A stretch of DNA of 64,000 nucleotides from Candidatus Zixiibacteriota bacterium. Lineage in GTDB: Bacteria > Zixibacteria > MSB-5A5 > GN15 > JAAZOE01. The notes beneath the pieces were generated by a model. The model saw only the letters and a program-made list of their open reading frames with translations. It had not been told where the DNA came from and ran no database searches. The position numbers and the translations under genes were made by a program. This document shows, piece by piece, positions 1-64,000 of this stretch; the first letter of the stretch is position 1; each line of letters begins with the position of its first letter. Location: assembly GCA_036480375.1 (NCBI GenBank), contig JAZGGI010000003.1, forward strand, positions 141,892 through 205,891. Direction: 5' to 3'.

Positions 1-344
1 CCGTGCGTAAACGAAAACCGGTAATCATCATCCTTGATGTATAAACTCCGGCGCATCCCTTTGGGCTGTTGATGAACGAAACAGAAAATGCAATTGTTAT
101 TGCAAATTTTGATTTTCGTCTTTTCAAATTCCAAACCCAAATCACCACAGGCATAGGCATCGTCGATTTTTATTATTTTCTTCTTTCCATCGATGAAAAA
201 ATCAAGGCGTAATTTATCTTCTGTATTGTAAAAATGAAAATCGATCTCATCGGATACAGGATGCCCATTGACGGCAACCAGGTCGGCTCCCGGTGTGATT
301 TCACCATAAAATGGTGAAGATTTTGTTATCGCGACTACTTTCAT
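1..344 (-). CDS. radical SAM protein, PDZ/DUF512-type (N-terminal part; gene runs off the left edge)
   Basis: Minus-strand ATG at 344-342. Translation MKVVAITKSSPFYGEITPGADLVAVNGHPV...KIKICNNNCIFCFVHQQPKGMRRSLYIKDDDYRFSFTHG is open to position 1. A PDZ-like start is followed by a CxxxCxxC cluster motif (CNNNCIFC). Confidence 0.6.
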   Translation of the reverse strand, partial: MKVVAITKSSPFYGEITPGADLVAVNGHPVSDEIDFHFYNTEDKLRLDFFIDGKKKIIKIDDAYACGDLGLEFEKTKIKICNNNCIFCFVHQQPKGMRRSLYIKDDDYRFSFTH

Positions 345-357
345 AACAATAAAAAAA

Positions 358-429
358 AGCGGGTGATGGGGTTCGAACCCACGACGTCCAGCTTGGGAAG
401 CTGACATTCTACCACTGAATTACACCCGC
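358..429 (-). tRNA. tRNA-Gly (anticodon CCC)
   Basis: The reverse complement GCGGGTGTAATTCAGTGGTAGAATGTCAGCTTCCCAAGCTGGACGTCGTGGGTTCGAACCCCATCACCCGCT folds as a cloverleaf. It has a 7-bp acceptor stem, ATTC/GAAT D stem, anticodon loop TTCCCAA, a TTCGAAC T loop and U73. Confidence 0.9.
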
Positions 430-563
430 TTGGTTTTCTTATCAGCCAGTAAAAAGGTGCGGTGCAGGTATCTTCACCTGCGCCGATCATCCGGCATTAT
501 GTGCGAAAAATCCTGAAAAGAATCTAACTATCGATACAATTTCTGTCAAGCGGCAAGAGTCGA

Positions 564-1289
564 TTATTCGCGATTACGATCTCGTCCGGTCAGCCATACA
601 ACCATAATCGAAATTTCATATAACAAATAGAGCGGCCCCGCCAGGAGAAGCTGGCTAATCAGATCGGGAGGAGTTATAACAGCCGCCAGGATAAATATCC
701 CGACTATCGCGTAACGTCTCCCCTTACCAAGCATCTTATGATCGATAACCCCAATCCGGCCTAATATAAACGATGCCACCGGAAGCTCAAAAACGATTCC
801 AAAAGCTAATACCAGCGCTCCGGCGAATGATATATAATTGCCGATCATGATCATCGGCTTCATATTATCCGTGCCGAATTCCAGCAGGAATTTGACCGCC
901 AGTGGAATAACAAAGAAAAAGCAAAACGACCCGCCCAATAGGAAAAAAATGGTTGATGAAATTACAATTGGAATGACAATTTTAACTTCGCTTTTGAGAA
1001 GCCCCGGTCCGATAAACATCCAGATTTGATACAAGATAAACGGCGATGAGATTATTGCTCCGGCAAACAGGGAAATTTTTATATGCGTCAAAAACGCTTC
1101 GGCCGGAGCCTTGAAATAAACGCCCACTTCCTCAAGCGGCGCCGAGACGACGTTGACCAGCCATTCCGAAAAAAAATAGGCCGCGATCGCCCCGATAAAT
1201 ATCGCCGCGATCGAGCGGAGGATTCTGCGGCGTAATTCCTCGAGATGATCGAGAAACGACATTTCTTTTTCAGGCGGCTTATCAATCAT
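564..1289 (-). CDS. tatC: twin-arginine translocase subunit TatC
   Basis: SFLDHLEELRRRILRS start motif followed by six hydrophobic segments typical of TatC. The start is ambiguous: GTG 1322, ATG 1289 or ATG 1262. Confidence 0.88.
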   Translation of the reverse strand: MIDKPPEKEMSFLDHLEELRRRILRSIAAIFIGAIAAYFFSEWLVNVVSAPLEEVGVYFKAPAEAFLTHIKISLFAGAIISSPFILYQIWMFIGPGLLKSEVKIVIPIVISSTIFFLLGGSFCFFFVIPLAVKFLLEFGTDNMKPMIMIGNYISFAGALVLAFGIVFELPVASFILGRIGVIDHKMLGKGRRYAIVGIFILAAVITPPDLISQLLLAGPLYLLYEISIMVVWLTGRDRNRE

Positions 1290-1454
1290 AATCAGGCCTA
1301 ATAAAAACGGATTATTCACCAAAAGTCAACAAAGCAATTGACGCCAAAACTAAATGAATTAATTTCTGGAATTGTGCTTGATTTATCCATTATCTTGAAA
1401 CAATAATGCGCAAATCAAGTATATTAAAATGTCCATATAAAAGGGAGATTATAA

Positions 1455-2189
1455 ATGAAAACCGTTCTATCTTTCATGCTCTGCTTTATTTCGCTGGCTT
1501 TGTTTACTTCATGTTCCGATGATGATAACCCTGCCAATTCGGTAAAGATTACCGGCTCCGGGAATATTACATCTATCGAAAGAACACTGCCCGATTTTCA
1601 TTCGGTTATTCTTGTTGCCACCGGCAATGTCAACATCGCCAGCGGCTCACAACAGGCGGTTTCGATTTCGGCTGACGACAATTTCCACCAATATATTATC
1701 ACTTCCGTCACTAATGGCATCCTTGTCATCAGTTCCTCGCCCAACACGACTTTTTCAAACAACAATTTGACCGTTAATTTAATGATGACAGATTTGGAAA
1801 ATGTGATCTTGACCGGCATGGGAAATATCGCGGGAACCAACAATTTTCAGGTTGATGTTTTGGACATCGATTTGATTGGCATGGGCAATATTACACTCAA
1901 CGCCGATGTCACCCGTTTGAATTCATTACTTTCCGGAACGGGAAATATTATATTGAGTGGCTCTGCGGTCAATCATTTTTATAATCACCCAGGAGATGGA
2001 AATTTAGTCGCCTTCAATTTAATCACGGATACCACCAACATTAGTCTTGGCGGAGAGGGAAACATTGAAATCTATACCAATGATTATCTCGACGGAATTC
2101 TTAGCGGTTCAGGAACAATCTATTACAAAGGCCAACCATCGATCAACCTTACCTTCACTGGCACCGGGCATTTAATCGATTCTAATTAA
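1455..2189 (+). CDS. lipoprotein with DUF2807/GIN-type (adhesin-head-like) repeats
   Basis: Signal peptide with lipobox LFTSC. Repeated G[ST/M/E]GNI beta-helix-like motifs (GSGNI, GTGNV, GMGNI x2, GTGNI, GEGNI, GSGTI). Confidence 0.7.
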   Translation: MKTVLSFMLCFISLALFTSCSDDDNPANSVKITGSGNITSIERTLPDFHSVILVATGNVNIASGSQQAVSISADDNFHQYIITSVTNGILVISSSPNTTFSNNNLTVNLMMTDLENVILTGMGNIAGTNNFQVDVLDIDLIGMGNITLNADVTRLNSLLSGTGNIILSGSAVNHFYNHPGDGNLVAFNLITDTTNISLGGEGNIEIYTNDYLDGILSGSGTIYYKGQPSINLTFTGTGHLIDSN

Positions 2190-2455
2190 ATCAGCTCGGA
2201 ATCAACCAAAGCAATTCATTGTTACCAGTAAGGCAGAAGTCGAGGAATTTCCAATTCCGAGACTCCTGCCGGAAACGCTCATCCACAATTGGCAAAAGTA
2301 TGCGACGAATTCTGCTCTTCTCAACTGTTCATTGTGAAAGGAAATTTAAAGCTTGACAATTCGATGGTCGCACTGTAACTTATTATTGGTATAATATATC
2401 TACACCTTGAGTTTTCCAAAAGAATATTGCACCGCCTTCAGAAAGCGGGGAATAT

Positions 2456-5113
2456 ATGATCAGAGCGTTGAGAATCCTTTTAATTGTTACAGGTTCATTA
2501 ATTATTTTTTCACAAATCGCTGAGCATTCAAGATGCTTAGGAGCCAACACCCCGCCCCAGACTGACTTATATAAGGTTTATGTAGAATGCAAACAGCATG
2601 CGGACATTCTTTCAGGCTCAGGCGCAGATGTACTTTGGCGGGTTAAAGGCGGCTATCTTGTGCTTGCCGATCAGCAAGTAGAAGAATATTTCGCGTCTTT
2701 CAATCTGGAATTTGAAATTATAAAAAACGATGTCAATCGTGACGGCCTGGCTCTGGATATTTATGGTGATGAGGTAAAACCGGATTCTTATTCTCTGATT
2801 TACGAGGAAGGTAATAATCGGCTTTACGACGTTGGCTCAGCCAGCCAAACAGATTTGTGGAAAAATGGAAGAATGATAACAATCCCGGACGGTAGTTTAC
2901 CGGTGATTTACAAGGATGCATCGCTGTTAATTGCAAAATCTGCTGTAAGCGATCCGTTTATCGATGAATTAATCAGCAAAATCAGCAAAGATTCACTGAT
3001 TTCATATTCCGAGTTTTTTCAATCATATAACGGCAGATATTGTAACACCCGCAACTGGCGACAGGCACAAGCCGGGATAGCCAGTAAATTGACGTCTTTT
3101 GGCTGCGATTCGGTGGTGAATGATACGTTAACAGCGTTAATAGACGGTAGTTTTCTCAAGTGCCGGAATATAATCGCTTATAAGACGGGAACCGATTACC
3201 CCCATGATCAAATCATAATCGGGGCTCATTATGATACATATCCGGAAGATTCTCCCGGAGCCGACGATAATGGATCCGGACTGGTTGCGGTATTGGAAAT
3301 CGCCCGAGCTCTGGCGGATATCGACACAAAAATGACAATTATATTTATCCTTTTTGATGCCGAAGAACATGGTCTTTGGGGATCCATGCATTATGCCCGG
3401 GAGGCGGCAGAAAGAAGTGATAGGATTGTCTGCGTCTTTAATTTGGATATGATTGGCCATTATCTAAACGAAACTGATTTAAAAGTTTTATTTCCAACCT
3501 CCAATAGTGAGGCTTTCGCCCAGGTGTTGTCTGATTTAGCAGTATCCTATGAATCAATTGGTTTGGCCTGCCATATTTCAGCAGGAACCGGTAATACGGA
3601 TCTTATTTCTTTTGACCAATACGGCTTTGACGGCATCGGGATTTATGAATATCTTAAATCTGACATTTATCATTCACCTCATGATAGCACGACCTATCTC
3701 AATTATGATTACATGACGAGAATTACGAAAGCCATTCTTGCTACCGCATATGTTCTCAATAATACAGTCGTGCCCCTTCCCGATCTGATATTCTATTACC
3801 TCGATACTATCCCATCAGTTATGCTTCCGGGGGAGGAATATCCGATAAGAGTGCAAATTGAAGAATACTCCGGCGGGCAACTGGTTCCGGGCACGGCTCT
3901 AATCCATTATCAAATTGACGATGGAGAGTTCTATTCTGAGCCATTGATCGATGAAGGCGGGGGAAACTTTGGATTTTCCATGCCCGCTCCTGATTGCCGG
4001 AGCCGACTGAAGTATAATATAAGCGCCGAAGAATATTCCGGCGGAGTAATTTATTTCCCTTCATCAGACGAATTCCACGAATCATTGGTGTACACTGATG
4101 TAAATATTATGTTACAAGATAATTTTAATACCGATATGGGTTGGACAGTATCAGGTAATGCCAGTCATGGACATTGGGAACGATGGACAACTAATCGCCA
4201 ACCATATCTTAATCAAGATCACGATTTCGATGGTTCGGGAAAGTGCTATCTAACGGAGGCTGATACCTCTACCTATCAAAATCAATTTGAGAATGATGTA
4301 GATGACGGATATACAATTCTCGATTCACCTCTATTCGATGCCACATCCGGTGATGTTGTTATTGATTATGCCGTATGGTATAGAAACTGGTCTTCCAGCA
4401 AAATAAATCAAGATGATATTTTTAAAATATCCCTTATCCATGGTGAACGACTGTATCTTGTAAAAACCCTTGGCCCGATTGAAGGCGCAGACGGCGAATG
4501 GCTTGCATATACGCTCCGGGTTAATGATAAACTGACTCCAACAGAGCCAATAGGCATCCGATTTGTGGCTTCAGACTATGGATTATTTTCGTGGGTTGAG
4601 GCGGCAGTAGATGCAGTTACCGTAACCTGCTATTCTTATTCTCCGAAAATAATAACGGACTCATTGCCCGAAGCCACGCTTGACTCTGCCTATATTCATG
4701 AGATGGAAGCTGTGGGATGCGCTGAACCATTTATCTGGGCGGACAAAAATGGTGATCTTGCCGGTACCGGTTTAAGCTTATCATCAGATGGATTGCTCGC
4801 CGGAATACCAACCGTTTCAGCTCCCATTAATTTTACAGCAGTTGTTGAAGATTTGGAAGGTTTGACCGGTGAATGTCAATTCACTTTGAATATCAATTTT
4901 GATTACTTCTGCGGTGATGCCAATTCTGACGAAAGTATAAATATCGGGGATGCCGTCTATATAATAAATCACATTTTCAAAAATGGCCCGGCGCCCGATC
5001 CAATTCAATCATGCAATGTAAATTGCGATGGCGCTTGTAATGTCGGTGATGCCGTATATTTAATCAATCACGTTTTCAAAGGCGGCAATATTCCTTGCGA
5101 GGATTGCCTATAA
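2456..5113 (+). CDS. secreted M28-family aminopeptidase with C-terminal dockerin-like repeats
   Basis: N-terminal signal. M28 zinc-ligand motifs GAHYDT...GADDNGSG...FILFDAEEHGLWGS. The C-terminus carries two Ca-binding dockerin repeats: GDANSDESINIGDAVYIINHIF and NVNCDGACNVGDAVYLINHVF. Confidence 0.85.
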   Translation: MIRALRILLIVTGSLIIFSQIAEHSRCLGANTPPQTDLYKVYVECKQHADILSGSGADVLWRVKGGYLVLADQQVEEYFASFNLEFEIIKNDVNRDGLALDIYGDEVKPDSYSLIYEEGNNRLYDVGSASQTDLWKNGRMITIPDGSLPVIYKDASLLIAKSAVSDPFIDELISKISKDSLISYSEFFQSYNGRYCNTRNWRQAQAGIASKLTSFGCDSVVNDTLTALIDGSFLKCRNIIAYKTGTDYPHDQIIIGAHYDTYPEDSPGADDNGSGLVAVLEIARALADIDTKMTIIFILFDAEEHGLWGSMHYAREAAERSDRIVCVFNLDMIGHYLNETDLKVLFPTSNSEAFAQVLSDLAVSYESIGLACHISAGTGNTDLISFDQYGFDGIGIYEYLKSDIYHSPHDSTTYLNYDYMTRITKAILATAYVLNNTVVPLPDLIFYYLDTIPSVMLPGEEYPIRVQIEEYSGGQLVPGTALIHYQIDDGEFYSEPLIDEGGGNFGFSMPAPDCRSRLKYNISAEEYSGGVIYFPSSDEFHESLVYTDVNIMLQDNFNTDMGWTVSGNASHGHWERWTTNRQPYLNQDHDFDGSGKCYLTEADTSTYQNQFENDVDDGYTILDSPLFDATSGDVVIDYAVWYRNWSSSKINQDDIFKISLIHGERLYLVKTLGPIEGADGEWLAYTLRVNDKLTPTEPIGIRFVASDYGLFSWVEAAVDAVTVTCYSYSPKIITDSLPEATLDSAYIHEMEAVGCAEPFIWADKNGDLAGTGLSLSSDGLLAGIPTVSAPINFTAVVEDLEGLTGECQFTLNINFDYFCGDANSDESINIGDAVYIINHIFKNGPAPDPIQSCNVNCDGACNVGDAVYLINHVFKGGNIPCEDCL

Positions 5114-5202
5114 ATCAATATCTGACCCGCAAACCCATGAAGGACTTGGCTATATAAAAATACCCAGAGATTTCGGCACCCACATTCCGGAATAATTTCA
5201 GC

Positions 5203-5244
5203 TACTTCAAGAGCTTTTTGATTTCTTCGAGGACCGGTGGCCCA
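5203..5244 (-). other. relic copy of the nrdR 3' terminus (non-functional fragment)
   Basis: The minus-strand reading ...PPVLEEIKKLLK* parallels the intact nrdR end ...EFLEEIKKLLK* (5874-5916). By hand alignment 25 of the 30 nt counted from the aligned stop codons are identical. Confidence 0.4.
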
Positions 5245-5632
5245 TCCGAAGGAACTAAATCCCTCGGGTGTCTTCCCACTCGACGCATCAACATTTATTC
5301 CACATAATCCCCATTATTCCGGAATTCATCCTTATATGTAGATGAAACATATTACAATTAAGCAATTGCCCGCAGGGGCGCGGTTTCTGCGCTCGCGCGG
5401 ATATATTGACTATGTTTTTTGCGGGCCGGGAAACCCGGCACCCACAGAAAAACAGGCCTTCGTTAATTTTTCCCCTCTTGAGAGGGGTGCCCGAAGGGCG
5501 GGGTGTGTTATGAATCACCACCGAGTTGATATGACCCAAAACGTTAATCTGAGGAAACAAACCCATTTTTCCAGCAAATGTGGACACATGCCGGTCATCA
5601 AATCTTTGGCCAAAAATCCGGGTCATCTACGC

Positions 5633-5721
5633 GACAGCCAAAAAGGGATGATATCCCCGACAGCCAAAAAGGGATGATATCCCCGACACCAAAAAGGGAT
5701 GATATCCCCGACAGCCAAAAA
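5633..5721. repeat. tandem direct repeat, 26-bp unit x about 3.5
   Basis: GACAGCCAAAAAGGGATGATATCCCC occurs at 5633-5658 and 5659-5684. A 25-nt variant lacking one G is at 5685-5709, and a partial copy at 5710-5721. Each unit contains a GGGAT-GAT-ATCCC mini-hairpin. Confidence 0.9.
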
Positions 5722-5873
5722 CAGGCCCTTGCCTGAAAAAGGACAAAACGAACCCAATTTGCTGTAACTAAAATAGAGGTATGATACTGCAAGGATTTTT
5801 CGTAAAAAATAATGTGGATAACTTCGCCAATTCCGGTGATTGGAGTCCGTCCCCGCAAACCAGCCACCGATAT

Positions 5874-6323
5874 TTATTTCAAAAGCTTTTTAATCTCTTC
5901 GAGAAATTCGGTGGTGTCGGCGAATTTACGATAGACCGACGCGAAACGGACATAAGCGATCTCGTCAACCTCTTTGAGCTTGTCCATTATCATCTCACCG
6001 ACATATTTTGAGGTTACTTCGTTACGTGACAATTCCTGAAGCGACGTTTCAATCTCGGCCACTATCTCCTCGATTTTCTTGGAGCTTACCGGCCGTTTGT
6101 TGCAAGCGAGTTTGATGCCGTGAATGATTTTATTGCGGTCGAACGCTTCGCGGGTATCGTCGGTCTTGACGACAGTCAGCGTTACCGCTTCGATATATTC
6201 ATAAGTCGTAAACCGCTCGGAGCATTTGAGGCATTCCCGGCGGCGGCGCACCGCCCGGCCGTCCTGCACCGGCCGCGAATCGACGACCTTGTTTTCTTCA
6301 TGGCTGCAAAAGGGGCATTTCAT
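5874..6323 (-). CDS. nrdR: transcriptional repressor NrdR
   Basis: MKCPFCSHEENKVVDSRPVQDGRAVRRRRECLKCSERFTTYE zinc ribbon plus an ATP-cone. Full length for the family. Confidence 0.95.
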   Translation of the reverse strand: MKCPFCSHEENKVVDSRPVQDGRAVRRRRECLKCSERFTTYEYIEAVTLTVVKTDDTREAFDRNKIIHGIKLACNKRPVSSKKIEEIVAEIETSLQELSRNEVTSKYVGEMIMDKLKEVDEIAYVRFASVYRKFADTTEFLEEIKKLLK

Positions 6324-6383
6324 GCGGTTTTCGTCACCTTATCAATAATATTCGCGAATCCAATTGTATATGATAAAAATAGA

Positions 6384-7154
6384 TTACGCAACCACAATCT
6401 CAAAATCGGATATTTTTTTGAGGGAAAAATAATCAAACGCCGAGCCGTTGCGTACGGCGATCTCGAGATGCCCGCCCGAACCGATATAGGCCACAAGTTT
6501 CCCCGATTTGACATCCGAAAAACATTTTTGGATTGGACCGACCTCTTCCCCGTTAACGCTGACACTTTTCTTATCCAAATTCCGCGTCGATTCGATATTG
6601 GTAATCATATTCCCAAACCGGTCAACCCAGATAACCCGCCCAAAGATTTTATTTTTCTTCCGGATGGGCTTAATATTCGGCAATTCTGATATGGTCTTAC
6701 TGGCACGACCAAGGCATGACGGATTAATCCCTAAAGACAGATAAGCCGCCGCCGGGGCCATAATATCTCGTCCATGAAACACCGGCGATATTTCCGCGAG
6801 GGCATATTTGCGATTGGTTACCGAATGAATAGAAATAATTTCCTTATTTGGAATAAACGACAGCAACCCGTTATCGGGAGCGATAAATTTATATTTGCAT
6901 GTGGTTACAGCAATGATTTTCCGTTTGCTCCCTACGCCCGGATCGACAACCGCGACGTGCACCGTTCCCGGAGGAAAATACCGGTGATGAGTTTTGATCA
7001 GATACCATCCCCCGGCAATATCCTGCGGAGGAATTTCATGGCTGATCGTGACAACCCTGGCATTCGGATTAATGCCGTATATAACGCCTTCAAGAACGCC
7101 CTGATAGCCGTCACAACTTCCAAAATCGGTCGTGAGAGTAATTACAGATCCCAA
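6384..7154 (-). CDS. SAM hydroxide adenosyltransferase / SAM hydrolase family protein (DUF62, chlorinase/fluorinase-like)
   Basis: ITLTTDFGSCDGYQGVLEGVI...HVAVVDPGVG...APDNGLL motifs characteristic of the DUF62 family. Confidence 0.85.
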   Translation of the reverse strand: MGSVITLTTDFGSCDGYQGVLEGVIYGINPNARVVTISHEIPPQDIAGGWYLIKTHHRYFPPGTVHVAVVDPGVGSKRKIIAVTTCKYKFIAPDNGLLSFIPNKEIISIHSVTNRKYALAEISPVFHGRDIMAPAAAYLSLGINPSCLGRASKTISELPNIKPIRKKNKIFGRVIWVDRFGNMITNIESTRNLDKKSVSVNGEEVGPIQKCFSDVKSGKLVAYIGSGGHLEIAVRNGSAFDYFSLKKISDFEIVVA

Positions 7155-7561
7155 AAATTGAACCCCGTCTTTGGATCTTTTTTACGATTGAGCTTTTTAT
7201 TTAATACGCGGATAAAAACTTCGAGCGTAACCGCGACCTCGCCTTTGAAAAAATGCCCTCCGGTGAGTTTGTAATTGGAATCAGCTACGGTAATATGGGC
7301 GTGCACGAATGGCCTTTTGTTAATATAACTGATATTGCCGATCAGGCTGACGACTTCGATCGTTTTATTAATTTGTTTGGTTTGATACTTATTACGGCGG
7401 GTATCGAAATATCCGATTTGAATATTTCTGACGGCTCCAATGCCCTGCAAAACACCGGCGGGGATTTTCTGTTTGGCAATAAAAGCCTGAAGACTTTCGA
7501 TTACCTCTTCACCCTTGTCGAGACGGACAAGAAAACCACCGGTGACTTTGCGAAATTTCAT
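7142..7561 (-). CDS. PPC (DUF296) domain DNA-binding-like protein
   Basis: Length and the pattern GGFLVRLDKGEEVIESL...GIGAV...HAHITVAD...GGH match PPC/DUF296 proteins. Confidence 0.75.
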   Translation of the reverse strand: MKFRKVTGGFLVRLDKGEEVIESLQAFIAKQKIPAGVLQGIGAVRNIQIGYFDTRRNKYQTKQINKTIEVVSLIGNISYINKRPFVHAHITVADSNYKLTGGHFFKGEVAVTLEVFIRVLNKKLNRKKDPKTGFNFWDL

Positions 7562-8005
7562 TTATTTATCTTCTTCTTCCTCGACTTCCTCCTCTTTAGC
7601 AACTGACTTATCTTCGTCGCCCGATACGTCTTCGCCCTCTTCGTCCTCATCAAGATCGAGATCTTCATCATCTATTTCAAGATCGTCGACATTGATTTCT
7701 TTTCCGGCCAGCCAATCGAGATAGTCTGGATTTCCGGTGGTTATATCATAGGCAATAAACTCGGGAACCTCGTATGGATGAATTTCACGAACTCGCTGGA
7801 TTAGCTCGTCGGTCTTTTCGGACATGAATTTCACGATCAGCAAAGATTCATGCGCCTTTTCGACCTGGCCTTCCCAGCGGTAAAGTGACAGCATTTGATC
7901 GATAATGTTAACGCAGGCCGCCAACTCTTCTTTAACCAGAGTTTGAGCAATCTGCTCGGCGACTTCCCCCGGCGCGGTAATATAACCAATGCGGTATTCG
8001 CTCAT
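7562..8005 (-). CDS. cutA: divalent-cation tolerance protein CutA with acidic C-terminal tail
   Basis: CutA1 core (AACVNII...SLYRWEGQVE...ESLLIVK...IHPYEVPEFIA) followed by a ~45-aa D/E-rich tail. Confidence 0.85.
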   Translation of the reverse strand: MSEYRIGYITAPGEVAEQIAQTLVKEELAACVNIIDQMLSLYRWEGQVEKAHESLLIVKFMSEKTDELIQRVREIHPYEVPEFIAYDITTGNPDYLDWLAGKEINVDDLEIDDEDLDLDEDEEGEDVSGDEDKSVAKEEEVEEEEDK

Positions 8006-8307
8006 TTTTGCAGCTTTCTATTTAAGACGTTCTCAACACTTTCAATTTTTCCGTCCAGCCTTTTACGGGCGCCTTTGCGGTCATCAATCGTAATCGAGAG
8101 ATAAACCCGATTATGCGCTCTCCGCATGCTGTCACGGCATTTCTTAATTAGAGCTATCACCTCGTCCCAGCTTCCTTCGACCTGAGTTGACATCGAAGTG
8201 AAGCGGTAAGTAAGGCCAGATTTATCGATAATGTCAAGTATTTTCGCAACATCTTTTGATAAAGATTCCCTGGCTCCGACCGGAAATATGGTAAACTGCG
8301 CGATCAT
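8002..8307 (-). CDS. MTH1187/YkoF family thiamine-binding-like protein (DUF77)
   Basis: The pattern FTIFPVGARESLSKDVAKILDIIDKSGLTYRFTSMSTQVEGSWDEV matches the family. 101 aa. Confidence 0.8.
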   Translation of the reverse strand: MIAQFTIFPVGARESLSKDVAKILDIIDKSGLTYRFTSMSTQVEGSWDEVIALIKKCRDSMRRAHNRVYLSITIDDRKGARKRLDGKIESVENVLNRKLQK

Positions 8308-8363
8308 TTCTCAATTCTCCTTTTTATGCGACTCCCCATAGATACGCAGCAATCTCCAATCCG

Positions 8364-9629
8364 TTATTGCTGTCTTTCAACATATAGCGGAAATTTCGCG
8401 CAAAATTGCCGGACTTCTTCGGCCACCACGGCATATACTTCTTTTTCTCCGAGATTTTCAACAACTCGGGCGATAAACCCGGCTATCTGATCCATCTCGG
8501 GTTCTTTCATTCCTCGCGTTGTCACGGCCGGAGTCCCCAGCCGGATTCCCGAAGTCACAAACGGCTTGGCCGGATCAAACGGCACCATATTTTTATTGGC
8601 CGTGATATTGGCCTTATCCAGCGCCCTCTCAACCATTTTGCCGGTAATCTTTTTGCCGTCGCCCCGTTTCTGACCAATAAACGACATTAGCATTAAATGG
8701 GTATCGGTTCCGCCGGATACCAGTTTGATACCTTTATCAATCAAAGATTGAGCCAACTGAGCGGCATTGGCAACTATCTGCTTTTGATAAGATTTGAAAT
8801 CATCGGTCATCGCTTCTTTGAAAGCGACCGCTTTGGCGGCAATAATATGCATCAAAGGTCCGCCCTGAATGCCCGGCATGACCGTTTTATCCAATTCTTC
8901 GGCGTATTTCGCTTTGCACATAATCATCCCGCCCCGCGGACCTCGGAGGGTCTTATGAGTCGTGGTCGTGACAAAATCGGCAGACGGAACCGGCGAAGGA
9001 TGCAACCCGGCAACAATCAAACCGGCGATATGAGCGATATCAACCATCAGGTAAGCACCGACGGAATCGGCGGCTTCGCGGAATTTCTCAAAATCAAGCG
9101 TTCGAGGATAAGCTGACGCACCCGCAACAATTATCCTGGGTTTTACTTCCTCAACCTGCTTTTTCAACGCGTCGTAGTCAATAACTTCGGTTTCGGGATC
9201 AACCTGATATGGAACGATGTTATAAAATCGACCAGTAAAATTAATCGGATGACCGTGAGTTAGGTGTCCTCCATGGGAAAGATCCAGCCCCATGACGGTA
9301 TCGCCCGGATTCAAGACGGAAAAATAAACGGCCATATTTGCCTGAGAGCCGGAATGAGGCTGAACGTTGACATGCTCCGCGCCGAACAATTCTTTAGCCC
9401 GGTCGCGGGCCAGGTTTTCAGCCACATCGACATGCTCGCATCCGCCATAATATCTTTTCCCAGGGTAACCTTCGGCGTATTTATTGGTCATCACACCGCC
9501 GGCGGCTTCAAGAACCGCCTCGGAAACAAAATTTTCACTGGCGATCAGTTCCAGCTTAAAAGCCTGTCTTTTGGCCTCTGACGTCAGCGCCTCATAAAGT
9601 TCCGGGTCAGTTTGTTTTATATGAGACAT
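8364..9629 (-). CDS. glyA: serine hydroxymethyltransferase
   Basis: Full-length SHMT with the [17 protein letters not shown]-lysine motif. Confidence 0.97.
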
Positions 9630-9632
9630 TAA

Positions 9633-10097
9633 TTATTTCTCCGTTTGGTTTTCCGTCATACCCGAGTTTGGAATTTTCGACAACCGTCGAGCATGCCGGC
9701 CGCCCTCAAATTCTGTTTCAAGCCAAATTTTAAGTATTTCTCGTAATTCATTTTTTGACACATACTTTGAGGCGAGTGTCAACACGTTGGAATTATTATG
9801 TGACCGCGACAGCATAGCCATATCGGGGCTTAATCCCATTGCTGCGCGTATGCCGTCTATTTTATTGGATGCTATAGTAACGCCATTCCCCGTCCAGCAA
9901 ATAGCTATGCCGCGTTCAACTTCATTTGACGCCACAGCCCGGGCTACTTTAATAGCAAAGTCGGAATAGTCAACTGAATCTATTGAGTCGGTGCCAAAGT
10001 CGATTATTTCATGACCCCACTCTTCAAGTATCCTTTTAACCTTTTCCTTTAATTCAAAGCCCGCATGGTCTGACCCGATTGCTAATTTCATAGTCAC
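9633..10097 (-). CDS. rpiB: ribose-5-phosphate isomerase B
   Basis: KLAIGSDHAGFELKE...GIAICWTGNG motifs of RpiB/LacAB. Confidence 0.93.
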   Translation of the reverse strand: MTMKLAIGSDHAGFELKEKVKRILEEWGHEIIDFGTDSIDSVDYSDFAIKVARAVASNEVERGIAICWTGNGVTIASNKIDGIRAAMGLSPDMAMLSRSHNNSNVLTLASKYVSKNELREILKIWLETEFEGGRHARRLSKIPNSGMTENQTEK

Positions 10098-11044
10098 ACC
10101 TGAGATCTAATTGATTCCGGCTGATTGACATAGGTCAGCCAATTATATTTATCTTCGATCCTGCCCTCGACAATATCGAAATATTTCTTTTGCAAAGCCT
10201 TCGTCAATTTACCGGCGCGCCCGGAACCGATTTCGATATCGTCTATTTTGGAAATCGGAGTGACCTCAACGGCGGAACCGGTAAAGAAAACCTCATCGGC
10301 TATATAAAGCATTTCGCGGGGAATCGAAGTTTCGACAACTTTGATACCCATATCTTTTGCCAGCGTAATGACTGTGTCTCGAGTTATACCGGGCAATATC
10401 GAATTGCATAATGACGGCGTATATAAAATATCTCGCCAGTAAAGAAATATATTCTGAGCCGAGCCTTCGGAAACCATGCCGTTTACGTCCAAAGCTACGC
10501 CCTCGGCGTATCCTCGCATCATGGCTTCCTGCTTGATGAGCTGAGAATTGGCATAATTAGCTCCCGATTTTGCCATCATGGGAAAGGTGTTCCCGGCCGG
10601 GCGAGTCCAGGATGAGACGCAAACGGAAACGCCTTTTTCGAGAGCCTCTTCCCCGAGATATTTGCCCCAGGGCCAGACGGCGATGGCGACATCAACCGGG
10701 CATGAACCGGGATCAACACCCAGGTTTTCATATCCGCGATAAACCAACGGCCGGACGTAACAAGATTTGAGATTATTGACGTTAATGAGGTCAATTCGTG
10801 CCTTATTAATTTCGTCTTTGGTATAGGGGATTTCCATTCGATAGATTTTGGCGGAATTAAATAACCGATCGGTATGATCATACATACGGAAACAGGCCGG
10901 TCCTTTAGAAGTCTCATAGACCCGCTCTCCCTCAAAAATCGACGAACCATAATGGACAACATGGGACAAAATATGAATTTTGGCATCATCCCAATCGACC
11001 AATTTTCCGTTCATCCAGATTTTATCTACTTTATTGAAAGGCAT
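10094..11044 (-). CDS. ilvE: branched-chain amino acid aminotransferase
   Basis: IWMNGKLVDWDDAKIHILSHVVHYGSSIFEGERVY... class IV aminotransferase, about 316 aa. Confidence 0.93.
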   Translation of the reverse strand: MPFNKVDKIWMNGKLVDWDDAKIHILSHVVHYGSSIFEGERVYETSKGPACFRMYDHTDRLFNSAKIYRMEIPYTKDEINKARIDLINVNNLKSCYVRPLVYRGYENLGVDPGSCPVDVAIAVWPWGKYLGEEALEKGVSVCVSSWTRPAGNTFPMMAKSGANYANSQLIKQEAMMRGYAEGVALDVNGMVSEGSAQNIFLYWRDILYTPSLCNSILPGITRDTVITLAKDMGIKVVETSIPREMLYIADEVFFTGSAVEVTPISKIDDIEIGSGRAGKLTKALQKKYFDIVEGRIEDKYNWLTYVNQPESIRSQV

Positions 11045-11148
11045 ATACTATCTCCCGGATTATAATGTTCCACTAAGTCATTGCGTAAGCGATTATAACA
11101 AATACAGCTATCGTTTTCAAGAACAAAAGGAAATTGAATTGGAAGGAT

Positions 11149-11175
11149 AAAAAAAGGCGGACCAATCATCCGCCT
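11149..11175 (-). terminator. rho-independent terminator downstream of the M6 protease gene
   Basis: The minus strand reads AGGCGGA-tgattgg-TCCGCCT followed by TTTTTTT. Confidence 0.7.
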
Positions 11176-11183
11176 TAATTAGA

Positions 11184-13763
11184 CTAATTGCACCCTGGTA
11201 ACGGATCCGGGCCGCCCTTAAAGATATAACTTATCAAATAAACGGCATCGCCGACATTGGTGCCACAATCTCCATTGGCATCACCGGCCTCAATCGGTAT
11301 GGGTGTCGGACCGCTCTTAAATGCGTAATTAATTATATAAACGGCATCACCGACATTAGCATCGCCGTCTCCATTGGCATCCCCCGGAACATAATTATTA
11401 ATCTCGCCCAGGAATTCCAGAACTTTTAAAAACACATCAGAGCGTTTGGCGAAACGAGTTTCATCCTCGCCGATGGCTTCAAAGCCGAAACCAAAAAATA
11501 CCAATTTATAATCGCCGGAATATGAAACAGCCGCCGCTTGCTCAGTGATAACATAATTGGCCTCGACTACGCCGTCGTTGACTGCATTAAGATGATCCGG
11601 GTTAGATTGATTACTGGCGCCCATATATCCCTGAATATTCAGCGTGTCCAGTTCGTTGAGAACCTGACCCTCAATATTCGGTATCACCGGTGGAATCATC
11701 GAGGTTGAAACGTATTCTGCCCGCAGATAATTATTCAAGAAGTCATTATCGAGAGTAGCGAGCTGGGCGGCAATCCCCTGTCCCGTCAAAAATAGGCTGC
11801 CGCCGTTTTCCATAAAATATTTTAAGGCGGAAATATCGCTTAATGATAAGGGACTGGTCTGATACTCCCCGGTAAGCCATATCACGGTATTATGTTTGGT
11901 CAAATCCGTTCCAGTTATGGGAGTAGTCGATTTATCAAGATTAATATGCGGCAGCAATTCGGCCGTTAAGTGCTCGATATAATACTCATCATAATCATCG
12001 TCGTTATCATCATCGATAATCAGCACTCCGTTGGAACCGACATTCTTCTGCATTGGCGTAATTTGATTATATTCGCCGCTATTTCCGGTAAACTCAAAAA
12101 AGAAAGTATCAATTCGAGGCTGATAGTTTTCCGGTATCGTAAACGAAATGGGAAATCCGACATTCCCTGCCGTCGCGCCATGAGGGATATCACCCAGAGT
12201 CGCGAAGGGGGTGTTGATTATTACCGCCGGATCATTGACCGAAACCGTTAAATCAACTCCTTCGGCATCAGCCCAGATATTTTCAACCTCAACAAAAAGC
12301 AATATTGTTTCGCCCGGCTCCATTACGCCGTCTCCGTCTCCATAGCCACCGTCAGTGAAATTAGCCTGGAGAAACAAGAGATTGGGCCGATTCCACATGA
12401 TATCAAAATTGGCTGCCATAATTGAGTCGGACGAAGAAATATTCCATACCCCGACCTGGGTATCCTGATCGTCATAATCGTTAGAATTGGGGATCGTTTC
12501 TACGCCAAATTCAGTTACTCCCGCCGGACTGGGATAAGGATCATACCTATCTCCCGAATTATTATTATTCTCAAGATCAAAATTTCCGTCAGCCTGCTCC
12601 AACGCCACCAATTTATGCCATTCATTATCATTGCCGGTTGTGACCGTTTCATCAATGTGCCAGATTAAGATACCACTTCCGGGCAGAGCCGCATCAAATC
12701 CCTGTTTTTGCCGATTCTCGACAAGAAAATATTCGGAGCCAATCATGCCACCACCCCAGAGTCTATATGATACCGGATTCCAGGCAGCTATCGGTATATC
12801 AACGTCGGTCATGTTATCATTGACGATAACGGGATTTACCCATCCTAGTTGAGCCTTGCACCAGACGCTAAAATGCGAAGGTGTTCGGGAATTGCCATTA
12901 TAGCTTCCGCCGGCCATGACGCACCAACGACCAACACCAGGTGATGAATAGTCATAGTCATATAAATCGGGCAGTCCGAAAACATGACCCAATTCGTGAC
13001 AATAGACGCCAATAGGAATTAGCCCACCGCTAATGGGACTTTCTTCCGGCTCCATTGAATACCCCCAGATTTGCACACCATCTCTTAATGTCTGATTGAT
13101 AACCCAGGCATGAGAGTGTATTTCACAGTGGTTTCCGGTATTCTCATAACCGGTTCCGGAATGAACGATAAACAGGGCGTCAACCCAGCCGTCGCCGTCA
13201 TTGTCATATTGCGAAAAATCAACATCGGGATCGGCCAGTTCAATGGCGTCCTCAACCAGTCTTTGGGCATTATTGGGATAGTCGCCAAATCCATGCGAAC
13301 CGTCACAAAAATTCACATAATAATCCGAAAACTCGGGCGCCCGGTACCACCCGGCAATATCGCCTTCCATATATACTTCGCCGTAAGAATTTTCAATATA
13401 GTATTCCCGCATGGAACCGGTGGGTATAACTCCCTCCGAAAATAACAAGTCATGAAAATCCTGGGGTGTACCCGCCGTATAACCGGCGGTATACGGCTTA
13501 TCATCAAAGTCAATCAGGATTACTAACGCTTTGACTGTTGATAGTGAAGCCAAAGGAGTACGTAACTTGCCGTCATTGCCGACAGTCGGTGCGTCAACAC
13601 CCTTGGCGTGGGCGGAAGCCATGGTATTCAAAAATTGTTCGTATTTGCCTTCATCTTTAAGTTTTTGAATAACTTCCGGTGAAGGCGGTACGGCTGATAT
13701 TTGGGCGGAGAATAGTATTAGTGTTGCCACAGTGAGGGGGGCAACAAGCAATTTCTTAAACAT
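11184..13763 (-). CDS. secreted M6-family (immune inhibitor A-like) metalloprotease with C-terminal dockerin-like repeats
   Basis: Signal peptide. HELGHVFGLPDLYD zinc motif in an M6-type context (VKALVILIDFDD..., GYSMEPE). C-terminal repeats GDANGDGDANVGDAVYIINYAF and GDANGDCGTNVGDAVYLISYIF. Confidence 0.88.
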   Translation of the reverse strand: MFKKLLVAPLTVATLILFSAQISAVPPSPEVIQKLKDEGKYEQFLNTMASAHAKGVDAPTVGNDGKLRTPLASLSTVKALVILIDFDDKPYTAGYTAGTPQDFHDLLFSEGVIPTGSMREYYIENSYGEVYMEGDIAGWYRAPEFSDYYVNFCDGSHGFGDYPNNAQRLVEDAIELADPDVDFSQYDNDGDGWVDALFIVHSGTGYENTGNHCEIHSHAWVINQTLRDGVQIWGYSMEPEESPISGGLIPIGVYCHELGHVFGLPDLYDYDYSSPGVGRWCVMAGGSYNGNSRTPSHFSVWCKAQLGWVNPVIVNDNMTDVDIPIAAWNPVSYRLWGGGMIGSEYFLVENRQKQGFDAALPGSGILIWHIDETVTTGNDNEWHKLVALEQADGNFDLENNNNSGDRYDPYPSPAGVTEFGVETIPNSNDYDDQDTQVGVWNISSSDSIMAANFDIMWNRPNLLFLQANFTDGGYGDGDGVMEPGETILLFVEVENIWADAEGVDLTVSVNDPAVIINTPFATLGDIPHGATAGNVGFPISFTIPENYQPRIDTFFFEFTGNSGEYNQITPMQKNVGSNGVLIIDDDNDDDYDEYYIEHLTAELLPHINLDKSTTPITGTDLTKHNTVIWLTGEYQTSPLSLSDISALKYFMENGGSLFLTGQGIAAQLATLDNDFLNNYLRAEYVSTSMIPPVIPNIEGQVLNELDTLNIQGYMGASNQSNPDHLNAVNDGVVEANYVITEQAAAVSYSGDYKLVFFGFGFEAIGEDETRFAKRSDVFLKVLEFLGEINNYVPGDANGDGDANVGDAVYIINYAFKSGPTPIPIEAGDANGDCGTNVGDAVYLISYIFKGGPDPLPGCN

Positions 13764-13909
13764 ATTGACTCCCGAAGATTGCGCGTGCTTGATTCATTGT
13801 TATATGACACCTTAATATAATTTTGGTTTCGATTGTGTCAACACGAAATTGCCGGGATTGTTTCCGAAAGTAAAAATAAAATTTAGAATATTTTTGGGCG
13901 GCATTTTTC

Positions 13910-14629
13910 TCAGCCAACCGTCTGTAGATTTTCGATGCCTATAAAATGTCTTATCATCGCGAAAACATTTATAGGCGCGTTCTCAAGTGATACCTTAAAC
14001 TGCCCCGTGGCATGACTGGATGAATCATCTGAAATCGTGCAAATCACCAAAAAAGGAACAGTGTTTAACTGACACACATGAGCTACCGCTGCCCCTTCCA
14101 TTTCCGTCCCCACGGCGCCGAATTCTCTTTGAAGCGAGGCAATCATTTTCTTTTCGGATACGAATTTATCTCCGGAAATTATAGTCCCAACAACCAACTG
14201 TGGTCGGTTAGGCTGTTCTCCATATACGGCATCATAGGCATCATTCATTCGTTTTAGCATACCCGGATCGGTCTCAATCATACGCCCCACCGAAGGAAGC
14301 TCACCCGGCCGTCGACCAAAGGCGGTCAGATCAACGTCATGCTGGACCAGATAATTGGCCGCCACGATATCGCCCTGTTGCAAATACGGTACTAGTGAAC
14401 CGGCCAGGCCGGTTAATAAGACGCTGTCTACGTCAAACCTATCTATGAGAATCTGAGTTGAGATGGCGGCATTCACTTTCCCGACACCACATTGAACAAT
14501 GACTACCGGCTCCTCGTCAATCGTGCCGCGATAGAAATCCATACCGGCAAATCTATACTCTTTTTCAATCTCGGCGTAACTCCGGAAAAGATCAATCTCT
14601 TCCTCAAGAGCTCCCATTAATCCTATCAT
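13910..14629 (-). CDS. mtnN: 5'-methylthioadenosine/S-adenosylhomocysteine nucleosidase
   Basis: IGLMGALEEEI...CGVGKVNAA...GLAGSL...TEMEGAAVAHVC motifs. Confidence 0.9.
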   Translation of the reverse strand: MIGLMGALEEEIDLFRSYAEIEKEYRFAGMDFYRGTIDEEPVVIVQCGVGKVNAAISTQILIDRFDVDSVLLTGLAGSLVPYLQQGDIVAANYLVQHDVDLTAFGRRPGELPSVGRMIETDPGMLKRMNDAYDAVYGEQPNRPQLVVGTIISGDKFVSEKKMIASLQREFGAVGTEMEGAAVAHVCQLNTVPFLVICTISDDSSSHATGQFKVSLENAPINVFAMIRHFIGIENLQTVG

Positions 14630-14741
14630 AACAACAGCCTTTCAGCTCTATAACTCAAGACGGATCATAATGTCTTTTTGACCAGTTGTATCATTAATTT
14701 TATCGGATTAAATCGGGAAAAAGTATATAGCCAAGATAAGA

Positions 14742-15488
14742 CTATTTTGTCAGGACAACGATCATATTGTCGGCATCATTCGAAAATGGATCGGTTAATG
14801 ATAAGTCGGAGAAAAATTCAATCGATGAAAAACCGCCAATTTTCGCCGCGACCGCAATTACTTCGGTATTTATCGGGAGGATCGGTTGCGAAATAAATTT
14901 ATGCTTGACCTGTCCCATATCATATTCGATTACAAGGACATTAAGGCGAGTCACTTCTTTTTCAAAATCAAAAAACCGAACAAAGGTAAGATTTTCATCA
15001 GACGATACTTTGATAATCCGTTTGTTTTCCTTGCGGTATTTGATAAAATTAACCAATTGTAATATGGCCGTGCCACCGGGACATAAAACCCGGTTAAAAG
15101 ATTTCATCGCCAGAGATAATCGCTCGCCGGTTTCAACACCGACCAAGGAATTTGCCAGGCAGAATACTGAGTCGAATTTATCAGTCCATTCATTCGGCAT
15201 TGATTCAAAAAACTCTTTTTCAAATTGGATTTCGACGCCTTCTTTCAGAGCGTTGGCTCGGGCCATTTCGAGCATCTGTTCCGATGAATCCAATCCGATT
15301 GTATCGACACCGATTTTGGATAGGATAATGCTATGCACGCCGGTGCCGCAACCGGCATCGAGCGCATTCTTAAAATTAAATTTCTTAACGAGATGTTTGA
15401 TAGTTCCGAAATCACCGATCAATCGATCGGCGTACCCGGTCATTTTATCATAGAACGGTGCGATATCCGTAAAATCAGTCATTTTCAC
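14742..15488 (-). CDS. class I SAM-dependent methyltransferase
   Basis: ALDAGCGTGVHSIILSK (motif I) and the fold pattern. ATGA overlap with the upstream gene. Confidence 0.85.
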   Translation of the reverse strand: MKMTDFTDIAPFYDKMTGYADRLIGDFGTIKHLVKKFNFKNALDAGCGTGVHSIILSKIGVDTIGLDSSEQMLEMARANALKEGVEIQFEKEFFESMPNEWTDKFDSVFCLANSLVGVETGERLSLAMKSFNRVLCPGGTAILQLVNFIKYRKENKRIIKVSSDENLTFVRFFDFEKEVTRLNVLVIEYDMGQVKHKFISQPILPINTEVIAVAAKIGGFSSIEFFSDLSLTDPFSNDADNMIVVLTK

Positions 15489-16606
15489 CTGCCGGGATGA
15501 TTATACTCTCCCCCTTCCATCCTTTCGGTATGATACATATATTCTTCAGTGGAAATTGAGTTTTGCCATGGCCCAAACAATTTAAAACCGGCCAAAATGC
15601 TCCAAAATATTACAATGAGGGAAAAAGCCCATACCCGTTTCGAAATCCCTTTCTTCGATCCGGCCATACCGAGGCTTAACGATCTTATGGCCGGACAGAC
15701 ATCAACACAGTCAAGGCAACCTGAGCATTCATCCGAAATAACCTGCCTGACTGTATCCACTTTTATAAATGACGGGCAGGCCTGCGCGCATTTCCCGCAG
15801 GAAATACAGACATTTTCATCGCGCCTGATTTTGGCCGAGCCGACCAATGAGAACAGGCCAACCAAGGCTCCGTACGGGCAAAGATACCGGCACCAAAATC
15901 CCCTCAGAAATATCGAAAGACCGAATAGAATTATTATTGTCCAGAGACCAAAAGTGTCAATGTCGATGAAAAACTTCATCATTTTAATATCGGCGACTTT
16001 ATTATAAGGCGATTCCACAAATTGCCTGATATCCAAAGCCGACATTTGGAAAAAGACCGCATAAACAAAAAACGCCAGAAGCAGATATTTCAGCGAGCGC
16101 AAAGGATAATCAAGAAAAGGGTGAAACTTCAACCGGACAGGGGTTTCTTTTTTATCATCCTTATTTCCTTTCAAAAACTTGAAAGGCGAATATTTTCTAT
16201 TAACGAGGTAATCGCCAATATTGCCGATCATTTCCGATATAAACCCCACCGGACAAACCCAACTGCAAAAGCTTTTCTTGAATACAAATGAAATCAGGAT
16301 TATGGTGAGAAGTATAACCAACGAGGCCGGATGGATATTGTTCAATACTCCGGTGATAAACCAATCCCGGAGAGATATCAGACCCGAAATCGGCAGATAA
16401 CCTTCCACTCCCGGCGGGCGAGTCGGGGCCATCGCCGTAATTCTTCCGGCTTCCAAATACCGGACGAACAAATAAAACTCCAGGCCGATCCAGATACTTA
16501 CCCCCAGAGAAAATATCTGCGCCCAGAACCTAAATTTACGGGTCGAAAAATCCTTGCGTTTATTGCCGCTTTTTATTGTTGTCGTTTCTTGTTGTACAGC
16601 TTCCAT
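15485..16606 (-). CDS. membrane-bound 4Fe-4S binding protein (NapH/MauN-like)
   Basis: Several TM segments with CSWVCPVG and FWCRYLCPYG motifs, plus two ferredoxin motifs: CISCGKCAQACP and CSGCLDCVDVCP. Confidence 0.8.
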   Translation of the reverse strand: MEAVQQETTTIKSGNKRKDFSTRKFRFWAQIFSLGVSIWIGLEFYLFVRYLEAGRITAMAPTRPPGVEGYLPISGLISLRDWFITGVLNNIHPASLVILLTIILISFVFKKSFCSWVCPVGFISEMIGNIGDYLVNRKYSPFKFLKGNKDDKKETPVRLKFHPFLDYPLRSLKYLLLAFFVYAVFFQMSALDIRQFVESPYNKVADIKMMKFFIDIDTFGLWTIIILFGLSIFLRGFWCRYLCPYGALVGLFSLVGSAKIRRDENVCISCGKCAQACPSFIKVDTVRQVISDECSGCLDCVDVCPAIRSLSLGMAGSKKGISKRVWAFSLIVIFWSILAGFKLFGPWQNSISTEEYMYHTERMEGGEYNHPGR

Positions 16607-16716
16607 TAAACCACCTCATAATCTTATCCATAAATTAATAATCATACGTTTTTTGGGAATTGATTAAGGTCAAAAAACAAATAAATATTTTTTTAGAGAT
16701 ATAAATTGAACGTTAA

Positions 16717-18291
16717 CTATGATTTTTTAATTTCACCCAGTAGTTTTTTTAGATAATCCAACATCTTGTCTCTCGGAATAGTCACCTGGATATTTTCCGC
16801 CTTGAGCCATTCTTCGCGGTCGGCCACCTCTTCGGCCTGGACTCTGCCCGCCACAAGATTTTTCACCGTCACCTGACTATTTTCAAATTCGTCTGAACCG
16901 AGAATAACGGCTACAGGAATACCGACCCGGTCGGCGTATTTGACCTGCTTGGTGAAATTCCTGGTTTCCCCCAAAAATATCTCAGCCTTTATACCCGCGC
17001 CTCTGATTTCGTTAAGAATTTGGAGATAATCGGGCATTCGTTCTTTATCCATCGCCGTCACCAAAACTTCCGATATCGTCGGCTCGGTTTTAATAACACC
17101 CTTGAGCATCAGCGCTGCCAGAAGCCGGTCAATTCCGGCCGATGCTCCCGTTGCCGGAATCTTGCGCCCGAGAAACCGCTCGACCAAGCCGTCATAACGT
17201 CCCCCCGCAAAGACCGACCCAACCTCGGGAATATCTTCCAGAACCGTTTCAAACACCGGCCCGGTATAATATCCGAGTCCACGAACAATAGTTAAATCAA
17301 CCTCAGCTTTTTCTTCCGGGACACCCAGATTTTTGAGATAGGATGCAATCAGTCTTAACTCTTCAATCCCCTCTTGCGCTTCCCTAATGCCTGCTTCAGG
17401 TTGACGCCCTTCAATTTCTTGCATGGAAATTTCGCCCAATTTCATTTGCGAAATGGCTTCTGTCCAACCAAATTCGCTTTCAACCTCTTTCATATCTTTC
17501 GAAAATTGGGCAAATTTCAATAATCTCTCAGCCATTGTTAATACATCTGTAGATTTTGTTGGTTTAAGAAGTAAAAACCACATTATCATTCGTATTTGAA
17601 ATTCAGGTAGATTTAATCCCTGAATTTTATCGCCTGATTTATCTGTGCGCCCGGAGCCAAGTTCGAGTTTGACCGCTTCCATTCCCTGCTTTTCACGCTT
17701 ATCAAGTACTCGAAATACATCTTGGGCTTTTTCATCTGGAATACCAACATATTTCCAGATACCATTTAATATTTTGCGATTGGAGTATTTGACTTTATAA
17801 TTAGGCAGGCCGAGCTTCTCAAACGATTTGCAAATCGCCGCCATGATCTCGGCATCGGCCAGCATGCTCGACGTCCCCACCGAATCAATATCGAACTGGG
17901 TAAATTCACGGAACCGTCCGGGTCCCGGTTTATCAACGCGCCAGACCGGACCGATTTGATATCTACGAAACGGCAACGGCAAATCCGGATTTCCGGCGAC
18001 ATACCGCGCCAGCGAAGCCGTCATTTCAAACCGCAGAGCCATGTCGGTTTTTTCCGGCCCGACAAAGCTGAAAATCGTCTCCAGATTTTCCTGCCCGTAA
18101 TCAGAACCTTTGAGAACTTCGACCCGTTCCAGAGCCGGAGTTTGCAGCGGGGAAAATCCGAAAGATTCGAACACCTCCCGAAACACCGCCACAAGTTTTT
18201 GTCGCGCAATCTCTTCGGAAGGCGGATAGTCTTTGAAACCCTTGAGGACTTCCGGCTTTATCTTTTTTGGTTTGTTCTTTTTTTTACTCAT
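16717..18291 (-). CDS. hisS: histidine--tRNA ligase, long (524 aa) atypical form
   Basis: Class II motifs FRRYQIGPVWRVDKPGPGRFREFTQFDIDSVG and GGRYDGLVERF...ATGASAGIDRL, plus a C-terminal anticodon-binding domain. An extra ~100-aa segment lies between motifs 2 and 3. Confidence 0.93.
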   Translation of the reverse strand: MSKKKNKPKKIKPEVLKGFKDYPPSEEIARQKLVAVFREVFESFGFSPLQTPALERVEVLKGSDYGQENLETIFSFVGPEKTDMALRFEMTASLARYVAGNPDLPLPFRRYQIGPVWRVDKPGPGRFREFTQFDIDSVGTSSMLADAEIMAAICKSFEKLGLPNYKVKYSNRKILNGIWKYVGIPDEKAQDVFRVLDKREKQGMEAVKLELGSGRTDKSGDKIQGLNLPEFQIRMIMWFLLLKPTKSTDVLTMAERLLKFAQFSKDMKEVESEFGWTEAISQMKLGEISMQEIEGRQPEAGIREAQEGIEELRLIASYLKNLGVPEEKAEVDLTIVRGLGYYTGPVFETVLEDIPEVGSVFAGGRYDGLVERFLGRKIPATGASAGIDRLLAALMLKGVIKTEPTISEVLVTAMDKERMPDYLQILNEIRGAGIKAEIFLGETRNFTKQVKYADRVGIPVAVILGSDEFENSQVTVKNLVAGRVQAEEVADREEWLKAENIQVTIPRDKMLDYLKKLLGEIKKS

Positions 18292-18315
18292 TGTGCGTTG
18301 ATATAAATAAAAAAA

Positions 18316-18389
18316 TACTGGGGGGCGGGATCGAACCGCCGGCCTCCTGATCCACAGTCAGGCGCTCTGACCACCTGAGCTACCCCAGC
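18316..18389 (-). tRNA. tRNA-His (anticodon GTG) with no encoded G-1, G1:U72 and A73
   Basis: The reverse complement GCTGGGGTAGCTCAGGTGGTCAGAGCGCCTGACTGTGGATCAGGAGGCCGGCGGTTCGATCCCGCCCCCCAGTA folds as a cloverleaf with anticodon loop CTGTGGA. The base 5' of G1 is T. It lies 24 nt upstream of hisS on the same strand. Confidence 0.88.
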
Positions 18390-18755
18390 ATCACAAGGCT
18401 TATATATTACTTTTTATCGCCCCTAAGTCAAGCGAATTTAGCGGGAGGGTATCTCCTGATTACTCAAATTATTCTGAAATTCCTGACGTTTGATAATTTC
18501 CCTGCAATTCTCCGTAGTTGATGGCAATTAAGGCAACATATTAGAGGATTAATATAATTGGCCCTTGACAACAATTATGTATTTAACTTATCCTGTCACG
18601 GCAATATTAATTTATCATATTCAGGATTTATTAAAATTATCATTCCGGCAAAGGCGGGAATCCATCCCAGGGGCAGGCTGCTGCCTGGTATGTGCTTTAA
18701 AGAACATTTCTGCTAAAGTGAATGCCTATAGGCAGGCGAATTATTGGGTGATGGG

Positions 18756-20444
18756 ATGCGATTAGAAACAGAACAAAAATTTACGCAAATGACCCCAACA
18801 ACATATGCTTTTGGCATAATCCTGCTGGCAATTGGCGCGGTCGGGATATATATGATTTCAGTCAAACCCGATGTTTATCCTTACTGGACTATTCTTTTAT
18901 ATTCTATTCCTTCCAATTGCGCCATTTCAATCTTTCCCCACGAACCGGTTCTAATCTGGTATGGCAAAACGGTAAATATTTTATACTTATCGACGGCGGC
19001 CGTGATCGGCACCCTGATAGCGGGCTATCTCGACTACAAATTTTTTATGCCGGTCCTCAATCTGCCATATTCATCCAAATATAAATCGAGTAAAACTTAC
19101 CGGAGAGCAGACTATTGGTTTTATAAAGCCCCTTTTATCTCACTGGCATTAGCTGGCTTAACTCCTGTGCCCTTTTTCCCATTCAAATTCATGGTTTGTG
19201 CGTCCAAATATCCGCTAATGAAATACCTGATGGCGCTGGCCCTCGGCCGTTTTCCCCGATATTGCCTGCTCGCTTTAATTGGCTTTACGATACAGGTTCC
19301 CGACTGGATTATATTCGGGTCATTTGCGTGTATGATAATTATCATCTATCACAGGGTTATAATTAGTTGGATTAAGCGCCCTTTTTCCTTATTATCTCAT
19401 ATGGTCAAAAATAAAATATCACTCATGGATGAAAAAATTCCGGAAAAAATTCCGACCTCGCTGGCAGTTAGAATGGCGGCCCATTCTCTCAAAAATATTA
19501 TACTGAAAAGGCCGCTTTGCATTGCCGTTGAAGTAACGCACAATTGCAACGCCAATTGCCAGCATTGCGATAAGGGAGCAAGCCAGGTGGACAATGCCGT
19601 CGGGGCATCAGAATACGGTAGGATATGCGATGAGCTGGACCCCAGCATGATTCAGATCGCCGGAGGCGAACCCCTCATACGAAAAGACTTGCCGGAGATC
19701 GTGCGGGCGTTGCACCGACCCAACAAACCGCCATTCCTGGTACTAATCACCAATGCTCATCTGCTGACAGTTGAAAAATATCATAAACTTAATGAAGCCG
19801 GGATCAGGCATTATTCGATTTCGCTTGATTATCCCGACACGCGTCATGATGAAAACCGTCGTATTCCCGGCCTGTTTAATCATGTCAGCAAACTGGTTCC
19901 GAAATTGCTGTCATACGGGAAAAACGATGTTGCCATTAATACCTGCATTACGCGCAAAAATTACCCTCACATCAAGGAAATCGCCCACCTGGTCGAAAGC
20001 TGGGGAGCCAAACTGAATTTTTCAGTTTATACTCCGTTACGAACAAATGAAATGTCTTTCTGCCTTAAACATCCGGAAGACACTATCAAACTCCGGGCGA
20101 TTATTGACGATATCTATAATCCGGGTAAATCTTATCGATCGGTAATGACATCACGGCGCGTTCTTCATAAATACTGCCAATTTTTTGAAAACGGCAAGCA
20201 AATGCCCCGGTGCCAGGCCGGCTGGCGGTCGTTGGTGGTAAATCCCGACGGGCGTCTGACGCCCTGCGCCATGCTTATCGACACGCGCTACAACAGCCGT
20301 AAAGAACTCGTGGAGAAATTCTCCAAATCCAATCAATGCAGAGGATGTTTTCTCTCAATCCGCGCCAACACCGAAAAAACTATGTGGCGGTTGCTAACCG
20401 ATAATCTCAGAGCTTTGCGAATATCCGATCAAAGCGTCAGGTAG
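18756..20444 (+). CDS. fusion protein: DedA/VTT-like membrane domain + radical SAM enzyme with SPASM/twitch-like C-terminus
   Basis: The N-terminal ~200 aa has 5-6 TM segments and a VTT-type stretch (FPHEPVLIWYG...GLTPVPFFPFKFMVCASKYPLMKYLMALALGRFPRYCLLALIG). It is followed by CNANCQHC (CX3CX2C), GGEPLIRKD and a C-terminal CQAGWRSLVVNPDGRLTPC...CRGC. The ATG at 18756 is preferred over the TTG at 18744. Confidence 0.75.
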   Translation: MRLETEQKFTQMTPTTYAFGIILLAIGAVGIYMISVKPDVYPYWTILLYSIPSNCAISIFPHEPVLIWYGKTVNILYLSTAAVIGTLIAGYLDYKFFMPVLNLPYSSKYKSSKTYRRADYWFYKAPFISLALAGLTPVPFFPFKFMVCASKYPLMKYLMALALGRFPRYCLLALIGFTIQVPDWIIFGSFACMIIIIYHRVIISWIKRPFSLLSHMVKNKISLMDEKIPEKIPTSLAVRMAAHSLKNIILKRPLCIAVEVTHNCNANCQHCDKGASQVDNAVGASEYGRICDELDPSMIQIAGGEPLIRKDLPEIVRALHRPNKPPFLVLITNAHLLTVEKYHKLNEAGIRHYSISLDYPDTRHDENRRIPGLFNHVSKLVPKLLSYGKNDVAINTCITRKNYPHIKEIAHLVESWGAKLNFSVYTPLRTNEMSFCLKHPEDTIKLRAIIDDIYNPGKSYRSVMTSRRVLHKYCQFFENGKQMPRCQAGWRSLVVNPDGRLTPCAMLIDTRYNSRKELVEKFSKSNQCRGCFLSIRANTEKTMWRLLTDNLRALRISDQSVR

Positions 20445-20636
20445 CGAGTAGGCCGGGATCCCGCCCTACTGGAATACTTATTCCGGTAGATTCTCATAAG
20501 GGTTTCATGTCTTATTTAACCGACTGGCAATATATTCTTACACCACCCATTGGATGAGGATTTTGAGAATTACCTGCTGATTTTTTCTTTTTCCCGAAAC
20601 GAAGCTGTGAGGTCCTCGGCAGACTATGTTAATAAT

Positions 20637-22130
20637 CTATTGTCCAGGCCTGAAACGCTCGATAAAATCGGCCTTCACCCAATATATATTCGATTTCTTC
20701 TCCGGTTCATCATAGCGGCTGAAAAACAAATACCGGCCATCAGGCGAAAGCGACGGGCATGTTTCCATAAATGCAGTATTAATATTGTCATTCAGTTTTT
20801 GCGGTTCCGTCCAGGTATTATCATCTAATCGATAACTGATAAATAGATCTCCCTCGCCATTGAATAACACAAAGCTTTCATCGGGTGCGATAAACGGATG
20901 CGCCCCATAAGATATATTAACTTTTTCAATCTCTTTATAATAACCATCATCCAGCTTAGATCTGTATATCATCGATTCATTAATATTGGTAAAGTACATC
21001 GTTCTGTCGGCAGTAAAAGTCGCCCAAAAAACATCGGCGGAATTTACCGGCGATTCCAGAATTTTCGCCTTTGACCATCCGGATGATATTTTTTCGCTAA
21101 CCCATATTCTTGATTTCCAGTCACCGGGATGCGATGAGAAATACAATTTTTGTCCATCGACTGTATAAAAAGCCTCAAATTCCCAGATGCCGTCGCCCTT
21201 GAGATTGGCCATTACCGGATTGGTCCATACACTATCAATCTGCTGAGTTACCATCAATCCATCACCTGGTTTCGAAGTCGTAAAAAATATTTCATCGCCA
21301 TCTGGCGAAATCGCCAGGCCATATTCATAACTTCCTTGCTTGGAGACGATTCCCGGAGCGAAAATCTCGGGAATAGAATCGGGAGGAGTCTGACCCAGAT
21401 AGGCACCTTCCAGAGCCAAAAAATCCGGATTCAATTTAGTGGATAATAGCTCATCAACAATACTTATCGAACCATGACGAAACTTCACGACCGTCGTGTC
21501 AAGTTTGCCGACGCGAACCTTTTTCCAGGACAGGCACGAATCGCCGACGTACCTTTCGCATTGCTTTTCTATCGTCGTCACGACACCGATAGAATTGCCC
21601 GAATAATCCGAAATCCCCGTCCGTTCGGTTTCTATAACCGCTTTTATATGGGTATCCATCGTAAACGGAAACAAATCATCCTGTCGAAAAACAAGTTTGA
21701 CCAGCACTCCCCTCTCCTGAGGATAGAGAGGCTGTGTCACGGTTCCGTCCGGCCAATCGGCCATGGTCGCCAGCATAAAATCGTATTGATTTTCTTCTCC
21801 TGAATTCACACCGACCCATTCCCAGCCGGATATCAGCGTCCCCGACGTATCAATCGCTTCGACCAAACCGTCTTCACCGATATCATCTATGGCGAAAACG
21901 ACATGACGGTTTTCTTCAATGCGCACATGAAGCTCAACGCCGGAAACAGTATCATAAGGATTGGAAAAATAAACGGGCAACACAATGACGGAATCGTTTG
22001 AGGAAACTTCGACGTTTCCCAAACTTATAGTTACACGAGGATTTTGAGGATCGTCAGCCGCCCATATAATCGTCCCTAAGATAAATATGAGAGCAATAAC
22101 CATATGCATATTGGCCGACTTCATAGTCAA
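20637..22130 (-). CDS. secreted protein: cohesin-like N-terminal module + PD40/TolB-like beta-propeller
   Basis: Signal peptide. Residues ~30-160 fit a cohesin-type pattern (VIVLPVYFSNPYDTVSGVELHVRI...GVLVKLVFRQ). The C-terminal half has repeated PD40-like strands (ISPDGDEIFFT, DGQKLYFSS, RTMYFTN, LSPDGRYLFFSR). Confidence 0.6.
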   Translation of the reverse strand: MTMKSANMHMVIALIFILGTIIWAADDPQNPRVTISLGNVEVSSNDSVIVLPVYFSNPYDTVSGVELHVRIEENRHVVFAIDDIGEDGLVEAIDTSGTLISGWEWVGVNSGEENQYDFMLATMADWPDGTVTQPLYPQERGVLVKLVFRQDDLFPFTMDTHIKAVIETERTGISDYSGNSIGVVTTIEKQCERYVGDSCLSWKKVRVGKLDTTVVKFRHGSISIVDELLSTKLNPDFLALEGAYLGQTPPDSIPEIFAPGIVSKQGSYEYGLAISPDGDEIFFTTSKPGDGLMVTQQIDSVWTNPVMANLKGDGIWEFEAFYTVDGQKLYFSSHPGDWKSRIWVSEKISSGWSKAKILESPVNSADVFWATFTADRTMYFTNINESMIYRSKLDDGYYKEIEKVNISYGAHPFIAPDESFVLFNGEGDLFISYRLDDNTWTEPQKLNDNINTAFMETCPSLSPDGRYLFFSRYDEPEKKSNIYWVKADFIERFRPGQ

Positions 22131-22131
22131 G

Positions 22132-23082
22132 TCATCTGACCTTCAGGAGTGGATGCGTGTTTTCATTCAGCCCGATAGATTCCGCCTCGCGGATATCATG
22201 CGCCAGAGTTATCGAGGGACGAACCTCGTCAAGGCCGAATCCGCCGCCATTAAGAATATCCTGATACACGGCCGTATGCAAATCGGTAAACCCTCCCGAA
22301 AACTCGATTTCATTGCCGTCAATGGTAATCGAGCGATACGTCGGCGGTTCGTTCTTAACGGCGTTTTCCGGCAGATCCGAGCGGTCAGTCGATAACATCC
22401 ATTTTATGCGGGCCCGTTCCAGTTCCAGATAACCGGCCGATTTTGTTTTTTCCGCAATGTGAACCTCATTATATTTAACATCGCCAAACAACCATATCAA
22501 CAGGTCAAAGAAATGAATGCCAATATTAGTCGCGATTCCACCCGAGCGTTCAATCTGGCCTTTCCATGAAACATCATACCAGCGTCCTCGTGAGGTTATA
22601 TAGGTCAGTTCGACATTATGAATTTTATCGCCGCCTTTCTTAAGCAACTTTTCCCGCAATTCAATCAACGACGGATGCAGGCGCAATTGCAGGACCGTGT
22701 AAACCCGGCGGCCGCTTTCCTGTTCAAGCTCCGAGAGAGCGTCTATATTCCAGGGATTCAAAACCAGCGGTTTTTCACAGATGGCGTCGGCGTTGACTCT
22801 CAGGGCAAAACGGACATGCGCGTCATGGAGATAATTGGGCGAACAGATGCTGACGTAATTGACCCGCATGTCTTTCCCCAACCGGCGCAGTTTTTCTATG
22901 TGGCGATCGAAACGCTCAAACTCAACGAAAAAACTGACGTTATCAAAATATTTATCAATGATACCGACCGAATCGCTGGGATCGACGGCGGCGACAAGAT
23001 TATTTCCGGTATCTTTTATTGCCTTCAAATGTCGGGGTGCGACGAATCCGCCAACTCCGATTATGGCAAAATTCCTGGCCAT
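22132..23082 (-). CDS. Gfo/Idh/MocA family oxidoreductase (WbpB-like sugar-nucleotide dehydrogenase)
   Basis: N-terminal Rossmann motif FAIIGVGGFVAPRHLKAIK and the EKP motif (ICEKPL). Confidence 0.8.
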   Translation of the reverse strand: MARNFAIIGVGGFVAPRHLKAIKDTGNNLVAAVDPSDSVGIIDKYFDNVSFFVEFERFDRHIEKLRRLGKDMRVNYVSICSPNYLHDAHVRFALRVNADAICEKPLVLNPWNIDALSELEQESGRRVYTVLQLRLHPSLIELREKLLKKGGDKIHNVELTYITSRGRWYDVSWKGQIERSGGIATNIGIHFFDLLIWLFGDVKYNEVHIAEKTKSAGYLELERARIKWMLSTDRSDLPENAVKNEPPTYRSITIDGNEIEFSGGFTDLHTAVYQDILNGGGFGLDEVRPSITLAHDIREAESIGLNENTHPLLKVR

Positions 23083-23207
23083 TTTTTACTCCCACTTAAG
23101 ATTACCACGCATTTTTAATTCCCAATAATAATAAAATTGATGGCTATATGCTCCAGTTTTTTTATACTTGTTCGTAACTATTTAGACTCAACTAAGAGAT
23201 AATTTTT

Positions 23208-23981
23208 ATGAGGAAATTTGAGGATATCAAAGGCGTCCTGTTTGATCTTGACGGCGTTTTATATATTGGCAATCAAATCATCCCCGGCGCCGTCGAAGCA
23301 ATAGAATATCTGCGCCAGAAACAGATTCCCTGCCGTTTTTCAACTAATACGACGACTAAATCCAGGGGGGTGCTTTTCCGGAAAATAACATCCTTGGGCT
23401 TGCCAATTAAACAGGAAGAAATAATATCCGCCCCACAGGCGGCTATCAGATATTTAAGAAAAATCGGGCAGCCTAAATGCTATCTATGCCTGAATGACGA
23501 TTTGAAAGATGATTTTTCTGAATTTGCTCAAACCGATACAAATCCGGATTATGTCATCATTGGAGACATCTGGGATAAATGGAATTATGAAATCATGAAT
23601 CGGATTTTCCGATTTTTGATTGAAGGGGCCGAATTAATCGCGCTTCACAAGGGACGTTATTGGCGGGAACCGGACGGGCTGCATATCGATATAGGCGTCT
23701 TTATTACCGGTTTGGAATACGCCTCGGGTAAAAAGGCAATCGTTATCGGCAAGCCCAGCCCGGAGTTTTTCACCGCTGCCGTTGAAGACATGAATTTGGC
23801 GCCCGCCGAAGTGATCATGATCGGCGATGATATCGAATCCGACGTAGGTGGCGCGCAAAACGCAGGGCTTCGCGGCGTATTAGTGAAGACAGGAAAATAT
23901 CGTGAAGACTTAGTTAGTAAATCAAAAATCGTTCCCGATGCGATTATTGACTCGGTCGCGCAATTATCCAAATTGATATAG
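23208..23981 (+). CDS. HAD-IIA family hydrolase (LHPP-like)
   Basis: VLFDLDGVLY...STNTTTKSR...GKP...IGDDIESDVGGAQNAGLRGVLVKTGKY. Confidence 0.85.
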   Translation: MRKFEDIKGVLFDLDGVLYIGNQIIPGAVEAIEYLRQKQIPCRFSTNTTTKSRGVLFRKITSLGLPIKQEEIISAPQAAIRYLRKIGQPKCYLCLNDDLKDDFSEFAQTDTNPDYVIIGDIWDKWNYEIMNRIFRFLIEGAELIALHKGRYWREPDGLHIDIGVFITGLEYASGKKAIVIGKPSPEFFTAAVEDMNLAPAEVIMIGDDIESDVGGAQNAGLRGVLVKTGKYREDLVSKSKIVPDAIIDSVAQLSKLI

Positions 23982-24018
23982 GGCACAAATTGCGTTATAA
24001 TTCTTGATACTTCGACGA

Positions 24019-24897
24019 CTAATGCCTTTCTCTATACAGTTGTCCAATCTCCGCTCCCAAAATGAATACCAAAGAAGTGTAGAATATCCAGAATGCCAAA
24101 ACTATCAAAAAAGCGTACGTTCCATATATGAGCTTCAGAGTAATGAAATTCGAAATATAGTAACCGAATAACCGTTCGGCGATATGCCAGAGCAAGGCCG
24201 CAGAAAGAGCCCCCACACAAATAATTTTACTGCCTAATCTGAAATTCGGAACCAGAAAATATATTAAGTAAAAGGCTCCCGCAATAATGACAAATGAAAT
24301 AGCCAAAAGAACGGCACCCTCAATAAAATCAGTGCGGAAACTGCTGAGAAGCTCAACTTTATCGGCGAATCTCTTGGCGATTCCAAAGGCGGGAATAATC
24401 ATGACGGATAATAAAAAGAAAACCAGGACGAGGATAACCAGCCCCAAATCATGCAATTTGCCAATCAACACCGATTGAGAACGACGGGCCCGAAATACCA
24501 TATTCAGGATAGTCCGCATGCTGCTGAACAGCCCGGAAGATGCGAATAATAGTCCAACCGAACCAATAATACCCGCGACACCGCGGTATATCTTAAATTC
24601 TTCGAGACGGGCAAAGACGAATAATTTGACGTCTTCGGCATAATCTTTGTAAGGAATAACCCGATCGATAAATCCATTGATTTCATTAACGATTGACGGT
24701 TGTTCGAATAGAGAACCCAATACGGCGAAAACAATAAGCGCCAGCGGTATGATACAGATAAAAATCGAAAACGACAGCCCGCTGGCCAATAGAAAAATAT
24801 GATGTTCGCCCGTTCGGTTATAGATACCTTTGGAATAATATTCTATTGTATTCCATATGAAGCTTAAGCAATTTTTTATTTTTTTGAACGACCACAT
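24019..24897 (-). CDS. YihY/BrkB (virulence factor BrkB / RNase BN-like) family membrane protein
   Basis: Six TM segments and family-typical ends (HHIFLLASGLSFSIFICIIP...YGTYAFLIVLAFWIFYTSLVFILGAEI). Confidence 0.8.
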   Translation of the reverse strand: MWSFKKIKNCLSFIWNTIEYYSKGIYNRTGEHHIFLLASGLSFSIFICIIPLALIVFAVLGSLFEQPSIVNEINGFIDRVIPYKDYAEDVKLFVFARLEEFKIYRGVAGIIGSVGLLFASSGLFSSMRTILNMVFRARRSQSVLIGKLHDLGLVILVLVFFLLSVMIIPAFGIAKRFADKVELLSSFRTDFIEGAVLLAISFVIIAGAFYLIYFLVPNFRLGSKIICVGALSAALLWHIAERLFGYYISNFITLKLIYGTYAFLIVLAFWIFYTSLVFILGAEIGQLYRERH

Positions 24898-24935
24898 AAT
24901 TATCTATTAATTGCCGTATATACACCAAATACTAA

Positions 24936-26849
24936 CTAGTTTTGTTTACGTGAGCCAAGATGCTTTCTCAGGAACTCTTCGGAGGTCTGATAAAAGAGCA
25001 ATCGATTAGAGGACATCGACAAACCATGTCCTTCATTATCAAATAGCAAATACTCGTTATCAATTCCGCGCCTGACTAAAGATTCTATTACTGAGTCAGC
25101 CTCCCGCGGTAATACTAACCTGTCACGGCCTCCTTGTACGATTAATAACGGTGTGATAATACTATCAGCATAATTAATCGGGGATGCCTTTTGTAATATA
25201 TCAAGTTCAAATGTTGGGTCGCCGACCCGATTGCGGAACATTAAAATCTGGCTGCTGTACGATGCCGGGATCGCCTTGATGAGAGTTTCCAAATTCAAAT
25301 ATCCGCAAACATCGACCACGCAGGAAAAAACATCAGGATACCGAATGGCCGCCATCAGCGCCGCATGGCCCCCGTATCGCCATCCCCAAATCGCGACTCG
25401 ATTTGGATCGGCATAGCCTTTCTCGACAGCCCATAATACACCGTCAACCAGATCATCGACCATGGCCATTCCCCACTGTTTATTGCCGGCATTATAAAAT
25501 TTCTTACCGAAGCCGGTCGATCCCCGGTAATTAATTTGCAGGCATATATACCCCCGATTCGCCAGCCATTGGGTTTCTGAATCATATACCCAACGGTCGC
25601 GATTCCAGGGTCCTTCATGAACGCAAACAACTAAAGGCAGGTTCTTTTTTTCCAGACCAACGGGAAAAGTAATATATCCATATATCGTCGAACCGTCACG
25701 GGCGGAAAATGAAATTGACTCCATTGACGCGAACTCATAATTTTCCATATTGGTGTTATTATTAAAGAAATGAATCGCCTTTTTATTGCTCCGCTTATAC
25801 AAATAAAACGGCACGGGACCATTATCGGTTTTGAATCCAATCAGCCAGTTTTCATCGTTTTTATCGCGACTGCTGATAAAGAAATCCCCATGATGCAAAT
25901 TTTTTATCGCTTCAATATCATCTCGGATAGCATCATCCAGGATTATCGTTTCTTCACGCTCTTTTTCAAATATAACACCCTGAACTTTGCCGGTCCGGGG
26001 ATGAAAAATAGCGCCAAAAACGTTAAAGATATTATCCTCGGCGATGGTCTCTACCTTTCCTGAAGCTATGTTTATTTGTTGAAGACGACTCGTGTTCCCC
26101 TCCTGCGAATTGAGAATAAAAGCGTATTGACCGTCGGCAGAAAATCCAACCGGGCTGCTGGTTAGCATATCCTCGGGATTCCAGGTTATAATCTTTCGCC
26201 ATTTACCCGCCACCGTATCGGTGACCATGAAATTATACTGGCCGTCCTGACCTGCCTCAAGACTTCCGCGAGCATTCAAATCATGATCAATTAACCAACC
26301 TAAAACTGTGCCCGAGTTTTCGGCTATAAGCTCGAAGTTCCCGCTTACCAAATCAACCTTATAAACATGCGGTGCATAATCATTTATGCTTCCGAAACTA
26401 ATAATAACCGAATTGGGGCAATCCTGACTTACTTTTAATATCTGTACATTGATTCCATCCATCGGTGTCAACTCGCGGACTTCCCCAGTAGCCAAATCGT
26501 AATCGAATAATTTGTTATAACCCTTACTCTCAACGTCACGCAAATAGAGAACCCTGGAACCATCCCCTGACCAGATATGACTTTTTATTCCTTGCTGAGC
26601 ATCATGCGTAATTTGCGTTTTCTCTGATGTGGCAATATCGAAAATAAAAATATTGTATAAATTTCCGATTAAACCCAAATAGGCGACTTTATCCCCATTT
26701 GGTGATAACAGCGGATTTGCGATTTCACTAACACTAAATAATACTTCTAAAGGAATCTCCCGGGATATTTTTTCCGACTCACAGGCATTAAGCACTAAGA
26801 AAATACCTAAAATCGCAAGGACAAAAATCATTATATATACTTTTCGCAT
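24936..26849 (-). CDS. S9-family (DPP/prolyl oligopeptidase-like) protein with the nucleophile Ser replaced by Arg
   Basis: Signal/lipoprotein-like start, beta-propeller half, then an alpha/beta-hydrolase half. The nucleophile elbow reads VAIWGWRYGGHA (GWSYGG expected). The Asp (QGGRDRLV) and His (DNEGHGL) contexts are retained. Confidence 0.8.
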   Translation of the reverse strand: MRKVYIMIFVLAILGIFLVLNACESEKISREIPLEVLFSVSEIANPLLSPNGDKVAYLGLIGNLYNIFIFDIATSEKTQITHDAQQGIKSHIWSGDGSRVLYLRDVESKGYNKLFDYDLATGEVRELTPMDGINVQILKVSQDCPNSVIISFGSINDYAPHVYKVDLVSGNFELIAENSGTVLGWLIDHDLNARGSLEAGQDGQYNFMVTDTVAGKWRKIITWNPEDMLTSSPVGFSADGQYAFILNSQEGNTSRLQQINIASGKVETIAEDNIFNVFGAIFHPRTGKVQGVIFEKEREETIILDDAIRDDIEAIKNLHHGDFFISSRDKNDENWLIGFKTDNGPVPFYLYKRSNKKAIHFFNNNTNMENYEFASMESISFSARDGSTIYGYITFPVGLEKKNLPLVVCVHEGPWNRDRWVYDSETQWLANRGYICLQINYRGSTGFGKKFYNAGNKQWGMAMVDDLVDGVLWAVEKGYADPNRVAIWGWRYGGHAALMAAIRYPDVFSCVVDVCGYLNLETLIKAIPASYSSQILMFRNRVGDPTFELDILQKASPINYADSIITPLLIVQGGRDRLVLPREADSVIESLVRRGIDNEYLLFDNEGHGLSMSSNRLLFYQTSEEFLRKHLGSRKQN

Positions 26850-26984
26850 GAATCATTCCCTTTAACATAAATTCCGGATTCTGGCTTGCTTTGCATAATT
26901 AATTATATGAGACTTTGTTATGCATATCAAATAAAAAGAGACGGGTCTTAATCCGCCTCCGAGTAAGAATCTATTATCACTTGT

Positions 26985-28313
26985 CTAAAGTCCGCTGAAT
27001 TGAACATCCTCGAATTTAAGGCTGGCAAATCTTTGAGACGAAATGAGGTGGGGATCATTCCCGATTTCCGTTAATCGATTCAACAGGTCTTTGAAATTCC
27101 CCGAAATATTCATCTCATTGATTGGCTGAATAGCTTTTCCATCCTCAATCAAAAATCCGTTGACGCCGTATGAAAAATCTCCCGTTGTTTCGTTGGAACT
27201 TCCCCCAAGAAAACCGGTTACCAAAATGCCTCGTTTCATTTCGGCTACCATTTCATCCAGGGATTTTTCTCCATAATTTAGAATAAGATTAGATGTCCCT
27301 CCCCCGGTAGGCTCCATTCCCAGTTTCCGGCCATAATATGAATCAATAAGATATGATTTTAATACCCCATTCTCAATTATGGATCTTTTGTGAGCCGCCA
27401 TCCCTTCCCGGTCATACAGGCGCGAACCGATGCCTCTGGGTATAAAAGGGTCATCAACTATGGTAAGAATATCCGATGCTATTTTATTATCCAACATGTC
27501 AATAAGAAAAGAATTTTTCTGCTGGAGCGAACGACCCGACAGCGACCTCAGGACAGTCCCCAATATCCGACTCGCACGGCGATTGATCACAATCATATCA
27601 TAAACGCCGGAAGCGATTTTCTTTTGCCCGATTTTCCTCAGGGCTCGATCGACCGCGGTATGGCTGATTTTTCCAGAATTATCCAGATCCTCAAAATGCC
27701 GCATATTTGTGTTATCGGATCCCTCAACAATATTACCCTGATCATCTTTGATAGACGCATCACAATAAGCATAAAACGAAGTCGAGATTTTCTCACCGAC
27801 AAATCCATTGGTTGTCACCTTAAGAGATTCGGTAAAATTATCACCGTACTCTCCGGTGCAGGAAATCACTTTGTCACTTCTTTGACGACCTCCTTCTTCC
27901 AAAGTCCGTGCCAATTCAACTCTTTGATTGGATTGAATAGTCTCATAAGACACGTCTCGAATTTGCAGGTCCTGATATTCCATATCCTGGAAATATTTCG
28001 GGTCGGGTAATTGCCGATATTTATCTTCCCCGAGATATTTTGTCATAGCTACCGCCTTTTTAATAAACTCAATCACTGAATCACGCCTCATATCGTTGGT
28101 AGTATGGCTGGAATATTTGTTATCGACATAAATACCGAGGGTCATCGATTTCCGCGTAGATTCTTTAAGTTCATCCATCTTGCCGTCGCGAAAACTGACG
28201 CTCACCTCCCGAGATTTTGAAATATCGACGGCAACATCTTTGACACCTTCCCTTTTGGCGTTAACGGTAACCCAATGCGCCAGATCCAGCTCGTCAAGCA
28301 AAGTAATTCTCAT
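26985..28313 (-). CDS. pmbA: TldE/PmbA family metalloprotease subunit (no signal peptide)
   Basis: TldD/PmbA family pattern throughout, including a C-terminal GDFSYGVNGFLIEDGK. It lacks the HExxxH motif, as PmbA-type subunits do. Confidence 0.85.
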   Translation of the reverse strand: MRITLLDELDLAHWVTVNAKREGVKDVAVDISKSREVSVSFRDGKMDELKESTRKSMTLGIYVDNKYSSHTTNDMRRDSVIEFIKKAVAMTKYLGEDKYRQLPDPKYFQDMEYQDLQIRDVSYETIQSNQRVELARTLEEGGRQRSDKVISCTGEYGDNFTESLKVTTNGFVGEKISTSFYAYCDASIKDDQGNIVEGSDNTNMRHFEDLDNSGKISHTAVDRALRKIGQKKIASGVYDMIVINRRASRILGTVLRSLSGRSLQQKNSFLIDMLDNKIASDILTIVDDPFIPRGIGSRLYDREGMAAHKRSIIENGVLKSYLIDSYYGRKLGMEPTGGGTSNLILNYGEKSLDEMVAEMKRGILVTGFLGGSSNETTGDFSYGVNGFLIEDGKAIQPINEMNISGNFKDLLNRLTEIGNDPHLISSQRFASLKFEDVQFSGL

Positions 28314-28348
28314 ATTTAAAATTCCTTTCTATATCTAAACGCATTGGG

Positions 28349-29890
28349 TTAATTTACTCCGCCGACTGTGATTGATGAGACTAAAACGGAAGGCAATCCT
28401 ACTGAAACAGGTACTCTCTGACCGGATTTACCGCAAGTCCAGCCGCCTTCGGCAAATTTAAAATCATCGGCGACCATTGATATCCGGCCCAGAACTTCTG
28501 GCCCATTTCCTATGATATTAATATCTTTTACCGGCCGGGTAACTTTGCCTTCCTCGATTAGAAAACCGGTTTTAACGTAAAACGAGAAATCGCCGGGTCC
28601 AATATTCACCTGTCCACCGGCAAATGTTTCGGCGAAAATGCCCTTTTTCACGCTGGCAATAATTTCTTCTTTTTTATAAGGCCCCGGCAGCATATAAGTA
28701 TTTCTCATTCTGGGCAGGGGCTGATGGCGGAACGACTGGCGGCGACCGTTACCGGTCGGCTTAACTTTATAATACCTGGAGCTAATTTGATCATGAAGGT
28801 AACTTCTGAGGATACCGTTTTCTACCAGAACCGTTTTTTGGCTCTCGTTTCCTTCGTCATCGATATTTATGGAACCTCTCATATGTTGATTTGTACCGTC
28901 ATCCACTATTGATACAAAATTCTCCGCGACCTTTTTGCCCATCTTATCCGCAAAAATCGAAGTTCCCTTGCGATTGAAATCGGCTTCCATCCCATGGCCA
29001 ATCGCCTCGTGCAACAATATTCCGGAACTCCCCGCCGCTAAAACAACCGGCATCTCCCCGGCTTCCGGTTTAACCGCATCGAATAGACCGACCGTTTGAT
29101 CCACCGCTTTTTGGGTCATATACTCGATTTTATCATCGGTGATAAATTCAATTCCCCTTCTCCCGCTGAGATTATGGGAGCCGTTTTCACGTTTACCGTT
29201 TTGTTCGGCAGTGCATGAGATGCTTATCCTCATCATTGGCTGATAATCATAGGAAACGACACCTTCCGAGGTGGCCAACAACATATAAGATACCCCGTCG
29301 CTCAAATATGCCCTGGTTTTAACTATCCGAGAGTCTTTGGATTGAGCCAATTCTCCCGCCTTTTGTATCAAGGGAATACGCTTGTCAATCTCAACCGACT
29401 CCCAGGATGTTCGAATCGGATAATAATCGGCCGGTATTCTGGCCGAGAACTGAGTCGCCGTCGTACCTGCGGGACCGGAGGCAATATTGGCCGCGGTTCG
29501 GGCCGCCAATTTCATCGCTTCGGGGGTTATTTCCTCGGTAAATGAATAACCGGTTTGATCATCTTTCAACACTCGTATACCAACTCCAAAATCCACCGAG
29601 GTTGAAGCTCGGCTAACAACATCATCTTCCAAACCGATGTAAGTATTAATACTGTGTTGAAAGAAAAGGTCACAATAGTTTCCACCGCGCGACAGAGCCG
29701 TTTCCATAACTTCCCTAATAATGGCTCCATTAACGCCAAAATGCTGAAAATAATCGGATACCGACATCAAATCATCTTCCGGGGCTGCTAACACCGCCAT
29801 TGGATTTAGCCTGAAGAAATATGGTACGCTGATTAAAACGGCTCCTTTAGCCCCCGTTTTAAGGAACTTCCTGCGTGTAATTTCCGTCAT
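28349..29890 (-). CDS. tldD: TldD family metalloprotease with twin-arginine signal peptide
   Basis: N-terminal TRRKFLKTGAKGAVL...AAPE (consensus S/T-R-R-x-F-L-K). HEAIGHGMEADF active-site motif. C-terminal GDFSFYVKTGFLIEEGK. Confidence 0.88.
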   Translation of the reverse strand: MTEITRRKFLKTGAKGAVLISVPYFFRLNPMAVLAAPEDDLMSVSDYFQHFGVNGAIIREVMETALSRGGNYCDLFFQHSINTYIGLEDDVVSRASTSVDFGVGIRVLKDDQTGYSFTEEITPEAMKLAARTAANIASGPAGTTATQFSARIPADYYPIRTSWESVEIDKRIPLIQKAGELAQSKDSRIVKTRAYLSDGVSYMLLATSEGVVSYDYQPMMRISISCTAEQNGKRENGSHNLSGRRGIEFITDDKIEYMTQKAVDQTVGLFDAVKPEAGEMPVVLAAGSSGILLHEAIGHGMEADFNRKGTSIFADKMGKKVAENFVSIVDDGTNQHMRGSINIDDEGNESQKTVLVENGILRSYLHDQISSRYYKVKPTGNGRRQSFRHQPLPRMRNTYMLPGPYKKEEIIASVKKGIFAETFAGGQVNIGPGDFSFYVKTGFLIEEGKVTRPVKDINIIGNGPEVLGRISMVADDFKFAEGGWTCGKSGQRVPVSVGLPSVLVSSITVGGVN

Positions 29891-30024
29891 ATCTAACTCC
29901 GATCTTCTCTTTGTGGTAATTCTCCAAAAAACTTACGAAAAACCTTGAGGGCGCCCTTTTTCCTGTTTATACAATCAAAGTGAGCTATATTCCGCTTTCA
30001 TAAGCCTGAAATAAAAATCTCTTG

Positions 30025-30507
30025 TCACAGACTTTTTATCTTTTTTATAAGATTTGTGGTGGAGCGACCGACAGATAATTTTATCCGTATAACTTTCCCG
30101 CCACTGGATTTTACAAAATCCGCTCCCACTATATCTTTAATTTTATAGTCAGCTCCTTTGACGAGGAAATCCGGTCGAATTAGCTGAATTAGTTTTAGCG
30201 GCGTCGGTTCGGAAAAATAAACGATATAATCAACACATTCCAGAGCAGATAACACTCCGGCGCGATCCGATTGACGATTTAAGGGCCTGCCTGACCCCTT
30301 AAATTTTTTGACCGATTTATCGGTATTCAACCCGATAATCAAAACGTCACCGAGTGCTTTTGCCTTCCGCAAATAACGGACATGACCGATATGCAAAATA
30401 TCAAATACACCGTTGGTGAATACGATTTTTTGTCTGCGTGCTCGCAAACGCGTGCATAATTTTCCGATATTTTTTCGCGCCGCTAATTTGCCTATAATAT
30501 CACTCAT
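30025..30507 (-). CDS. hldC: D-glycero-beta-D-manno-heptose 1-phosphate adenylyltransferase (RfaE domain II type)
   Basis: Cytidylyltransferase motif FTNGVFDILHIGHVRYL. About 160 aa. Confidence 0.9.
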   Translation of the reverse strand: MSDIIGKLAARKNIGKLCTRLRARRQKIVFTNGVFDILHIGHVRYLRKAKALGDVLIIGLNTDKSVKKFKGSGRPLNRQSDRAGVLSALECVDYIVYFSEPTPLKLIQLIRPDFLVKGADYKIKDIVGADFVKSSGGKVIRIKLSVGRSTTNLIKKIKSL

Positions 30508-30513
30508 GAACAG

Positions 30514-31503
30514 CTATATACTTTCCGCAAATGAGTTCGTCAGCTTACTCTTTGTGATAAAGGCCGTCCCGACTTCCCCAACCACAACTCCGGCCGCCTG
30601 ATTGGAAATAACGGTCGCCTCTTCCAACGAAGCTCCGGCAGCGATTGCTGAAACAAAAGAGGCGATTACCGTGTCTCCGGCGCCGGTAACATCATATACT
30701 TTTCTAGCCATTGTAGGAATAATCTGTAGGTCACTGCCCCTTTGAAAAAGAGCCATCCCCTTCAGGCCGAGAGTGACCAATATTGAGAGAGGATCGAGTT
30801 TTTTCATCAACCCTTCACCGACGGTTTTTAATGACTCCTCATCGGTTATTTTAAGCCCAAAAGCGCGTCCCGCCTCATGATGATTGGGAGTTATCAAAGA
30901 TACTTTTCCGTAAAGCGGAAAATTTCCATCCTTGGGGTCGACGGCGATAAAAATGTCTTCTTTGAGACTGAAATCTATTAACTCTTTCAAGAGCGATTTG
31001 GTTATCATACCTTTGCCATAATCGGAAATAATGATCGCTTTCAATCCATCCTTTCGAGCGTCAAGAAGCGACATCACCCGGGATTCCATTTCTTCCGAAA
31101 TATCCGACCGAACCTCTTTATCCGCCCTGACAACCTGCTGATTATGAGCGATAATCCTTGTTTTTATCGTCGTTGGTCGTTGAGGATTGGTTACTAACCC
31201 GGCCGTATCAATGCCCTGTTCGCGGAGCAGCCAATCGAGAATCGACGCCGGGCTATCGTTGCCGACTATTCCGATTAAAAGCGGTTTATCCTCCAATCCG
31301 ATGATATTGGCTGCCACGTTGGCCGCGCCCCCGGGCGACGATGATTCGCGATTAATCTGAACGACCGGAACCGGCGCCTCAGGCGAAATCCGTTCGACTT
31401 CTCCCCAGAGGTATTCATCGAGCATAACATCGCCGATGACGGCGATTTCATTTCCGCCAATATTATCTATTATCGATTTGGCTTTCATCTTATCAATCGT
31501 CAT
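30514..31503 (-). CDS. hldA: D-glycero-beta-D-manno-heptose-7-phosphate kinase (RfaE domain I type)
   Basis: PfkB-family kinase with GGAANVA and a C-terminal DVTGAGDTV motif. Sits immediately upstream of hldC. Confidence 0.9.
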   Translation of the reverse strand: MTIDKMKAKSIIDNIGGNEIAVIGDVMLDEYLWGEVERISPEAPVPVVQINRESSSPGGAANVAANIIGLEDKPLLIGIVGNDSPASILDWLLREQGIDTAGLVTNPQRPTTIKTRIIAHNQQVVRADKEVRSDISEEMESRVMSLLDARKDGLKAIIISDYGKGMITKSLLKELIDFSLKEDIFIAVDPKDGNFPLYGKVSLITPNHHEAGRAFGLKITDEESLKTVGEGLMKKLDPLSILVTLGLKGMALFQRGSDLQIIPTMARKVYDVTGAGDTVIASFVSAIAAGASLEEATVISNQAAGVVVGEVGTAFITKSKLTNSFAESI

Positions 31504-31631
31504 TGAGTCCGAACCTTGATTTTGGTTGACTTAATCCGATAATATATTAGCTTTTATTCAAATCGCAAGCGAATTGGCGCTTGGCTTTAATTACATTTTT
31601 CACACGATGACCGCTTTGGAACGGAGGTTTT

Positions 31632-31958
31632 ATGAAACCGCAGAAACCGCAGATTAATATTGAATTGGGCGACAAGGAAGCTGAAGGAATTTACTCCAAC
31701 CTGGCTCTGATCTCACATTCGCCTTCGGAGATTATTTTCGATTTCGCCCGCCTTATGCCGGGGACTCGTAAAGGCAAGGTCTATTCGCGAATTATTATGA
31801 CTCCATCGCACGCCAAAATGCTTCTGGGAGCGTTGGAGGACAATATTAAAAAATTCGAAAACCAGTTCGGCGAAATCAAAATACACGGCAAAGAGCAGCA
31901 ATCAAATATCGGCTTTGCGGCTTCAGGCTCAAGCGATGACGCAAAAAAGGATGAGTAA
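31632..31958 (+). CDS. DUF3467 domain-containing protein
   Basis: GIYSNLALISHSPSEIIFDFARLMPG...RIIMTPSHAKMLLGALEDNIKKFENQFGEI matches the family pattern. Confidence 0.75.
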   Translation: MKPQKPQINIELGDKEAEGIYSNLALISHSPSEIIFDFARLMPGTRKGKVYSRIIMTPSHAKMLLGALEDNIKKFENQFGEIKIHGKEQQSNIGFAASGSSDDAKKDE

Positions 31959-32053
31959 ACTTGCCAGATTCTTCAGAGCATGTTGAAAAAGTATCGGAGG
32001 GTCATTGCGAGGAGTCCCGTGAAAGCGGGACGACGCGGCAATCTAAATATGTT

Positions 32054-32094
32054 CCGTCAGGTCTTGGACGCCGAAGGCGGGTGTGACCTGACGG
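32054..32094. repeat. perfect 10-bp inverted repeat (CCGTCAGGTC...GACCTGACGG) enclosing a GC-rich mini-hairpin
   Basis: Seen directly. The 21-nt loop contains CGCC-GAA-GGCG followed by GGTGTG. A second imperfect hairpin (ATTGC...TCCCG-tgaaag-CGGGA...GCAAT) lies at 32004-32042. Confidence 0.7.
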
Positions 32095-32126
32095 CAAAAA
32101 ATATTGACAATTTATCAGGATAACTG

Positions 32127-32348
32127 ATGCTATTCGACTCCGACAATGCCCGCAATACCAAAACCTGCCCTTTCTGCAGGGAATTTATTGACAAAAGCGC
32201 CGTTCGCTGTCCGCATTGTCACGCCGATCTTAAGACCCCCAAAGCGATGAAAAAGAGGCCGTTTTACTGCGGTAATTTCATGCTCGGCATCTATACCGCG
32301 ACAATTTTCTGGTTATTCGTAATAATTTATTATATCTGGAAATATTGA
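32127..32348 (+). CDS. small zinc-ribbon membrane protein (hypothetical)
   Basis: CPFC...CPHC zinc-ribbon followed by one or two hydrophobic helices. 73 aa. Confidence 0.55.
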   Translation: MLFDSDNARNTKTCPFCREFIDKSAVRCPHCHADLKTPKAMKKRPFYCGNFMLGIYTATIFWLFVIIYYIWKY

Positions 32349-32357
32349 ATTCTAATC

Positions 32358-33131
32358 TTAAAGTTTAATTCGCATTCCATCCTGAGCAATAATAAGATTC
32401 TTATATCCGGCTTTTTGGGCCTGCGCGATTGCACCATTGGTATCAAAATCTTCGGCGAGATGAGTCAAAACGACTTTTCCAACATTGTAATCCAGAGCCA
32501 TATCTATCATACTCGCAATTTCAATATGGGTTGATTCGACTACGAGCAAATCGACATCAGTCAGATAAGCTCCCAAATCCTTCTCTGAGCCCAAATCAGC
32601 CGAATAAACTATTGATTTGTCGCTGGCGTGAATCAAATACGAAAAACACTGCATCTGATTTTTAAATCCAAAATCTTTAATCAAATCAGCATGACCGATA
32701 AGATGCGTATTGAGAATGGGGTGAATAGAAATACCATCAAGATTGATAGTGTCCCCTTTGTTCACCGGCAGGAAATTTATTTCAAACGGCAACTTTTCCG
32801 GAAAAAGATATAGGGCATGAAAATAATCCCTAATCGGCCGGATGATTTCAGAAGGGAGATAAATATCAATCGAATCCCGCCTCCCCGCCAGATACTGCAT
32901 CTGAACAAAAAGCGGCAAATCGGATATATGGTCAGGATGAGTATGCGAAATAACTATTGATTTTACATCAATAGGATCAAAGCCCTGCCGTCGAAACGCC
33001 GAAGACACTCCTCCTCCACAGTCAAATTGATTAAGTCCATCATCAACATCCAAAACATAACCCGAATTAACCCGGTCAGCCTGCGGCATCCCCGCTGACG
33101 ATCCCAGAATTGTAAATTTTATTTTATCCAT
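32358..33131 (-). CDS. MBL-fold metallo-hydrolase (RNase Z-like)
   Basis: ISHTHPDHISDLP (HxHxDH) motif and family-length ORF. Confidence 0.85.
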   Translation of the reverse strand: MDKIKFTILGSSAGMPQADRVNSGYVLDVDDGLNQFDCGGGVSSAFRRQGFDPIDVKSIVISHTHPDHISDLPLFVQMQYLAGRRDSIDIYLPSEIIRPIRDYFHALYLFPEKLPFEINFLPVNKGDTINLDGISIHPILNTHLIGHADLIKDFGFKNQMQCFSYLIHASDKSIVYSADLGSEKDLGAYLTDVDLLVVESTHIEIASMIDMALDYNVGKVVLTHLAEDFDTNGAIAQAQKAGYKNLIIAQDGMRIKL

Positions 33132-33299
33132 TTCCGTTTATCCTTAGGTTTTGTCAACAATTATTAATCTATTCGAAAATCACTTCCCTGTTTGGGAACA
33201 TCCTTAAGGTTCAATCGTAAAAAACATTGCCCTCTATATTGAGGGTTTGACAAAGGATAGTTGCGCATACAACACCATCCTTTTTCATGACTTCTTCCG

Positions 33300-33337
33300 G
33301 CCCGAATCCTTTTGGATTCGGGCTTTATTATTTTTTT
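33300..33337 (+). terminator. strong hairpin + T-tract, oriented for the plus strand (or bidirectional)
   Basis: GCCCGAATCC-tttt-GGATTCGGGC is followed by TTTATTATTTTTTT on the plus strand. It lies 6 nt beyond the ltaE stop, but the T-run is on the opposite strand. Confidence 0.6.
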
Positions 33338-33342
33338 CGAAT

Positions 33343-34392
33343 TTATCCGGCGGCCGACATAACTTTGGCGACGGCTTCGACCGCTTTTTTGCAATCTTCT
33401 TCATTAACATCAAGATGAGTGACAAATCGAACTCGAGCGGAGCCGAACGGCACGCATAAAACTCCCTCTTTCCTGAGCGCCTCAATAAATGTCTCAGCCG
33501 TATATATCTCCGGATCAATATCAACGATAACAATATTCGTCTGCACTGTTTCCATATCAATCGTCAATCCGTCGACACGAGACATGCCCGCCGCGAGAGT
33601 ATTTGCGTTCATGTGGTCATAAGCCAGACGGGAGATATTATTTTCGAGAGCGTAAATCCCGGCCGCGGCGATAATCCCGACTTGCCTCATCCCACCGCCG
33701 AACATTTTCCGCGTCCGTCTCGCCCGCTCAATAAATTCCTCCGAGCCCGAAAGAACCGAACCGATAGGGGCACCAAGTCCCTTTGACAGGCACACCGAAA
33801 CTGAATCAAAATATGAAGCATATTCCGCCAGCGAAATCCCGGTCGCCACATGAGCGTTCCAGAGTCGGGCACCATCAAGATGCATCCAGAGATCGTTTTT
33901 CCGGGCGACCTTTTCGATCTCCGCAATTGTTTCTTTGGGATAGATTGTCCCGCCAGCGCGATTATGAGTATTTTCCAGCGCGACTATTTTCGTTCGTGGG
34001 CAATGAATATTTATCGGTCTGATATTTTGCTCTATCGTTTCCGCCGACAGGATGCCTTTATCTCCGGGCAATAAATGTACCAGAAGTCCGGAAATCGCCG
34101 CGGGCGCCGCGGCTTCATAATTAACGATATGACATCCGGTCTCACATAAAATTTCATCGCCCCTGTCACTGGTGGTATATAACGCGATTTGATTGGACAT
34201 TGTCCCCGAAGGAACATAAACGGCCGCCTCTTTATTCAATAATTCCGCGACCTTTCGCTCAAGTTCTTTAACGGTTGGATCATCACCAAAAACATCGTCG
34301 CCCACAACCGCTTGAGACATTATCGTCCGCATTCCCTCACTCGGCTTGGTGACGGTATCGGATCTTAAATCAATAAATTCATTCTTACCCAT
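33343..34392 (-). CDS. ltaE: low-specificity L-threonine aldolase
   Basis: DLRSDTVTKPSEGMR...GDDVFGDDPTV...GTMSNQIAL...SVCLSKGLGAPIGS (PLP lysine context). Confidence 0.9.
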   Translation of the reverse strand: MGKNEFIDLRSDTVTKPSEGMRTIMSQAVVGDDVFGDDPTVKELERKVAELLNKEAAVYVPSGTMSNQIALYTTSDRGDEILCETGCHIVNYEAAAPAAISGLLVHLLPGDKGILSAETIEQNIRPINIHCPRTKIVALENTHNRAGGTIYPKETIAEIEKVARKNDLWMHLDGARLWNAHVATGISLAEYASYFDSVSVCLSKGLGAPIGSVLSGSEEFIERARRTRKMFGGGMRQVGIIAAAGIYALENNISRLAYDHMNANTLAAGMSRVDGLTIDMETVQTNIVIVDIDPEIYTAETFIEALRKEGVLCVPFGSARVRFVTHLDVNEEDCKKAVEAVAKVMSAAG

Positions 34393-34446
34393 AATAATAC
34401 CCCGTTATACAATTTATTCAACGCTTTTCCATATTTCATAATATAA

Positions 34447-35079
34447 TCAAAACGCCGCAAAAAAAATCGCTCCCGGATAGTTCATTAAATTCATAATCCC
34501 CAGCATTACCAATCCGGAACTGATCGGTACAAATAAATTATCATCTAATTTGCCGCAAAAAGCTTCGGCTAAAGTGGCGGTTAAGGCGCCGATCAGGCCA
34601 ACTGCCGTCGGTAATCCCGGAATCACAAATGAAACCGCTACCAACGAAATCAAACACGCCAGCGAGCCTTCAATTGATTTTTTTTTGTAAAGTTTATGTT
34701 TTCCAAACCTGCGTCCTATCAGAGCCGCGGCGGTATCGCCGATTATTATAAAAACCAGAGCCGCAATAGCGATCGGTTTAGGAAAAAATATGATGCACAA
34801 GGCCGCAGTTGTTAAAATATAACTGGCGCCGGTAAATCCGCCTTTGACTTCATGATCCCGGATAATAGGTGTTAAGATGATCGAAAGATATTTCCAGATT
34901 TTCCATTGCCTGAATCTTGAGATGTCTATGAGTATCGCAACTACCGCGGCCAGGGCCACCCCGAAGACCGCCGTCTGAAAAGCAACCAAAGCGTAACCAA
35001 TGGGAATTACGAGCGCAAAGAGATGAATGCCCTTGCGGATAAATTCTGCCGCCAGCGTAATTTCTTCTGCTTCATTCAT
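34447..35079 (-). CDS. CTP-dependent polyprenol/diacylglycerol kinase family membrane protein (dolichol/phytol kinase-like, CdsA superfamily)
   Basis: Polytopic protein with GDTAAALIGRRFGKHKL...KSIEGSLA, as in the SEC59/DGK1/VTE5 family. Confidence 0.7.
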   Translation of the reverse strand: MNEAEEITLAAEFIRKGIHLFALVIPIGYALVAFQTAVFGVALAAVVAILIDISRFRQWKIWKYLSIILTPIIRDHEVKGGFTGASYILTTAALCIIFFPKPIAIAALVFIIIGDTAAALIGRRFGKHKLYKKKSIEGSLACLISLVAVSFVIPGLPTAVGLIGALTATLAEAFCGKLDDNLFVPISSGLVMLGIMNLMNYPGAIFFAAF

Positions 35080-35106
35080 ATAAGTTAATACAATAACTCG
35101 AAATCA

Positions 35107-36879
35107 TTAAGGATTTATCGGTTTGCGATATAAATCACCCAGTCTATCCCAATAAATTTTCGGCGGTTCGCTCAGCCGGCCTTCAACAAATTCCCAAATT
35201 AGATCATGTTTGTGATTATCCAGCATCATTTTTCTAATCCCCGATTTTACCGCCGCAAATTCCTTATCCGGGGTCTTTTCCAAAACTTTGATAATATGAT
35301 ATCCATATTCCGTTTTAACGGGACGCGAAACTTCTCCAACCTTCGTTGCCAACGCTCTCCTCCAGAATGCGCCGGGCATATCCCTTTCCCCAATATATCC
35401 AAGATTCGCCGCGGCCCGTTTGATATCCGGGTCACCCGGATAGTATTGATCGACCAGTTCCATAAAATCGGCGCCAGAATTGGCAACATCGCGAACATGG
35501 ATAGCCAAACTTGAATCAGAAAATATTACATGTTGTACTTTTAAGGGCCTATCGGCCCTGTATTTTTCAATATTGTCGTTATAATATCTTAAAAGCTCAT
35601 CTTCAGTCAGCTCGTAACCATCCTCCAGTAAATCTTTTTTGAGAGTAGCCACTCCATACTTTAAAATAGTCCCATCAGACCATTTTCGAAAATCAGGATG
35701 ATCGGCGTAGCCATGTTCCGTGGCATAGGCAATAATCACGTATTTCAACACAAATTCACGAATAGCCTCAATCTTATCGGAGATACCGAGGGGATATGCC
35801 AGGCCATTTCTTTTCATATAGAGACCTATTTGGGCGCGATATTCATTAAATGTTATCGTATCAACCCGATTACCCGGGTCATCCGCGTTTACAATCGCCA
35901 AAATATCTGAATATTCATGCAATGTATCATTAATTGCTATTGCCGCGGTATCAAAATAAATATTCGCATCAGCCCTTAGAGTATCCAAAAATGCTTGCCC
36001 GTTAATAGTGGCTTGCTGTTTTTTCAAATACTCTAATATTCCATCATATAATGAATCGACCGGGGTATAATGCTCTTCAGTATGATCCTCGACCTTTATC
36101 ACGTGCCATCCATATTTGGTTTTTATGACTCCCGATATTGAATCCACCGGTGTGTGCTGGATCGCGGAATCAAAGGGCGCGACCATCTTGGAAAGTTCAA
36201 AATAACCCAGATCTCCCCCGATACCGGCGCTCCGTTCGTCATACGAATACATGATCGCCAGGGTATCGAATCCTTCTCCATTAATCGCTCTTTGCCTCAA
36301 CTCCATTACCATATCCCTGGCGAGAGCATCCAGTTCGGCGTCCGATTTACCTTTATATTTTAGCGAATCCTCTCCTGATTTAAGATTATATCCTGATATG
36401 ACAATATGGCGGGCGCGATATTTCTCCGGACTGATAAATCTTTCTTTCATCTGCTCGTATGTAACATAAACCATCGAATCGTCAACTACTACATTCGCGA
36501 CAATATGATTATCATAAAAGAACCGTATCAGAAAATCGTCGTACATGTCTTTATATTGTTTTTCCAACAATGGCTGAGTGGACAAATCAAAATTAGCCGC
36601 GTCCACCGCGAGGAGTGAATCGAGCAGTAAATTATAGACGGTCTCAATAGCCGTCACAGAATCAATGACTGTTTTCGACATGGGCATTTGATCTTCATTA
36701 AACCTCTGAGCCATCATGTCTATATCGATGGGAAGGAAATTATTATCGGCGAAAATAATAGGGCGTGTTGTATCGACCGGAGATTCTTCGCCTGAAACAT
36801 CTATTTTACTCCCGCCCTGACAGCCTGACATAATAATCGCCAGACTATATAAAATAAAGATCAACGCCGCTTTGTTCAT
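35107..36879 (-). CDS. lipoprotein peptidyl-prolyl isomerase with two parvulin domains (SurA/PrsA-like)
   Basis: MNKAALIFILYSLAIIMSGC lipobox from the internal ATG at 36879. Two parvulin signatures: GGDLGYF...KYGWHVIKV and LGYIGERDM...EYGYHIIKV. Confidence 0.85.
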   Translation of the reverse strand: MNKAALIFILYSLAIIMSGCQGGSKIDVSGEESPVDTTRPIIFADNNFLPIDIDMMAQRFNEDQMPMSKTVIDSVTAIETVYNLLLDSLLAVDAANFDLSTQPLLEKQYKDMYDDFLIRFFYDNHIVANVVVDDSMVYVTYEQMKERFISPEKYRARHIVISGYNLKSGEDSLKYKGKSDAELDALARDMVMELRQRAINGEGFDTLAIMYSYDERSAGIGGDLGYFELSKMVAPFDSAIQHTPVDSISGVIKTKYGWHVIKVEDHTEEHYTPVDSLYDGILEYLKKQQATINGQAFLDTLRADANIYFDTAAIAINDTLHEYSDILAIVNADDPGNRVDTITFNEYRAQIGLYMKRNGLAYPLGISDKIEAIREFVLKYVIIAYATEHGYADHPDFRKWSDGTILKYGVATLKKDLLEDGYELTEDELLRYYNDNIEKYRADRPLKVQHVIFSDSSLAIHVRDVANSGADFMELVDQYYPGDPDIKRAAANLGYIGERDMPGAFWRRALATKVGEVSRPVKTEYGYHIIKVLEKTPDKEFAAVKSGIRKMMLDNHKHDLIWEFVEGRLSEPPKIYWDRLGDLYRKPINP

Positions 36880-36987
36880 ATATGTTACCTCTGTTGAATT
36901 TGGCCACAAATTAAGACATTACACCCAAAAATCAAGCAAAAGTTCCTTGAGATTTATGTTCATTACTTTAAGAGGTTGCAGATGTGT

Positions 36988-38709
36988 TTATGATAATTGT
37001 GTAATTGATTCATGTCCTTGATTATCCATTTCGGCATTGAGATTCGCCTTATCGTATTTTTTGAGATATAGACAAAACTCGGTACCCAATCCGAGCTCGG
37101 ATGATGCCTCAACACGCCCTTCCATCGCGTCGGCCAGGCGTGAGACTATTGATAACCCGAGTCCGGAGCCGGATTTTTTTGTAGAATGAAAAGGCATAAA
37201 GACCTTCCCCAGTTGCTCAAAAGGAATGCCCGGCCCGGTATCTCGAACGGATAATTTTATTTCTCCGTTATCCAATTCGGCATCCGTTTCAATTTGAACG
37301 CTGCCCCCGGAATCACCTATGGCTTCGAATGCATTTACTAGAAGATTTATCAGCATCTGCTTTAAGTAGTCTTCATCCCCGGAAATGTAAACTACATTTT
37401 CATGCGAAATGGGCCGGATGCGAATATTATTTCTATAAGACGGGTGACGACGAGCTACTTCAATCACTTCCGAAATAAGCCCGAGAATCTCTACCTTTCG
37501 CAATTCAAGGCGATTGATACATGCGTAGAGAAGAAAGTCGGAAAGGATTTTGTTCAGCCGGGTTGATTCCTTGATAATTAATGAAAGCAGTTTATCATTA
37601 TCGCCCTCAAGATATAAAGAATTCTTGAGAACCTCCACCGATCCGGAGATTGATGCCAGGGGATTTCTAATCTCATGAGCAATGCAGGCCGACAATTCAC
37701 CGATGGCGGCCATTTTATCGGCCTGCCTTATTCTTTGCTCAAACATTTTCGCTTCGGTTAAATCCTGAAAGATGGCAATCACTCCGCGCGTATCAAATTT
37801 CTCATCATAAAGAGTCGAGGTCGATAAACCGATCGGGACCTCTGTGCTGTCGCCGCGTTTTATAACAAATTCAGAACGCGACAATCGTTGCTGGGAATTC
37901 AGGACAGCCATTAGATTTTCGCTGAGAGGTGTCAATTGATTTACGAAAATTCCACGACAATGCTTTCCGGAAACTTCCGCTTCACTCAATCCCAAAATTG
38001 ATTCGGCGGTTCGATTAAAATAGACGATTTCACCATCCTGATCAATCGTTACCAAACCACAATTCAAATGCCAGAGAATATCCCCGGTTTCCAGTCTTGC
38101 CTTTTTGAGGGCAGCCGAAGCCGAGTCGAGCTCAATACCCTTGGATTGCAGCTTTTCGGCGAGATACCCGGCAATAAAGGCAACCAGGTAGAATATCAAA
38201 ATATGCAAAAAGGTGGAATAAAAATGCGCGTCATCGGCATTAAAAAAACTCCCGCCCAACGGTTGCGAAAACAGGTTTTCCTGAACCGGAAGATTTATAT
38301 TTATCCCGGTGACAAAAGCAAAAGTAAGACTTGCGCAAGTAGCGATTAACAACGTTCCGACCAGGCGATAGACCATGGCCGACGAAACGATCGTAAGTAA
38401 AAACAGTATTGAAAACGGCGAATAGAGACTCCCCGTCGAATATACAATGCCCGCCTCATTGACGATTTCAGCCACAAACGTCAGCGCGATTAGAACCCGA
38501 AACAGCAGTCGATAGTCGGTACGGCGCAGGAATACCTGGGAAATCAAAGCCGCCAGGGTAACGAAGCAATACAAATAAAATGAAGTCTGAGTATATGAAG
38601 GAAACCCAAGCCATCCAACGATAGCCCAGAATATAAGGCAAAAATTCATCAGCCGCAACGGCGCAAACCAGCCAACATTAATCCCGGGATATGTCTGTGA
38701 TAGACTCAT
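36988..38709 (-). CDS. PilS-like sensor histidine kinase (polytopic N-terminus, PAS, HisKA, HATPase)
   Basis: About 6 TM segments, a PAS segment, H-box CIAHEIRNPLASISGS, N/G boxes (NLLVNAFEA, DTGPGI, GSGLGLS). Lies directly downstream of pilC. No response regulator is adjacent. Confidence 0.8.
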   Translation of the reverse strand: MSLSQTYPGINVGWFAPLRLMNFCLIFWAIVGWLGFPSYTQTSFYLYCFVTLAALISQVFLRRTDYRLLFRVLIALTFVAEIVNEAGIVYSTGSLYSPFSILFLLTIVSSAMVYRLVGTLLIATCASLTFAFVTGININLPVQENLFSQPLGGSFFNADDAHFYSTFLHILIFYLVAFIAGYLAEKLQSKGIELDSASAALKKARLETGDILWHLNCGLVTIDQDGEIVYFNRTAESILGLSEAEVSGKHCRGIFVNQLTPLSENLMAVLNSQQRLSRSEFVIKRGDSTEVPIGLSTSTLYDEKFDTRGVIAIFQDLTEAKMFEQRIRQADKMAAIGELSACIAHEIRNPLASISGSVEVLKNSLYLEGDNDKLLSLIIKESTRLNKILSDFLLYACINRLELRKVEILGLISEVIEVARRHPSYRNNIRIRPISHENVVYISGDEDYLKQMLINLLVNAFEAIGDSGGSVQIETDAELDNGEIKLSVRDTGPGIPFEQLGKVFMPFHSTKKSGSGLGLSIVSRLADAMEGRVEASSELGLGTEFCLYLKKYDKANLNAEMDNQGHESITQLS

Positions 38710-38710
38710 A

Positions 38711-38738
38711 AGAAAAAGGCGGGCCGACCGGCCCGCCC
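38711..38738 (-). terminator. GC-rich hairpin + U-tract between pilC and the kinase gene
   Basis: The minus strand reads GGCGGGCC-gguc-GGCCCGCC followed by TTTTTCT, ending 2 nt before the kinase ATG. Confidence 0.65.
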
Positions 38739-38745
38739 AATCCGC

Positions 38746-39942
38746 TTAGATTTTTCCTATGATGTCGAACATCGGTAAATACATCGCAATCAAAATACCG
38801 CCAATAATAATACCCATAAATACAATTACCACTGGTTCAATAATCGATGTCAGAGCCGTCACCGCGGCGTCCACTTCCTCGTCATAAAAATCGGCAATCT
38901 TGTTTAACATCTCATCCAATCCGCCCGTTTTTTCACCGACTGAAATCATCTGCGTTACCATCGGAGGAAATACGCCGGTTTCCTTCAAAGGAGCGGTAAT
39001 TGTATCACCTTCGGCAATGGATAAGACTGATTTTTTGATAGCGTCATGAATTACTCTATTTCCGGCCGTTTTGGCGGTAATATCAAGCGCTTCCAGGATC
39101 GAAACACCGGATGAGAGCAAGGTTCCCAGGGTTCTCGAAAACCTTGAAATCGCTGATTTCTTGAGAAGTGTACCCAAAATGGGAAACGCCAGAAAAACCT
39201 TATCGGTATTATACCTGCCTTTGGGCGTTTTGACGTAAAGCTTATAGCCGACAATAAGAGCGATTATGGCGCCTATAATATGCATAAACCTTGTTTCCAG
39301 AAAATTCGATATTCCCAAAATGACTTGAGTCGGTCCCGGCAATTCCGACCCGAGACCTTCAAACATTTTGGCAAACACGGGTACGACGAAAGTCAGCATA
39401 GCGATCGTAACACCGGTCGCCACGACGCTGATAACGATCGGATACATCATCGCCCCGCGAACCTTGCGTATCAAGGCATCGGCTTTTTCACGATAAACCG
39501 CCAGCCTGACGAGAATCACATCAAGAGCGCCGCCCATCTCGCCCGCTTCAACCATATTGGTATATAGCTGATCGAATACTTTGGGATGACGGGCCAAAGC
39601 GTCAGACAAAGTTGTGCCGCCCTGCACCGATTCCTTTACTTTATTTAACACTTTGCGCAGTTCAACCGAATCGACCTGAGAAGCAAGAATCTCCAGACAT
39701 TGAATCATCGGCAAGCCGGCACCGATCATGGTCGCGAATTGACGAGTAAAGCGGGAAATATCCTGCTTTTTTATTCCGGTACCGAATTTGATCGCTATAT
39801 CCGCCGGTTTTTTGCGAATACTGGAAACAAGTATTCTATTCTGCCTGAGAACTCTTTCCATATCCTGCTGATTCTTAGCCTTTAGCGTACCGCTGACCTG
39901 GGCTCCGGCCAATGTCTTACCTTTATATTCAAATTCCGGCAT
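38746..39942 (-). CDS. pilC: type IV pilus assembly platform protein PilC (GspF family)
   Basis: Two T2SSF repeats, three TM segments, about 400 aa. Start MPEFEYKGKTLAGAQVSGTLKA is typical. Confidence 0.92.
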   Translation of the reverse strand: MPEFEYKGKTLAGAQVSGTLKAKNQQDMERVLRQNRILVSSIRKKPADIAIKFGTGIKKQDISRFTRQFATMIGAGLPMIQCLEILASQVDSVELRKVLNKVKESVQGGTTLSDALARHPKVFDQLYTNMVEAGEMGGALDVILVRLAVYREKADALIRKVRGAMMYPIVISVVATGVTIAMLTFVVPVFAKMFEGLGSELPGPTQVILGISNFLETRFMHIIGAIIALIVGYKLYVKTPKGRYNTDKVFLAFPILGTLLKKSAISRFSRTLGTLLSSGVSILEALDITAKTAGNRVIHDAIKKSVLSIAEGDTITAPLKETGVFPPMVTQMISVGEKTGGLDEMLNKIADFYDEEVDAAVTALTSIIEPVVIVFMGIIIGGILIAMYLPMFDIIGKI

Positions 39943-39954
39943 ACAATTTACTCC

Positions 39955-41031
39955 TTACGCAAACGCGGGCGACGGTTGTCTGGATAAAAGCTCATTCAAT
40001 TCCTGCGGATTGGAACTGCGTCCCGTCGCGTCATTCATGGTTATTTTCCCCGTACGATATAATTCGGCCAGAGACATATTCATCGTGCGCATCCCATACT
40101 TCTGCCCTGACTGAATCATACTATATATTTGATGAATCTTATCGTCGCGAATAATGGCCCGGATGGCGGGCGTACATACCATCACTTCCAATGCCAGCGC
40201 TCGCCCGCCGCCCATGCGGGGGATTAATTGCTGGGCAACAACCGCCTGCAGTGTGAACGATAAGGTAACCCGAATCTGTTCCTGTTGATTGGTCGGGAAT
40301 ACATCGATAATGCGGTTTATTGATTCGGCGGCCGAGTTGGTATGCAGAGTCGCGAATGCGAGATGGCCGGTTTCTGAAATATTCAAAGCCGCCTCGATTG
40401 TTTCCAGATCTCTCATTTCACCGACAAGAACAACATCGGGATCTTCACGCAAAGCGTATTTTAACGCCGACGCGAACGATGGCGTATCGCTGAATACCTC
40501 TCTTTGATTTACAAGACAGTTATTATGCCGATGCAAATATTCAATCGGATCTTCAACAGTCAAAATATGTTCATGCCGCTCACGATTAATCTTGTCAATA
40601 ATAGCAGCCAATGTAGTCGATTTGCCCGAACCGGTCGGACCGGTTACGAGAACCAAACCGCGCGGTAAATTCGCCATTTCGGAAACTACTTTCGGCAATC
40701 CCAGTTCTTCAAAAGTTTTTATCTTAAATGGAATTTGCCTTATGGCCACGGCAATGTTTCCCCGTTGACGAAAAACATTGCAACGAAATCGACTCAAACT
40801 CTCAAGGCCAAACGACAAATCCAGCTCATTGTTTTCTTCGAATTTTTTCCGCTGTTTCTCATTCATGATGCTATAAGCCAGCTTCAAAGTCATTTCAGCA
40901 GTCAAAACTTCATGCTCGGTCCGAACCAAATTTCCATCAATTCTGGTCATAGGCGGAATCCCAACCGTAAGATGCAAATCGGAGGCCCCCTTCTTAACCA
41001 TTTCCTGGAGAAGATCTCTCAAGGTTACCAT
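39955..41031 (-). CDS. pilT: type IV pilus retraction ATPase PilT
   Basis: Walker A GPTGSGKSTT, Asp box, the AIRAIIRDDKIHQI PilT motif. About 358 aa. Confidence 0.93.
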   Translation of the reverse strand: MVTLRDLLQEMVKKGASDLHLTVGIPPMTRIDGNLVRTEHEVLTAEMTLKLAYSIMNEKQRKKFEENNELDLSFGLESLSRFRCNVFRQRGNIAVAIRQIPFKIKTFEELGLPKVVSEMANLPRGLVLVTGPTGSGKSTTLAAIIDKINRERHEHILTVEDPIEYLHRHNNCLVNQREVFSDTPSFASALKYALREDPDVVLVGEMRDLETIEAALNISETGHLAFATLHTNSAAESINRIIDVFPTNQQEQIRVTLSFTLQAVVAQQLIPRMGGGRALALEVMVCTPAIRAIIRDDKIHQIYSMIQSGQKYGMRTMNMSLAELYRTGKITMNDATGRSSNPQELNELLSRQPSPAFA

Positions 41032-41261
41032 GTTATCTCCTAAAATAAAGCAACTAAATAAATAGCGGAATTGCGCCTCTATCGTATCATTAATTTTATC
41101 GGTAAATCAATAGAAAATCTTAAGTGACACCGATTTAAAACAATAATAATAAGCTGTTGTGCTTAAACAAGTTGGGTAAAGTTTCCGGCATGACATTTTT
41201 AAGAGGCTTAATTCTTATTCTCAATAATTATTGATGGATTGTTAAAAGGAATTTCGGTCTT

Positions 41262-42959
41262 TTACGTACCCGTCACGGCGAAGACTTCTTTGAGACTGAT
41301 CAAGCCGTTCATCATCTTATCAAGCGCGGCCATACGCAATGTCAGCATGCCCTCTTCAATAGCCTCGTTTCGAATTTGAACATCGGTGGCATTTTTCAGT
41401 ATTAAATCTTCAATTGCCGCCGAAACCGGCATAACTTCGAAAATACCGGCTCGACCCGATTGACCGGTGCCGTTACAATCATTGCAGCCGGGCGATTCAA
41501 AAACATCCCGGGTTGTGATGCAGCTCTCGGGAACGTCGAGGTTCTGAATATCTTCATCGGTGAGAGTATATTCTCTCTTGCAATTGAGACATAATTTTCT
41601 CGTCATACGCTGAGCCATAATCAACCGCGTTGCCGAAGATACCAGATAGTTGGGTATGCCCATATCGATAAGTCGATTTATCGATGAGGGCGCGTCGTTG
41701 GTATGCAGGGTCGAAAATACAAGGTGTCCGGTTAGCGCCGCGCGGATGGCGATCTCGGCCGTCTCACCATCTCGAATCTCACCGACCATGATTACGTCGG
41801 GGTCCTGTCGCAGGAAAGACCGTAGCGCTCTGGCGAACGTCAGACCAATATCCGATTTGACGGCTATCTGATTAATTCCGTCGAAGTTAAACTCCACCGG
41901 GTCTTCGGCGGTCATGATATTAATATCTTCAGTATTGATCTGTTTCAAAGCCGAATATAGCGTCGTCGTCTTACCGGAACCGGTCGGCCCGGTTACCAGA
42001 ATAATCCCGAACGGTAGATGAATAGCGTTATCGAATCGTTTCAGCGAATATTCGGTAAATCCGAGCCTGGTCATATCGACCATCAAAGCCTGCGGATCCA
42101 AAATTCGCATAACCACCTTCTCGCCAAAAATGGTCGGCAACACCGAAACACGCAGGTCAACGGTGCGATTATCGAGTTTAATTTTGATGCGTCCGTCCTG
42201 GGGCAAACGCCGTTCGGAAATATCCAGCTCCGACATGATTTTTATACGAGATATAATCGCCGCCCGGTATTTGAACGGCAGCGGATCCATCTCCTTAAGG
42301 TTACCATCGATTCGATAGCGAACGCGAATCCGTCTTTCGTACATTTCGATATGAATATCGGATGCCCCGGTACGGACCGCTTCTTTGATAATTGAATCAA
42401 CCAGGCGAACCAACGGCTTGTCCTGAACCGCCGACTGCAAATCGCTTTCGCTGAGCTCGTCCTCGGAAACGGAAACGACTTCGAGTTCTTCTTCATCTTC
42501 AAGACCTTTGAGGATTTCGCTAACCCCGCTATCCGAACGATAATATTTTTCAATTGCCTTGTTGATGGAATTTTCGGGAGAAATAACCGGCTGTACATTG
42601 CATCCGGTGATAAATTTAATGGCGTCAAGGACATAAACATTATTAGGGTCGGCAATGGCGACGATGAGAGTTTTCTTGAGCTTTGAAACGGCGATAACAT
42701 TAAATTTCCGGGCAATATCACTGGGAATCAGGGCAACAATTTCAGGGTTTAACTCTACGTCAGCGAGACGTAATGACCCCATATTCAATTGCTTGCTGAT
42801 AAAATCGGAAAGCTCTTCCTCGCTGCCAATAGCTCCCACTTTGACGAGAGCTTCGCCAAAATGTTCCTTATTTTGCTCTTTCATGGCCAGCGCTTTTTCC
42901 AATTGATCTTCGGAAATTTTGCCGGCCTTTACCAGCATGGCTCCTAATTCAGCGGACAT
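41262..42959 (-). CDS. pilB: type IV pilus extension ATPase PilB (GspE family)
   Basis: T2SSE_N repeats at the N-terminus (LGAMLVKAGKISEDQLEKALAMKEQ...FGEALVKVGAI). Walker A GPTGSGKTTT. Tetracysteine motif CLNC...CNDCNGTG. Confidence 0.92.
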   Translation of the reverse strand: MSAELGAMLVKAGKISEDQLEKALAMKEQNKEHFGEALVKVGAIGSEEELSDFISKQLNMGSLRLADVELNPEIVALIPSDIARKFNVIAVSKLKKTLIVAIADPNNVYVLDAIKFITGCNVQPVISPENSINKAIEKYYRSDSGVSEILKGLEDEEELEVVSVSEDELSESDLQSAVQDKPLVRLVDSIIKEAVRTGASDIHIEMYERRIRVRYRIDGNLKEMDPLPFKYRAAIISRIKIMSELDISERRLPQDGRIKIKLDNRTVDLRVSVLPTIFGEKVVMRILDPQALMVDMTRLGFTEYSLKRFDNAIHLPFGIILVTGPTGSGKTTTLYSALKQINTEDINIMTAEDPVEFNFDGINQIAVKSDIGLTFARALRSFLRQDPDVIMVGEIRDGETAEIAIRAALTGHLVFSTLHTNDAPSSINRLIDMGIPNYLVSSATRLIMAQRMTRKLCLNCKREYTLTDEDIQNLDVPESCITTRDVFESPGCNDCNGTGQSGRAGIFEVMPVSAAIEDLILKNATDVQIRNEAIEEGMLTLRMAALDKMMNGLISLKEVFAVTGT

Positions 42960-43116
42960 TAATGTCTCTCCGGTGATGCATGTATACTTTCCTGTAAATG
43001 TGCCCTGTATATAAATCCGCGGAACGCGGGCGGGATCAGGGGGCGATGCGCTAAACTAATATATCAACGCCGCGCCTTCCCTGCCGCGGCGGCCGCGATT
43101 TGCTTTCTGCTCAGGT

Positions 43117-43605
43117 TCAATCCTTAAATATATCATCCAGCTTATCGCCCGCCGAGGCAGCAAAATCGGCTGACACTTCCGGATGCTCCTGGTGGGAACG
43201 ATCCGAAATTTGTGTAAACACTTTGGCCAACTCTTCCGATGCTTCCTTGGAGTACAGGCGGACCATACCTATTGTTGTGCGATCGTCAAAAATCACAACC
43301 ATTATCGAACGCTCGCCCACGATTGACATGTGGATATGGTCTTTCTTGCCCTGATGAAACAAGACCGAAAATTCAGATTCTCCAACCAGTCGAGCGATCT
43401 CTTTGGTTGAAGCAAACGAACCGGCCAGTAGCGCCGCCAGGGCGGTCGTATCCAGGGAGTGCGTAAATCCCTGGCGCGTGATGAGGTGGCCGTCCTTATC
43501 AACCAATAGGGCGCATTTCGCTTCCGCGCCCTTCAAAAGTTTGGTCAATAAAGAATCAATCCGCTCGATCTCTTCCTCATATAATATCAGACTATCATCA
43601 CTCAC
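43117..43605 (-). CDS. mglB: MglB (Roadblock/LC7 GTPase-activating partner of MglA)
   Basis: Collinear with my recollection of Myxococcus MglB: LYEEEIERI..., ALLVDKDGHLITRQG, DTTALAALLAGSF, FHQGKKDHIHMSIVGERSIMVVIFDDRTTIGMVRLYSKEASEEL, and an acidic C-terminal DKLDDIF. Confidence 0.88.
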   Translation of the reverse strand: MSDDSLILYEEEIERIDSLLTKLLKGAEAKCALLVDKDGHLITRQGFTHSLDTTALAALLAGSFASTKEIARLVGESEFSVLFHQGKKDHIHMSIVGERSIMVVIFDDRTTIGMVRLYSKEASEELAKVFTQISDRSHQEHPEVSADFAASAGDKLDDIFKD

Positions 43606-43621
43606 GGGAATTTCCTCCCCT

Positions 43622-44845
43622 TTATTTTAATCCAAACAATCGCTTGAAGAATGACCACTTTTGGGGTTTTTCGGTCGATTCGGCTCGCAGCGAAGGCGCC
43701 ATTTGAGGATGTGAAGACTGAACCTTTTCTTCATCCCCGATGCTCGGATTATTAGTTTCGGCTTTGGTTATTTCTAATTTATCACTTTTCGTTTGACGCG
43801 TTACTTTCATTCGTTCTTCATCTTCCGTCGTATTGCCCGGGAACGGCCTGTAAGCGGGCTTGGGAGGCGGAGCTTTTTCTATATTTTGCTCCACCGGCTC
43901 GCGCTGAAATTCAACGGGCTGTTCCGGGGATTCGGGCACGGGCGGCACAACCGTCTGCTGCGTGACCTGCTCCAATGGAACCGACGTATTATGAGTCATA
44001 GACGCGGCCGGAGCGACCGGCTGGGGTATCGGGTGGACAGGTTTTTCAGGAACGATGGAGGCCGGCGCTGGTGCTGGTTGAGCAATCGGTTCCGGAGGCG
44101 GTTGAACAGGCCCGGATTGAGGTAACGGGGCCGGCTGTGCCTGAGGCTGAGGAATCGGCGGAGGCGGTGATTGAGGAATAGCTTGAGGCTGAAGAGCCGA
44201 TGCGGCGTTTGCCTTAGGTTGAGCCGGGGCTGCGGCAGGTTGGCTGGGCTGGGTGCCTGCTCCAGCTGATTTGGCCTTATCCAATACCAACTTCAAAATA
44301 CACTTCAGGGTGTCAAAGACGCCAAAACCTTCTGTCGCCGAAGCACAAAATTCAGGCCAGTTGCAGGCATTTAGAGCGGCATGAAGCTCTTCTGCGCTTA
44401 ACACTCCGGGTAAGTCCTGTTTATTATATTGAATGACAAACGGCATTTCATCGATCTTGAAATCGTATTCGGCCAGGTTTTCCTTAAGATTATTCAGTGA
44501 TTCGATATTTTCATCCAGTTTATCCGGTTGCGAATCGGCCACAAAAACAACTCCGTCAGCACCGCGTAAGACGAGCTTTCTGGTGGCATTGTAATAAACC
44601 TGTCCAGGTACCGTATAGAGCTGAAATTTGGCGTCAAAACCGTTTATCTTTCCAATATTAATTGGTAGGAAATCAAAATACAAAGTCCGGTCAGAGTCCG
44701 TTGCCAGCGAAATCAACTTACCCTTCGTATCAGACGGCACCTTGGCATGCACATATTGCAAATTTGTCGTTTTACCCGATAAACCGGGACCGTAATAGAC
44801 GATTTTACAGCTAACTTCTCTCGATGCGTAATTTATTGATACCAT
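43622..44845 (-). CDS. mglA: MglA-type Ras-like GTPase with Pro/Gln-rich C-terminal extension and terminal amphipathic helix
   Basis: The first ~195 aa are near-collinear with MglA (INYASREVSCKIVYYGPGLSGKTTNLQYV...TDRTLYFDFLP...YTVPGQVYYNATRKL...VFVADSQ...QYNKQDL). A ~210-aa low-complexity P/Q/A tail follows and ends in KWSFFKRLFGLK. Confidence 0.9.
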   Translation of the reverse strand: MVSINYASREVSCKIVYYGPGLSGKTTNLQYVHAKVPSDTKGKLISLATDSDRTLYFDFLPINIGKINGFDAKFQLYTVPGQVYYNATRKLVLRGADGVVFVADSQPDKLDENIESLNNLKENLAEYDFKIDEMPFVIQYNKQDLPGVLSAEELHAALNACNWPEFCASATEGFGVFDTLKCILKLVLDKAKSAGAGTQPSQPAAAPAQPKANAASALQPQAIPQSPPPPIPQPQAQPAPLPQSGPVQPPPEPIAQPAPAPASIVPEKPVHPIPQPVAPAASMTHNTSVPLEQVTQQTVVPPVPESPEQPVEFQREPVEQNIEKAPPPKPAYRPFPGNTTEDEERMKVTRQTKSDKLEITKAETNNPSIGDEEKVQSSHPQMAPSLRAESTEKPQKWSFFKRLFGLK

Positions 44846-44855
44846 GTATCTTCTC

Positions 44856-45206
44856 TTAGTAAACTGCTTCCTGATTATTTAATTTACTTATCGCGTTTTT
44901 GATTTCCAGCCGGACTAATCCAATATTGACTTCCGGCTCAGTAATAACTACCAAAACACCCATTTCCACTTCACTGAAAAATAACTTGGCGTTGTCAGCT
45001 TCAACCGTAACCTGCTTCAAGGGCGGCGACTGGAGCCGATCAAGCGATTTTTGCACATTGGAAATAACCGACGCAGCCAGGGCGCCGATCGCATCCTCTT
45101 CAATTTGAGTGTTGAGGTCGGCCGCGATAACAATTCCATCGTTACCAACAACCATACTGCCGATTATTCCGCTCGTCTTGTTTAGTCCCTCAAGAATTTG
45201 ATACAT
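44856..45206 (-). CDS. stand-alone Roadblock/LC7 domain protein (MglC-like paralog)
   Basis: GIIGSMVVGNDGIVIAADL...AIGALAASVISNV...GVLVVITEPEVNIGLVRLEIKNAI fits the Roadblock pattern. The internal ATG at 45206 is preferred over 45251 because it gives less overlap with the upstream gene. Confidence 0.75.
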   Translation of the reverse strand: MYQILEGLNKTSGIIGSMVVGNDGIVIAADLNTQIEEDAIGALAASVISNVQKSLDRLQSPPLKQVTVEADNAKLFFSEVEMGVLVVITEPEVNIGLVRLEIKNAISKLNNQEAVY

Positions 45207-46158
45207 ATTGATCCTCCACCCTGACAAACAAAGCCGGGCTGTATCGTTCATTGATATATTTTCTGATCATATCCGCAGCCTGAGCCATTCGAATATGAAT
45301 GGTCTCATCTATATTTTCTTCAGTCATAACCATCAAGATAAATCTCTCTATCCGACGCATAATAATACGCTTATTATTTGTCGTGATATCCAGCTTACTG
45401 GGATTTCCTACCGGACTAAAGTGATTCAATAATCTTCGATTTTCATTTTCAATAATGATCGCGGCCGGAGCCCACAATTCTATATCTTCATCACAGCGAC
45501 TAAAATTAGCCAGAGTAAGACCTTCTTCATCTATAAGGAGCGACATCTTAACCGCGGCTGATTCTCCGATATACTGCACAGCCCTCTCCAGTTGATTATC
45601 GCCATCCGCTTGTGGGGTCGATGTAACTTCAAATATCTGCTTATCGGTCTCCATTTCACTGAAACTTTGCGACTGTAAAGGGGCAATAGGCTCGGTGATT
45701 TCAGAGGAAACAGTCTCTTTCTCTTCAATATGAGGTTCAAAAACGAATTTTTTCGGCCTTTCAGGATTCAAACTGGATGCTAAATGCAAATACGCCGGGC
45801 GTAAAACAAAAGGAGCTGAAACTACATGAAGTATTATGGCCGGTAAATATTTGCCCATTCCGAGAGAAAAAGCAACCGAGCTATCGAGTCCATACATTAT
45901 TATAATAGCCAGGCCAAACGCTGCCCCCAATCCCATCCGAAACACCATTGTTAGCGCCGAACCAATCAGAATAGTTATCAGCGGAATCTCTCTGCGGAAG
46001 GAATATAAAACGAAACCGTAGAACGCCATCTCATAGAGCATATATAAGGCCGAAGCCGATAATAACGGCAATCCCAATTTATTGGGGAAAATAACCATCG
46101 GTATCACTACCAAAATCAGCGATGCGAGCAGTATAAGACTTTTAATATTCTTTTCCAT
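45190..46158 (-). CDS. polytopic membrane protein with C-terminal Roadblock/LC7-like domain
   Basis: The N-terminal ~130 aa has 4-5 TM helices. A linker follows, then AVKMSLLIDEEGLTLANFS...NKRIIMRRIERFILMVMTEENIDETIHIRMAQAADMI, which has Roadblock-like topology. Confidence 0.65.
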   Translation of the reverse strand: MEKNIKSLILLASLILVVIPMVIFPNKLGLPLLSASALYMLYEMAFYGFVLYSFRREIPLITILIGSALTMVFRMGLGAAFGLAIIIMYGLDSSVAFSLGMGKYLPAIILHVVSAPFVLRPAYLHLASSLNPERPKKFVFEPHIEEKETVSSEITEPIAPLQSQSFSEMETDKQIFEVTSTPQADGDNQLERAVQYIGESAAVKMSLLIDEEGLTLANFSRCDEDIELWAPAAIIIENENRRLLNHFSPVGNPSKLDITTNNKRIIMRRIERFILMVMTEENIDETIHIRMAQAADMIRKYINERYSPALFVRVEDQYVSNS

Positions 46159-46173
46159 AACAGATCCTTTTGA

Positions 46174-47079
46174 TTACTGCGTCAGCCGTGGCAACAAATT
46201 AGTCAGTTTCATCTTAAGAGAACCGAGATTAATCGATTCGGTACATACTATTGCAAGTAATTTACCCTTTATGCCGGCCATATAATACAAGGATTTGGGT
46301 GTTTCTATCATCATTGATTGTAATTGCCCAAATCCGCCTTCTCGTATTTGAATAGTCGTAAACCGCGCCGTTTCAACAGCAAGGGCTCCGACCAAATCCG
46401 TATCGCCCGACACATTCCAAATCGATTCAATGACCAGACCGTCACTATTTATTATCAATACTCCCTCGATCCCGGGCGTCTCAACCAGGGCTCTCAACAT
46501 TTGCTTATAGTTCATATCGGCCTGAACCGGAGGAGCCTCTTGAGTTATTGTCTGTACCGGAGCCGGATGGTCGCGCTCTTGAGGTGTCGGTGAAATCCTT
46601 ACCGTAGGGGCTTGTGGAGCAGGCGCAACATGATTTGCATCCGGTTGATTTGGTTGTTCAAGGGGTATTTTCCGGGCAATTTCAAGCAGCTTCTTAATAT
46701 GCACATTTTCCGGATCACCCTCATGAAGCTTTTCCAGAAGGCGGCAGGCCTTATTAAACTCATTCTTATAAATAAATATTTCGGAAAGAAGCAATTCGGT
46801 AGTTCGGGTTTCGCCGTCAAGTTCCACTGCCCGCACCGCTTCAGTCTCGGCCCAATCGTACATCCCCTTATCCATGTTAATTTTCGCCATTACCAGATGA
46901 GCGGAACCATAATCGGGGTGGATTTTCAAACCATTCTGGCAAATGCGAAAGGCCTTATCAAGATCACCCTTTTTGCGATGAGCTTCCGCTAAAGCGGCGA
47001 AAATCTGTGAGCCGGGATTTTCATCCAATATCTTAGTACATTTGGCGATCCGTTCATCAATATTTGACCGATCAATCAT
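46174..47079 (-). CDS. TPR repeat protein with C-terminal Roadblock/LC7 domain
   Basis: About 3 TPRs (FAALAEAHRKKGDLDKAFRICQNGLKIHPDYGSAHLVMAKINMDKGMYDWAE...). A P/Q linker follows, then GIEGVLIINSDGLVIES...LVGALAVE...GKLLAIVCTESINLGSLKMKL. Confidence 0.72.
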   Translation of the reverse strand: MIDRSNIDERIAKCTKILDENPGSQIFAALAEAHRKKGDLDKAFRICQNGLKIHPDYGSAHLVMAKINMDKGMYDWAETEAVRAVELDGETRTTELLLSEIFIYKNEFNKACRLLEKLHEGDPENVHIKKLLEIARKIPLEQPNQPDANHVAPAPQAPTVRISPTPQERDHPAPVQTITQEAPPVQADMNYKQMLRALVETPGIEGVLIINSDGLVIESIWNVSGDTDLVGALAVETARFTTIQIREGGFGQLQSMMIETPKSLYYMAGIKGKLLAIVCTESINLGSLKMKLTNLLPRLTQ

Positions 47080-47171
47080 TATTATGATCCATCCAAAATT
47101 TTAATACCTTTGTTTAGCGCATATCCAATCGATAATAGCCTATGGCCTCATTCGAGTCAAACAAAAATACC

Positions 47172-47537
47172 CTAACCCAAAACGCGGCGGGCGTGCATAA
47201 GTCCGATGAGCCATAATATCACTGTTCCGACATATAGTATTCCGGCTATATCGAAAGTTAATGTGAACAACTTGAGTTCCTGAGCCAGGATTAACACCTG
47301 ACCTGCTGTCAGCGTAATGAATGAAATTATCCACATTTGACAGCCTTTAGCCAGAGCTCCCCCCTTGACCAATCCAAATAGTTTTATCGCTACTGACAGG
47401 CAGGCTAAGGCGCCTATCAGAATCACGATATTGATGATGGCCGGTATGCTTCCCAAAACATTAAAATCGGCGGCAAACGCCGATTCGGCCATAATCATCG
47501 TCAACGGCAATATCCCAAGTCCAGGTTTATACTTCAT
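47172..47537 (-). CDS. small membrane protein (hypothetical; signal peptide + 3 TM)
   Basis: Hydrophobicity pattern only. ATGA start/stop overlap with the upstream DUF4388 gene suggests co-translation. Confidence 0.55.
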   Translation of the reverse strand: MKYKPGLGILPLTMIMAESAFAADFNVLGSIPAIINIVILIGALACLSVAIKLFGLVKGGALAKGCQMWIISFITLTAGQVLILAQELKLFTLTFDIAGILYVGTVILWLIGLMHARRVLG

Positions 47538-48745
47538 GAGTCACCCGATATCATTTTTATGGTTCTCTCCGCTTTTCTGATGGAATAGTAGAAATTATCA
47601 TCAAGACGGAATTTCTTTACAAGTTCTCTTCGCATAGCCAATGGTTCGGAAATTTCTTTTTTGACTTTCCCAACCGCGTTGCGAAAGGCTCCGTGTCCAA
47701 ATTGCATAAATATATATTCAAGCTGTTCATGCAACATATCTTCCAGCATGGATAGAAGTCGGTGCATCCGTACCTTTTCCGGGATTTTCTTAACTTCCTG
47801 TAAAAATCTCTCCAGCGACGGCCCCGATTCGGTATTTATATCACACCCGGGGAAAAACACCAATAATCCTTGTCTGAAGCTTGATATAAATTTGTTATAC
47901 CCGGGATTGGTCGTCCCGACTACTTCCTCAATTACCTTGCGGGTCCTCAGAAAACAAGTGTTGTAGAGTCTAAAGATAATTCCCAAAATTATTTCTTCTT
48001 CATCCTCATCCGGTCCGATATTATCATTGGCGGTTTTACCGGCCCCCTCGACGAGCGAATTCAAAATGAGTCGATACAATGCCCGGCAGGTAGGAAATTC
48101 ACCTATCGGAGAAGCCTCGATTATTTCCGGTAACGTTCGTTCTCCGCTTATCAACGTCAATATTTTAAACTCATCGAGGGATAAAGTAATCTCATCTGAA
48201 TTAACTTTAGGAATTAGGCGCACTCGCAAAAGAATATTATTGGGCGGGAGAACTTTTTGTATTTCGAGCCATTCGTCGATCCTCCGCGTGCCTTCCATGA
48301 TGATATTCATAGTTGACAAATTAACCAGGAATGAGGCGTTTTGCGGAGATTCCCCTTCAGCGAATGAAAAATCGCCCTCGACCCAGCTGAAAAGATTATA
48401 GACAATTTCCTCGATCTGCATTTGCAGGCATTCGGAAACTTCATCCTTATCAAACAGCTGCATATCTATAAGAGTAGCTCCCAGGGCTCGGCCGGAAGAT
48501 TTATGGAGTGCGATCGCGCGTTCTAAATCTTTCTTATTGATTTTGCCACGCTTTAATAGCAAATTTCCAAGAAGATCTTCATTCGCGTTTACCGAAGAAG
48601 CGTATATAATATTGCCTTCCGAGAACGCGATTTCTTTTTTGCGCGACCCCGTCATTACTGTTAGTACACCTGTTTTTTTTCCGGTAGACAGCAATTGCAG
48701 TACATCGGAAAACGATACCGTCTTTAGGTTGCCTGTTAGTCCCAT
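47534..48745 (-). CDS. DUF4388 (PATAN-like) domain protein
   Basis: The N-terminus GNLKTVSFSDVLQLLSTGKKTGVLTV...IAFSEGNIIYASS...LLGNLLLKRGKI...LFSWVEGDFSF matches the DUF4388 pattern. The C-terminal ~270 aa has no motif I recognise. Confidence 0.72.
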   Translation of the reverse strand: MGLTGNLKTVSFSDVLQLLSTGKKTGVLTVMTGSRKKEIAFSEGNIIYASSVNANEDLLGNLLLKRGKINKKDLERAIALHKSSGRALGATLIDMQLFDKDEVSECLQMQIEEIVYNLFSWVEGDFSFAEGESPQNASFLVNLSTMNIIMEGTRRIDEWLEIQKVLPPNNILLRVRLIPKVNSDEITLSLDEFKILTLISGERTLPEIIEASPIGEFPTCRALYRLILNSLVEGAGKTANDNIGPDEDEEEIILGIIFRLYNTCFLRTRKVIEEVVGTTNPGYNKFISSFRQGLLVFFPGCDINTESGPSLERFLQEVKKIPEKVRMHRLLSMLEDMLHEQLEYIFMQFGHGAFRNAVGKVKKEISEPLAMRRELVKKFRLDDNFYYSIRKAERTIKMISGDS

Positions 48746-48890
48746 ATCGCCTTAGCTGTTAATATGTTAGACTGCACTAATTTAAAATGCACGTAAACCA
48801 ATATTTCTTTCTTTTTATCGGGATGTAGGTCATATATCTTTACCGTTATATTGGGCAGATTGGTACAAAATATTGGAAATGACCAACACT

Positions 48891-51128
48891 TCAGGGGAAT
48901 ATCGTGATATTTGAACCTGATAAGATGATTCTGTCATTCATCCCGGGATATAATTCATCAAAGTCATTATCCTGCCATATCTTATAATATCTTTCATGTC
49001 TTTCAAAGAGAATTACCGCCTTATCGGTGTCATTTCGTAATAGTAATTCCGAAAGACTCTTATCACTATTTATAAAAATTATATACCATTTGCAGTGATT
49101 AATTAAACTCTCAGGCAATCGCTTCAGATCCGCCGGTGAATCGGCTATTATAATTTCCGATGAATCGGATATTTGAATTAAGGCGACATTAGGACCAATT
49201 TGAATTTCATAAATCGCCTCGTTTTCGACCATGCGTATTTTTTCGGCAATCGACCAGATTGATGGGTTGGAAAAATTAAATTCATTGACCGGATAGAGAA
49301 CGATGTCAGGGCCAAATTCGGATCCTTCCGCCATCCTCTGCCAAGTCCGATATTTTGGCTCGAACAATATAAATATTTCCGGAAACGGTTCGTCCCGATC
49401 GGTTAAATATGGTATTAGATTGGCGCTGAAATCATCATAACGAGAAGCCCGGCTCTGATGAAATATGGCCAATCTATTCGTGGAATTTATAATTACGCTC
49501 TGGGTCGCTCCCCGATTATATATCTCAATCGATGCTATTGGTTTTTCCTTGGCAAATATGCCCTCCCCGAAGAAGCATACTCCCCCCAGTAAGATTGAAA
49601 AAACCAATAAGCGCCGTAGTGATTTTGAAGTTATTGCGAAAAATACCATCGTCAAAATTATCAATGCAAAAATAGAATACTCGCCCTTGACTTCTGCCAT
49701 TCTTATAGCTGAAAACTCCCAGCTCCCGAACCAAATTACCAACTCATTAATTATGATGAGTAGTCGATCAAGCAAAGCTCCGGCAATTATCGCCAGCGGC
49801 GGGAAAATTAAATTCACCGTAAGAAGAATCATTATGCCGATAACCGCTACCGAAACCAGAGGTACGATTAGTAAATTGGAAAACACCGTCACCAGTGACA
49901 TCTCCCCAAAATAAAAGAGAGTTATCGGAGCCGAAACCAAAGAAGCGATAAATGAGCAACCGGTTACTAATAACAAATAGCGATAAGCTGAAGAGATTGA
50001 ATAACCCACCAGGAGGGAATTAACCTTTGGCAGAAACAAAATTAATCCCCATGTCACGGCAAATGATAATTGAAAACCAATATCAAATAAATTGGCAGGA
50101 TCATATAATATCAAAAGACATGCCGCGGCGGCGATAATGTTGTTTAGATCAGCCCGGCGGTATAAAAATCTGACGAAAATTATTAGGATGGCCATAACCG
50201 AAGCGCGAATGACCGAAGGTTGATTGTTTGATAGATGTGAAAAGACGACAACAACTGATATGAGAATCAATAACCTGGTAGTTTTTTTAAATGCGAATAC
50301 CTTAAGAAAAACTGAGATTACGATCAGTACCAAAGCGACATTCGACCCCGATACAGCCAATAGATGTAAAGTTCCCGTCCGCCGGAAAGCCTGATAAATA
50401 TCCTCAGGGATATCGCGGGTTTCTCCTATTAAAAACCCCGAGGCCAGAGCGTTTGGAATTTCGGTCAGGTTAGATTGGAAACAATCAAGCACCCATTTTC
50501 TGAGTGATGAAATTGCCTTCCCCCAGACATTGCTTTCTTTCTCAGATTTAAGTATTAAAACCGGATTTGATATATAAACAATTCCCCTGATGCCCTTATT
50601 CGCCAGGTATTCCCGATAGTCAAATTGCCCCGGATAATTTCCCCCGGAAGGGTTGTATAGTCTTCCCGAAAATGAGACTGCATCCCCCAGCATAAACTCA
50701 GTCGTTTCTCTTCGAACGTTTACCAGTATTGACCCGGATGCCGGTCTGACCGAATCCCGAACTATGATTGAATCGGCCCGGCACGTAAGAATTGTCTTAT
50801 GCTGTTTTAAAACCGGCCATTTTTCTATTTTCCCAAAAATCCTCACAGAGCCGGAACCAGACACGTATTGTCCAATGTCATCCGCCGCGAAATACTGATA
50901 TTTTTGAGATGCCATTAAATAAGATCCGAACAATAAAAACAAAATCAGTGAGATGGAAAAATACCGGGCATCCAATCGAAAATATGACGTTACCAATAAT
51001 AACATTGCTCCGATTAAAATAACGACCATTAACGGCATACTGAATACCACATACCTACCCAATATTGTCCCGGCAAAGATACCGGTCAGGGCAAAAACAG
51101 CGGGAAATCGAAAACTAAACGACGTCAT
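48891..51128 (-). CDS. comEC: ComEC/Rec2 family DNA internalisation channel protein (degenerate MBL domain)
   Basis: N-terminal DUF4131-like part, then a polytopic Competence domain (TGTLHLLAVSGSNVALV..., IRASVMA..., GFQLSFAVTW). The C-terminal domain lacks the HxHxDH-type motif. Confidence 0.85.
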   Translation of the reverse strand: MTSFSFRFPAVFALTGIFAGTILGRYVVFSMPLMVVILIGAMLLLVTSYFRLDARYFSISLILFLLFGSYLMASQKYQYFAADDIGQYVSGSGSVRIFGKIEKWPVLKQHKTILTCRADSIIVRDSVRPASGSILVNVRRETTEFMLGDAVSFSGRLYNPSGGNYPGQFDYREYLANKGIRGIVYISNPVLILKSEKESNVWGKAISSLRKWVLDCFQSNLTEIPNALASGFLIGETRDIPEDIYQAFRRTGTLHLLAVSGSNVALVLIVISVFLKVFAFKKTTRLLILISVVVVFSHLSNNQPSVIRASVMAILIIFVRFLYRRADLNNIIAAAACLLILYDPANLFDIGFQLSFAVTWGLILFLPKVNSLLVGYSISSAYRYLLLVTGCSFIASLVSAPITLFYFGEMSLVTVFSNLLIVPLVSVAVIGIMILLTVNLIFPPLAIIAGALLDRLLIIINELVIWFGSWEFSAIRMAEVKGEYSIFALIILTMVFFAITSKSLRRLLVFSILLGGVCFFGEGIFAKEKPIASIEIYNRGATQSVIINSTNRLAIFHQSRASRYDDFSANLIPYLTDRDEPFPEIFILFEPKYRTWQRMAEGSEFGPDIVLYPVNEFNFSNPSIWSIAEKIRMVENEAIYEIQIGPNVALIQISDSSEIIIADSPADLKRLPESLINHCKWYIIFINSDKSLSELLLRNDTDKAVILFERHERYYKIWQDNDFDELYPGMNDRIILSGSNITIFP

Positions 51129-52689
51129 TTTCCCTTTTATCGATAGCAGCTTTATCTTTTAATTTCGGAATATTCCTGAATGCAAAGGAAACAAGCAAAT
51201 AACCTATTGCGGCAATAATTAATAAAATCGAGATTTTCTCAATGCGGCCAAATAGACTATCTCCCAACGCGATGAACCAGCCAATTTCTTTTATATTACT
51301 AAGTAGAATCCCGGTTAAAGCGGCGGCCATCACCGATTTTATAAACAACACCGAAACCGCCGAGATCTTTATTCCTTTTATTTTTGCGGGAAGATAAAAT
51401 ACCAGTAAACCAAAATTAACGATTCCGCCGAGAGCCGTCGCGGCCGCCAAACCGGCGAAATCCCAAAGTCTGATAAAAATAAAATTCGCTCCCAGATTTA
51501 TAAGGACGGCATAAATTGAAAATTTCATCGGATTGACAGCATCTTTGAGGGCGTAGTAAATCGGCGCAGTAACTCTTACTCCGGCAAAACCAATTAGTCC
51601 GACGCTAAACCATTTCAAAGCTCGATAAGTATTATAAGTATCGTTTTGAACGAATCGCCCATGTTCGAATAAGAGACCGATAATTTCATCCCCGGCGACT
51701 ATGAAAAAGGCGGCAACGGGAAAGACCAGAAAAAAACACAAATGTACCGCTCGATAAAATACTCTTATCAAACCATCTTCATCATTCATCGCCGCCAACG
51801 CCGAAGCTTTGGGCAAAGCAACGGTACCCAGAGCTACCGCGATAATCCCGAGCGGCAAATGCATAATCCGATAGGCATAGGTCAAATAAGATACCGAACC
51901 GGCGGCCAAAAGTGACGCCAGAAGTGTATTAACAAAAATATTTATTCGTCCCGCGGCCAATCCCCCAATCATCGGACTCATTAATTTGGCGATGCGTTTC
52001 AAACCATGATGATTGAATTGAGGCTTAAACCGAAATCTAAATCCGGATTTCAGCAAACTCGGAACCTGAATTAAAAATTGCCCCGTACCCCCGAGTAGTA
52101 CTCCGGCTGCAATACCGAATATGGGCCGCTCAAGATAAGGGCAGATTATAAAAGCGGCGGTAATAACCCCGATATTAAACATCGCCGGAGCCAGAGCCGG
52201 AATTCCAAACTTATCAAGGGAATTCAGGATTGACATCGCCAGAGCCGCCAAGGCTACCAATAACAGGAAAGGAAACATATAGGCGGTCAACTGACCGGTT
52301 AATTCAGCCTTACCGGAAATATCCGAAAAACCGGGAGCGATAATTTTAACCAGATAAGGCGACAATATTGCTCCGGCAATACATACGACCGAAACCACTA
52401 ACGTTAAAACCGAAAAACTGACCTGCGCCAGTTCAAAAGCCGGTTCTTTTCCTTTTTCCTGAAATTCCTGTTTAAAAACCGGCACAAAGGCCGAAGAAAG
52501 AGCCCCCTCCGCAAACAAGTCACGCAATAAGTTGGGAATGCGATAGGCCGCGAAAAAAGCATCGGCCGCTAATGAGGCGCCAAAAAGATGGGCAAACACC
52601 TGCTCTCGGACCAAACCCAGCAAGCGGGATAAAAAAGTCCCCGAAGCCACCCTTGAAAATGAAATTGTAAATCCCGTTTTTTTTACCAT
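51115..52689 (-). CDS. murJ: lipid II flippase MurJ
   Basis: SRLLGLVREQVFAHLFGASLAADAFFAAYRIPNLLRDLFAEGALSSAFVPVF and 14 TM-like segments. Confidence 0.93.
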   Translation of the reverse strand: MVKKTGFTISFSRVASGTFLSRLLGLVREQVFAHLFGASLAADAFFAAYRIPNLLRDLFAEGALSSAFVPVFKQEFQEKGKEPAFELAQVSFSVLTLVVSVVCIAGAILSPYLVKIIAPGFSDISGKAELTGQLTAYMFPFLLLVALAALAMSILNSLDKFGIPALAPAMFNIGVITAAFIICPYLERPIFGIAAGVLLGGTGQFLIQVPSLLKSGFRFRFKPQFNHHGLKRIAKLMSPMIGGLAAGRINIFVNTLLASLLAAGSVSYLTYAYRIMHLPLGIIAVALGTVALPKASALAAMNDEDGLIRVFYRAVHLCFFLVFPVAAFFIVAGDEIIGLLFEHGRFVQNDTYNTYRALKWFSVGLIGFAGVRVTAPIYYALKDAVNPMKFSIYAVLINLGANFIFIRLWDFAGLAAATALGGIVNFGLLVFYLPAKIKGIKISAVSVLFIKSVMAAALTGILLSNIKEIGWFIALGDSLFGRIEKISILLIIAAIGYLLVSFAFRNIPKLKDKAAIDKRENDVV

Positions 52690-52697
52690 TTAGTCTC

Positions 52698-52725
52698 TTG
52701 ACAGAATTCCGATACAATGTATATT
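52698..52725 (+). promoter_or_regulatory. candidate sigma70-type promoter of rpsT
   Basis: TTGACA (52698-52703), 16-nt spacer, TATATT (52720-52725), about 38 nt upstream of the rpsT start. Confidence 0.4.
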
Positions 52726-52762
52726 ATGAGGCTTTATTGAGCAAAATGAAAGGAGATTTTTC

Positions 52763-53020
52763 TTGCCACAACACAAATCATGCGTTAAACGGCTGCGGCA
52801 ATCGGCAAATGAAAAGGTACGGAATAACGCGATTAGGACTCTGCTGAGAAAGACAATGAAAGAAACCAAGGCTACTCTTGCGGCCGGTGAAGAAGTGGAC
52901 CTTAAAAAGGCTTATACCAGCATAGATAAAGTTTGGAGTAAAGGGATTATTCACAAAAGAAAAGCGGCCCGGCTAAAATCACGAATGACAAAAGCGATGG
53001 CTCGCTTAAAATCTGAATAA
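52763..53020 (+). CDS. rpsT: 30S ribosomal protein S20
   Basis: PQHKSCVKRLRQSANEKVRNNAIRTLLRK... TTG start. 85 aa. Confidence 0.93.
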   Translation: MPQHKSCVKRLRQSANEKVRNNAIRTLLRKTMKETKATLAAGEEVDLKKAYTSIDKVWSKGIIHKRKAARLKSRMTKAMARLKSE

Positions 53021-53021
53021 T

Positions 53022-54257
53022 CTAAAACAGATGGCGTGTCAGGCGCAAGAGTCTCGGCGCAGACGTCAATACGCTTTTTATCATCGCGGCCGGATCAATT
53101 GATTCGGCCGTCCTGTTTTTTAAATAGCCTTCAAGAAATTCCATAAGTATCTCCCAATCGCGATTATCGAATTTTCTGAAAACCGGATAGGCTTTGGAGA
53201 GTATATTCATATCTCGGCCTATAGCTTTTTCAACCCGCGATCGATACAATTCCTGCATTTGATTATGCGGTAAATTGGTATCGATTGCTTCGGCAATGAC
53301 TTGGGCGGCAAGCTGGCCGGTATGCAAAGCCCGGGCAATACCCGCTCCGGTAACCGAATCTATTATCCGGGCGGCATCACCGGCAAGGAGGATATTCTCC
53401 CGGCCTAATGTATCAAAATTTTTAAATTTCGGAACCATCCCGCAGGTTTCAAACTCTACCCTGCCCCCTGGAAAATTTTCTTTGATAAATTTATCCAATT
53501 TTTCGCGGAGAAATTTGCTATCGGACTCATATGGATTTAATCCGACTCCAATATTGGCCGAGTTTTCAGATTTCGGGAAAACCCATAAATATCCGTTTGG
53601 CGAATACGTATCCCCGACATAGAAAAGCAGACAATTGGGCTCAATTTCGATATTCGTAACGTAATATTGTAACGTTGTTTCGCAATGCTCTAAGTCCAGA
53701 CCGGTCTCCAATCCCGCCATCCGGCCGATTTGAGATTCGACGCCGTCGGCGCCGATTATATAATCCGACTCAATTTGATATTCTCCGGTATCTGTTTGAA
53801 TTGACGCAAGGGCGTTTCCATTTATAGAAATGTCGTGTACATAGGCTCCCCCAATAAACTCCACGCCTCGTTCAATCGCGCGGTCAATCAGGAATTTCTC
53901 AAACGCGGGTCGGTCTAATACATAGCCCAGGGTATTGCCAAAATCATAAAGTAGTTCTTTTCCTGTTGAAACCGTCATCTTCACGGAATTAATTTCGGTT
54001 GAAATAAACTCCCGGCGCGGTTCAACAAATGTTGATAAACCTTCCAATGAAGTCGCTTCGGCACAGCAAACGGGCCTGCCGATTTCAATTTTTCTATCCG
54101 CAAGTAATACATCCAAACCGGCTCTGGCGGCTTCCGTCGCAGCGTATGCTCCGGCCGGGCCGGCACCGACAATCAGCAGTTGGTATCTCTTTTTCAAAAC
54201 GATCCCTCTCCGGCCCGCGGATTTTGGGACTGGATTTTTAATGAATCTACGGGACAA
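53022..54257 (-). CDS. FAD-dependent geranylgeranyl reductase family oxidoreductase
   Basis: LLIVGAGPAGAYAATEAARAGLDVLLADRKIEIGRPVCCAEA...VLDRPAFEKFL... fits the GGR family pattern. The start may instead be the TTG at 54197, directly after the ferredoxin stop. Confidence 0.78.
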   Translation of the reverse strand: MSRRFIKNPVPKSAGRRGIVLKKRYQLLIVGAGPAGAYAATEAARAGLDVLLADRKIEIGRPVCCAEATSLEGLSTFVEPRREFISTEINSVKMTVSTGKELLYDFGNTLGYVLDRPAFEKFLIDRAIERGVEFIGGAYVHDISINGNALASIQTDTGEYQIESDYIIGADGVESQIGRMAGLETGLDLEHCETTLQYYVTNIEIEPNCLLFYVGDTYSPNGYLWVFPKSENSANIGVGLNPYESDSKFLREKLDKFIKENFPGGRVEFETCGMVPKFKNFDTLGRENILLAGDAARIIDSVTGAGIARALHTGQLAAQVIAEAIDTNLPHNQMQELYRSRVEKAIGRDMNILSKAYPVFRKFDNRDWEILMEFLEGYLKNRTAESIDPAAMIKSVLTSAPRLLRLTRHLF

Positions 54258-54397
54258 AACTCAATGCAAATTTCGCATAAAGAACAATCATCCTGCCTGA
54301 CGCATAATCCGTTAAGCCCCAAATACAGAGCAAAATCAGAACATAACGAAATACATCCGGCGCATTCATGACATGTTCTGGAATCTATAATCAGCAT
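54194..54397 (-). CDS. small 4Fe-4S ferredoxin
   Basis: CHECAGCISLC and CSLCEICIEFCP cluster motifs. 67 aa. Immediately upstream of the GGR-family gene. Confidence 0.8.
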   Translation of the reverse strand: MLIIDSRTCHECAGCISLCSDFALYLGLNGLCVRQDDCSLCEICIEFCPVDSLKIQSQNPRAGEGSF

Positions 54398-54431
54398 AAA
54401 AAAACCCGGCTAATATTATCATAGCCGGGTT
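54398..54431 (-). terminator. rho-independent terminator downstream of the SbnI-like gene
   Basis: The minus strand reads AACCCGGCT-11 nt-AGCCGGGTT followed by T7, which abuts the ferredoxin ATG. Confidence 0.65.
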
Positions 54432-54451
54432 ACTAAGACAAGATTTTTTTA

Positions 54452-55300
54452 TTAATTGTTAAAAACGAAAACCTTCCCGAAATAATATGTCGTGCGATCA
54501 GCTTTCATCCTCATCTCTATCAGTTCCTTCAAAAATGACTCTTTATCTTCCGCTCCGACCTTTTCTCTCAGTATCGCCAGCGAATAATCAATGCCCAGGA
54601 TCCTGTCCGGTGAATCCACGCGTACAATACCTCTCGGGAGCAATACTCCCTTTTGAGCAAATTCGGATAATTCATCTATACTGAAGCAGATTGGAAAGAT
54701 TACCGCTGATGCCTTGGGGAATTCCTTAAATTGCCGGCGATGATTATACTCCAACCTCGCCCGATAGCTTTTATTGCTCCAGGCAATGTCCTCGCAAAGC
54801 TTACAATAGACATCGGCTCGAACCCAGAATGATTCCGAGACAAATCTTAACCTGACAACTCGATCGTCCCGAAACCGAAACTCGGCTTCATCGCGACGTA
54901 ATTTACCGGTTGTGTCCGTGATTATCTTAATCTGCCGCGGAAATCTCTCGCAAAACTTAACCAAATCTACATAATGCCAGCCTTCGACCACCTTTTGCCA
55001 GGGGTAAATCGATACTTTATCTTTGCTTGCGATTTGAACCGGCACATGATCTACATTCAGCGCATTTAACACTTTTAGTGCGCAGGAATCATCCAGGAGC
55101 AGAAATCTATCTTTCATTGGATATACCAAAAGAGGATTTCTGAGATTTCCCAGTAATTTCAGCTCGTGTACTTGTCGGTTAGCGTGTTCGTCGGAAAAAT
55201 TCTCGAACGCCGTAATCTGCTCAATCGAAATAATTTTCAAAGTGTCTATCATGCCTGAATCCTGTTTTAAATTACTATTTGAATCCATTTGAGCAAACAC
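54452..55300 (-). CDS. ParB/sulfiredoxin-fold protein, SbnI / free-serine-kinase-like, degenerate DGxHR motif
   Basis: LGNLRNPLLVYPMKDRFLLLDDSCALKVLNALNVDHVPVQI parallels the SbnI-type hPILV...yxViDGvHRxxxLxxLGxxxVPVQ segment as I recall it. The start could be the internal ATG at 55252. Confidence 0.45.
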   Translation of the reverse strand: MFAQMDSNSNLKQDSGMIDTLKIISIEQITAFENFSDEHANRQVHELKLLGNLRNPLLVYPMKDRFLLLDDSCALKVLNALNVDHVPVQIASKDKVSIYPWQKVVEGWHYVDLVKFCERFPRQIKIITDTTGKLRRDEAEFRFRDDRVVRLRFVSESFWVRADVYCKLCEDIAWSNKSYRARLEYNHRRQFKEFPKASAVIFPICFSIDELSEFAQKGVLLPRGIVRVDSPDRILGIDYSLAILREKVGAEDKESFLKELIEMRMKADRTTYYFGKVFVFNN

Positions 55301-55420
55301 AATGCCGTAAATTGACTCAATAAGACAGAAAGCGCTTCAGTATAAAAAGATTTTCACCGTTACCTATCAAGGATTTACAAACAGAAAGCTATCGTTCGAA
55401 TCTACCCGGGATTTGAAGCA

Positions 55421-55450
55421 AAAAAAAACGGCCGAAATCAGCATCGGCCC
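55421..55450 (-). terminator. rho-independent terminator
   Basis: The minus strand reads GGCCGA-8 nt-TCGGCC followed by G and T8, 34 nt beyond the stop of the 55484-56617 gene. Confidence 0.7.
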
Positions 55451-55483
55451 TTCAAATTTATGCAAAAACTTGCCGTACAGAGA

Positions 55484-56617
55484 TCAATTGATTCTATATT
55501 TTGTCAATTCTTCTTTTGTCAGCAAATATACGCTTCTATTTCCCGAGCCGAAAAATCCTTTCGGGAAATCGGGACTCCAGTCCTTATATTGCGCTCTTTG
55601 CCTGAATAGAGTTTTTCCGTTTGTGGGAATCAAGTAAATTTCTCCCTCTATATGACGCTCCTCCTTGGGCACTTCAATCCCTTTGCTCTTGTCTAACCCG
55701 CAGACAAGATATTCTCCATCATCGCTTAAGTCCAATACAGTGAACTGATTATCCTTTTCAGCAAATCGATATTTCCAAAGCTGCTTTCCTGATGTTAATT
55801 CATATACTTCTATCAGATTCTTCGACAACAATACCAAAACATTGGCTTCTACATTCATTACCATATCTTTTATTTCAAATTCTTCGGTTTCTATAGCTAT
55901 GATTTCCTTTTCGTCTTGATACAGATGAAAATACTTTTGAAAAAACACTCCAAAATAACGATCATCCCGATCAAAAACAAATTTGGTGCATTCGGGAATA
56001 TTTTTCAGCAGGTTACCGGTTGAATCATACACAAAATAACCGTTATACGATCGATCAATAACAAATTTATTTCCGCTGGGAGCGATTTCAATACCCTTAT
56101 AATCATCCTCGAAAGTCAAAATATTAACCAGGTCGCCATACTCGCTATATAGATAAACCCGAACTGGCGAGATTCCCAAAACACCCTCAATTCCAAATAT
56201 TTTTCCCGAATTTGTGAGTATAAAATCATTGGGAGCGGGCTTATTTATGGCCCATTGATATTTCCCGTTACGATCAAATAATTCCAATTTGATAGTCTGA
56301 AGGCTGGTCGGGGAATTATCGGCGTAAGTAATCAACCCCAGGTGCTCGCCATTGGGGGAAATCGTCGGTTTGACATTATTTTTCAGGCGGCGCGAAAAAA
56401 TCTCACGACCGCGGATATTATACATTCTGATGTCGGGGCGAGAATAAACCAAATAATTATCACGCATGGAGCCCATAACACGGCTGTTTTCCTCCAGGAG
56501 AATCGAATATGATTTTTCCAAACGCAAGGCCGACGCAGGAACGACACTGAGAAAAATAAGCGCAAGCGTTCCTATAATTATTCCGGATGTTTTAATCTGA
56601 TGATTCATTTCCTTCAC
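55484..56617 (-). CDS. secreted hypothetical protein, probable beta-propeller
   Basis: Signal peptide (IIIGTLALIFLSVVPASA). Repetitive beta-strand-rich sequence with recurring aromatic-x-x-x-G-x-hydrophobic turns. No catalytic motif recognised. Confidence 0.55.
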   Translation of the reverse strand: MKEMNHQIKTSGIIIGTLALIFLSVVPASALRLEKSYSILLEENSRVMGSMRDNYLVYSRPDIRMYNIRGREIFSRRLKNNVKPTISPNGEHLGLITYADNSPTSLQTIKLELFDRNGKYQWAINKPAPNDFILTNSGKIFGIEGVLGISPVRVYLYSEYGDLVNILTFEDDYKGIEIAPSGNKFVIDRSYNGYFVYDSTGNLLKNIPECTKFVFDRDDRYFGVFFQKYFHLYQDEKEIIAIETEEFEIKDMVMNVEANVLVLLSKNLIEVYELTSGKQLWKYRFAEKDNQFTVLDLSDDGEYLVCGLDKSKGIEVPKEERHIEGEIYLIPTNGKTLFRQRAQYKDWSPDFPKGFFGSGNRSVYLLTKEELTKYRIN

Positions 56618-56720
56618 TCACCTCAAGGCCAAAATACAATCGGCCCAAGAATAAAAAAAAACTGCGCCTCGCGCAACCTTTATGTTTTACACATTTAGAG
56701 CGTAAAAGTCGAGACTTCGA

Positions 56721-57242
56721 TTATAAATTTATTCCGCTGGAAGTATCGGAATTCCCGGCTAAATCTTGTTTGGGTTTGGTGATATTCAGATTGGCGAAAG
56801 TTTTAATTTTTACCCGGTTCTTCACCGGCATTTGAGGAATATTGACAACCGATTCGGCCGCGCGATTTTCCTTTTCGCTTATCCATTTGACTGTATATTC
56901 CATCTTTTTGGAATATTTTTTGGCCTCGCTTACTACCGCTTCCATTCCCGGCATCCCCACTGCGCCGTTATTCATTATATATACAAGCAGGGAGAAATCG
57001 GTAAAAATCCGCAATTGTCTGGTCTTAAAAATATCGAGGTTATGTTCGGCAAATTTCAAAAAACTCAAAAAAGCGATAATCTCCAACTCTGCTTTGGTAC
57101 CGCTGGCCATACATCGAAATAATACCCCATATTCGGGTACCGCGAATGAAACAATGCCTTCCTTTTCATTCCCGTTCTGATACTGTCCGGAAACATAACA
57201 TTTAATAAAATCTCTCATACGGATGCAATCAGCAAACCTCAT
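56721..57242 (-). CDS. hypothetical protein with degenerate RNase H-like (RVT_3-type) pattern
   Basis: KAELEIIAFLSFLKFA...LRIFTDFSLLVYIMNNG...VKWISEKENRAAESV resembles the E...D...N-x-x-A-D layout of RNase HI-like domains, but the first and last acidic residues are not obvious. Confidence 0.4.
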   Translation of the reverse strand: MRFADCIRMRDFIKCYVSGQYQNGNEKEGIVSFAVPEYGVLFRCMASGTKAELEIIAFLSFLKFAEHNLDIFKTRQLRIFTDFSLLVYIMNNGAVGMPGMEAVVSEAKKYSKKMEYTVKWISEKENRAAESVVNIPQMPVKNRVKIKTFANLNITKPKQDLAGNSDTSSGINL

Positions 57243-57487
57243 GCCCGATTCATGGGATCACTATGATGAAATAATCCATGGGAATCAGTGACTTACAGGA
57301 ATTGGATTTTGCGATTTCAACTGTTATGCAGATAATTTCAAATTTACGTCGTAATCCGGCATAACCTGCAATCAAATACCTTTTATCTGTAAATCCCGAT
57401 ATTATCAACTGGCTTAGAGGGACAAATAATGTTATCATTCGTTTATGGTACAGCAGGATTCCACGATAAATATAAAGGGCCGATACG

Positions 57488-60064
57488 ATGAATTTGTTGA
57501 ATAACCGAGTGGCAAGAATATTATGCTTACTTCTACTTATTTTTTGTATTTCAGTTGAATCTTTGGCCAAGGCGCCATTTGAATTACAGACCTCCAAAAA
57601 TAATGCAAGAAAATCAACGGCTAATTGTGAACCCAATTATCAACTATCCATGCACAATATCGGCTATATCAGAATGGCTTTATTAAACAGCGGAATTCTG
57701 GGAGCATATTCCGGCGATCAATCTACGGTTTATGAGGGTGAAGTAGTTCCCAGTTGTGAATATCCCAAAGCATCGGATGTCAATCACTTATTCGGCGGCG
57801 CTCTCTGGATTGGAGCCATTGTCGGGCGCGATACTCTGGTTACCTGTGCCACCACCGGCTGGGAAAACTGGCTCGGCCGGGAATTCAATCCCGATTGTTA
57901 TCCGGCGGGTGGTTTTGAATTCAGAACGGTTCTTAAAGGGCGCCCGGAATTTCATCCCGAAGCAAAGTCCGAACAGGATATAATCGCATTTTTTACGGAT
58001 ACTATGATCGCACAGGGAGGTGAAAATCCCGTAGATAACAGGCCCCATGTACCGCTCAATATTTCAGTGGCGCAAAGATCATATTCCTGGAGTTACAGCT
58101 ACGCCGATGATTTTATTCTAATTGATTTTCAAATCGCCAATATTGGCCGATTCCCACTCAAAGAAGTTTTCATGGGGCTTTATATTGACGGTGACGTTTT
58201 TCATATGAGCAATCGACAATCGGGACCCTATGATGATATCTGCGGATTTCTCAGAACTGCCGATATGCCTCCCCGTTTCGGACCAAGAGAGGATACTGTA
58301 AATATCGCCTGGATTGCCGATAATGACGGTGATCCCGGTCCTCCCGATATGCAACCGCAATACTGGTATATTCAATCGGCCCGAGGCGTTACCGGTACAA
58401 GAGTTCTCCGCACTCCCAATCCGAATTTAAAATACAGCTTTAACTGGTGGGTGTCCAATGGCAATCCGACCCTGGATTTTGGACCCCGGAAAGCCGGTAC
58501 CGACGAAGACCCGTTTCGCTCATTCGGGGATCACTTAGGCACCCCTATCGGTGATATCCTTAAATACTATATCCTGTCCCATGAAGAATTCGATTACGAC
58601 CAATTATATACCGCATTCTCACACACCGATAAGGGCTATCTGTCGCCGCCCCGCCCCGGTATGGCAACCGATATCGCTAATGGCTTCGACACCCGCTATT
58701 TGCTATCGTTCGGGCCGTTTAATGTCGAACCGGGTGATACTCTACCCATAACAATCGCCTTTGTCGCGGGCGAGAATTTCCATGTCAATCCTCGGGATTT
58801 TATTGATAATTTTGACGCCTATTACCCTGACCAGTATTACAATACCTTAAATTTCAAAGATTTTTCCAATAATTCTCGCTGGGCATACTGGGTCTACGAC
58901 AACCCCGGAGTTGATACGGATGAAAATGGTGATTCAGGACGGTATGTGTGGAGTTGCCGGGTTGATGATTCGATTCTGTATTTTACCGAAACCGACCCGC
59001 CTCCGGACGATATGCTTGAATTATGCGATAAATATTTTTATACCGGAGATGGTGTTCCTGATTTCAAAGCCGCCGGTCCGCCGCCGCCGCCGATTATCAG
59101 AACAATCCCTGAAAGAGGAAAGGTTACAATCCGATGGAACGGTCAAATTTCTGAAAATACTCCCGATCCCTTCTCCGGCAAAAAAGACTTTGAGGGATAC
59201 CGGGTTTATATGTCTACTACTGAGCGATTCAACGATTTCGTCCTGTTGGATTCTTATGATATTGAAAACTTTAAGCGCCATTATTATGACCCGATAACGC
59301 TTCAATGGAAGCGAAGCGAAATCCCTTTTACATTGGATTATCTCAGGAAATTATACGGTCCCAATTTTAATCCTCTCGATTATGATAGCCCTGAAAGATC
59401 TATGATCGATGAAACAAGCGGCGAATATCTTTATTTCACCCCCCAGGATTGGAATACTTCCGATCTAACAAATCCTAATCGCATCCACAAAGTATACCCG
59501 CGGGCTTCAAAGGATGACCCGGACGATACCACCGACGAAGGATATATGCGGTACTACGAATACGAATATACAATCGATAATATTCAACCGTCGATACCGT
59601 TTTACTTTTCAGTGACTACATTCGATTACGGTTCAATGCAGCTTGAAGTCGGCGCCCTCGAATCCTCCCCCCTGACAAACGCGGTCAGTGATTTCGCCAT
59701 GCCCCAGGGCGATTTTGTTGAAGAAAAAGCCCTGGACGTTATTGTTTATCCCAACCCCTATCGCATTGACGGCGGTTATGCCCGCCAGGGCTATGAGAAC
59801 CGCCGAAGGACCAAATCCGCCGAACGAACGCGAAAAATAAATTTCATGAACCTGCCCAATGTCTGTAAAATTAGAATTTATTCAATTGACGGTGATTTGA
59901 TTAAAGAAATCGAACATTATCATCCCGAAGGCGGGCCGCATTCTCAATACGAGTCTTGGGACGTAATCAGTCGCAATACTCAGGCCGTTGTAACCGGGAT
60001 TTATATATGGCATGTATCCTCGAATAATGGCGAACAGCTGGATAAATTAGTAATTATGAAATAG
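57488..60064 (+). CDS. large secreted protein with T9SS-type C-terminal sorting domain (function unknown)
   Basis: Signal peptide. The C-terminal ~100 aa (VIVYPNPYRIDG...CKIRIYSIDGDLIKEIEH...VVTGIYIWHVSSNNGEQLDKLVIMK) fits the Por/T9SS CTD pattern. A PPPPP linker occurs mid-protein. Confidence 0.7.
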   Translation: MNLLNNRVARILCLLLLIFCISVESLAKAPFELQTSKNNARKSTANCEPNYQLSMHNIGYIRMALLNSGILGAYSGDQSTVYEGEVVPSCEYPKASDVNHLFGGALWIGAIVGRDTLVTCATTGWENWLGREFNPDCYPAGGFEFRTVLKGRPEFHPEAKSEQDIIAFFTDTMIAQGGENPVDNRPHVPLNISVAQRSYSWSYSYADDFILIDFQIANIGRFPLKEVFMGLYIDGDVFHMSNRQSGPYDDICGFLRTADMPPRFGPREDTVNIAWIADNDGDPGPPDMQPQYWYIQSARGVTGTRVLRTPNPNLKYSFNWWVSNGNPTLDFGPRKAGTDEDPFRSFGDHLGTPIGDILKYYILSHEEFDYDQLYTAFSHTDKGYLSPPRPGMATDIANGFDTRYLLSFGPFNVEPGDTLPITIAFVAGENFHVNPRDFIDNFDAYYPDQYYNTLNFKDFSNNSRWAYWVYDNPGVDTDENGDSGRYVWSCRVDDSILYFTETDPPPDDMLELCDKYFYTGDGVPDFKAAGPPPPPIIRTIPERGKVTIRWNGQISENTPDPFSGKKDFEGYRVYMSTTERFNDFVLLDSYDIENFKRHYYDPITLQWKRSEIPFTLDYLRKLYGPNFNPLDYDSPERSMIDETSGEYLYFTPQDWNTSDLTNPNRIHKVYPRASKDDPDDTTDEGYMRYYEYEYTIDNIQPSIPFYFSVTTFDYGSMQLEVGALESSPLTNAVSDFAMPQGDFVEEKALDVIVYPNPYRIDGGYARQGYENRRRTKSAERTRKINFMNLPNVCKIRIYSIDGDLIKEIEHYHPEGGPHSQYESWDVISRNTQAVVTGIYIWHVSSNNGEQLDKLVIMK

Positions 60065-60074
60065 ATTCGGGGCG

Positions 60075-60506
60075 TTATTCAACCGAATCCTGGAGCCGGT
60101 CGGCCAGCTCCGATTTAGGAGTTATATATTTACCGGAAGCTTCGGCGACAATTTCGTCATTTTGATTGATCGCCTTGCCCTCGGTCAGATATACCGGCCC
60201 TTTTATTCCGGTTTTGTATCCTTCAAACCGTAGTCTATCTCCGATATAAACCGGTTTTTTGAATCTGACTGTAATCTCGGCGGTGACGACGTATAATGAC
60301 TCGGCCAGAAGCGATTTTATCATAATTTCATCGAGCATGGTCGAGAGGATTCCGCCGTGAAAGATATTTTTGTATCCGGCGTATTTCTCATCGGCTGTAA
60401 TTTCGCTGATCGCCTTTTGGCCGTCATAATAAAATCTGGCCTGCAACCCAATCTGATTACTCTCGCCACAGACAAAACAACCCGAATATCTGGCAATTTC
60501 TTTCAT
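60075..60506 (-). CDS. PaaI-family hotdog-fold thioesterase
   Basis: NIFHGGILSTMLDEIM motif. The internal ATG at 60506 (MKEIARYSGCFVCG...) is preferred over 60560. Confidence 0.8.
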   Translation of the reverse strand: MKEIARYSGCFVCGESNQIGLQARFYYDGQKAISEITADEKYAGYKNIFHGGILSTMLDEIMIKSLLAESLYVVTAEITVRFKKPVYIGDRLRFEGYKTGIKGPVYLTEGKAINQNDEIVAEASGKYITPKSELADRLQDSVE

Positions 60507-60594
60507 GAGCGCCAAACTATATTTTGAAATGTCTAAAGTCAAGCCGGAATAATTACACAATTAGTCGGGAAGCATCATTACATATACGTATCCT

Positions 60595-60630
60595 AATTAA
60601 AACCCGGCAGAAGCGAACCAACTGCCGGGC
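60595..60630 (-). terminator. rho-independent terminator closing the arsR-family operon
   Basis: The minus strand reads CCCGGCAG-11 nt-CTGCCGGG followed by TTTTAATT. Confidence 0.65.
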
Positions 60631-60679
60631 TTATAATTAAGGAATCATTACGAAAGAATTTCATTCGAGCAGTTTTATG

Positions 60680-60748
60680 TCATACCCGGGACGATATAAA
60701 CGAGCCTTCGCAGCAATGAGCGGTACGCGGAATGTTAAATCGGATCAT
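60680..60748 (-). CDS. candidate micro-ORF (22 aa, MIRFNIPRTAHCCEGSFISSRV)
   Basis: Not in the ORF track because it is too short. AAGGAGG lies 5 nt upstream of the ATG at 60748; a second in-frame ATG is at 60751. It sits between the Cys-rich gene and the operon terminator. Confidence 0.4.
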   Translation of the reverse strand: MIRFNIPRTAHCCEGSFISSRV

Positions 60749-60806
60749 CATATCCTCCTTGGTTCGAGTTAATTTATGTAAAAGTATAAGGCGGTAAAGA
60801 CAGTAT

Positions 60807-61013
60807 TTATTTATCCTTATTTTCTTCAGGACAGCACTCTCCCGCTTTTTCCTTTTGCTCGCCGGGGCAGCATTCAGACGTTCCCATCTTCATCACGCCC
60901 ATCATCGGTCCGCAGCAACCGGCAAATTTGCTCTTGACATTATCCCCGGTCACTTCAATTCGAAAACCATTATCGATTTCAGTTACTTTTACCTGACAAC
61001 AATCTTTTTCCAT
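60807..61013 (-). CDS. small Cys-rich protein with four CC dyads (metallothionein-/metallochaperone-like, uncharacterised)
   Basis: 68 aa: DCCQ..., GCCGP, ECCPGE, ECCPEE. GAGGAGG Shine-Dalgarno 8 nt upstream. Directly downstream of an ArsR/SmtB regulator. Confidence 0.7.
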   Translation of the reverse strand: MEKDCCQVKVTEIDNGFRIEVTGDNVKSKFAGCCGPMMGVMKMGTSECCPGEQKEKAGECCPEENKDK

Positions 61014-61090
61014 ATCAATTACCTCCTCGAGTAATTACGTATCTACATATTCTTATATGCGTATTTCTCTATATTTGTTTCAAAAATTTT

Positions 61091-61402
61091 TTACTTTTTC
61101 TTTCTTTTCTTGCTATCCTCCACTATAACAGGGACTTCCAGGCAATCGCAAAAACTGCAACAGCATTTACTTACTGAGTTTTTATTTATGCTGTAAAAAA
61201 CTTTCTGGCCCTCTCTCCGATCAGTGACAATTTCAGCCTCCCTCAAAATAGCCAAATGACGGCTGACTGTCGGCTGAGATAAATCCATCTTCTTGACAAT
61301 ATCGTTGACCGTCATTTCATTTGAGGATAGCAGTCCCAATATTTTCAACCGCGAAGGATCTCCAAACGCCTTGAAGTACTTACTGTATTGCTTATTGTCC
61401 AT
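61091..61402 (-). CDS. ArsR/SmtB family metalloregulator with Cys-rich C-terminal tail
   Basis: FKAFGDPSRLKILGLLSSNEMTVNDIVKKMDLSQPTVSRHLAILREAEIV wHTH. The C-terminus reads KCCCSFCDCLE. Confidence 0.88.
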   Translation of the reverse strand: MDNKQYSKYFKAFGDPSRLKILGLLSSNEMTVNDIVKKMDLSQPTVSRHLAILREAEIVTDRREGQKVFYSINKNSVSKCCCSFCDCLEVPVIVEDSKKRKKK

Positions 61403-61453
61403 TTACTCAATCCTATAATCAGGAATACAATCTTTCCACATCAATATATAACA

Positions 61454-61465
61454 ATATGTACATAT
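61454..61465. promoter_or_regulatory. perfect 12-bp palindrome ATATGTACATAT, candidate ArsR-family operator
   Basis: Seen directly, about 50 nt upstream of the arsR-family start in the divergent intergenic region. Confidence 0.35.
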
Positions 61466-61527
61466 ATCGGTTCTATTTGTCAATTATTTTTCTGAATTTC
61501 CGCATTAATTAAAAATTCTTTTTTCTC

Positions 61528-61556
61528 TTGACAAAACAAGACAATATTAGTATTTA
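61528..61556 (+). promoter_or_regulatory. candidate sigma70-type promoter for the 61631 gene
   Basis: TTGACA (61528-61533), 17-nt spacer, TATTTA (61551-61556). Confidence 0.35.
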
Positions 61557-61630
61557 ATGCTCCTGGTATTGATAATGATTATCATTTTCGTTACGGGAAG
61601 TTTTGAAATGCTGGTTAAGGAGTACAACAA

Positions 61631-62341
61631 ATGAAGAAATTACTAATGCTGACATTGATACTACTTCTGGCGGCGCCAAACATTTTTGCCGATCGACGCA
61701 AATATGCCTGGACATATCAATATGGCACTATCGCTCCTGACGCTACCGAATTGGAATTGTATCAAACAACTAAGGTTGATAAAACTGACAGTTGGGAATA
61801 TCGTTTCGAAATAGAGCATGGTCTCTCCCCCAATTGGGATTTGTCCATATACCAGATTTTTACACAAGAGGAAGGTGAATCGTTTAAATGGGATGCTTTT
61901 CAGGTAAGAACTCGCTATCGTTTGGCTGAACCGGGCTCGTTTTTCCTCGACCCTTTGTTTTATATGGAATACCGAAGAAACATTGATCTAAAAAGCCGGA
62001 ATAAGGCCGAAATCAAACTTATTTTAAGCCGTGATTTTGACCGCGTTAATTTTGCCATAAATCCGCTTTACGAGTTTTTCTGGGCTCCCGGCGATCCCAT
62101 CCACGAGTTTGGCGCCGACGCCGGAATATCTTACGAGGTCTCATATAAATTCGCGCTGGGAATGGAAGCAACGACTCGATATGAAATCCTCAAAGACGAA
62201 GAAAACGAGCATAGTTTTTATATCGGACCGACTGTTTCATTCGCTTCGGGAACCGTTTTTTACACGGTCGGATATGAATGGGGCGTTACCGATGACAGCA
62301 ATGACGCCCGGGTCCGATTCTTAATTGGCATCGGTTTGTGA
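61631..62341 (+). CDS. putative outer-membrane beta-barrel protein (hypothetical)
   Basis: Signal peptide (LLLAAPNIFA). Alternating amphipathic beta-strand pattern rich in aromatic residues, with a C-terminal ...RFLIGIGL. Confidence 0.55.
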   Translation: MKKLLMLTLILLLAAPNIFADRRKYAWTYQYGTIAPDATELELYQTTKVDKTDSWEYRFEIEHGLSPNWDLSIYQIFTQEEGESFKWDAFQVRTRYRLAEPGSFFLDPLFYMEYRRNIDLKSRNKAEIKLILSRDFDRVNFAINPLYEFFWAPGDPIHEFGADAGISYEVSYKFALGMEATTRYEILKDEENEHSFYIGPTVSFASGTVFYTVGYEWGVTDDSNDARVRFLIGIGL

Positions 62342-62619
62342 GCAGCAAAGTGAAATCAATAATAACGACGCTTATAATTCTGGGCGCCGCCCTTTTTTTC
62401 GGATTTATCTTAGGGTGTGCACGCCCCCCCATTTCCGGAGAGCAATCGTCCGGCCGATCGGCGTATTTGAACAATTGCGGAGTATGCCATCGCCGACCCA
62501 AACCGGATTCCAATACCGATGAGCAATGGCGGAAAATAATGCGGGAACATGAGGATAAAGCATCGCTGGATAAGAATATTCTCAAACAGGTATCAGATTA
62601 TTTACAGGCAGGTAATTAA
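62338..62619 (+). CDS. small mono-haem c-type cytochrome-like lipoprotein
   Basis: GTG start overlapping the previous stop. Lipobox FILGC. A single CXXCH motif (YLNNCGVCH). Confidence 0.6.
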   Translation: MSSKVKSIITTLIILGAALFFGFILGCARPPISGEQSSGRSAYLNNCGVCHRRPKPDSNTDEQWRKIMREHEDKASLDKNILKQVSDYLQAGN

Positions 62620-62637
62620 TCTCTCTTAACTCAAAAT

Positions 62638-62675
62638 CCGTCCATGACTCAATCACGGGCGGGTTTATTTATTTT
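62638..62675 (+). terminator. imperfect hairpin + T-rich tract after the cytochrome-like gene
   Basis: CCGTCCATG-7 nt-CACGGGCGG (2 mismatches) followed by GTTTATTTATTTT. Confidence 0.4.
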
Positions 62676-62681
62676 CATATT

Positions 62682-64000
62682 TTAGGCAAGAGGAAGATTA
62701 ATTTTTATTACGGCTCCGCCGTTGGGATGATTTGACGCCTCGACGGTACCGCCGCATTCGGATATTGTCTTATAAGCAAGAGCAAGACCGAGTCCTGATC
62801 CATCCGCCTTAGTCGTGAAATACGGTTGAAATATCTTGGATAAAACCTCATCATCAAATCCCGGCCCGGTATCGGAAACGGTGATTAAAACCCCCTCGTT
62901 ATCGGTTTCAAGAACGTTTATTATTACCTGTCCTCCGAATTTCATAAACTGAATACTGTTTCGAATCAGGTTGATAAAAACCTGCTGCAATTTTTCAATC
63001 TGGCAGCGCACCATAATAGATTTTCCCGCCAGGAAATTTATCGTAATACCGTTTTGTTTGGCTTCGTCAACCACGCTGTTTATTCCCCGTTCAATTGCCT
63101 CATTCAAATCAACAGGCGTATCCTCTTTGGTTTTGGAACGAGCCAAATCCAAAAACCGGGTCAGAATTTGATTCAATCGCTCTGTTTCACTCAGGATATT
63201 TTTTGTCAGAGTATGATATTCTTCTCGATCTTCCGGGGGATTAAATTCCATTTTCAATCTCTGCGCGGCGATTCCGATGGCGTTCAGGGGGTTTCTGATT
63301 TCATGAGCCACTCCGGCGGCCATATCCCCCATCTCAACCAGCCTCTCTCTGCGACGATTCTCTTCCTCAAGCTTTTTGCGGCGGGTTATATCGTGAATCA
63401 AGATCACCACTCCGCCGCCTGCCTTTTCCGGAAGCCCGGTCGCTCCCAGCAGGATTGTACGGAGTTGATTTTGGGGCGTCTTAATCTCCAGTTCCTGAGA
63501 TATAATGGCCTGTCCGGGGGGAAATTCCTTACTCAAAACAAAGGGTATATTGGCGGCGATTTCATCAATGGAATCATCAATATTTTTGGTTCCGATTCCA
63601 GTCAATTCAAAAAAAGCGTTATTGACCGCGATGATTTTGCCGTTAGTGTCATAGGCCAATACCGCACTGGTTAATTGATCGAAAATAGTCTCTGTGCGAG
63701 ATTTCATCTGACGAAAAGATTTGTCGAGGATAAAATAATTTTGATTGATAGACACGACGGCGACAATCAGAAGCGTAATAAGGAACAAAACTATCGCGGT
63801 GATGATAATCTGTCGGTCATATCCATCGGATATGGAATGAAATTCATCAAGATTCATCCCGATACGGTATATTCCGGGCGGGTATGAAACCGATTCAAAA
63901 CGACGAGCGATTTCCAAAACATCATAATCTTCAAGCCGGTGTATGCGCCAGCCAACGGTATCGACCGGCATTAATGATTCGAGAAACGGATCATTCTCAA
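62682..64000 (-). CDS. sensor histidine kinase (PAS-HisKA-HATPase), probably 5'-truncated by the window edge
   Basis: H-box VAHEIRNPLNAIG, N box NLIRNSIQF, DTGPGF, GSGLGLA. The frame stays open from the ATG at 63971 to position 64000. Only one TM segment lies before the PAS domain, so the true start is likely outside the window. Confidence 0.8.
   Translation of the reverse strand, partial: ENDPFLESLMPVDTVGWRIHRLEDYDVLEIARRFESVSYPPGIYRIGMNLDEFHSISDGYDRQIIITAIVLFLITLLIVAVVSINQNYFILDKSFRQMKSRTETIFDQLTSAVLAYDTNGKIIAVNNAFFELTGIGTKNIDDSIDEIAANIPFVLSKEFPPGQAIISQELEIKTPQNQLRTILLGATGLPEKAGGGVVILIHDITRRKKLEEENRRRERLVEMGDMAAGVAHEIRNPLNAIGIAAQRLKMEFNPPEDREEYHTLTKNILSETERLNQILTRFLDLARSKTKEDTPVDLNEAIERGINSVVDEAKQNGITINFLAGKSIMVRCQIEKLQQVFINLIRNSIQFMKFGGQVIINVLETDNEGVLITVSDTGPGFDDEVLSKIFQPYFTTKADGSGLGLALAYKTISECGGTVEASNHPNGGAVIKINLPLA

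Follow-up and report, generated by a model that had tools for sequence, protein, structure and literature searches.

G-1 of tRNA-His is among the most conserved of tRNA identity elements. In the canonical system of E. coli, an encoded G-1 pairs with C73, is retained through an unusual RNase P cut, and is read by the motif-2 loop of histidyl-tRNA synthetase (HisRS). In the Thg1-dependent system of eukaryotes, position 73 is an A and G-1 is added after transcription.

A tRNA-His without G-1, served by a divergent HisRS, has been described for the RRCH alphaproteobacteria (Ardell & Andersson 2006 and Wang et al. 2007, as cited in Yuan et al. 2011, PMC3064791). With the HisRS of Caulobacter crescentus, anticodon mutants lose 91-1000-fold and U72C loses 91-fold in kinetic assays, and an added G-1 gives no help; the reported first nucleotide of RRCH tRNA-His is position 1 (PMC3064791). 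A Gln in the motif-2 loop (Gln118 in E. coli) co-varies with G-1:C73 and is a Gly in RRCH enzymes (PMC3937112), and an RRCH insert in the anticodon-binding domain has been proposed as an anticodon-recognition element (PMC3064791, PMC3245924). [quoted passage not shown] Loss of G-1 in bacteria has been treated as a single event limited to one alphaproteobacterial clade, and a 2023 review gives the same picture (PMC9976931). Likewise, the literature that we searched assigns the G-1-less pair to one alphaproteobacterial clade only, and the searches found nothing relevant on Zixibacteria HisRS or on G-1 loss in other phyla.

Here we analyse a 64,000-nucleotide stretch of DNA from a Candidatus Zixiibacteriota bacterium (hereafter the window) that carries a tRNA-His gene directly upstream of hisS. 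We consider it very probable that this unit charges tRNA-His independently of G-1 and belongs to the Caulobacter/RRCH family of such systems, arranged as a tRNA-His-hisS transcription unit.

A tRNA-His gene without G-1

The features of the locus, all on the minus strand, are as follows.

18404..18431, minus strand: candidate sigma-70-like promoter, TTGACT, 16-nt spacer, TAATAT (consensus scan)
18390..18390, minus strand: position -1 of tRNA-His, a T and not a G (sequence)
18316..18389, minus strand: tRNA-His(GTG) of the G-1-less type (ARAGORN, Rfam RF00005, sequence)
18292..18315, minus strand: T-rich 24-nt spacer from the tRNA 3' end to the hisS start codon (sequence)
16717..18291, minus strand: hisS, 524 aa, histidyl-tRNA synthetase of the G-1-independent (Caulobacter/RRCH) type (TIGR00442, Pfam, tree)
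17890..17952, minus strand: motif-2 tRNA-binding loop GPVWRVDKPGPGRFREFTQFD, aa 114-134, with KPGPGR (alignments)
17617..17658, minus strand: 14-aa insert GSGRTDKSGDKIQG, aa 212-225, in the insertion domain, common to RRCH enzymes (alignments)
17389..17568, minus strand: lineage-specific extra segment, aa 242-301 (alignment, pLDDT, GC)
16762..16845, minus strand: C-terminal anticodon-binding-domain insert, aa 483-510, containing ...ADREEWLKAENIQVTI..., common to RRCH enzymes (alignments)

An earlier note on this DNA had proposed a tRNA-His with G1:U72, A73 and T at position -1, and three lines of evidence now agree with that reading. ARAGORN calls a single tRNA-His(GTG) at 18315-18390, the Rfam tRNA model RF00005 matches 18316-18389 over its full length with 68.4 bits, and the acceptor stem, read directly from the sequence, is GCTGGGG/CCCCAGT, which yields G1:U72, C2:G71 and A73. 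The 3' trailer is TTT and CCA is not encoded. In four relatives, CCA follows directly 3' of A73 in the tRNA-His gene, and this fixes the 3' boundary. The D-loop (AGGTGGTCA) is 9 nt long with an extra base at 20a, which is C in the window genome and T in most relatives, and position 37 is G. A second, canonical tRNA-His, whose presence would have refuted the proposal, was sought in the genome (97% complete), which was found to hold one tRNA-His and one hisS.

Of the 140 genomes of the order in which the tRNA was found, one has G at position -1 and the other 139 have T, A or C there. We considered whether the conserved T at -1 has a role of its own and rejected the idea, given that -1 and 73 can pair throughout the genome. 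Specifically, -1 is able to pair with N73 in 42 of the 44 other tRNA genes of the window genome, as compared with 24.8 expected, and this count was reached in none of 100,000 shuffles.

The promoter candidate, which is a consensus match only (9 of 12 hexamer positions), ends some 14 nt before position 1 of the tRNA. The spacer between tRNA and hisS contains no terminator-like hairpin, and 11 of the 13 loci of family f1, with the window's own locus counted, retain a similarly short one (8-41 nt). No T-box or other leader RNA was found around the unit besides the tRNA at E <= 0.1.

The synthetase and its inserts

The ATG of hisS lies at 18291, 24 nt past A73 and on the same strand as the tRNA gene, which agrees with the position and the 524-aa length given in the earlier note. 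The product scores 363.9 bits against TIGR00442 hisS, exceeding the cut-off of 286.75 bits, and carries Pfam domains PF13393 and PF03129. Its AlphaFold2 model has a mean pLDDT of 85.5. The same note had described one insertion of about 100 aa, but the alignment and the model instead spread the extra length relative to E. coli over four places, namely a Lys-rich N-terminal extension and aa 212-225, 242-301 and 483-510. In the motif-2 loop, Gly123 aligns with E. coli Gln118. In the model, the insert at aa 212-225 forms a beta-hairpin whose strands are residues 214-216 and 222-224, at a pLDDT near 90. Most Zixibacteria orthologues are 476-490 aa long, and the segment at aa 242-301 is missing in most of them; residues 261-300 have pLDDT values of 48-63, and the codons for aa 255-300 have a GC content of 39%. 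This segment probably represents an expansion that the insertion domain tolerates.

On sequence evidence, the window HisRS and the G-1-independent RRCH enzyme (Caulobacter type) are true homologues. Three traits are common to the window and RRCH enzymes: the KPGPGR loop, an insert of 12-14 aa, and the insert in the anticodon-binding domain. The loop and the two inserts co-occur in a set made up of references and 150 representatives of clusters at 50% identity; the loop Gln is found in none of the 49 rows with both inserts and is present in 90 canonical rows. The best named matches in a plasmid collection are to RRCH alphaproteobacteria (35-41% identity), with Bacteroides and Bacillus at about 30%.

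The trees give the same picture. In a careful maximum-likelihood tree of 88 rows, calculated with a mixture model after removal of the trait columns (loop and inserts), the G-1-independent enzymes form one clade with support of 97/95, and those of the window's order form one clade with 99/99. The G-1-independent clade also has support of 100 in a quick tree and 98/97 in a 46-row tree, and an AU test was run on 46 rows with LG+G4. Thus, the window enzyme does not group with canonical G-1-dependent enzymes, a placement named beforehand as one that would refute the proposal, and the suggested link to the alphaproteobacterial pair has held up in both clade membership and diagnostic loop and inserts. 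Within the window's order the HisRS tree follows the families, with f2 branching first, then f1, then f3 together with f4.

Proposed working of the system

From homology, we infer where the mature window tRNA-His begins and how it is charged. A single promoter upstream of the tRNA would drive both tRNA-His and hisS. As with every other tRNA, a type-A RNase P would process the tRNA-His at the usual +1 position, giving an acceptor stem of 7 bp with G1 as its first nucleotide. A 3' endonuclease would then cut after A73, the CCA-adding enzyme would complete the tRNA, and the same cuts would free the hisS mRNA. HisRS would select its tRNA mainly via the GUG anticodon, U72 and A73, as does the C. 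crescentus enzyme. The anticodon must matter, because three tRNA-Arg, tRNA-Lys(CTT) and one tRNA-Met of the window genome likewise combine G1:U72 with A73.

The assembly of the window genome gave no RF00010 match and no exact CR-I motif for RNase P RNA. Since all 25 relatives searched have a standard type-A RNase P RNA, we treat this absence as an assembly gap, and a protein-only or otherwise unusual RNase P was considered and rejected on the same grounds.

Alternative explanations

The alternative that survives best, though we judge it improbable, is that RNase P cuts one nucleotide early to leave an 8-bp stem starting from U-1, whose extra pair is then read by HisRS. The T at -1 is complementary to A73 and could mimic such a stem, and T is the commonest -1 base among the tRNA-His genes of the order. 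However, several relatives carry A or C at -1, neither of which can pair with A73, and the genome-wide pairing of -1 with 73 means that the T cannot mark tRNA-His for a special cut. Sinorhizobium meliloti also has U-1, even though RRCH tRNA-His is reported to begin at position 1, and the window HisRS lacks the Gln that is linked to the -1:73 pair.

Less probable still is a normal +1 cut followed by the addition of G-1 opposite A73 by an unrecognised enzyme, as happens in eukaryotes, whose arrangement of A73 without an encoded G-1 is matched here. Post-transcriptional addition was among the possibilities raised in the earlier note, and it gains no support. The Thg1/TLP domain (PF04446) was found in none of 41 genomes of the order, comprising the window genome and 40 relatives, in a search that detected its control, a Methanosarcina genome. 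Moreover, the HisRS belongs to a clade whose characterised member gains nothing from G-1, and U72 and the inserts are features of G-1-independent systems.

We assign an even lower probability to a convergent loss of G-1 in Zixibacteria, with the resident HisRS adapting in place and no link to alphaproteobacteria. The D-arm of the tRNA body does resemble that of canonical Zixibacteria tRNA-His, but the HisRS tree already contradicts this proposal: the canonical-tRNA Zixibacteria families have a different HisRS type that lies far from the G-1-independent clade, and the loop and two inserts are common to RRCH in a grouping that holds with those columns removed. Independent loss, as once suggested for this locus, finds no support, since the window HisRS shares its ancestry with the alphaproteobacterial type.

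Recent horizontal acquisition by the window genome alone, as an island or a binning artefact, is the least probable of all and is already contradicted, for although the two linked genes make a compact, transferable unit and a swap within one genus is seen in genome G274, the same tRNA type is present in 13 of 13 f1 genomes and 138 of 159 other genomes of the order, the tRNA-hisS spacing is conserved in f1, the HisRS tree tracks the families, hisS has a GC content (46.6%) near that of the genome (44.1%), and the window's contig is at least 205,891 bases long.

Distribution and origin

A G-1-less tRNA-His is present in 162 of 285 Zixibacteria genomes, such that the window's tRNA type is not due to chance. 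By family, the counts are 13/13 in f1, 4/5 in f2, 91/108 in f3, 30/33 in f4, 6/6 in f9, 6/6 in f10 and 9/10 in f16. A canonical tRNA-His with G-1 and C73 is found in 84 of the 285, which with the exception of genome G163 belong to other families. HisRS type agrees with tRNA-His type in every Zixibacteria genome checked. All five aligned enzymes from canonical-tRNA genomes (G034, G059, G253, G273 and G276) have the loop Gln and are without the inserts, and the HisRS of the canonical-tRNA families resembles that of E. coli in f5, f17 and f20 and that of Bacteroides in f8. In G274, the whole tRNA-His/HisRS pair is swapped relative to members of the same genus. No synteny was found around the G274 cassette in a comparison with G276. 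The aspS locus is informative for the G274 swap, unlike the cassette surroundings.

The linked pair also occurs in Acidobacteriota, and the G-1-independent HisRS type occurs in Planctomycetota and in one Nitrospiraceae MAG; these phyla are a sample among the matches listed and not a census. The alphaproteobacterial enzymes nest within this multi-phylum diversity.

Joint transfer of tRNA and synthetase, one of the possibilities raised earlier for this locus, is the best fit, yet the family-tracking HisRS tree and the near-genomic GC content of hisS indicate that the transfer is ancient for this genome. An ancestor would have gained the pair, displacing a canonical G-1/C73 pair, and inheritance inside the window's order would have been vertical thereafter. 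The tight tRNA-hisS linkage makes it possible for one transfer to replace the canonical pair. We give about even odds to a broader proposal, in which the G-1-independent system is older, did not arise in alphaproteobacteria and has travelled as a two-gene 'identity-swap' cassette, with tRNA-His directly upstream of hisS. Such a cassette may have ousted the canonical pair more than once and in several phyla, namely in part of Zixibacteria, in Acidobacteriota and, judged from the HisRS type, in Planctomycetota and Nitrospirota. RRCH would then be one recipient lineage whose genes later became unlinked, and the G274 swap would be a sign that displacement is ongoing.

Significance

If a homologous pair is indeed the norm in over half of the Zixibacteria sampled and is present in Acidobacteriota, with the HisRS type also in Planctomycetota, then three consequences follow. 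First, the trait alone would no longer serve as a synapomorphy in the placement of SAR11 and other alphaproteobacterial lineages. Second, the proposed origin of the RRCH enzyme would need to be revisited. Third, the tRNA-hisS cassette would be a concrete case of a one-step change in an essential tRNA identity rule. In addition, many natural orthogonal HisRS/tRNA-His pairs would be available for genetic-code engineering.

Comparison with known systems

The window unit and the E. coli system have in common the GUG anticodon and a HisRS with the class IIa fold and motifs. The window unit differs in being without G-1 and C73, in having U72 for C72 and Gly for the loop Gln, and in its extra inserts. 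Pairs of the canonical type do exist in other Zixibacteria families. The likeness to the eukaryotic Thg1 system is limited to A73 and the lack of an encoded G-1, whereas the window unit has no Thg1 homologue, has U72 for C72, and has a HisRS from the G-1-independent clade. The protist systems also combine a tRNA-His without G-1 with an absence of Thg1, and the trypanosomatid structures 3hrk and 3hri are moderate sequence matches to the window HisRS (about 156-165 bits), but their G-1 independence arose separately, within eukaryotic HisRS.

The closest system is that of the RRCH alphaproteobacteria, C. crescentus and S. meliloti, even though the host here is a member of Zixibacteria. None of about 60 RRCH hisS loci has a tRNA-His within 1.5 kb, whereas in the window the two genes form one unit with the tRNA 24 nt upstream. 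An RRCH-only insert of 8-13 aa (TFEILDEKGRKRQ) after 'YYTGPVFE' is missing from the window HisRS, which has a lineage-specific segment of about 60 aa that is extra relative to RRCH, and base 20a is U in RRCH tRNAs and C in the window tRNA-His. The likenesses extend to both partners. The tRNAs have in common the lack of a templated G-1, A73, G1:U72, C2:G71 and a 9-nt D-loop, and the S. meliloti tRNA-His matches the window in U-1, G1:U72, C2:G71 and A73. The synthetases have in common the KPGPGR loop, the GRxDxSGD insert, the insert in the anticodon-binding domain and membership of the same clade.

The tRNA-His gene and its partner synthetase

Of the two tRNAs that ARAGORN predicts in the window, one is a tRNA-His(GTG) encoded on the minus strand. 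The features of the pair are as follows:

18316-18389, minus strand: tRNA-His(GTG), matched at full length by the Rfam tRNA covariance model (68.4 bits)
16717-18291, minus strand: hisS, 524 aa, starting at 18291, 24 nt past A73 on the tRNA-His strand
17389-17568, minus strand: lineage-specific HisRS segment of ~60 aa (aa 242-301), seen by alignment and confined to the window's close relatives

The acceptor stem GCTGGGG/CCCCAGT, with positions derived from the T-loop, gives the pairs G1:U72 and C2:G71. Position -1 is T, the discriminator is A73 and the 3' trailer is TTT, without CCA. Because CCA directly follows A73 in the tRNA-His of four relatives, the 3' boundary of the window gene is fixed. 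The hisS product passes the NCBIfam hisS model (363.9 bits; cut-off 286.75 bits), and its closest proteins are annotated Candidatus Zixiibacteriota or candidate division Zixibacteria. ARAGORN, the Rfam model, the sequence and the hisS model all agree with the coordinates and description of the two genes in an earlier note on this DNA, although the single insertion of ~100 aa that it reported in hisS is actually four separate additions. The assembly of the window's genome (G000, 97% complete) carries one hisS and a single tRNA-His among its 45 tRNAs; a second tRNA-His, which would have spoken against the note's proposal, was sought there and not found.

Predicted expression, maturation and recognition

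A sigma-70-like candidate site (TTGACT-16-TAATAT, 18431-18404) may drive a tRNA-His/hisS unit, and there is no terminator-like hairpin between the two genes. RNase P would cut the pre-tRNA-His at +1, endonuclease cleavage at the 3' side would fall after A73 and be followed by CCA addition, and HisRS would recognise the anticodon, U72 and A73 by analogy with the Caulobacter crescentus enzyme, for which this recognition has been measured (PMC3064791). Because G1:U72 together with A73 recurs in three tRNA-Arg, tRNA-Lys(CTT) and one tRNA-Met of G000, the anticodon must bear much of the predicted specificity. Acceptor stems topped by a G1:U72 wobble are common in G000, where three tRNA-Arg, Lys(CTT), one Met, Glu(CTC) and His have one. 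In 25/25 relatives, same genus among them, a normal type-A RNase P RNA is present (254-292 bits). The G000 assembly (97% complete) yields no RF00010 match and no exact CR-I motif; only this assembly lacks the RNA, most likely through an assembly gap.

Across all contigs of G000, the -1 base can pair with N73 in 42 of 44 non-His tRNA genes (T:A 22, C:G 9, A:T 5, T:G 3, G:T 3), a tally that includes the second tRNA gene of the window (357-430). The shuffled mean is 24.8, and 42 was reached in 0 of 100,000 shuffles; all 20 tRNAs with an N73 other than A obey the pairing. CCA is encoded in only 14 of the 44, most others continuing into a T-rich trailer. To judge from these gene sequences, -1/73 pairing looks like a genome-wide rule of pre-tRNA processing. 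It is therefore unlikely that the mature tRNA-His keeps U-1, given that such pairing is genome-wide (42/44 against 24.8 expected) and that several relatives have A or C at -1. Post-transcriptional addition of G-1, an option raised in the earlier note, is left without an enzyme candidate: the search for a Thg1-like protein proposed there was run and found no Thg1 domain in the G000 assembly (97% complete), and Thg1 is absent from all 41 genomes of the window's order examined.

Two further tRNA genes of G000 deserve mention. One is its single tRNA-SeC. The other (G000:C47:29984-30058, minus strand) is called by ARAGORN with a four-base anticodon (accc) and has T as N73; its acceptor stem, GCGGGTG/CGCCCGC, is near the GCGGGTG/CACCCGC of the tRNA-Gly genes, and the gene may derive from tRNA-Gly and have an 8-nt, frameshift-suppressor-like anticodon loop, or may be a pseudogene.

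Distribution within Zixibacteria

All 285 genomes of the phylum were surveyed with two exact tRNA-His patterns, canonical (G-1 ... C73) and G-1-less (non-G at -1, G1, C2 ... G71, U72, A73).

Table. Zixibacteria genomes matching each pattern, by family (f1, the window's own)
Canonical: 84/285; f5, f6, f7, f8, f11, f13, f14, f15, f17, f18, f20
G-1-less: 162/285; f1 13/13, f2 4/5, f3 91/108, f4 30/33, f9 6/6, f10 6/6, f16 9/10, f19 1/3, f20 1/15

Canonical genes are essentially all GGTGGGTG...CACCCACC. Both types occur together only in G163, a genome with 8% contamination, and G at -1 is combined with A73 in 1 of 160 genomes of the window's order. The tRNA type is matched by HisRS type: the aligned enzymes of five canonical-tRNA genomes (G034, G253, G273, G276 and G059) have the loop Gln described below and no inserts, four being E. 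coli-like (reading frames of 418-491 aa) and that of G059 Bacteroides-like.

HisRS features and phylogeny

In a plasmid collection that also contains chromids and mislabelled chromosomes, the best matches to the window HisRS are enzymes of the RRCH, the alphaproteobacterial clade whose tRNA-His lacks G-1 (Paracoccus, Cereibacter, Ruegeria, Sinorhizobium, Methylobacterium; 35-41% identity over 96% of the protein); enzymes from Bacteroides and Bacillus reach ~30%. We aligned the window HisRS with these RRCH sequences and E. coli HisRS. Where the motif-2 loop of E. coli reads RPQKGRYRQF, that of the window and RRCH enzymes reads KPGPGRFR(E/Q)F, with Gly at the position of E. coli Gln118, the residue described as contacting G-1:C73 (PMC3937112). 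They also have in common a Lys-rich N-terminal extension and two inserts, GRxDxSGDxxxG within the insertion domain and ..REEW..Q..V/I within the anticodon-binding domain, whereas one insert found only in RRCH enzymes is missing from the window protein. Within the lineage-specific segment, aa 261-300 have low model confidence and aa 255-300 a GC content of 39%, below the 46.6% of the gene. At this point two other Zixibacteria HisRS (P0034, P0035) have insertions that differ from it, and the site is therefore a hotspot for insertion-domain expansion.

Among the best 150 representatives of 50%-identity clusters (1.8 billion proteins), supplemented with Zixibacteria and reference rows, both inserts occur in 49 HisRS rows, with Gln at the loop position in 0/49, and 90 rows combine Gln with neither insert. 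The main maximum-likelihood tree (88 rows, LG+C20+F+G4) was built without the columns of the loop, the two inserts and the lineage-specific segment. Insert-bearing enzymes nevertheless form one clade (support 97/95), except for a long-branch row (dGrep_P0169) whose unresolved position is just outside it. The phylogeny suggested in the earlier note thus places the window enzyme in a clade that contains the RRCH, and its option of an independent, convergent loss of G-1 is contradicted by this tree. RRCH enzymes form a clade (99/88) nested within a larger group (98/97), whose outer branches are a Planctomycetota MAG, Candidatus Uabimicrobium amorphum, a Blastocatellia MAG and uncultured bacteria. 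A constraint that unites every non-alphaproteobacterial member in a single clade and leaves the alphaproteobacteria outside it costs 162.5 log-likelihood units (p-AU 0.0001; 46-row subset, LG+G4, the constrained group having been chosen after the tree was seen). The HisRS of the window's order form a clade (99/99) that branches by family, f2, then f1, then f3+f4, a sequence-based pattern that fits vertical descent. Both the phyletic pattern and the GC content of hisS (46.6%; genome 44.1%) contradict a recent import of the pair into G000.

Two proteins that branch outside the clade, P0200 and P0175, have G-1-independent-like loops (EKPGPGRFREF and DKPKPGRFREF) and lack both inserts; they may be intermediates or independent loop changes.

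Replacement of the pair

G274 (genus g127, 100% complete) is the sole member of f20 with a G-1-less tRNA-His. Its sole hisS is of the G-1-independent type and starts 25 nt 3' of the tRNA, taking the first in-frame ATG. The pair-swap loci, compared with G276:C2 (L204), are:

G274:C4:312100-313624 (L202)
G274:C30 (L210)

G273 and G276, of the same genus, carry the canonical pair. The hisS of G276 has aspS on one side and an 824-aa gene on the other; in G274 these neighbours are adjacent, ~810 nt apart, with the resident hisS gone and no hisS remnant between them. Given this linked G-1-less pair against canonical congeners, and the loss of the resident hisS, replacement of a whole tRNA-His/hisS pair does occur. 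In the 88-row tree, the G274 enzyme groups with branch P0123, apart from the main Zixibacteria clade. The HisRS of G017 (f2, L032; loop WRYEKPGPGRYREF, insert GRKDASGDFTEG) falls in a Planctomycetota/alphaproteobacterial subclade, not the main Zixibacteria clade, and this sequence placement suggests that exchange among G-1-independent lineages took place a second time.

Comparison with known systems

A scan of other phyla used one genome per species. Among the matches listed, two Thermoanaerobaculia MAGs, a Blastocatellia MAG and an uncultured bacterium carry a G-1-less tRNA-His immediately 5' of a G-1-independent hisS and in the same orientation, and G-1-independent HisRS also occur in one MAG each of Vicinamibacteria and Nitrospiraceae. 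Two tandem G-1-less tRNA-His genes, each with encoded CCA, precede the G-1-independent hisS in Thermoanaerobaculia MAG JBAQWH010000701.1 (L081). Spacing between tRNA and hisS is tight (8-41 nt) in 11 of 13 f1 loci, the window's own counted; f4 and f2 show a looser linkage, and the f3 loci examined have lost it. In 0 of ~60 RRCH loci among the matches listed does a tRNA-His lie within 1.5 kb of hisS.

The literature consulted places the G-1-less tRNA-His/HisRS system, among bacteria, in RRCH alphaproteobacteria only, and our literature search for it in Zixibacteria or other phyla found nothing. New here are the split within Zixibacteria, the swap inside genus g127 and the nested position of the RRCH enzymes.

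What the first reader, a model, noticed from the sequence alone, without database searches (positions are those of the whole stretch)
43117..48745. Expanded MglA polarity module (1 GTPase, 4 Roadblock proteins, DUF4388, small membrane protein) fused to the type IV pilus motor operon
Seven co-oriented, tightly spaced or overlapping genes lie directly upstream of pilB. In order they are: a DUF4388 protein; a small 3-TM protein (ATGA overlap); a TPR-Roadblock fusion; a 5-TM-Roadblock fusion; a stand-alone Roadblock; MglA with a membrane-targeting tail; and canonical MglB. In Myxococcus the MglA switch uses one Roadblock GAP (MglB) and a Roadblock paralog (MglC), while its GEF (RomR/RomX) and TPR effector (SgmX) are encoded elsewhere. 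I recognise no RomR/RomX-like protein here. One small GTPase with four Roadblock-fold proteins, two of them membrane- or scaffold-anchored, recalls the architecture of eukaryotic Roadblock-based GTPase platforms such as Ragulator-Rag. My hypothesis is that the extra Roadblock proteins form a membrane-anchored scaffold or GEF/GAP-modulating complex. That complex would position or switch MglA right at the pilus motor. I am not aware of such a compact self-contained module being described.
Basis: partly seen in the sequence, partly recalled or inferred. Interest (0 to 1): 0.8.

Follow-up and report, generated by a model that had tools for sequence, protein, structure and literature searches.

The report
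Membrane-tethered MglA module beside pilus motor

Summary
Seven co-oriented, tightly packed minus-strand genes (43117-48745) lie directly upstream of pilB-pilT-pilC-pilS. They encode:
- a PATAN/DUF4388 protein;
- a small membrane protein (signal-peptide-like N-terminus plus 3 TM segments);
- a TPR-Roadblock fusion;
- a polytopic-membrane-Roadblock fusion (Roadblock fold shown here by profile and structure);
- a 116-aa Roadblock protein;
- a bona fide MglA with a ~210-aa Pro-rich tail ending in a MinD-like amphipathic helix;
- canonical MglB.

The block is syntenic in every Zixibacteria-type locus I examined (15 complete, 1 with a TM-less Roadblock, 1 cut by a contig end), at 30-92% protein identity. 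Four Roadblock domains next to mglA occur only in this lineage.

A smaller core (PATAN, TPR-Roadblock, Roadblock, MglA, MglB) recurs in Gemmatimonadota and, without the TPR-Roadblock fusion in most loci, in Planctomycetota. That core is therefore old and not tied to pilB. C-terminal membrane anchors on MglA recur in several phyla.

What is already published: PATAN-MglA/MglB linkage, 1:2 MglA:MglB systems, PATAN-PilB binding, and the Ragulator analogy for stacked Roadblock dimers. I found no description of the self-anchored MglA, the membrane-embedded Roadblock, or the 1:4 architecture.

Verdict: new variant of a known kind. The mechanism is inferred, not shown.

The parts
47534..48745 (-). PATAN (DUF4388) protein, 403 aa. 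It has a PATAN beta-core with an MshEN-like alpha-helical insertion (aa ~58-110), a small helix/strand domain (aa ~190-237) and a C-terminal helical region (aa ~247-400) of unknown family. There is no receiver domain.
   Evidence: Pfam DUF4388 E=1.7e-34. NCBIfam NF053729 'c-di-GMP_motif' 42.7 bits, cut-off 38, at aa 59-110. AlphaFold model with mean pLDDT 74. Foldseek matches only the 52-residue insertion, to MshE and PilF GSPII domains, at rmsd ~1.1 A and 33% identity. The insertion fails the published strict and relaxed c-di-GMP motifs.
47172..47537 (-). Small membrane protein, 121 aa. It has a signal-peptide-like N-terminus (MKYK...AFA|AD) and three hydrophobic helices. The loop after the first helix carries a conserved LV(K/R)GGxL motif.
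   Evidence: ATGA overlap with the PATAN gene. 12-orthologue alignment. No Pfam or NCBIfam family. Found only in Zixibacteria-type loci.
46174..47079 (-). TPR-Roadblock fusion, 301 aa. TPR repeats span aa ~3-135, a Pro-rich linker follows, and the Roadblock/LC7 domain spans aa ~190-300.
   Evidence: Pfam TPR_19, TPR_2 and TPR_14, plus Robl_LC7 at 28.0 bits, above the 23-bit cut-off. Position-equivalent TPR-Roadblock genes exist in Gemmatimonadota.
45190..46158 (-). Polytopic-membrane-Roadblock fusion, 322 aa. It has 4-5 TM helices (aa 2-130), a disordered linker (aa 134-186) and a cytoplasmic Roadblock domain (aa 189-318).
   Evidence: Profile-versus-PDB hits to dynein Roadblock chains at E=2.7e-4. 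AlphaFold model. Foldseek hits to LAMTOR2 and MglB. The family has only 211 representatives at 50% identity among 1.84 billion proteins.
44856..45206 (-). Stand-alone Roadblock/LC7 protein, 116 aa. The ORF is open up to 45251, but orthologues start at the equivalent of 45206, giving a 17-nt overlap with the upstream gene.
   Evidence: Pfam Robl_LC7 E=2.9e-11. The best PDB sequence match is an Asgard Roadblock, 7yh1, at E=2.7e-8. Position-equivalent orthologues exist in Gemmatimonadota and Planctomycetota, phmmer E=8e-5 to 8e-14.
44261..44845 (-). MglA GTPase domain (aa 1-195). It carries the P-loop GPGLSGKT, the intrinsic arginine R53, T78/Q82 in YTVPGQ, and NKQD.
   Evidence: phmmer against M. 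xanthus MglA E=3.3e-79 and against T. thermophilus MglA E=7.7e-72. Residues were read from the alignments.
43661..44260 (-). MglA C-terminal linker (aa 196-395). It is Pro/Gln/Ala-rich and low-complexity, with two conserved islands: YRPFPGNT (aa ~332-339) and PQMAPSLR (aa ~380-387).
   Evidence: Alignment of 120 sequences with per-column conservation. Tails of 136-284 aa are present in all Zixibacteria-type loci.
43625..43660 (-). MglA C-terminal amphipathic membrane-targeting sequence, KWSFFKRLFGLK.
   Evidence: 119 of the 120 best homologues end in a near-identical motif, KKR(G/S)FFKRLFG(L/I)K. The E. coli MinD membrane-targeting sequence is KGFLKRLFGG (PMC5471200).
43117..43605 (-). MglB, 162 aa: a Roadblock-fold GAP including the C-terminal helix.
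   Evidence: Pfam Robl_LC7 E=1.4e-13. phmmer against M. xanthus MglB E=1.1e-39 over residues 5-161.
41262..42959 (-). PilB, the type IVa pilus assembly ATPase (565 aa), 157 nt downstream of mglB.
   Evidence: NCBIfam TIGR02538 at 695 bits, above the 675.65-bit cut-off. Pfam T2SSE plus MshEN.
39955..41031 (-). PilT, the retraction ATPase (358 aa).
   Evidence: NCBIfam TIGR01420 at 504.6 bits.
38746..39942 (-). PilC, the platform protein (398 aa).
   Evidence: Pfam T2SSF, two copies, E=8.7e-67.
36988..38709 (-). PilS-like sensor histidine kinase (573 aa). It is part of the conserved downstream context.
   Evidence: Pfam 6TM_PilS, PAS, HisKA and HATPase_c. Syntenic in related loci.

Best explanation
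This is the Zixibacteria version of the MglA/MglB cell-polarity switch, built as a membrane-bound module that most likely controls where and when the adjacent type IVa pilus motor (PilB/PilT/PilC) works.

Shown here:
- MglA is a canonical Group-1-type MglA with an intrinsic Arg finger and catalytic Gln.
- It is extended by a ~200-aa flexible linker and a MinD-like amphipathic helix.
- MglB is canonical.
- Three more proteins carry Roadblock domains: one fused to TPR repeats, one fused to a 4-5-helix membrane domain, and one free.
- A PATAN protein with an MshEN-like helical insertion, and a small membrane protein, complete a translationally coupled block.
- The whole block is conserved across the phylum next to pilBTC.

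Inferred:
1. The amphipathic helix keeps MglA on the inner face of the cytoplasmic membrane. Its GTP/GDP cycle then runs in two dimensions.
2. MglB acts as the GAP, as in Myxococcus and Thermus.
3. The extra Roadblock proteins form homo- or heterodimers that stack on MglB or MglA, as MglC does on MglB. The membrane-embedded one fixes this platform at a membrane site. The TPR-fused one offers a protein-docking surface, comparable in role to the TPR effector SgmX.
4. The PATAN protein is the output adaptor. It contacts the N-terminal domain of PilB and/or PilC, as cyanobacterial PATAN domains do.

The net effect would be local switching of pilus assembly for motility and/or DNA uptake.
For: Identity of the parts.

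Membrane tether:
- 119 of 120 homologues end in KKR(G/S)FFKRLFG(L/I)K.
- This is nearly the E. coli MinD membrane-targeting sequence KGFLKRLFGG.
- Independent anchors sit on MglA tails elsewhere: a hydrophobic terminal helix in three Planctomycetota loci, and amphipathic ends in a Fibrobacterota and a Deferrisomatales locus.

Selection on the whole block:
- The gene order is the same in 15 further loci, with MglA GTPase domains 69-84% identical (72-84% in the GTDB loci with the complete block), TM-Roadblock 30-82% and PATAN 31-92% identical.
- Four Roadblock domains within 6 kb of mglA occur in all 16 distinct Zixibacteria-type loci with enough sequence, and in none of the 70 other distinct loci.

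Old core: position-equivalent PATAN, TPR-Roadblock and Roadblock genes occur in Gemmatimonadota. PATAN, TPR and Roadblock genes occur in Planctomycetota.

Link to pili:
- pilB/pilT lie within 6 kb in all 17 distinct Zixibacteria-type loci.
- PATAN domains bind the PilB1 N-terminal domain and the PilC N-terminal domain, and suffice to reverse phototaxis (bioRxiv 10.1101/2021.06.11.447907).
- Two PATAN proteins were among the SgmX-associated candidate proteins listed in the M. xanthus SopA study (PMC11580455).
- The PATAN insertion and the PilB N-terminus share the same helical module.

Roadblock stacking precedent: MglC2:(MglB2)2, regulated by MglA-GTP (PMC10329633).
Against: - No interaction, localisation or enzymatic activity was measured or modelled.
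- The core module in Gemmatimonadota and Planctomycetota has no pilB within 10 kb. The pilus link may therefore be secondary.
- mglB and pilB are separated by 157 nt with GC-rich palindromes. Co-transcription is unproven.
- The simple hydrophobic-moment values of the terminal 12-mer are modest, 0.19-0.28 against 0.45 for the MinD sequence. Membrane binding rests on sequence similarity and conservation.
- The stand-alone Roadblock gave no MglC match in the PDB sequence search at E<=10. 'MglC-like' is an analogy only.
- The organism is uncultivated. Pilus-based motility in it is not documented.
Confidence: 0.6

Rival explanations
1. The module is a general membrane-site or cell-pole organiser whose primary target is not the type IV pilus. 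It could, for example, control another envelope machine, a gliding apparatus or cell division. Its position next to pilBTC in Zixibacteria would then be inherited synteny with no direct coupling.
For: - The shared core (PATAN, TPR-Roadblock, Roadblock, MglB, MglA) in 10 Gemmatimonadota loci, and the related sets in 4 Planctomycetota loci, have no pilB/pilT within 6-10 kb.
- The whole neighbourhood (S20, MurJ, ComEC ... PilS, PPIase) is syntenic in Zixibacteria. Adjacency alone is therefore weak evidence.
- There is a 157-nt gap before pilB.
Against: - PATAN domains have experimentally shown contacts with PilB and PilC.
- MglA controls type IV pili in Myxococcus, Bdellovibrio and Thermus (PMC4316618, PMC3983030).
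- pilB follows mglB in every one of 17 distinct Zixibacteria-type loci, spanning deep divergence with TM-Roadblock identity down to 30%.
Confidence: 0.2
2. The extra Roadblock proteins are a Ragulator-like exchange factor and anchor. A membrane-fixed stack of Roadblock heterodimers would load MglA with GTP, replacing RomR/RomX, rather than merely scaffolding MglB.
For: - No receiver-domain protein was found among the scanned ORFs of the window.
- The best structural matches of the membrane-anchored Roadblock are LAMTOR2 chains of Ragulator, at E~9e-8.
- Four Roadblock domains allow two heterodimers, as in Ragulator.
- Roadblock proteins can have exchange activity. MglB itself shows GEF properties (PMC13408092).
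Against: - MglB, a Streptomyces Roadblock/LC7 domain and Asgard Roadblock chains match equally well, with target TM up to 0.86. The LAMTOR2 hit reflects only the shared fold.
- MglA lacks the C-terminal Roadblock domain through which Rag GTPases dock on Ragulator.
- No activity data exist.
- RomR/RomX could be encoded elsewhere in the genome. Only 64 kb was seen.
Confidence: 0.2
3. The extra Roadblock proteins regulate the hexameric ATPases PilB/PilT directly, as generic 'NTPase regulators', independently of MglA.
For: - The Roadblock/LC7 superfamily was proposed as a family of general NTPase regulators (Koonin & Aravind 2000, as cited in PMC4316618).
- The genes lie next to pilB/pilT.
Against: - The same Roadblock paralogues sit beside mglA/mglB, without pilB, in other phyla.
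- All characterised bacterial Roadblock proteins act on MglA-type GTPases or on each other.
Confidence: 0.07
4. The arrangement is a chance juxtaposition, or the extra Roadblock genes are decaying duplicates of mglB.
For: None beyond the weak Pfam scores of two of the domains.
Against: - Intact ORFs in the same order occur in 16 further loci, with protein identities down to 30%.
- There are family-specific conserved motifs and distinct domain fusions.
- The Roadblock domain of the membrane fusion folds with high confidence.
Confidence: 0.02

Closest known systems
Myxococcus xanthus polarity module (MglA, MglB, MglC, RomR/RomX, RomY, with TPR effector SgmX)
   Same: - The MglA GTPase domain is ~61% identical and has the same catalytic residues.
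- MglB is homologous over its full length, including the C-terminal helix.
- Additional Roadblock paralogue(s) accompany MglB.
- A TPR protein is present.
- Type IV pili are the output.
- The idea of stacked Roadblock dimers controlled by the nucleotide state of MglA applies to both.
   Different: - Here MglA is 407 aa with a linker and its own amphipathic membrane anchor. Myxococcus MglA is a soluble 195-aa protein.
- There are four Roadblock domains instead of two. One is an integral membrane protein and one is fused to TPR repeats.
- No RomR-like receiver protein is found nearby.
- The stand-alone Roadblock shows no sequence match to MglC structures.
- All components are encoded in one block beside pilBTC.
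Cyanobacterial PatA-type (PATAN-REC) regulators acting on PilB1/PilC
   Same: - Both have a PATAN/DUF4388 domain with the two-hairpin helical insertion.
- Both are functionally associated with the type IV pilus extension motor.
   Different: - The protein here has no receiver domain. Instead it carries an uncharacterised ~240-aa C-terminal region.
- The presumed input is a small GTPase module rather than a chemosensory phosphorelay.
PATAN-MglA/MglB neighbourhoods and 1:2 MglA:MglB systems (Makarova et al. 2006; Wuichet & Sogaard-Andersen 2014)
   Same: - Genes for PATAN proteins lie near mglA/mglB.
- More than one MglB homologue is coupled to one Group 1 MglA.
   Different: - Those surveys report the association as occasional and list at most two MglB homologues per MglA.
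- In the parts of the 2014 paper that I read and searched, there is no mention of TPR- or membrane-fused Roadblocks, C-terminally anchored MglA, or Zixibacteria, and a search for Planctomycet* found no occurrence. Makarova 2006 was not available to me.
Eukaryotic Ragulator-Rag (LAMTOR1-5 with RagA/C)
   Same: - Several Roadblock-fold proteins are associated with a small GTPase on a membrane.
- LAMTOR2 chains are the top structural matches of the membrane-anchored Roadblock.
   Different: - Rag GTPases carry their own Roadblock domain and act as heterodimers. MglA does not.
- The anchor here is a polytopic membrane domain plus an amphipathic helix on the GTPase, not a lipidated LAMTOR1.
- The analogy has already been drawn for MglB/MglC.
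- There is no evidence of common descent beyond the shared fold.
MinD/FtsA-type C-terminal membrane-targeting sequences; hypervariable region plus lipid anchor of Ras/Rho/Rab
   Same: - The terminal motif (G/S)FFKRLFG is nearly the MinD sequence GFLKRLFG.
- The layout is GTPase domain, flexible linker, basic patch, then membrane anchor. This mirrors eukaryotic small GTPases (my own knowledge).
   Different: - It is attached to a Ras-superfamily GTPase, not a ParA/MinD ATPase.
- It uses an amphipathic helix, not prenylation.
- Whether membrane binding depends on nucleotide state is unknown.
Actinobacterial conservon (CvnA-D / Mfp)
   Same: A membrane-associated complex of an MglA-family GTPase with a Roadblock protein.
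   Different: - The conservon has a CvnA histidine-kinase-like protein and a DUF742 protein, and a Group 2 MglA lacking the arginine finger. None of these is present here.
- The only histidine kinase nearby is PilS-like.

Membership tests
MglA family, Group 1 (Ras superfamily) | Strong full-domain similarity to characterised MglA proteins | tested here: met
   E=3.3e-79 against M. xanthus MglA and 7.7e-72 against T. thermophilus MglA, over residues 3-195.
MglA family, Group 1 (Ras superfamily) | Catalytic signature: P-loop GxxxxGK(S/T), intrinsic Arg finger (R53), Thr instead of Asp in G3 with catalytic Gln (TxxGQ), and NKxD | tested here: met
   GPGLSGKT, DRTLYFDF (R53), YTVPGQ (T78, Q82) and NKQD are all invariant in the alignment with M. 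xanthus MglA.
MglA family, Group 1 (Ras superfamily) | Gene coupled to an mglB homologue (within four genes) | tested here: met
   mglB starts 16 nt downstream.
MglA family, Group 1 (Ras superfamily) | Single-domain protein of about 195 aa | tested here: not met
   The protein is 407 aa. A 212-aa C-terminal extension is conserved in 119 of 120 homologues.
MglB (Roadblock-fold GAP of MglA) | Roadblock/LC7 domain with full-length similarity to characterised MglB, including the C-terminal helix | tested here: met
   Pfam Robl_LC7 at 50.8 bits. E=1.1e-39 against M. xanthus MglB over residues 5-161. The NCBIfam Thermus-type equivalog scores 95.5 bits, below its 200-bit cut-off.
MglB (Roadblock-fold GAP of MglA) | Stimulates GTP hydrolysis by MglA | not testable with these tools
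   This needs a biochemical assay.
Roadblock/LC7 superfamily (the three extra proteins) | alpha-beta-beta-alpha-beta-beta-beta-alpha fold recognised by profile or structure | tested here: met
   - TPR fusion: Pfam 28.0 bits, above the 23-bit cut-off.
- Stand-alone protein: 43.4 bits.
- Membrane fusion: no Pfam hit, but the profile hits PDB Roadblock chains at E=2.7e-4. The model has the right topology at pLDDT >90. Foldseek gives E~1e-7 and target TM 0.72-0.86.
MglC (M. xanthus Roadblock paralogue) | Sequence similarity to MglC | tested here: not met
   The stand-alone Roadblock gave no MglC chain at E<=10 in the PDB sequence search. Its best hits are Asgard Roadblocks. The other two Roadblock proteins were not tested against MglC specifically.
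MglC (M. xanthus Roadblock paralogue) | Binds MglB (through the FDI and KRK surfaces) and RomR | not testable with these tools
   In the alignment, window MglB keeps a basic residue at two of the three KRK positions: R15 for K14, and R116 for R115. The position equivalent to K120 is E121. This was read by eye from the alignment and says nothing about binding.
PATAN / DUF4388 domain proteins | PATAN domain with the alpha-helical insertion | tested here: met
   Pfam DUF4388 E=1.7e-34, covering model positions 1-121 of 122. The insertion superposes on MshE and PilF GSPII helices at rmsd ~1.1 A.
PatA-type response regulators (PATAN-REC) | C-terminal CheY-like receiver domain | tested here: not met
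   No Response_reg hit. The C-terminal half is helical with no PDB match.
MshEN-type c-di-GMP receptor domain | 53-residue four-helix module recognised by a curated model | tested here: met
   NCBIfam NF053729 at 42.7 bits, cut-off 38. Fold match to c-di-GMP-bound PilF GSPII-B and MshE.
MshEN-type c-di-GMP receptor domain | [quoted passage not shown] | tested here: not met
   None of 30 orthologues matches even the relaxed motif. Position 1 is Leu in motif 1 and Gln or Ala in motif 2. Position 10 of motif 2 is Asn, Gln, Glu or His. The N-terminus of the adjacent PilB also fails.
Ragulator-Rag-type platform | The GTPase carries its own C-terminal Roadblock domain and docks through it | tested here: not met
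   The MglA tail is low-complexity with no Roadblock domain.
Ragulator-Rag-type platform | Roadblock proteins form heterodimers that stack into a membrane-anchored scaffold | not testable with these tools
   No multimer prediction or experiment was available. Only the fold and the membrane anchor are shown.
Actinobacterial conservon | CvnA-type kinase plus DUF742 protein plus Group 2 MglA without an arginine finger | tested here: not met
   No DUF742 or CvnA-like gene is in the block. This MglA has the arginine finger.

The most novel reading that the evidence does not exclude
Zixibacteria, and in reduced form Gemmatimonadota, Planctomycetota and Fibrobacterota, may run a fully membrane-bound small-GTPase cycle. 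MglA would be held on the membrane by a linker-plus-anchor tail that is functionally equivalent to the hypervariable region and lipid anchor of eukaryotic Ras/Rho/Rab. An integral-membrane Roadblock, together with TPR-fused and free Roadblock partners, would form a Ragulator-like stacked platform. That platform would recruit MglA, activate it (GEF) or hand it over to MglB. The PATAN protein would couple the GTP state directly to PilB/PilC. This would be a self-contained prokaryotic counterpart of eukaryotic membrane-anchored GTPase platforms, and an alternative to the RomR-based polarity circuit.
Probability: 0.25. Interest if true: 0.8.

Novelty: new variant of a known kind. Interest (0 to 1): 0.6.

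Why it matters
MglA/MglB is the best-understood prokaryotic small-GTPase polarity system. Almost all mechanistic knowledge comes from one organism, in which the components are scattered around the genome and MglA is soluble.

This locus puts a complete candidate circuit into one conserved block next to its likely target:
- the GTPase;
- the GAP;
- three Roadblock partners;
- a TPR surface;
- a PATAN adaptor;
- two membrane proteins.

It adds three features that I did not find in the papers searched:
- a MinD-like membrane anchor on MglA;
- an integral-membrane Roadblock protein;
- a 1:4 GTPase:Roadblock ratio.

It also shows that a 3-Roadblock core with PATAN is shared by at least Gemmatimonadota. 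Anchoring MglA to the membrane has arisen, or been kept, in several phyla by different means.

This makes several open questions directly testable with a small set of recombinant proteins:
- What do extra Roadblock paralogues do?
- How do PATAN domains connect to GTPase signalling?
- Do bacteria use membrane-tethered Ras-like switches as eukaryotes do?

Tried and rejected
1. The first genome-contig scan, with the single TM-Roadblock protein, found no relatives. I replaced it with a scan using an MglA alignment.
I redid it with database homologues of 59-92% identity. That limits alignment depth, and mean pLDDT is only 74.
3. I considered c-di-GMP sensing by the PATAN insertion because of the NCBIfam hit. 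I rejected it as an inference, because both the strict and the relaxed published motifs fail in all 30 orthologues. It remains possible experimentally.
4. I considered assigning the stand-alone Roadblock to MglC and dropped it, because there is no sequence match.
5. Promoter and terminator scans did not resolve whether pilB is co-transcribed. Counts were within the shuffle expectation.
6. Hydrophobic-moment arithmetic on the terminal 12-mer gave unremarkable values. I did not use it as support.
7. Literature searches for Zixibacteria plus MglA returned nothing. Searches for a membrane-targeting or tail-anchored MglA returned nothing relevant. Makarova et al. 2006 is not held in the library.
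8. A conservon-type system, and chance juxtaposition, were both considered and rejected (see the membership tests and rival explanations).
9. Cluster look-ups gave no organism names for the deeper-branching homologues. The phylum assignment of MAGs titled Ignavibacteria or Terriglobales that carry the full block therefore stays unresolved.

Full report
**1. What is in the sequence**

The window has 41-48% G+C per 2-kb window and a long run of minus-strand genes. Between 43117 and 48745, seven minus-strand ORFs follow each other with spacings of -4, 92, 15, -17 (after correcting one start), 10 and 16 nt. Downstream, after a 157-nt gap, come:
- pilB (TIGR02538, 695 bits);
- pilT, after a further 230 nt;
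- pilC;
- a PilS-like histidine kinase;
- a tandem PPIase.

Upstream lie comEC, murJ and, on the other strand, rpsT. Homologues carry names such as 'candidate division Zixibacteria'. Exact copies of two window proteins are deposited from a 221,912-bp Zixibacteria MAG contig.

**2. The seven proteins**

- **(i) PATAN protein, 403 aa.** Pfam DUF4388 E=1.7e-34. Its helical insertion (aa 59-110) passes the NCBIfam 'c-di-GMP_motif, MshE-related' model. In the AlphaFold model (mean pLDDT 74) it superposes on c-di-GMP-bound PilF GSPII-B and MshE at about 1.1 A and 33% identity. Nothing else in the protein has a PDB match. Neither the strict nor the relaxed c-di-GMP motif of Wang et al. 2016 (PMC5013675) is satisfied in any of 30 orthologues. 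I therefore do not infer c-di-GMP binding.
- **(ii) Small membrane protein, 121 aa.** It has a signal-peptide-like N-terminus and three hydrophobic helices. A conserved LV(K/R)GGxL loop is shared by 12 orthologues. It has no known family.
- **(iii) TPR-Roadblock fusion, 301 aa.** Robl_LC7 scores 28.0 bits, above the gathering cut-off.
- **(iv) Membrane-Roadblock protein, 322 aa.** It has no Pfam hit. A 26-sequence profile finds dynein Roadblock/LC7 chains and, more weakly, LAMTOR2 in the PDB. The model has four long helices and one short helix (aa 2-130), a disordered linker, and a Roadblock-topology domain at pLDDT >90. That domain matches LAMTOR2, MglB, a Streptomyces Roadblock/LC7 domain and Asgard Roadblocks at E~1e-7.
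- **(v) Stand-alone Roadblock, 116 aa.** Robl_LC7 E=2.9e-11. The long ORF start at 45251 is probably spurious, because orthologues are 111-118 aa.
- **(vi) MglA, 407 aa.** The first 195 residues match M. xanthus MglA at E=3e-79. The P-loop, R53, T78/Q82 and NKQD are conserved.
- **(vii) MglB, 162 aa.** It matches M. xanthus MglB at E=1e-39 through the C-terminal helix.

**3. The MglA tail**

Residues 196-407 are Pro/Gln/Ala-rich. Across 120 homologues they vary in sequence and length, except for two islands (YRPFPGNT and PQMAPSLR) and the extreme C-terminus.

Among the 120 best database homologues (332-421 aa apart from one shorter sequence), 119 end in KKR(G/S)FFKRLFG(L/I)K or a near variant. 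The E. coli MinD membrane-targeting sequence is KGFLKRLFGG (PMC5471200). It is, in my view, the most distinctive single feature of the locus.

**4. Conservation and distribution**

Look-ups of five MglA homologues (50-58% overall identity) all returned the same gene order: rpsT, murJ, comEC, PATAN, small TM, TPR(-Roadblock), TM-Roadblock, Roadblock, MglA, MglB, pilB, pilT, pilC, pilS.

A scan of one genome per GTDB species, using an MglA alignment that included the M. xanthus sequence, returned 80 loci from many phyla. I called ORFs in all loci and searched them with HMMs built from the window's domains. The results:

| Group | Loci | Arrangement |
|---|---|---|
| (A) Zixibacteria-type | 15 further loci complete; L017 has a 148-aa TM-less third Roadblock; L015 is cut by the contig end | Full block |
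| (B) Gemmatimonadota | 10 loci | Large TPR protein, PATAN(+TPR), TPR-Roadblock, Roadblock, MglB, short MglA, and usually a second PATAN protein downstream. No pilB within 10 kb. Pfam confirmed for L056 |
| (C) Planctomycetota | 4 loci | 1050-aa PATAN-TPR-PEGA-beta-propeller protein (in three of the four loci), TPR protein (a TPR-Roadblock fusion in L026), Roadblock, long MglA, MglB (for L060) |
| (D) Fibrobacterota | - | TPR, PATAN, long MglA, MglB |
| (E) Myxococcota, Desulfuromonadota and others | - | Only mglB-mglA |

The number of Roadblock domains within 6 kb of mglA over 86 distinct loci was:

| Roadblock domains | Loci |
|---|---|
| 0 | 6 |
| 1 | 49 |
| 2 | 3 |
| 3 | 12 |
| 4 | 16 |

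All sixteen loci with four domains are of the Zixibacteria type.

The stand-alone Roadblock has position-equivalent orthologues in groups B and C (phmmer E=8e-5 to 8e-14). The TM-Roadblock and the small membrane protein are confined to group A. An exhaustive profile search of 1.84 billion representatives found only 211 relatives of the TM-Roadblock. Some match only the Roadblock half.

MglA tails with anchors recur elsewhere:
- a terminal hydrophobic helix in three Planctomycetota loci;
- ...GFFAWLFGKR in a Fibrobacterota locus;
- ...KKGLLSRMFGGGG in a Deferrisomatales locus.

Caveat: six GTDB representatives carrying the full block are titled Ignavibacteria or Terriglobales. Because even the housekeeping synteny is identical, I suspect labelling or binning. 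I could not resolve this.

**5. What is known**

- Wuichet & Sogaard-Andersen 2014 report that some Group 1 and Group 5 mglA genes lie near PATAN genes (citing Makarova 2006). [quoted passage not shown]
- Han et al. [quoted passage not shown] They note that the PATAN insertion resembles the start of the PilB N1 domain.
- In M. xanthus, two PATAN proteins were among the SgmX-associated candidate proteins listed in the SopA study.
- Carreira et al. 2023 show an MglC2:(MglB2)2 stack that MglA-GTP breaks. They explicitly compare it with Ragulator-Rag.
- Dinet et al. 2026 report that RomR/RomX is an effector rather than a GEF, and that MglB has both GAP and GEF properties.
- Searches for Zixibacteria plus MglA, and for a membrane-targeted or tail-anchored MglA, returned nothing relevant.

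**6. Most likely mechanism**

Shown: the identity of the parts, the anchor motif, the conservation and the synteny.

Inferred:
- MglA is held at the cytoplasmic membrane by its amphipathic helix on a long flexible linker.
- MglB is its GAP.
- The three other Roadblock domains form dimers that stack with MglB and/or MglA, by analogy with MglC. The membrane-embedded one provides a fixed site, and the TPR fusion provides a docking surface.
- The PATAN protein links the module to PilB/PilC.
- The two conserved islands in the tail are candidate docking motifs.

I put about 0.6 on this general picture. I put much less on any specific pairing.

**7. Rivals**

1. The module is a general membrane or pole organiser, and the pilBTC adjacency is lineage synteny (0.2). 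This is supported by the pil-less core in other phyla. PATAN-PilB biology and the invariable adjacency in Zixibacteria argue against it.
2. The extra Roadblocks act as a Ragulator-like GEF and anchor (0.2, overlapping with the best explanation). This could not be tested here.
3. The Roadblocks regulate PilB/PilT directly (0.07).
4. Chance juxtaposition or gene decay (0.02). Conservation refutes this.

**8. Novelty and verdict**

The kind of system (MglA/MglB polarity module, PATAN association, multiple Roadblocks, Ragulator analogy) is known. New, as far as the searched literature shows:
- the 1:4 architecture;
- the integral-membrane and TPR-fused Roadblocks;
- the MinD-like anchor on MglA, and other anchors elsewhere;
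- the cross-phylum 3-Roadblock core with PATAN;
- the fixed position beside pilBTC in a whole phylum.

I rate it a new variant of a known kind, with interest 0.6. It remains clearly above ordinary because the locus offers a compact, testable system.

Noticed in passing
L060, L067, L083 (Planctomycetota), L041 (Fibrobacterota), L038 (Deferrisomatales): the mglA gene at about position 10001 in L060, L067, L083 and L041, and at 5799-6908 in L038: MglA homologues outside Zixibacteria also carry long C-terminal tails ending in membrane anchors of different kinds. Three Planctomycetota loci have a ~20-residue hydrophobic helix (tail-anchor-like). L041 ends in ...QKRKGFFAWLFGKR and L038 in ...PRKKGLLSRMFGGGG. 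This suggests that membrane tethering of MglA is recurrent.
   Followed up: partly
L022, L034, L048, L056, L057, L063, L066, L069, L076, L087 (Gemmatimonadota), roughly 4-14 kb in each locus: A conserved module of a large TPR protein, PATAN+TPR, TPR-Roadblock, Roadblock, MglB and short MglA, usually with a second ~540-aa PATAN protein 2 kb downstream. That makes three Roadblocks and two PATAN proteins per MglA, with no pilB nearby.
   Followed up: partly
window 47534-48745 (aa 58-110) and window 41262-42959 (aa 5-57): Both the PATAN insertion and the PilB N-terminus pass the NCBIfam MshE-related c-di-GMP motif model. Both lack the Arg/Lys at motif position 1 and fail the published relaxed motif. 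They share a fold, but c-di-GMP binding is doubtful for both.
   Followed up: yes
window 43661-44260 (MglA aa ~332-339 and ~380-387): Two short conserved islands, YRPFPGNT and PQMAPSLR, sit in an otherwise variable Pro-rich tail. They are possible docking motifs. They are present in many but not all Zixibacteria-type loci, and absent from the tails in other phyla.
   Followed up: partly
L017 3377-3823: In one deep-branching relative, the third Roadblock is a 148-aa soluble protein without the membrane domain. Several 130-150-aa database proteins match only the Roadblock half of the family profile. The membrane domain may therefore be a later fusion, or may have been lost in some lineages.
   Followed up: partly
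window 36988-38709: A PilS-like histidine kinase (6TM_PilS, PAS, HisKA, HATPase_c) follows pilC, with no response-regulator gene next to it. The next gene is a tandem PPIase. This arrangement is conserved in related loci.
   Followed up: no
window 2456-5113 and 11184-13763: Two large secreted-type peptidases (M28 and M6 families) each end in a dockerin type I domain.
   Followed up: no
window 54452-60064: Several sizeable ORFs have no Pfam family at E<=1e-5: 282 aa, 377 aa and 173 aa on the minus strand, and 858 aa on the plus strand (57488-60064).
   Followed up: no
L010, L011, L013, L015, L016, L018: GTDB-representative MAGs titled Ignavibacteria, Ignavibacterium or Terriglobales carry the complete Zixibacteria-type block, including the rpsT-murJ-comEC synteny. 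This is probably a taxonomic label or binning problem rather than cross-phylum distribution.
   Followed up: no

What the first reader, a model, noticed from the sequence alone, without database searches (positions are those of the whole stretch)
43625..44260. MglA with a ~210-aa Pro/Gln-rich linker ending in a MinD-like membrane-targeting helix
Canonical MglA is a soluble protein of about 195 aa. This ortholog is collinear with MglA through ...FDTLKCILKLVLDKAKS. It then continues as a low-complexity P/Q/A-rich segment (e.g. PQAIPQSPPPPIPQPQAQPAPLPQSGPVQPPPEP). It terminates in KWSFFKRLFGLK, which closely resembles the E. coli MinD C-terminal amphipathic membrane-targeting sequence (GFLKRLFGG). 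This predicts a membrane-tethered MglA on a long flexible leash, which would change how polarity is established.
Basis: partly seen in the sequence, partly recalled or inferred. Interest (0 to 1): 0.65.

Follow-up and report, generated by a model that had tools for sequence, protein, structure and literature searches.

The report
MglA GTPase with membrane-anchoring disordered tail
This gene encodes a bacterial Ras-like polarity switch (MglA) that carries a conserved 214-residue floppy tail ending in the same short membrane-binding helix motif as the cell-division protein MinD, so the switch is probably leashed to the cell membrane, an arrangement I found described in no paper for MglA.

Summary
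Window 43622-44845 (- strand) is one uninterrupted 407-aa ORF. Residues 1-193 are a Group-1 MglA G domain (E=1e-78 to M. xanthus MglA). Residues 194-407 are a Pro/Gln/Ala-rich tail ending in KWSFFKRLFGLK.

It is not an assembly artefact:
- 119 of the 120 best database homologues are 332-421 aa long.
- 118 end in F-[FWLI]-[KR]-[KR]-L-F-G-x-x, typically KKR[GS]FFKRLFG[IL]K. E. coli MinD ends in KKGFLKRLFGG.
- Tail dN/dS is 0.39, against 0.012 for the G domain, and all indels are in frame.

The tail is more than a linker. It holds two further invariant islands, RPFPG (333-337) and MAPS (382-385).

More distant relatives keep a basic and aromatic amphipathic C-terminus with a different sequence. 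Planctomycetota relatives replace it with a true transmembrane helix. This favours lipid binding over protein docking.

The gene sits in a 13-gene array conserved across Zixibacteria and Ignavibacteria: PATAN, three Roadblock-domain proteins (one membrane-anchored), MglA, MglB, PilB, PilT, PilC and PilS.

Membrane binding itself is inferred, not shown. The main MglA survey excluded proteins over 240 aa, and I found no paper describing this form. Verdict: a real, widespread, undescribed variant of a known switch.

The parts
43622..44845 (-). Whole gene: long-tailed MglA, 407 aa plus stop codon
   Evidence: Single ORF. The identical product is called in the public record GCA_044344285.1. 120 homologues have the same architecture.
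44267..44845 (-). G domain, residues 1-193. Group-1 MglA motifs: P-loop GPGLSGKTT, intrinsic Arg finger R53-T54, G3 TVPGQ (78-82), G4 NKQD (141-144)
   Evidence: phmmer against PDB: 5ymx E=1.3e-78 and 3t12 E=7.7e-71. Pfam Arf hit. These residues are invariant in alignment A1. dN/dS is 0.012.
43868..44266 (-). Hypervariable Pro/Gln/Ala-rich disordered segment, residues 194-326
   Evidence: Composition. No conserved columns, and length is variable among orthologues: whole tail 92-229 aa, median 196. AF2 gives no secondary structure and pLDDT mostly below 65. dN/dS is 0.38.
43835..43849 (-). Conserved island 1: R333-P-F-P-G337
   Evidence: R, P, P and G are invariant in A1 and A2. RP[FY]PG is present in 119 of 120 homologues, 58-93 aa from the C-terminus. 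AF2 pLDDT is 87-88 in the tail-only model.
43769..43828 (-). Predicted helix, residues 340-359, directly after RPFPG
   Evidence: AF2 helix at 340-356 in the full-length model (pLDDT ~75-78) and at 340-359 in the tail model. The sequence is only subfamily-conserved (N-T-x-E-D-E-x-x-M).
43691..43702 (-). Conserved island 2: M382-A-P-S385, followed by a basic stretch
   Evidence: M382 and P384 are invariant. A MAPS-like motif is present in 114 of 120 homologues. Function unknown.
43625..43660 (-). C-terminal MinD-like amphipathic membrane-targeting motif KWSFFKRLFGLK, residues 396-407
   Evidence: 118 of 120 homologues match F-[FWLI]-[KR]-[KR]-L-F-G-x-x at the C-terminus. It matches E. coli MinD KKGFLKRLFGG. 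muH is 0.49 against 0.48 for MinD. AF2 gives a helix at 399-404.
43117..43605 (-). MglB-like Roadblock/LC7 protein (162 aa), 16 nt downstream; the presumed GAP
   Evidence: Pfam Robl_LC7 E=1.4e-13. NCBIfam MglB (Thermus type) E=3.4e-27, full length but below the curated cut-off. It directly follows the MglA match in L001-L024.
44856..45251 (-). Roadblock/LC7 protein directly upstream (131-aa ORF; the public call uses 116 aa)
   Evidence: Pfam Robl_LC7 E=2.9e-11. Gene call. Syntenic.
45190..46158 (-). 322-aa membrane protein with a C-terminal Roadblock-like domain
   Evidence: No Pfam hit. Hydrophobic N-terminal segments. hhalign of its C-terminal alignment against the Roadblock family gives 97.8% probability, E=6.9e-13. 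Detected in 22 of the 24 loci L001-L024; no hit in L022 or L023.
46174..47079 (-). TPR + Roadblock protein (301 aa)
   Evidence: Pfam TPR_19/TPR_2 and Robl_LC7. Detected in 23 of the 24 loci; L015 is cut off upstream.
47534..48745 (-). PATAN (DUF4388/PatA_N) domain protein (403 aa)
   Evidence: Pfam DUF4388 E=1.7e-34. Detected in 23 of the 24 loci; L015 is cut off upstream.
38746..42959 (-). Type IV pilus motor genes directly downstream: PilB (41262-42959), PilT (39955-41031), PilC (38746-39942)
   Evidence: Pfam T2SSE+MshEN, T2SSE and T2SSF. Same order wherever the contig extends that far in L001-L024.

Best explanation
The gene encodes a Group-1 MglA molecular switch whose C-terminus has been extended by a ~200-residue intrinsically disordered region. 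The extension ends in a MinD-type polybasic amphipathic helix.

Shown here:
- The G domain has all the catalytic hallmarks of MglA, and an MglB-type partner is encoded next to it.
- The tail is translated, conserved in architecture and hypervariable in sequence, apart from three islands: RPFPG, MAPS, and the terminal KKR[GS]FFKRLFG[IL]K.
- The terminal island is helical and amphipathic to the same degree as the MinD membrane-targeting sequence.

Inferred:
- The terminal helix lies in the inner leaflet of the cytoplasmic membrane, helped by the flanking Lys/Arg residues binding anionic lipids.
- The GTPase is therefore held on a flexible leash. A random-coil estimate for 202 residues gives about 11 nm r.m.s. 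end-to-end distance and about 70 nm contour length.
- This restricts MglA to two-dimensional diffusion along the membrane, close to the type IV pilus bases whose PilB/PilT/PilC genes follow in the same array, and close to a membrane-anchored Roadblock protein.
- The two internal islands are probably short linear docking motifs for partners in the module.
- Unlike M. xanthus MglA, whose GDP form is diffuse in the cytoplasm, this protein would be membrane-associated in both nucleotide states or exchange rapidly with the membrane. The nucleotide switch would then control which membrane-proximal partners it binds.
For: G domain:
- E=1e-78 to M. xanthus MglA; R53, T54 and TVPGQ are invariant.

The tail is real and under selection:
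- 119 of 120 homologues are long, and 118 of 120 carry the terminal motif.
- in-frame indels; dN/dS 0.39 in the tail against 0.012 in the G domain.
- the same product is called in the public record.

Disorder:
-.

MinD likeness:
- MinD ends KKGFLKRLFGG.
- muH 0.49 against 0.48, the top value in the tail, with net charge +2 to +9 in the last 16 residues of relatives.
- helix at 399-404.

The physico-chemical property is conserved beyond the sequence:
- diverged relatives end in SLFGWLKRLGRK, GFLWRWIQKFAGRR, KGLFGGLFGKEK, KGFFAWLFGKR and GFIKKLFNKD, although their linkers differ completely (acidic, E/K-rich or Q/P-rich).
- Planctomycetota relatives L033, L051, L066 and L038 have a true transmembrane helix in its place.

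Portability of the motif:
- it recurs as 5-8 internal copies in unrelated Sel1-repeat proteins.

Context:
-.

Baseline behaviour of canonical MglA:
- PMC4085708.
Against: No experiment here shows lipid binding.
- In MinD, a single copy of this helix is too weak for stable binding and needs ATP-driven dimerisation (established knowledge; not tested here). MglA is monomeric in the solved complexes.
- The window protein has fewer flanking basic residues (PQKW instead of KKKR) than most of the family.
- The hydrophobic moment of an 11-mer is a crude measure. Another 11-mer in the Pro-rich region scores 0.48 although it cannot be helical.
- The full-length AF2 model was poor (mean pLDDT 58.7, and even the first 96 residues of the G domain scored low). 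It therefore says nothing about whether the tail docks back on the G domain.
- The invariant RPFPG and MAPS islands are unexplained by a pure leash model.
Confidence: 0.7

Rival explanations
1. The terminal FFKRLFG peptide, and perhaps RPFPG and MAPS, is a protein-docking motif rather than a lipid binder. Candidate receptors are the TPR domain of the co-conserved TPR-Roadblock protein, PilB/PilT, or the G domain's own allosteric pocket, as with the MglB C-terminal helix in M. xanthus.
For: A TPR-Roadblock gene, two further Roadblock genes and MglB are co-conserved with the tailed MglA in L001-L024. TPR domains commonly bind C-terminal peptides (general knowledge). The near-invariance of the motif (118 of 120) is stricter than most lipid-binding helices need. 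PMC6785124, listed, describes allosteric regulation of MglA in an MglA-MglB complex.
Against: - The same motif is the proven lipid-binding helix of MinD.
- It occurs internally and in multiple copies in unrelated proteins, so it does not depend on a free C-terminus.
- In diverged relatives the sequence changes but basic and aromatic amphipathicity stays.
- Planctomycetota replace it with a transmembrane helix.
- Amphipathic termini persist in L025, L026, L037 and L042, where no TPR-Roadblock or membrane-Roadblock neighbour is detected.
Confidence: 0.15
2. The tail acts mainly as a multivalent disordered scaffold or condensate-former, like the Pro-rich region of PopZ or the FtsZ C-terminal linker plus peptide. 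The terminal helix would play only a minor or regulatory part, for example being masked or exposed according to nucleotide state.
For: The region is long, low-complexity and Pro/Gln-rich. It has two invariant internal short motifs at a constrained distance from the C-terminus (58-93 aa). A predicted helix follows RPFPG.
Against: The composition of the variable part is not conserved at all. It is acidic in L020, E/K-rich in L024 and Q/P/G-rich in L025. That fits a spacer better than a specific condensate-forming sequence. This reading is largely compatible with the membrane-anchor reading rather than opposed to it.
Confidence: 0.12
3. The long ORF is an assembly or sequencing artefact that fuses MglA to downstream sequence.
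For: None found. It was considered only because canonical MglA ends at ~195 aa.
Against: - 119 of the 120 best homologues, from independent JGI, ENA, NCBI and Logan assemblies, share the architecture.
- So do 23 species-representative genomes.
- Indels against L083 are in frame, and tail dN/dS is 0.39.
- MglB starts only 16 nt after the stop codon.
Confidence: 0.01

Closest known systems
MglA (Group 1) of Myxococcus xanthus and Thermus thermophilus
   Same: The G domain is collinear with E=1e-78 and 8e-71. The P-loop, the intrinsic arginine finger R53, the TVPGQ G3 motif and an adjacent mglB-like gene are all shared. It is linked to the type IV pilus ATPases, as MglA is functionally in M. xanthus (PMC4085708).
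   Different: Canonical MglA is a single ~195-aa domain, and its GDP form is diffuse in the cytoplasm (PMC4085708). This protein has 214 extra residues with three conserved islands and a predicted membrane anchor. No RomR/RomX-like gene was seen in the array, although I did not search for one specifically.
MinD C-terminal membrane-targeting sequence (E. coli ...EEEKKGFLKRLFGG)
   Same: It lies at the extreme C-terminus. It has a Lys-rich lead-in and then G/S-F-[FL]-K-R-L-F-G, matching at 6-7 of 8 positions. The hydrophobic moment is equal.
   Different: The host protein is a Ras-like GTPase, not a ParA/MinD ATPase. The motif is separated from the fold by ~200 disordered residues instead of following it directly. 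There is no evidence for the nucleotide-driven dimerisation that makes MinD binding cooperative.
Eukaryotic Ras/Rho/Rab hypervariable region with polybasic stretch and lipid anchor
   Same: The logic is the same: small GTPase, then a sequence-variable flexible C-terminal region, then a basic patch plus a hydrophobic membrane anchor at the very end.
   Different: This is an analogy only. The anchor here is a genetically encoded amphipathic helix (a transmembrane helix in Planctomycetota relatives) and not prenylation of a CAAX box. The spacer is 5-10 times longer. No GDI-like extraction factor is known.
FtsZ (GTPase domain, disordered C-terminal linker, conserved C-terminal peptide) and the FtsA C-terminal amphipathic helix
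   Same: The architecture is globular NTPase, then a variable-length disordered linker, then a short conserved terminal peptide that mediates membrane attachment. Attachment is direct in some FtsZs (bioRxiv 10.1101/2023.08.29.555414, listed).
   Different: The fold is unrelated (tubulin-like). The FtsZ peptide usually binds adaptor proteins. FtsZ polymerises, which gives it avidity.
SofG, the MglA paralogue of M. xanthus
   Same: It is a Group-1 MglA-family GTPase that helps position PilB and PilT (PMC4316618, PMC4085708).
   Different: SofG is recruited by the bactofilin BacP, not by a membrane helix (PMC4085708). I have no evidence that it has the RPFPG, MAPS or FFKRLFG islands. MglB is not its GAP (PMC4316618).

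Membership tests
MglA family, Group 1 (Wuichet & Sogaard-Andersen 2014, PMC4316618) | G3 motif TVPGQ instead of DxxGQ | tested here: met
   T78-V-P-G-Q82 is present and invariant in 53 aligned homologues. The criterion is taken from PMC4316618.
MglA family, Group 1 (Wuichet & Sogaard-Andersen 2014, PMC4316618) | Intrinsic arginine finger next to the conserved G2 threonine | tested here: met
   R53-T54 (DRTLYFDF) is invariant and aligns with the same residues of 5ymx.
MglA family, Group 1 (Wuichet & Sogaard-Andersen 2014, PMC4316618) | Encoded within four genes of an mglB (Roadblock/LC7) gene | tested here: met
   An MglB-like gene lies 16 nt downstream (Robl_LC7 E=1.4e-13; NCBIfam MglB E=3.4e-27). 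The coupling is conserved in L001-L024.
MglA family, Group 1 (Wuichet & Sogaard-Andersen 2014, PMC4316618) | Single-domain small GTPase of 150-240 aa | tested here: not met
   The protein is 407 aa. That survey discarded sequences over 240 aa, so this form falls outside its operational definition although the G domain qualifies.
MglA family, Group 1 (Wuichet & Sogaard-Andersen 2014, PMC4316618) | GTP binding and hydrolysis stimulated by MglB | not testable with these tools
   This needs purified proteins.
MinD-type C-terminal membrane-targeting sequence | Located at the extreme C-terminus of the protein | tested here: met
   The motif ends 2 residues before the stop codon in the window protein and in 118 of 120 homologues.
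MinD-type C-terminal membrane-targeting sequence | Sequence K-K-G-F-L-K-R-L-F-G or a close variant | tested here: met
   Window K-W-S-F-F-K-R-L-F-G. Family K-K-R-G-F-F-K-R-L-F-G. E. coli MinD K-K-G-F-L-K-R-L-F-G.
MinD-type C-terminal membrane-targeting sequence | Forms a short amphipathic helix with a Phe/Leu face and a Lys/Arg face | tested here: met
   muH is 0.49 against 0.48 for MinD. AF2 gives a helix at 399-404. This is prediction only.
MinD-type C-terminal membrane-targeting sequence | Binds phospholipid membranes and is sufficient to target a reporter | not testable with these tools
   This needs a GFP-fusion or liposome assay.
MinD-type C-terminal membrane-targeting sequence | Membrane affinity gated by nucleotide-dependent dimerisation of the host protein | not tested
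   No multimer modelling was available. MglA is monomeric in the solved structures (one search lists the entries; stoichiometry is from PMC4316618).

The most novel reading that the evidence does not exclude
Long-tailed MglAs form an unrecognised class of membrane-anchored bacterial Ras-like GTPases with the layout G domain, disordered spacer, membrane anchor. The anchor is an amphipathic helix in Zixibacteria, Ignavibacteria, Fibrobacteria and Chitinivibrionia relatives, and a transmembrane helix in Planctomycetota. They would be the prokaryotic counterpart of the eukaryotic hypervariable region plus lipid anchor. In them, polarity of the type IV pilus machinery would be set by a two-dimensional reaction-diffusion system on the membrane, as with MinD or Cdc42, rather than by cytoplasmic diffusion and capture. 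The RPFPG and MAPS islands would act as docking sites for Roadblock, PATAN or pilus-motor partners.
Probability: 0.4. Interest if true: 0.75.

Novelty: new variant of a known kind. Interest (0 to 1): 0.6.

Why it matters
MglA is the model for how bacteria use a Ras-like switch to define a leading and a lagging cell pole. In that model the protein is soluble, and its pole-to-pole switching depends on free cytoplasmic diffusion of the GDP form.

A large natural family in which the same switch is leashed to the membrane changes this picture. The family covers at least two candidate phyla, and other phyla have parallel variants anchored by amphipathic helices or transmembrane helices.
- It would show that membrane anchoring of small GTPases by a variable C-terminal region is not a eukaryotic invention.
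- It would give a natural experiment on how dimensionality (two-dimensional against three-dimensional diffusion) affects a polarity circuit.
- It points to two new short linear motifs and a membrane-anchored Roadblock protein as candidate parts of that circuit.

It also exposes a blind spot. The reference survey of prokaryotic small GTPases filtered out everything longer than 240 aa.

Tried and rejected
- Full-length AlphaFold2 with a 53-sequence alignment. Mean pLDDT was 58.7, and the first 96 residues of a domain that certainly folds scored below 50. The cause is probably a shallow, near-identical alignment. The model cannot say whether the tail islands dock on the G domain, and I did not run a fold search on it.
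- Tail profile against PDB sequences at E<=10. There were no hits, so there is no structural precedent for RPFPG or MAPS.
- Eisenberg-scale hydrophobic moment. It gave low, uninformative values (0.19-0.33) for both the query and MinD, because terminal Lys residues dominate. I replaced it with the Fauchere-Pliska scale.
- Tail profile against 1.84 billion representatives. Only 52 hits came back, most of them C-terminal fragments of the same family. This gives no family census, because full-length members collapse into few 50%-identity clusters. It did reveal the repeated motif in Sel1 proteins.
- DNA for the closest long relative, P0002, could not be fetched because the file is too large. dN/dS therefore rests on one pair, window against L083.
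- BLASTP of the 322-aa protein's C-terminal half against the neighbouring Roadblock protein found nothing. Only profile-profile comparison showed the relationship. The Roadblock and TPR-Roadblock alignments in that call cross-recruit each other, so I disregard their 100% mutual score.
- Five literature searches found no description of an MglA with a membrane-targeting tail. The library lacks most subscription-journal papers, so absence is not proof.
- A second MglA-like gene was sought in the window by tblastn and none was found. Whether the genome also has a short MglA elsewhere could not be tested.
- I briefly considered that the invariant M382 marks an internal start for a 26-aa peptide. 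The upstream sequence CACATCCTCAA has no Shine-Dalgarno-like element. I did not pursue it.
Full report
**1. What is in the sequence**

On the minus strand, 43622-44845 is a single ATG-initiated ORF of 407 codons. Residues 3-196 align without gaps to residues 3-196 of M. xanthus MglA (PDB 5ymx, E=1.3e-78). They also align to T. thermophilus MglA (3t12, E=7.7e-71).

All hallmarks of Group-1 MglA are present:
- the P-loop GPGLSGKTT;
- the intrinsic arginine finger R53 next to T54;
- the unusual G3 motif TVPGQ (criteria from PMC4316618; residues).

After ...FDTLKCILKLVLDKAKS the protein continues for 214 residues with 21.5% Pro, 11.7% Ala and 10.7% Gln. It ends in KWSFFKRLFGLK.

I read the E. coli MinD C-terminus from the MG1655 genome. 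It is EEEKKGFLKRLFGG.

**2. Is the fusion real?**

Yes, on three lines of evidence.
- The 120 best hits in a 5.8-billion-protein collection are 284-421 aa long. Of these, 119 are 332 aa or longer, and the remaining one (P0080, 284 aa) ends inside the tail. They come from independent JGI, ENA, NCBI and Logan assemblies. 118 end in F-[FWLI]-[KR]-[KR]-L-F-G-x-x, usually KKR[GS]FFKRLFG[IL]K.
- A codon-level comparison with an independent contig (L083, 78% protein identity) shows only in-frame indels. dN/dS is 0.012 for the G domain and 0.39 for the tail. That is relaxed but still purifying selection on a translated region.
- The public record that holds this window (GCA_044344285.1, a 221.9-kb contig) calls the same 407-aa product.

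**3. Anatomy of the tail**

An alignment of 53 family members shows a hypervariable stretch that varies in both sequence and length. The whole tail is 92-229 aa, median 196. Three islands interrupt it:
- R333-P-F-P-G337, with R, P, P and G invariant, present in 119 of 120;
- M382-A-P-S385, with M and P invariant, present in 114 of 120;
- the terminal motif.

The distance from RPFPG to the C-terminus is constrained to 58-93 aa, while the upstream part floats.

AlphaFold2 on the tail alone gives pLDDT 87-88 around RPFPG, a helix at 340-359 and a short helix at 399-404 (FFKRLF). The full-length model predicts no structure for 196-339 but was of poor quality overall. So the tail is a disordered region carrying short linear motifs, not a featureless linker.

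**4. The terminal motif as a membrane anchor**

- On the Fauchere-Pliska scale the best 11-mer of the window's terminus has a helical hydrophobic moment of 0.49. The MinD membrane-targeting sequence scores 0.48. The window value is the highest in the tail (mean 0.21, s.d. 0.11).
- More persuasive is how the feature behaves across relatives found in species-representative genomes. Zixibacteria and Ignavibacteria (L001-L018) keep the MinD-like sequence.
- More diverged members keep a basic and aromatic amphipathic end with a different sequence: SLFGWLKRLGRK, KFNIFGWFKKSKK, GFLWRWIQKFAGRR, KGLFGGLFGKEK, KGFFAWLFGKR and GFIKKLFNKDNTQ. This holds although their spacers are acidic, E/K-rich or Q/P/G-rich.
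- Planctomycetota relatives L033, L051 and L066 end in a genuine transmembrane helix (mean Kyte-Doolittle 1.6-3.0 over 19 residues). L038 has one ~60 residues before its end.
- Retention of the physical property while the sequence drifts, and replacement by a transmembrane helix, are what a lipid anchor predicts and what a specific protein-docking peptide does not.
- A profile of the tail searched against 1.84 billion representatives also picked up unrelated Sel1-repeat proteins with 5-8 internal copies of KKGFFKRLFGK. The motif is therefore a portable unit that does not need a free C-terminus.

**5. Context**

The gene lies in a same-strand array: MurJ, ComEC, PATAN/DUF4388, a 121-aa ORF, TPR-Roadblock, a 322-aa membrane protein, Roadblock, long MglA, MglB-like, PilB, PilT, PilC, PilS. 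The order is conserved in 24 loci, L001-L024, wherever the contig extends far enough. Two of them (L022, L023) show no detectable match to the 322-aa protein. Nearly all of the loci are labelled Zixibacteria or Ignavibacteria.

Profile-profile comparison shows that the 322-aa protein has a Roadblock-like C-terminal domain behind hydrophobic segments (97.8%, E=7e-13). The module therefore has four Roadblock-domain proteins, one of them membrane-embedded, plus the type IV pilus motor.

The window organism is probably a zixibacterium. Its PilB, PilT and MglB are 81-86% identical to those of L001.

**6. Most likely mechanism**

- Shown: an MglA switch with an MglB-type partner; a conserved disordered tail; a MinD-like amphipathic terminus.
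- Inferred: the terminal helix and adjacent basic residues bind the inner leaflet. This holds the G domain on a leash. A random-coil estimate for 202 residues (Rg = 0.19·N^0.6 nm) gives about 11 nm r.m.s. end-to-end distance, and the contour length is about 70 nm. That is enough to reach the cytoplasmic face of a pilus machine.
[quoted passage not shown] Here the switch would act in two dimensions, near its likely effectors.
- Caveat: in MinD one such helix binds weakly and needs dimerisation (established knowledge). Attachment may therefore be transient, or depend on the polybasic flank. That flank is weaker in this particular protein (PQKW instead of KKKR).
- I put 0.70 on the membrane-anchor reading, 0.15 on a protein-docking peptide, 0.12 on a mainly scaffold or condensate role (largely compatible with the first) and 0.01 on an artefact.

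**7. Comparison with what is known**

- By G-domain criteria this is a Group-1 MglA. By the operational size criterion of the reference survey (150-240 aa) it is not. That survey explicitly discarded longer sequences (PMC4316618), which probably explains why the form is undescribed.
- The terminus meets every sequence-level criterion of a MinD-type membrane-targeting sequence. The functional criteria cannot be tested here.
- In logic it resembles the hypervariable region plus polybasic/lipid anchor of eukaryotic Ras, Rho and Rab. It also resembles the FtsZ layout of linker plus C-terminal peptide.
- Five literature searches found no report of an MglA with a membrane-targeting tail. The library is incomplete.

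**8. Verdict**

It is enriched by two additional motifs, a conserved pilus-linked module, and parallel anchor types in other phyla. It is a new variant of a known kind. Interest is 0.6: it makes a concrete, cheaply testable prediction about a well-studied polarity switch and links bacterial and eukaryotic small-GTPase membrane biology. The key property, membrane binding, is still unproven.

Noticed in passing
L033, L051, L066, L038 (Planctomycetota loci; MglA-like gene starts at 8001, 7076, 8001 and 3307): MglA-like GTPases of 380-436 aa have a Pro/Ala-rich spacer followed by a true transmembrane helix. The helix is at the very C-terminus in three of them and ~60 aa before the end in L038. These are tail-anchored small GTPases.
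   Followed up: partly
L041, L043, L050, L054, L056, L059, L079 (Fibrobacter spp.): Fibrobacter MglA homologues are 313-331 aa. Their tails end in a different conserved motif, DDEIELRPYVPKKK, which is not amphipathic (muH 0.11-0.23). Its function is unknown.
   Followed up: no
Proteins P0140 (1134 aa), P0156 (1070 aa), P0164 (307 aa): Sel1-repeat proteins carry 5-8 internal copies of KKGFFKRLFGK separated by long acidic linkers. A third protein, with a signal-peptide-like N-terminus, has 3 copies. The MinD-like motif is apparently reused as a repeated module.
   Followed up: no
window 45190-46158 (-): This 322-aa protein has no Pfam hit. It has hydrophobic N-terminal segments and a C-terminal domain that matches the Roadblock family by profile-profile comparison (97.8%, E=7e-13). 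It is a membrane-anchored Roadblock protein, detected in 22 of the 24 syntenic loci.
   Followed up: partly
window 36988-52689 (-) and L001-L024: The thirteen-gene order MurJ, ComEC, PATAN, orf121, TPR-Roadblock, TM-Roadblock, Roadblock, MglA, MglB, PilB, PilT, PilC, PilS is kept across Zixibacteria and Ignavibacteria MAGs wherever the contig is long enough. The 121-aa ORF (47172-47537) has no detectable family.
   Followed up: partly
window 44856-45251 (-) versus 45190-46158 (-): The 131-aa Roadblock ORF overlaps the upstream gene by 62 nt. The public gene call uses a 116-aa product that starts further in, so the first ATG is probably not the true start.
   Followed up: no
window 43625-44845 versus L083 229-1422: Synonymous divergence is lower in the tail (dS 0.49) than in the G domain (dS 0.95), although the tail evolves much faster at the protein level. 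Possible causes are compositional constraint on Pro/Ala/Gln codons or saturation. This is unexplained.
   Followed up: no
L024 (labelled Terriglobales) and L045 (labelled Bifidobacteriales): L024 carries most of the module (ComEC through PilB/PilT, without MurJ, orf121, PilC or PilS hits on a contig that ends early), with 60-75% identity in MglA, MglB and PilB. It is labelled Acidobacteriota. L045 carries a long MglA under an actinobacterial label. These are likely mis-binned contigs or mislabelled MAGs.
   Followed up: no
window (whole): The window is part of NCBI assembly GCA_044344285.1, contig JAZHCH014093322.1 (221,912 bp). JGI annotations of homologues call the protein 'signal recognition particle receptor subunit beta', which is a misannotation of an MglA G domain.
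   Followed up: no
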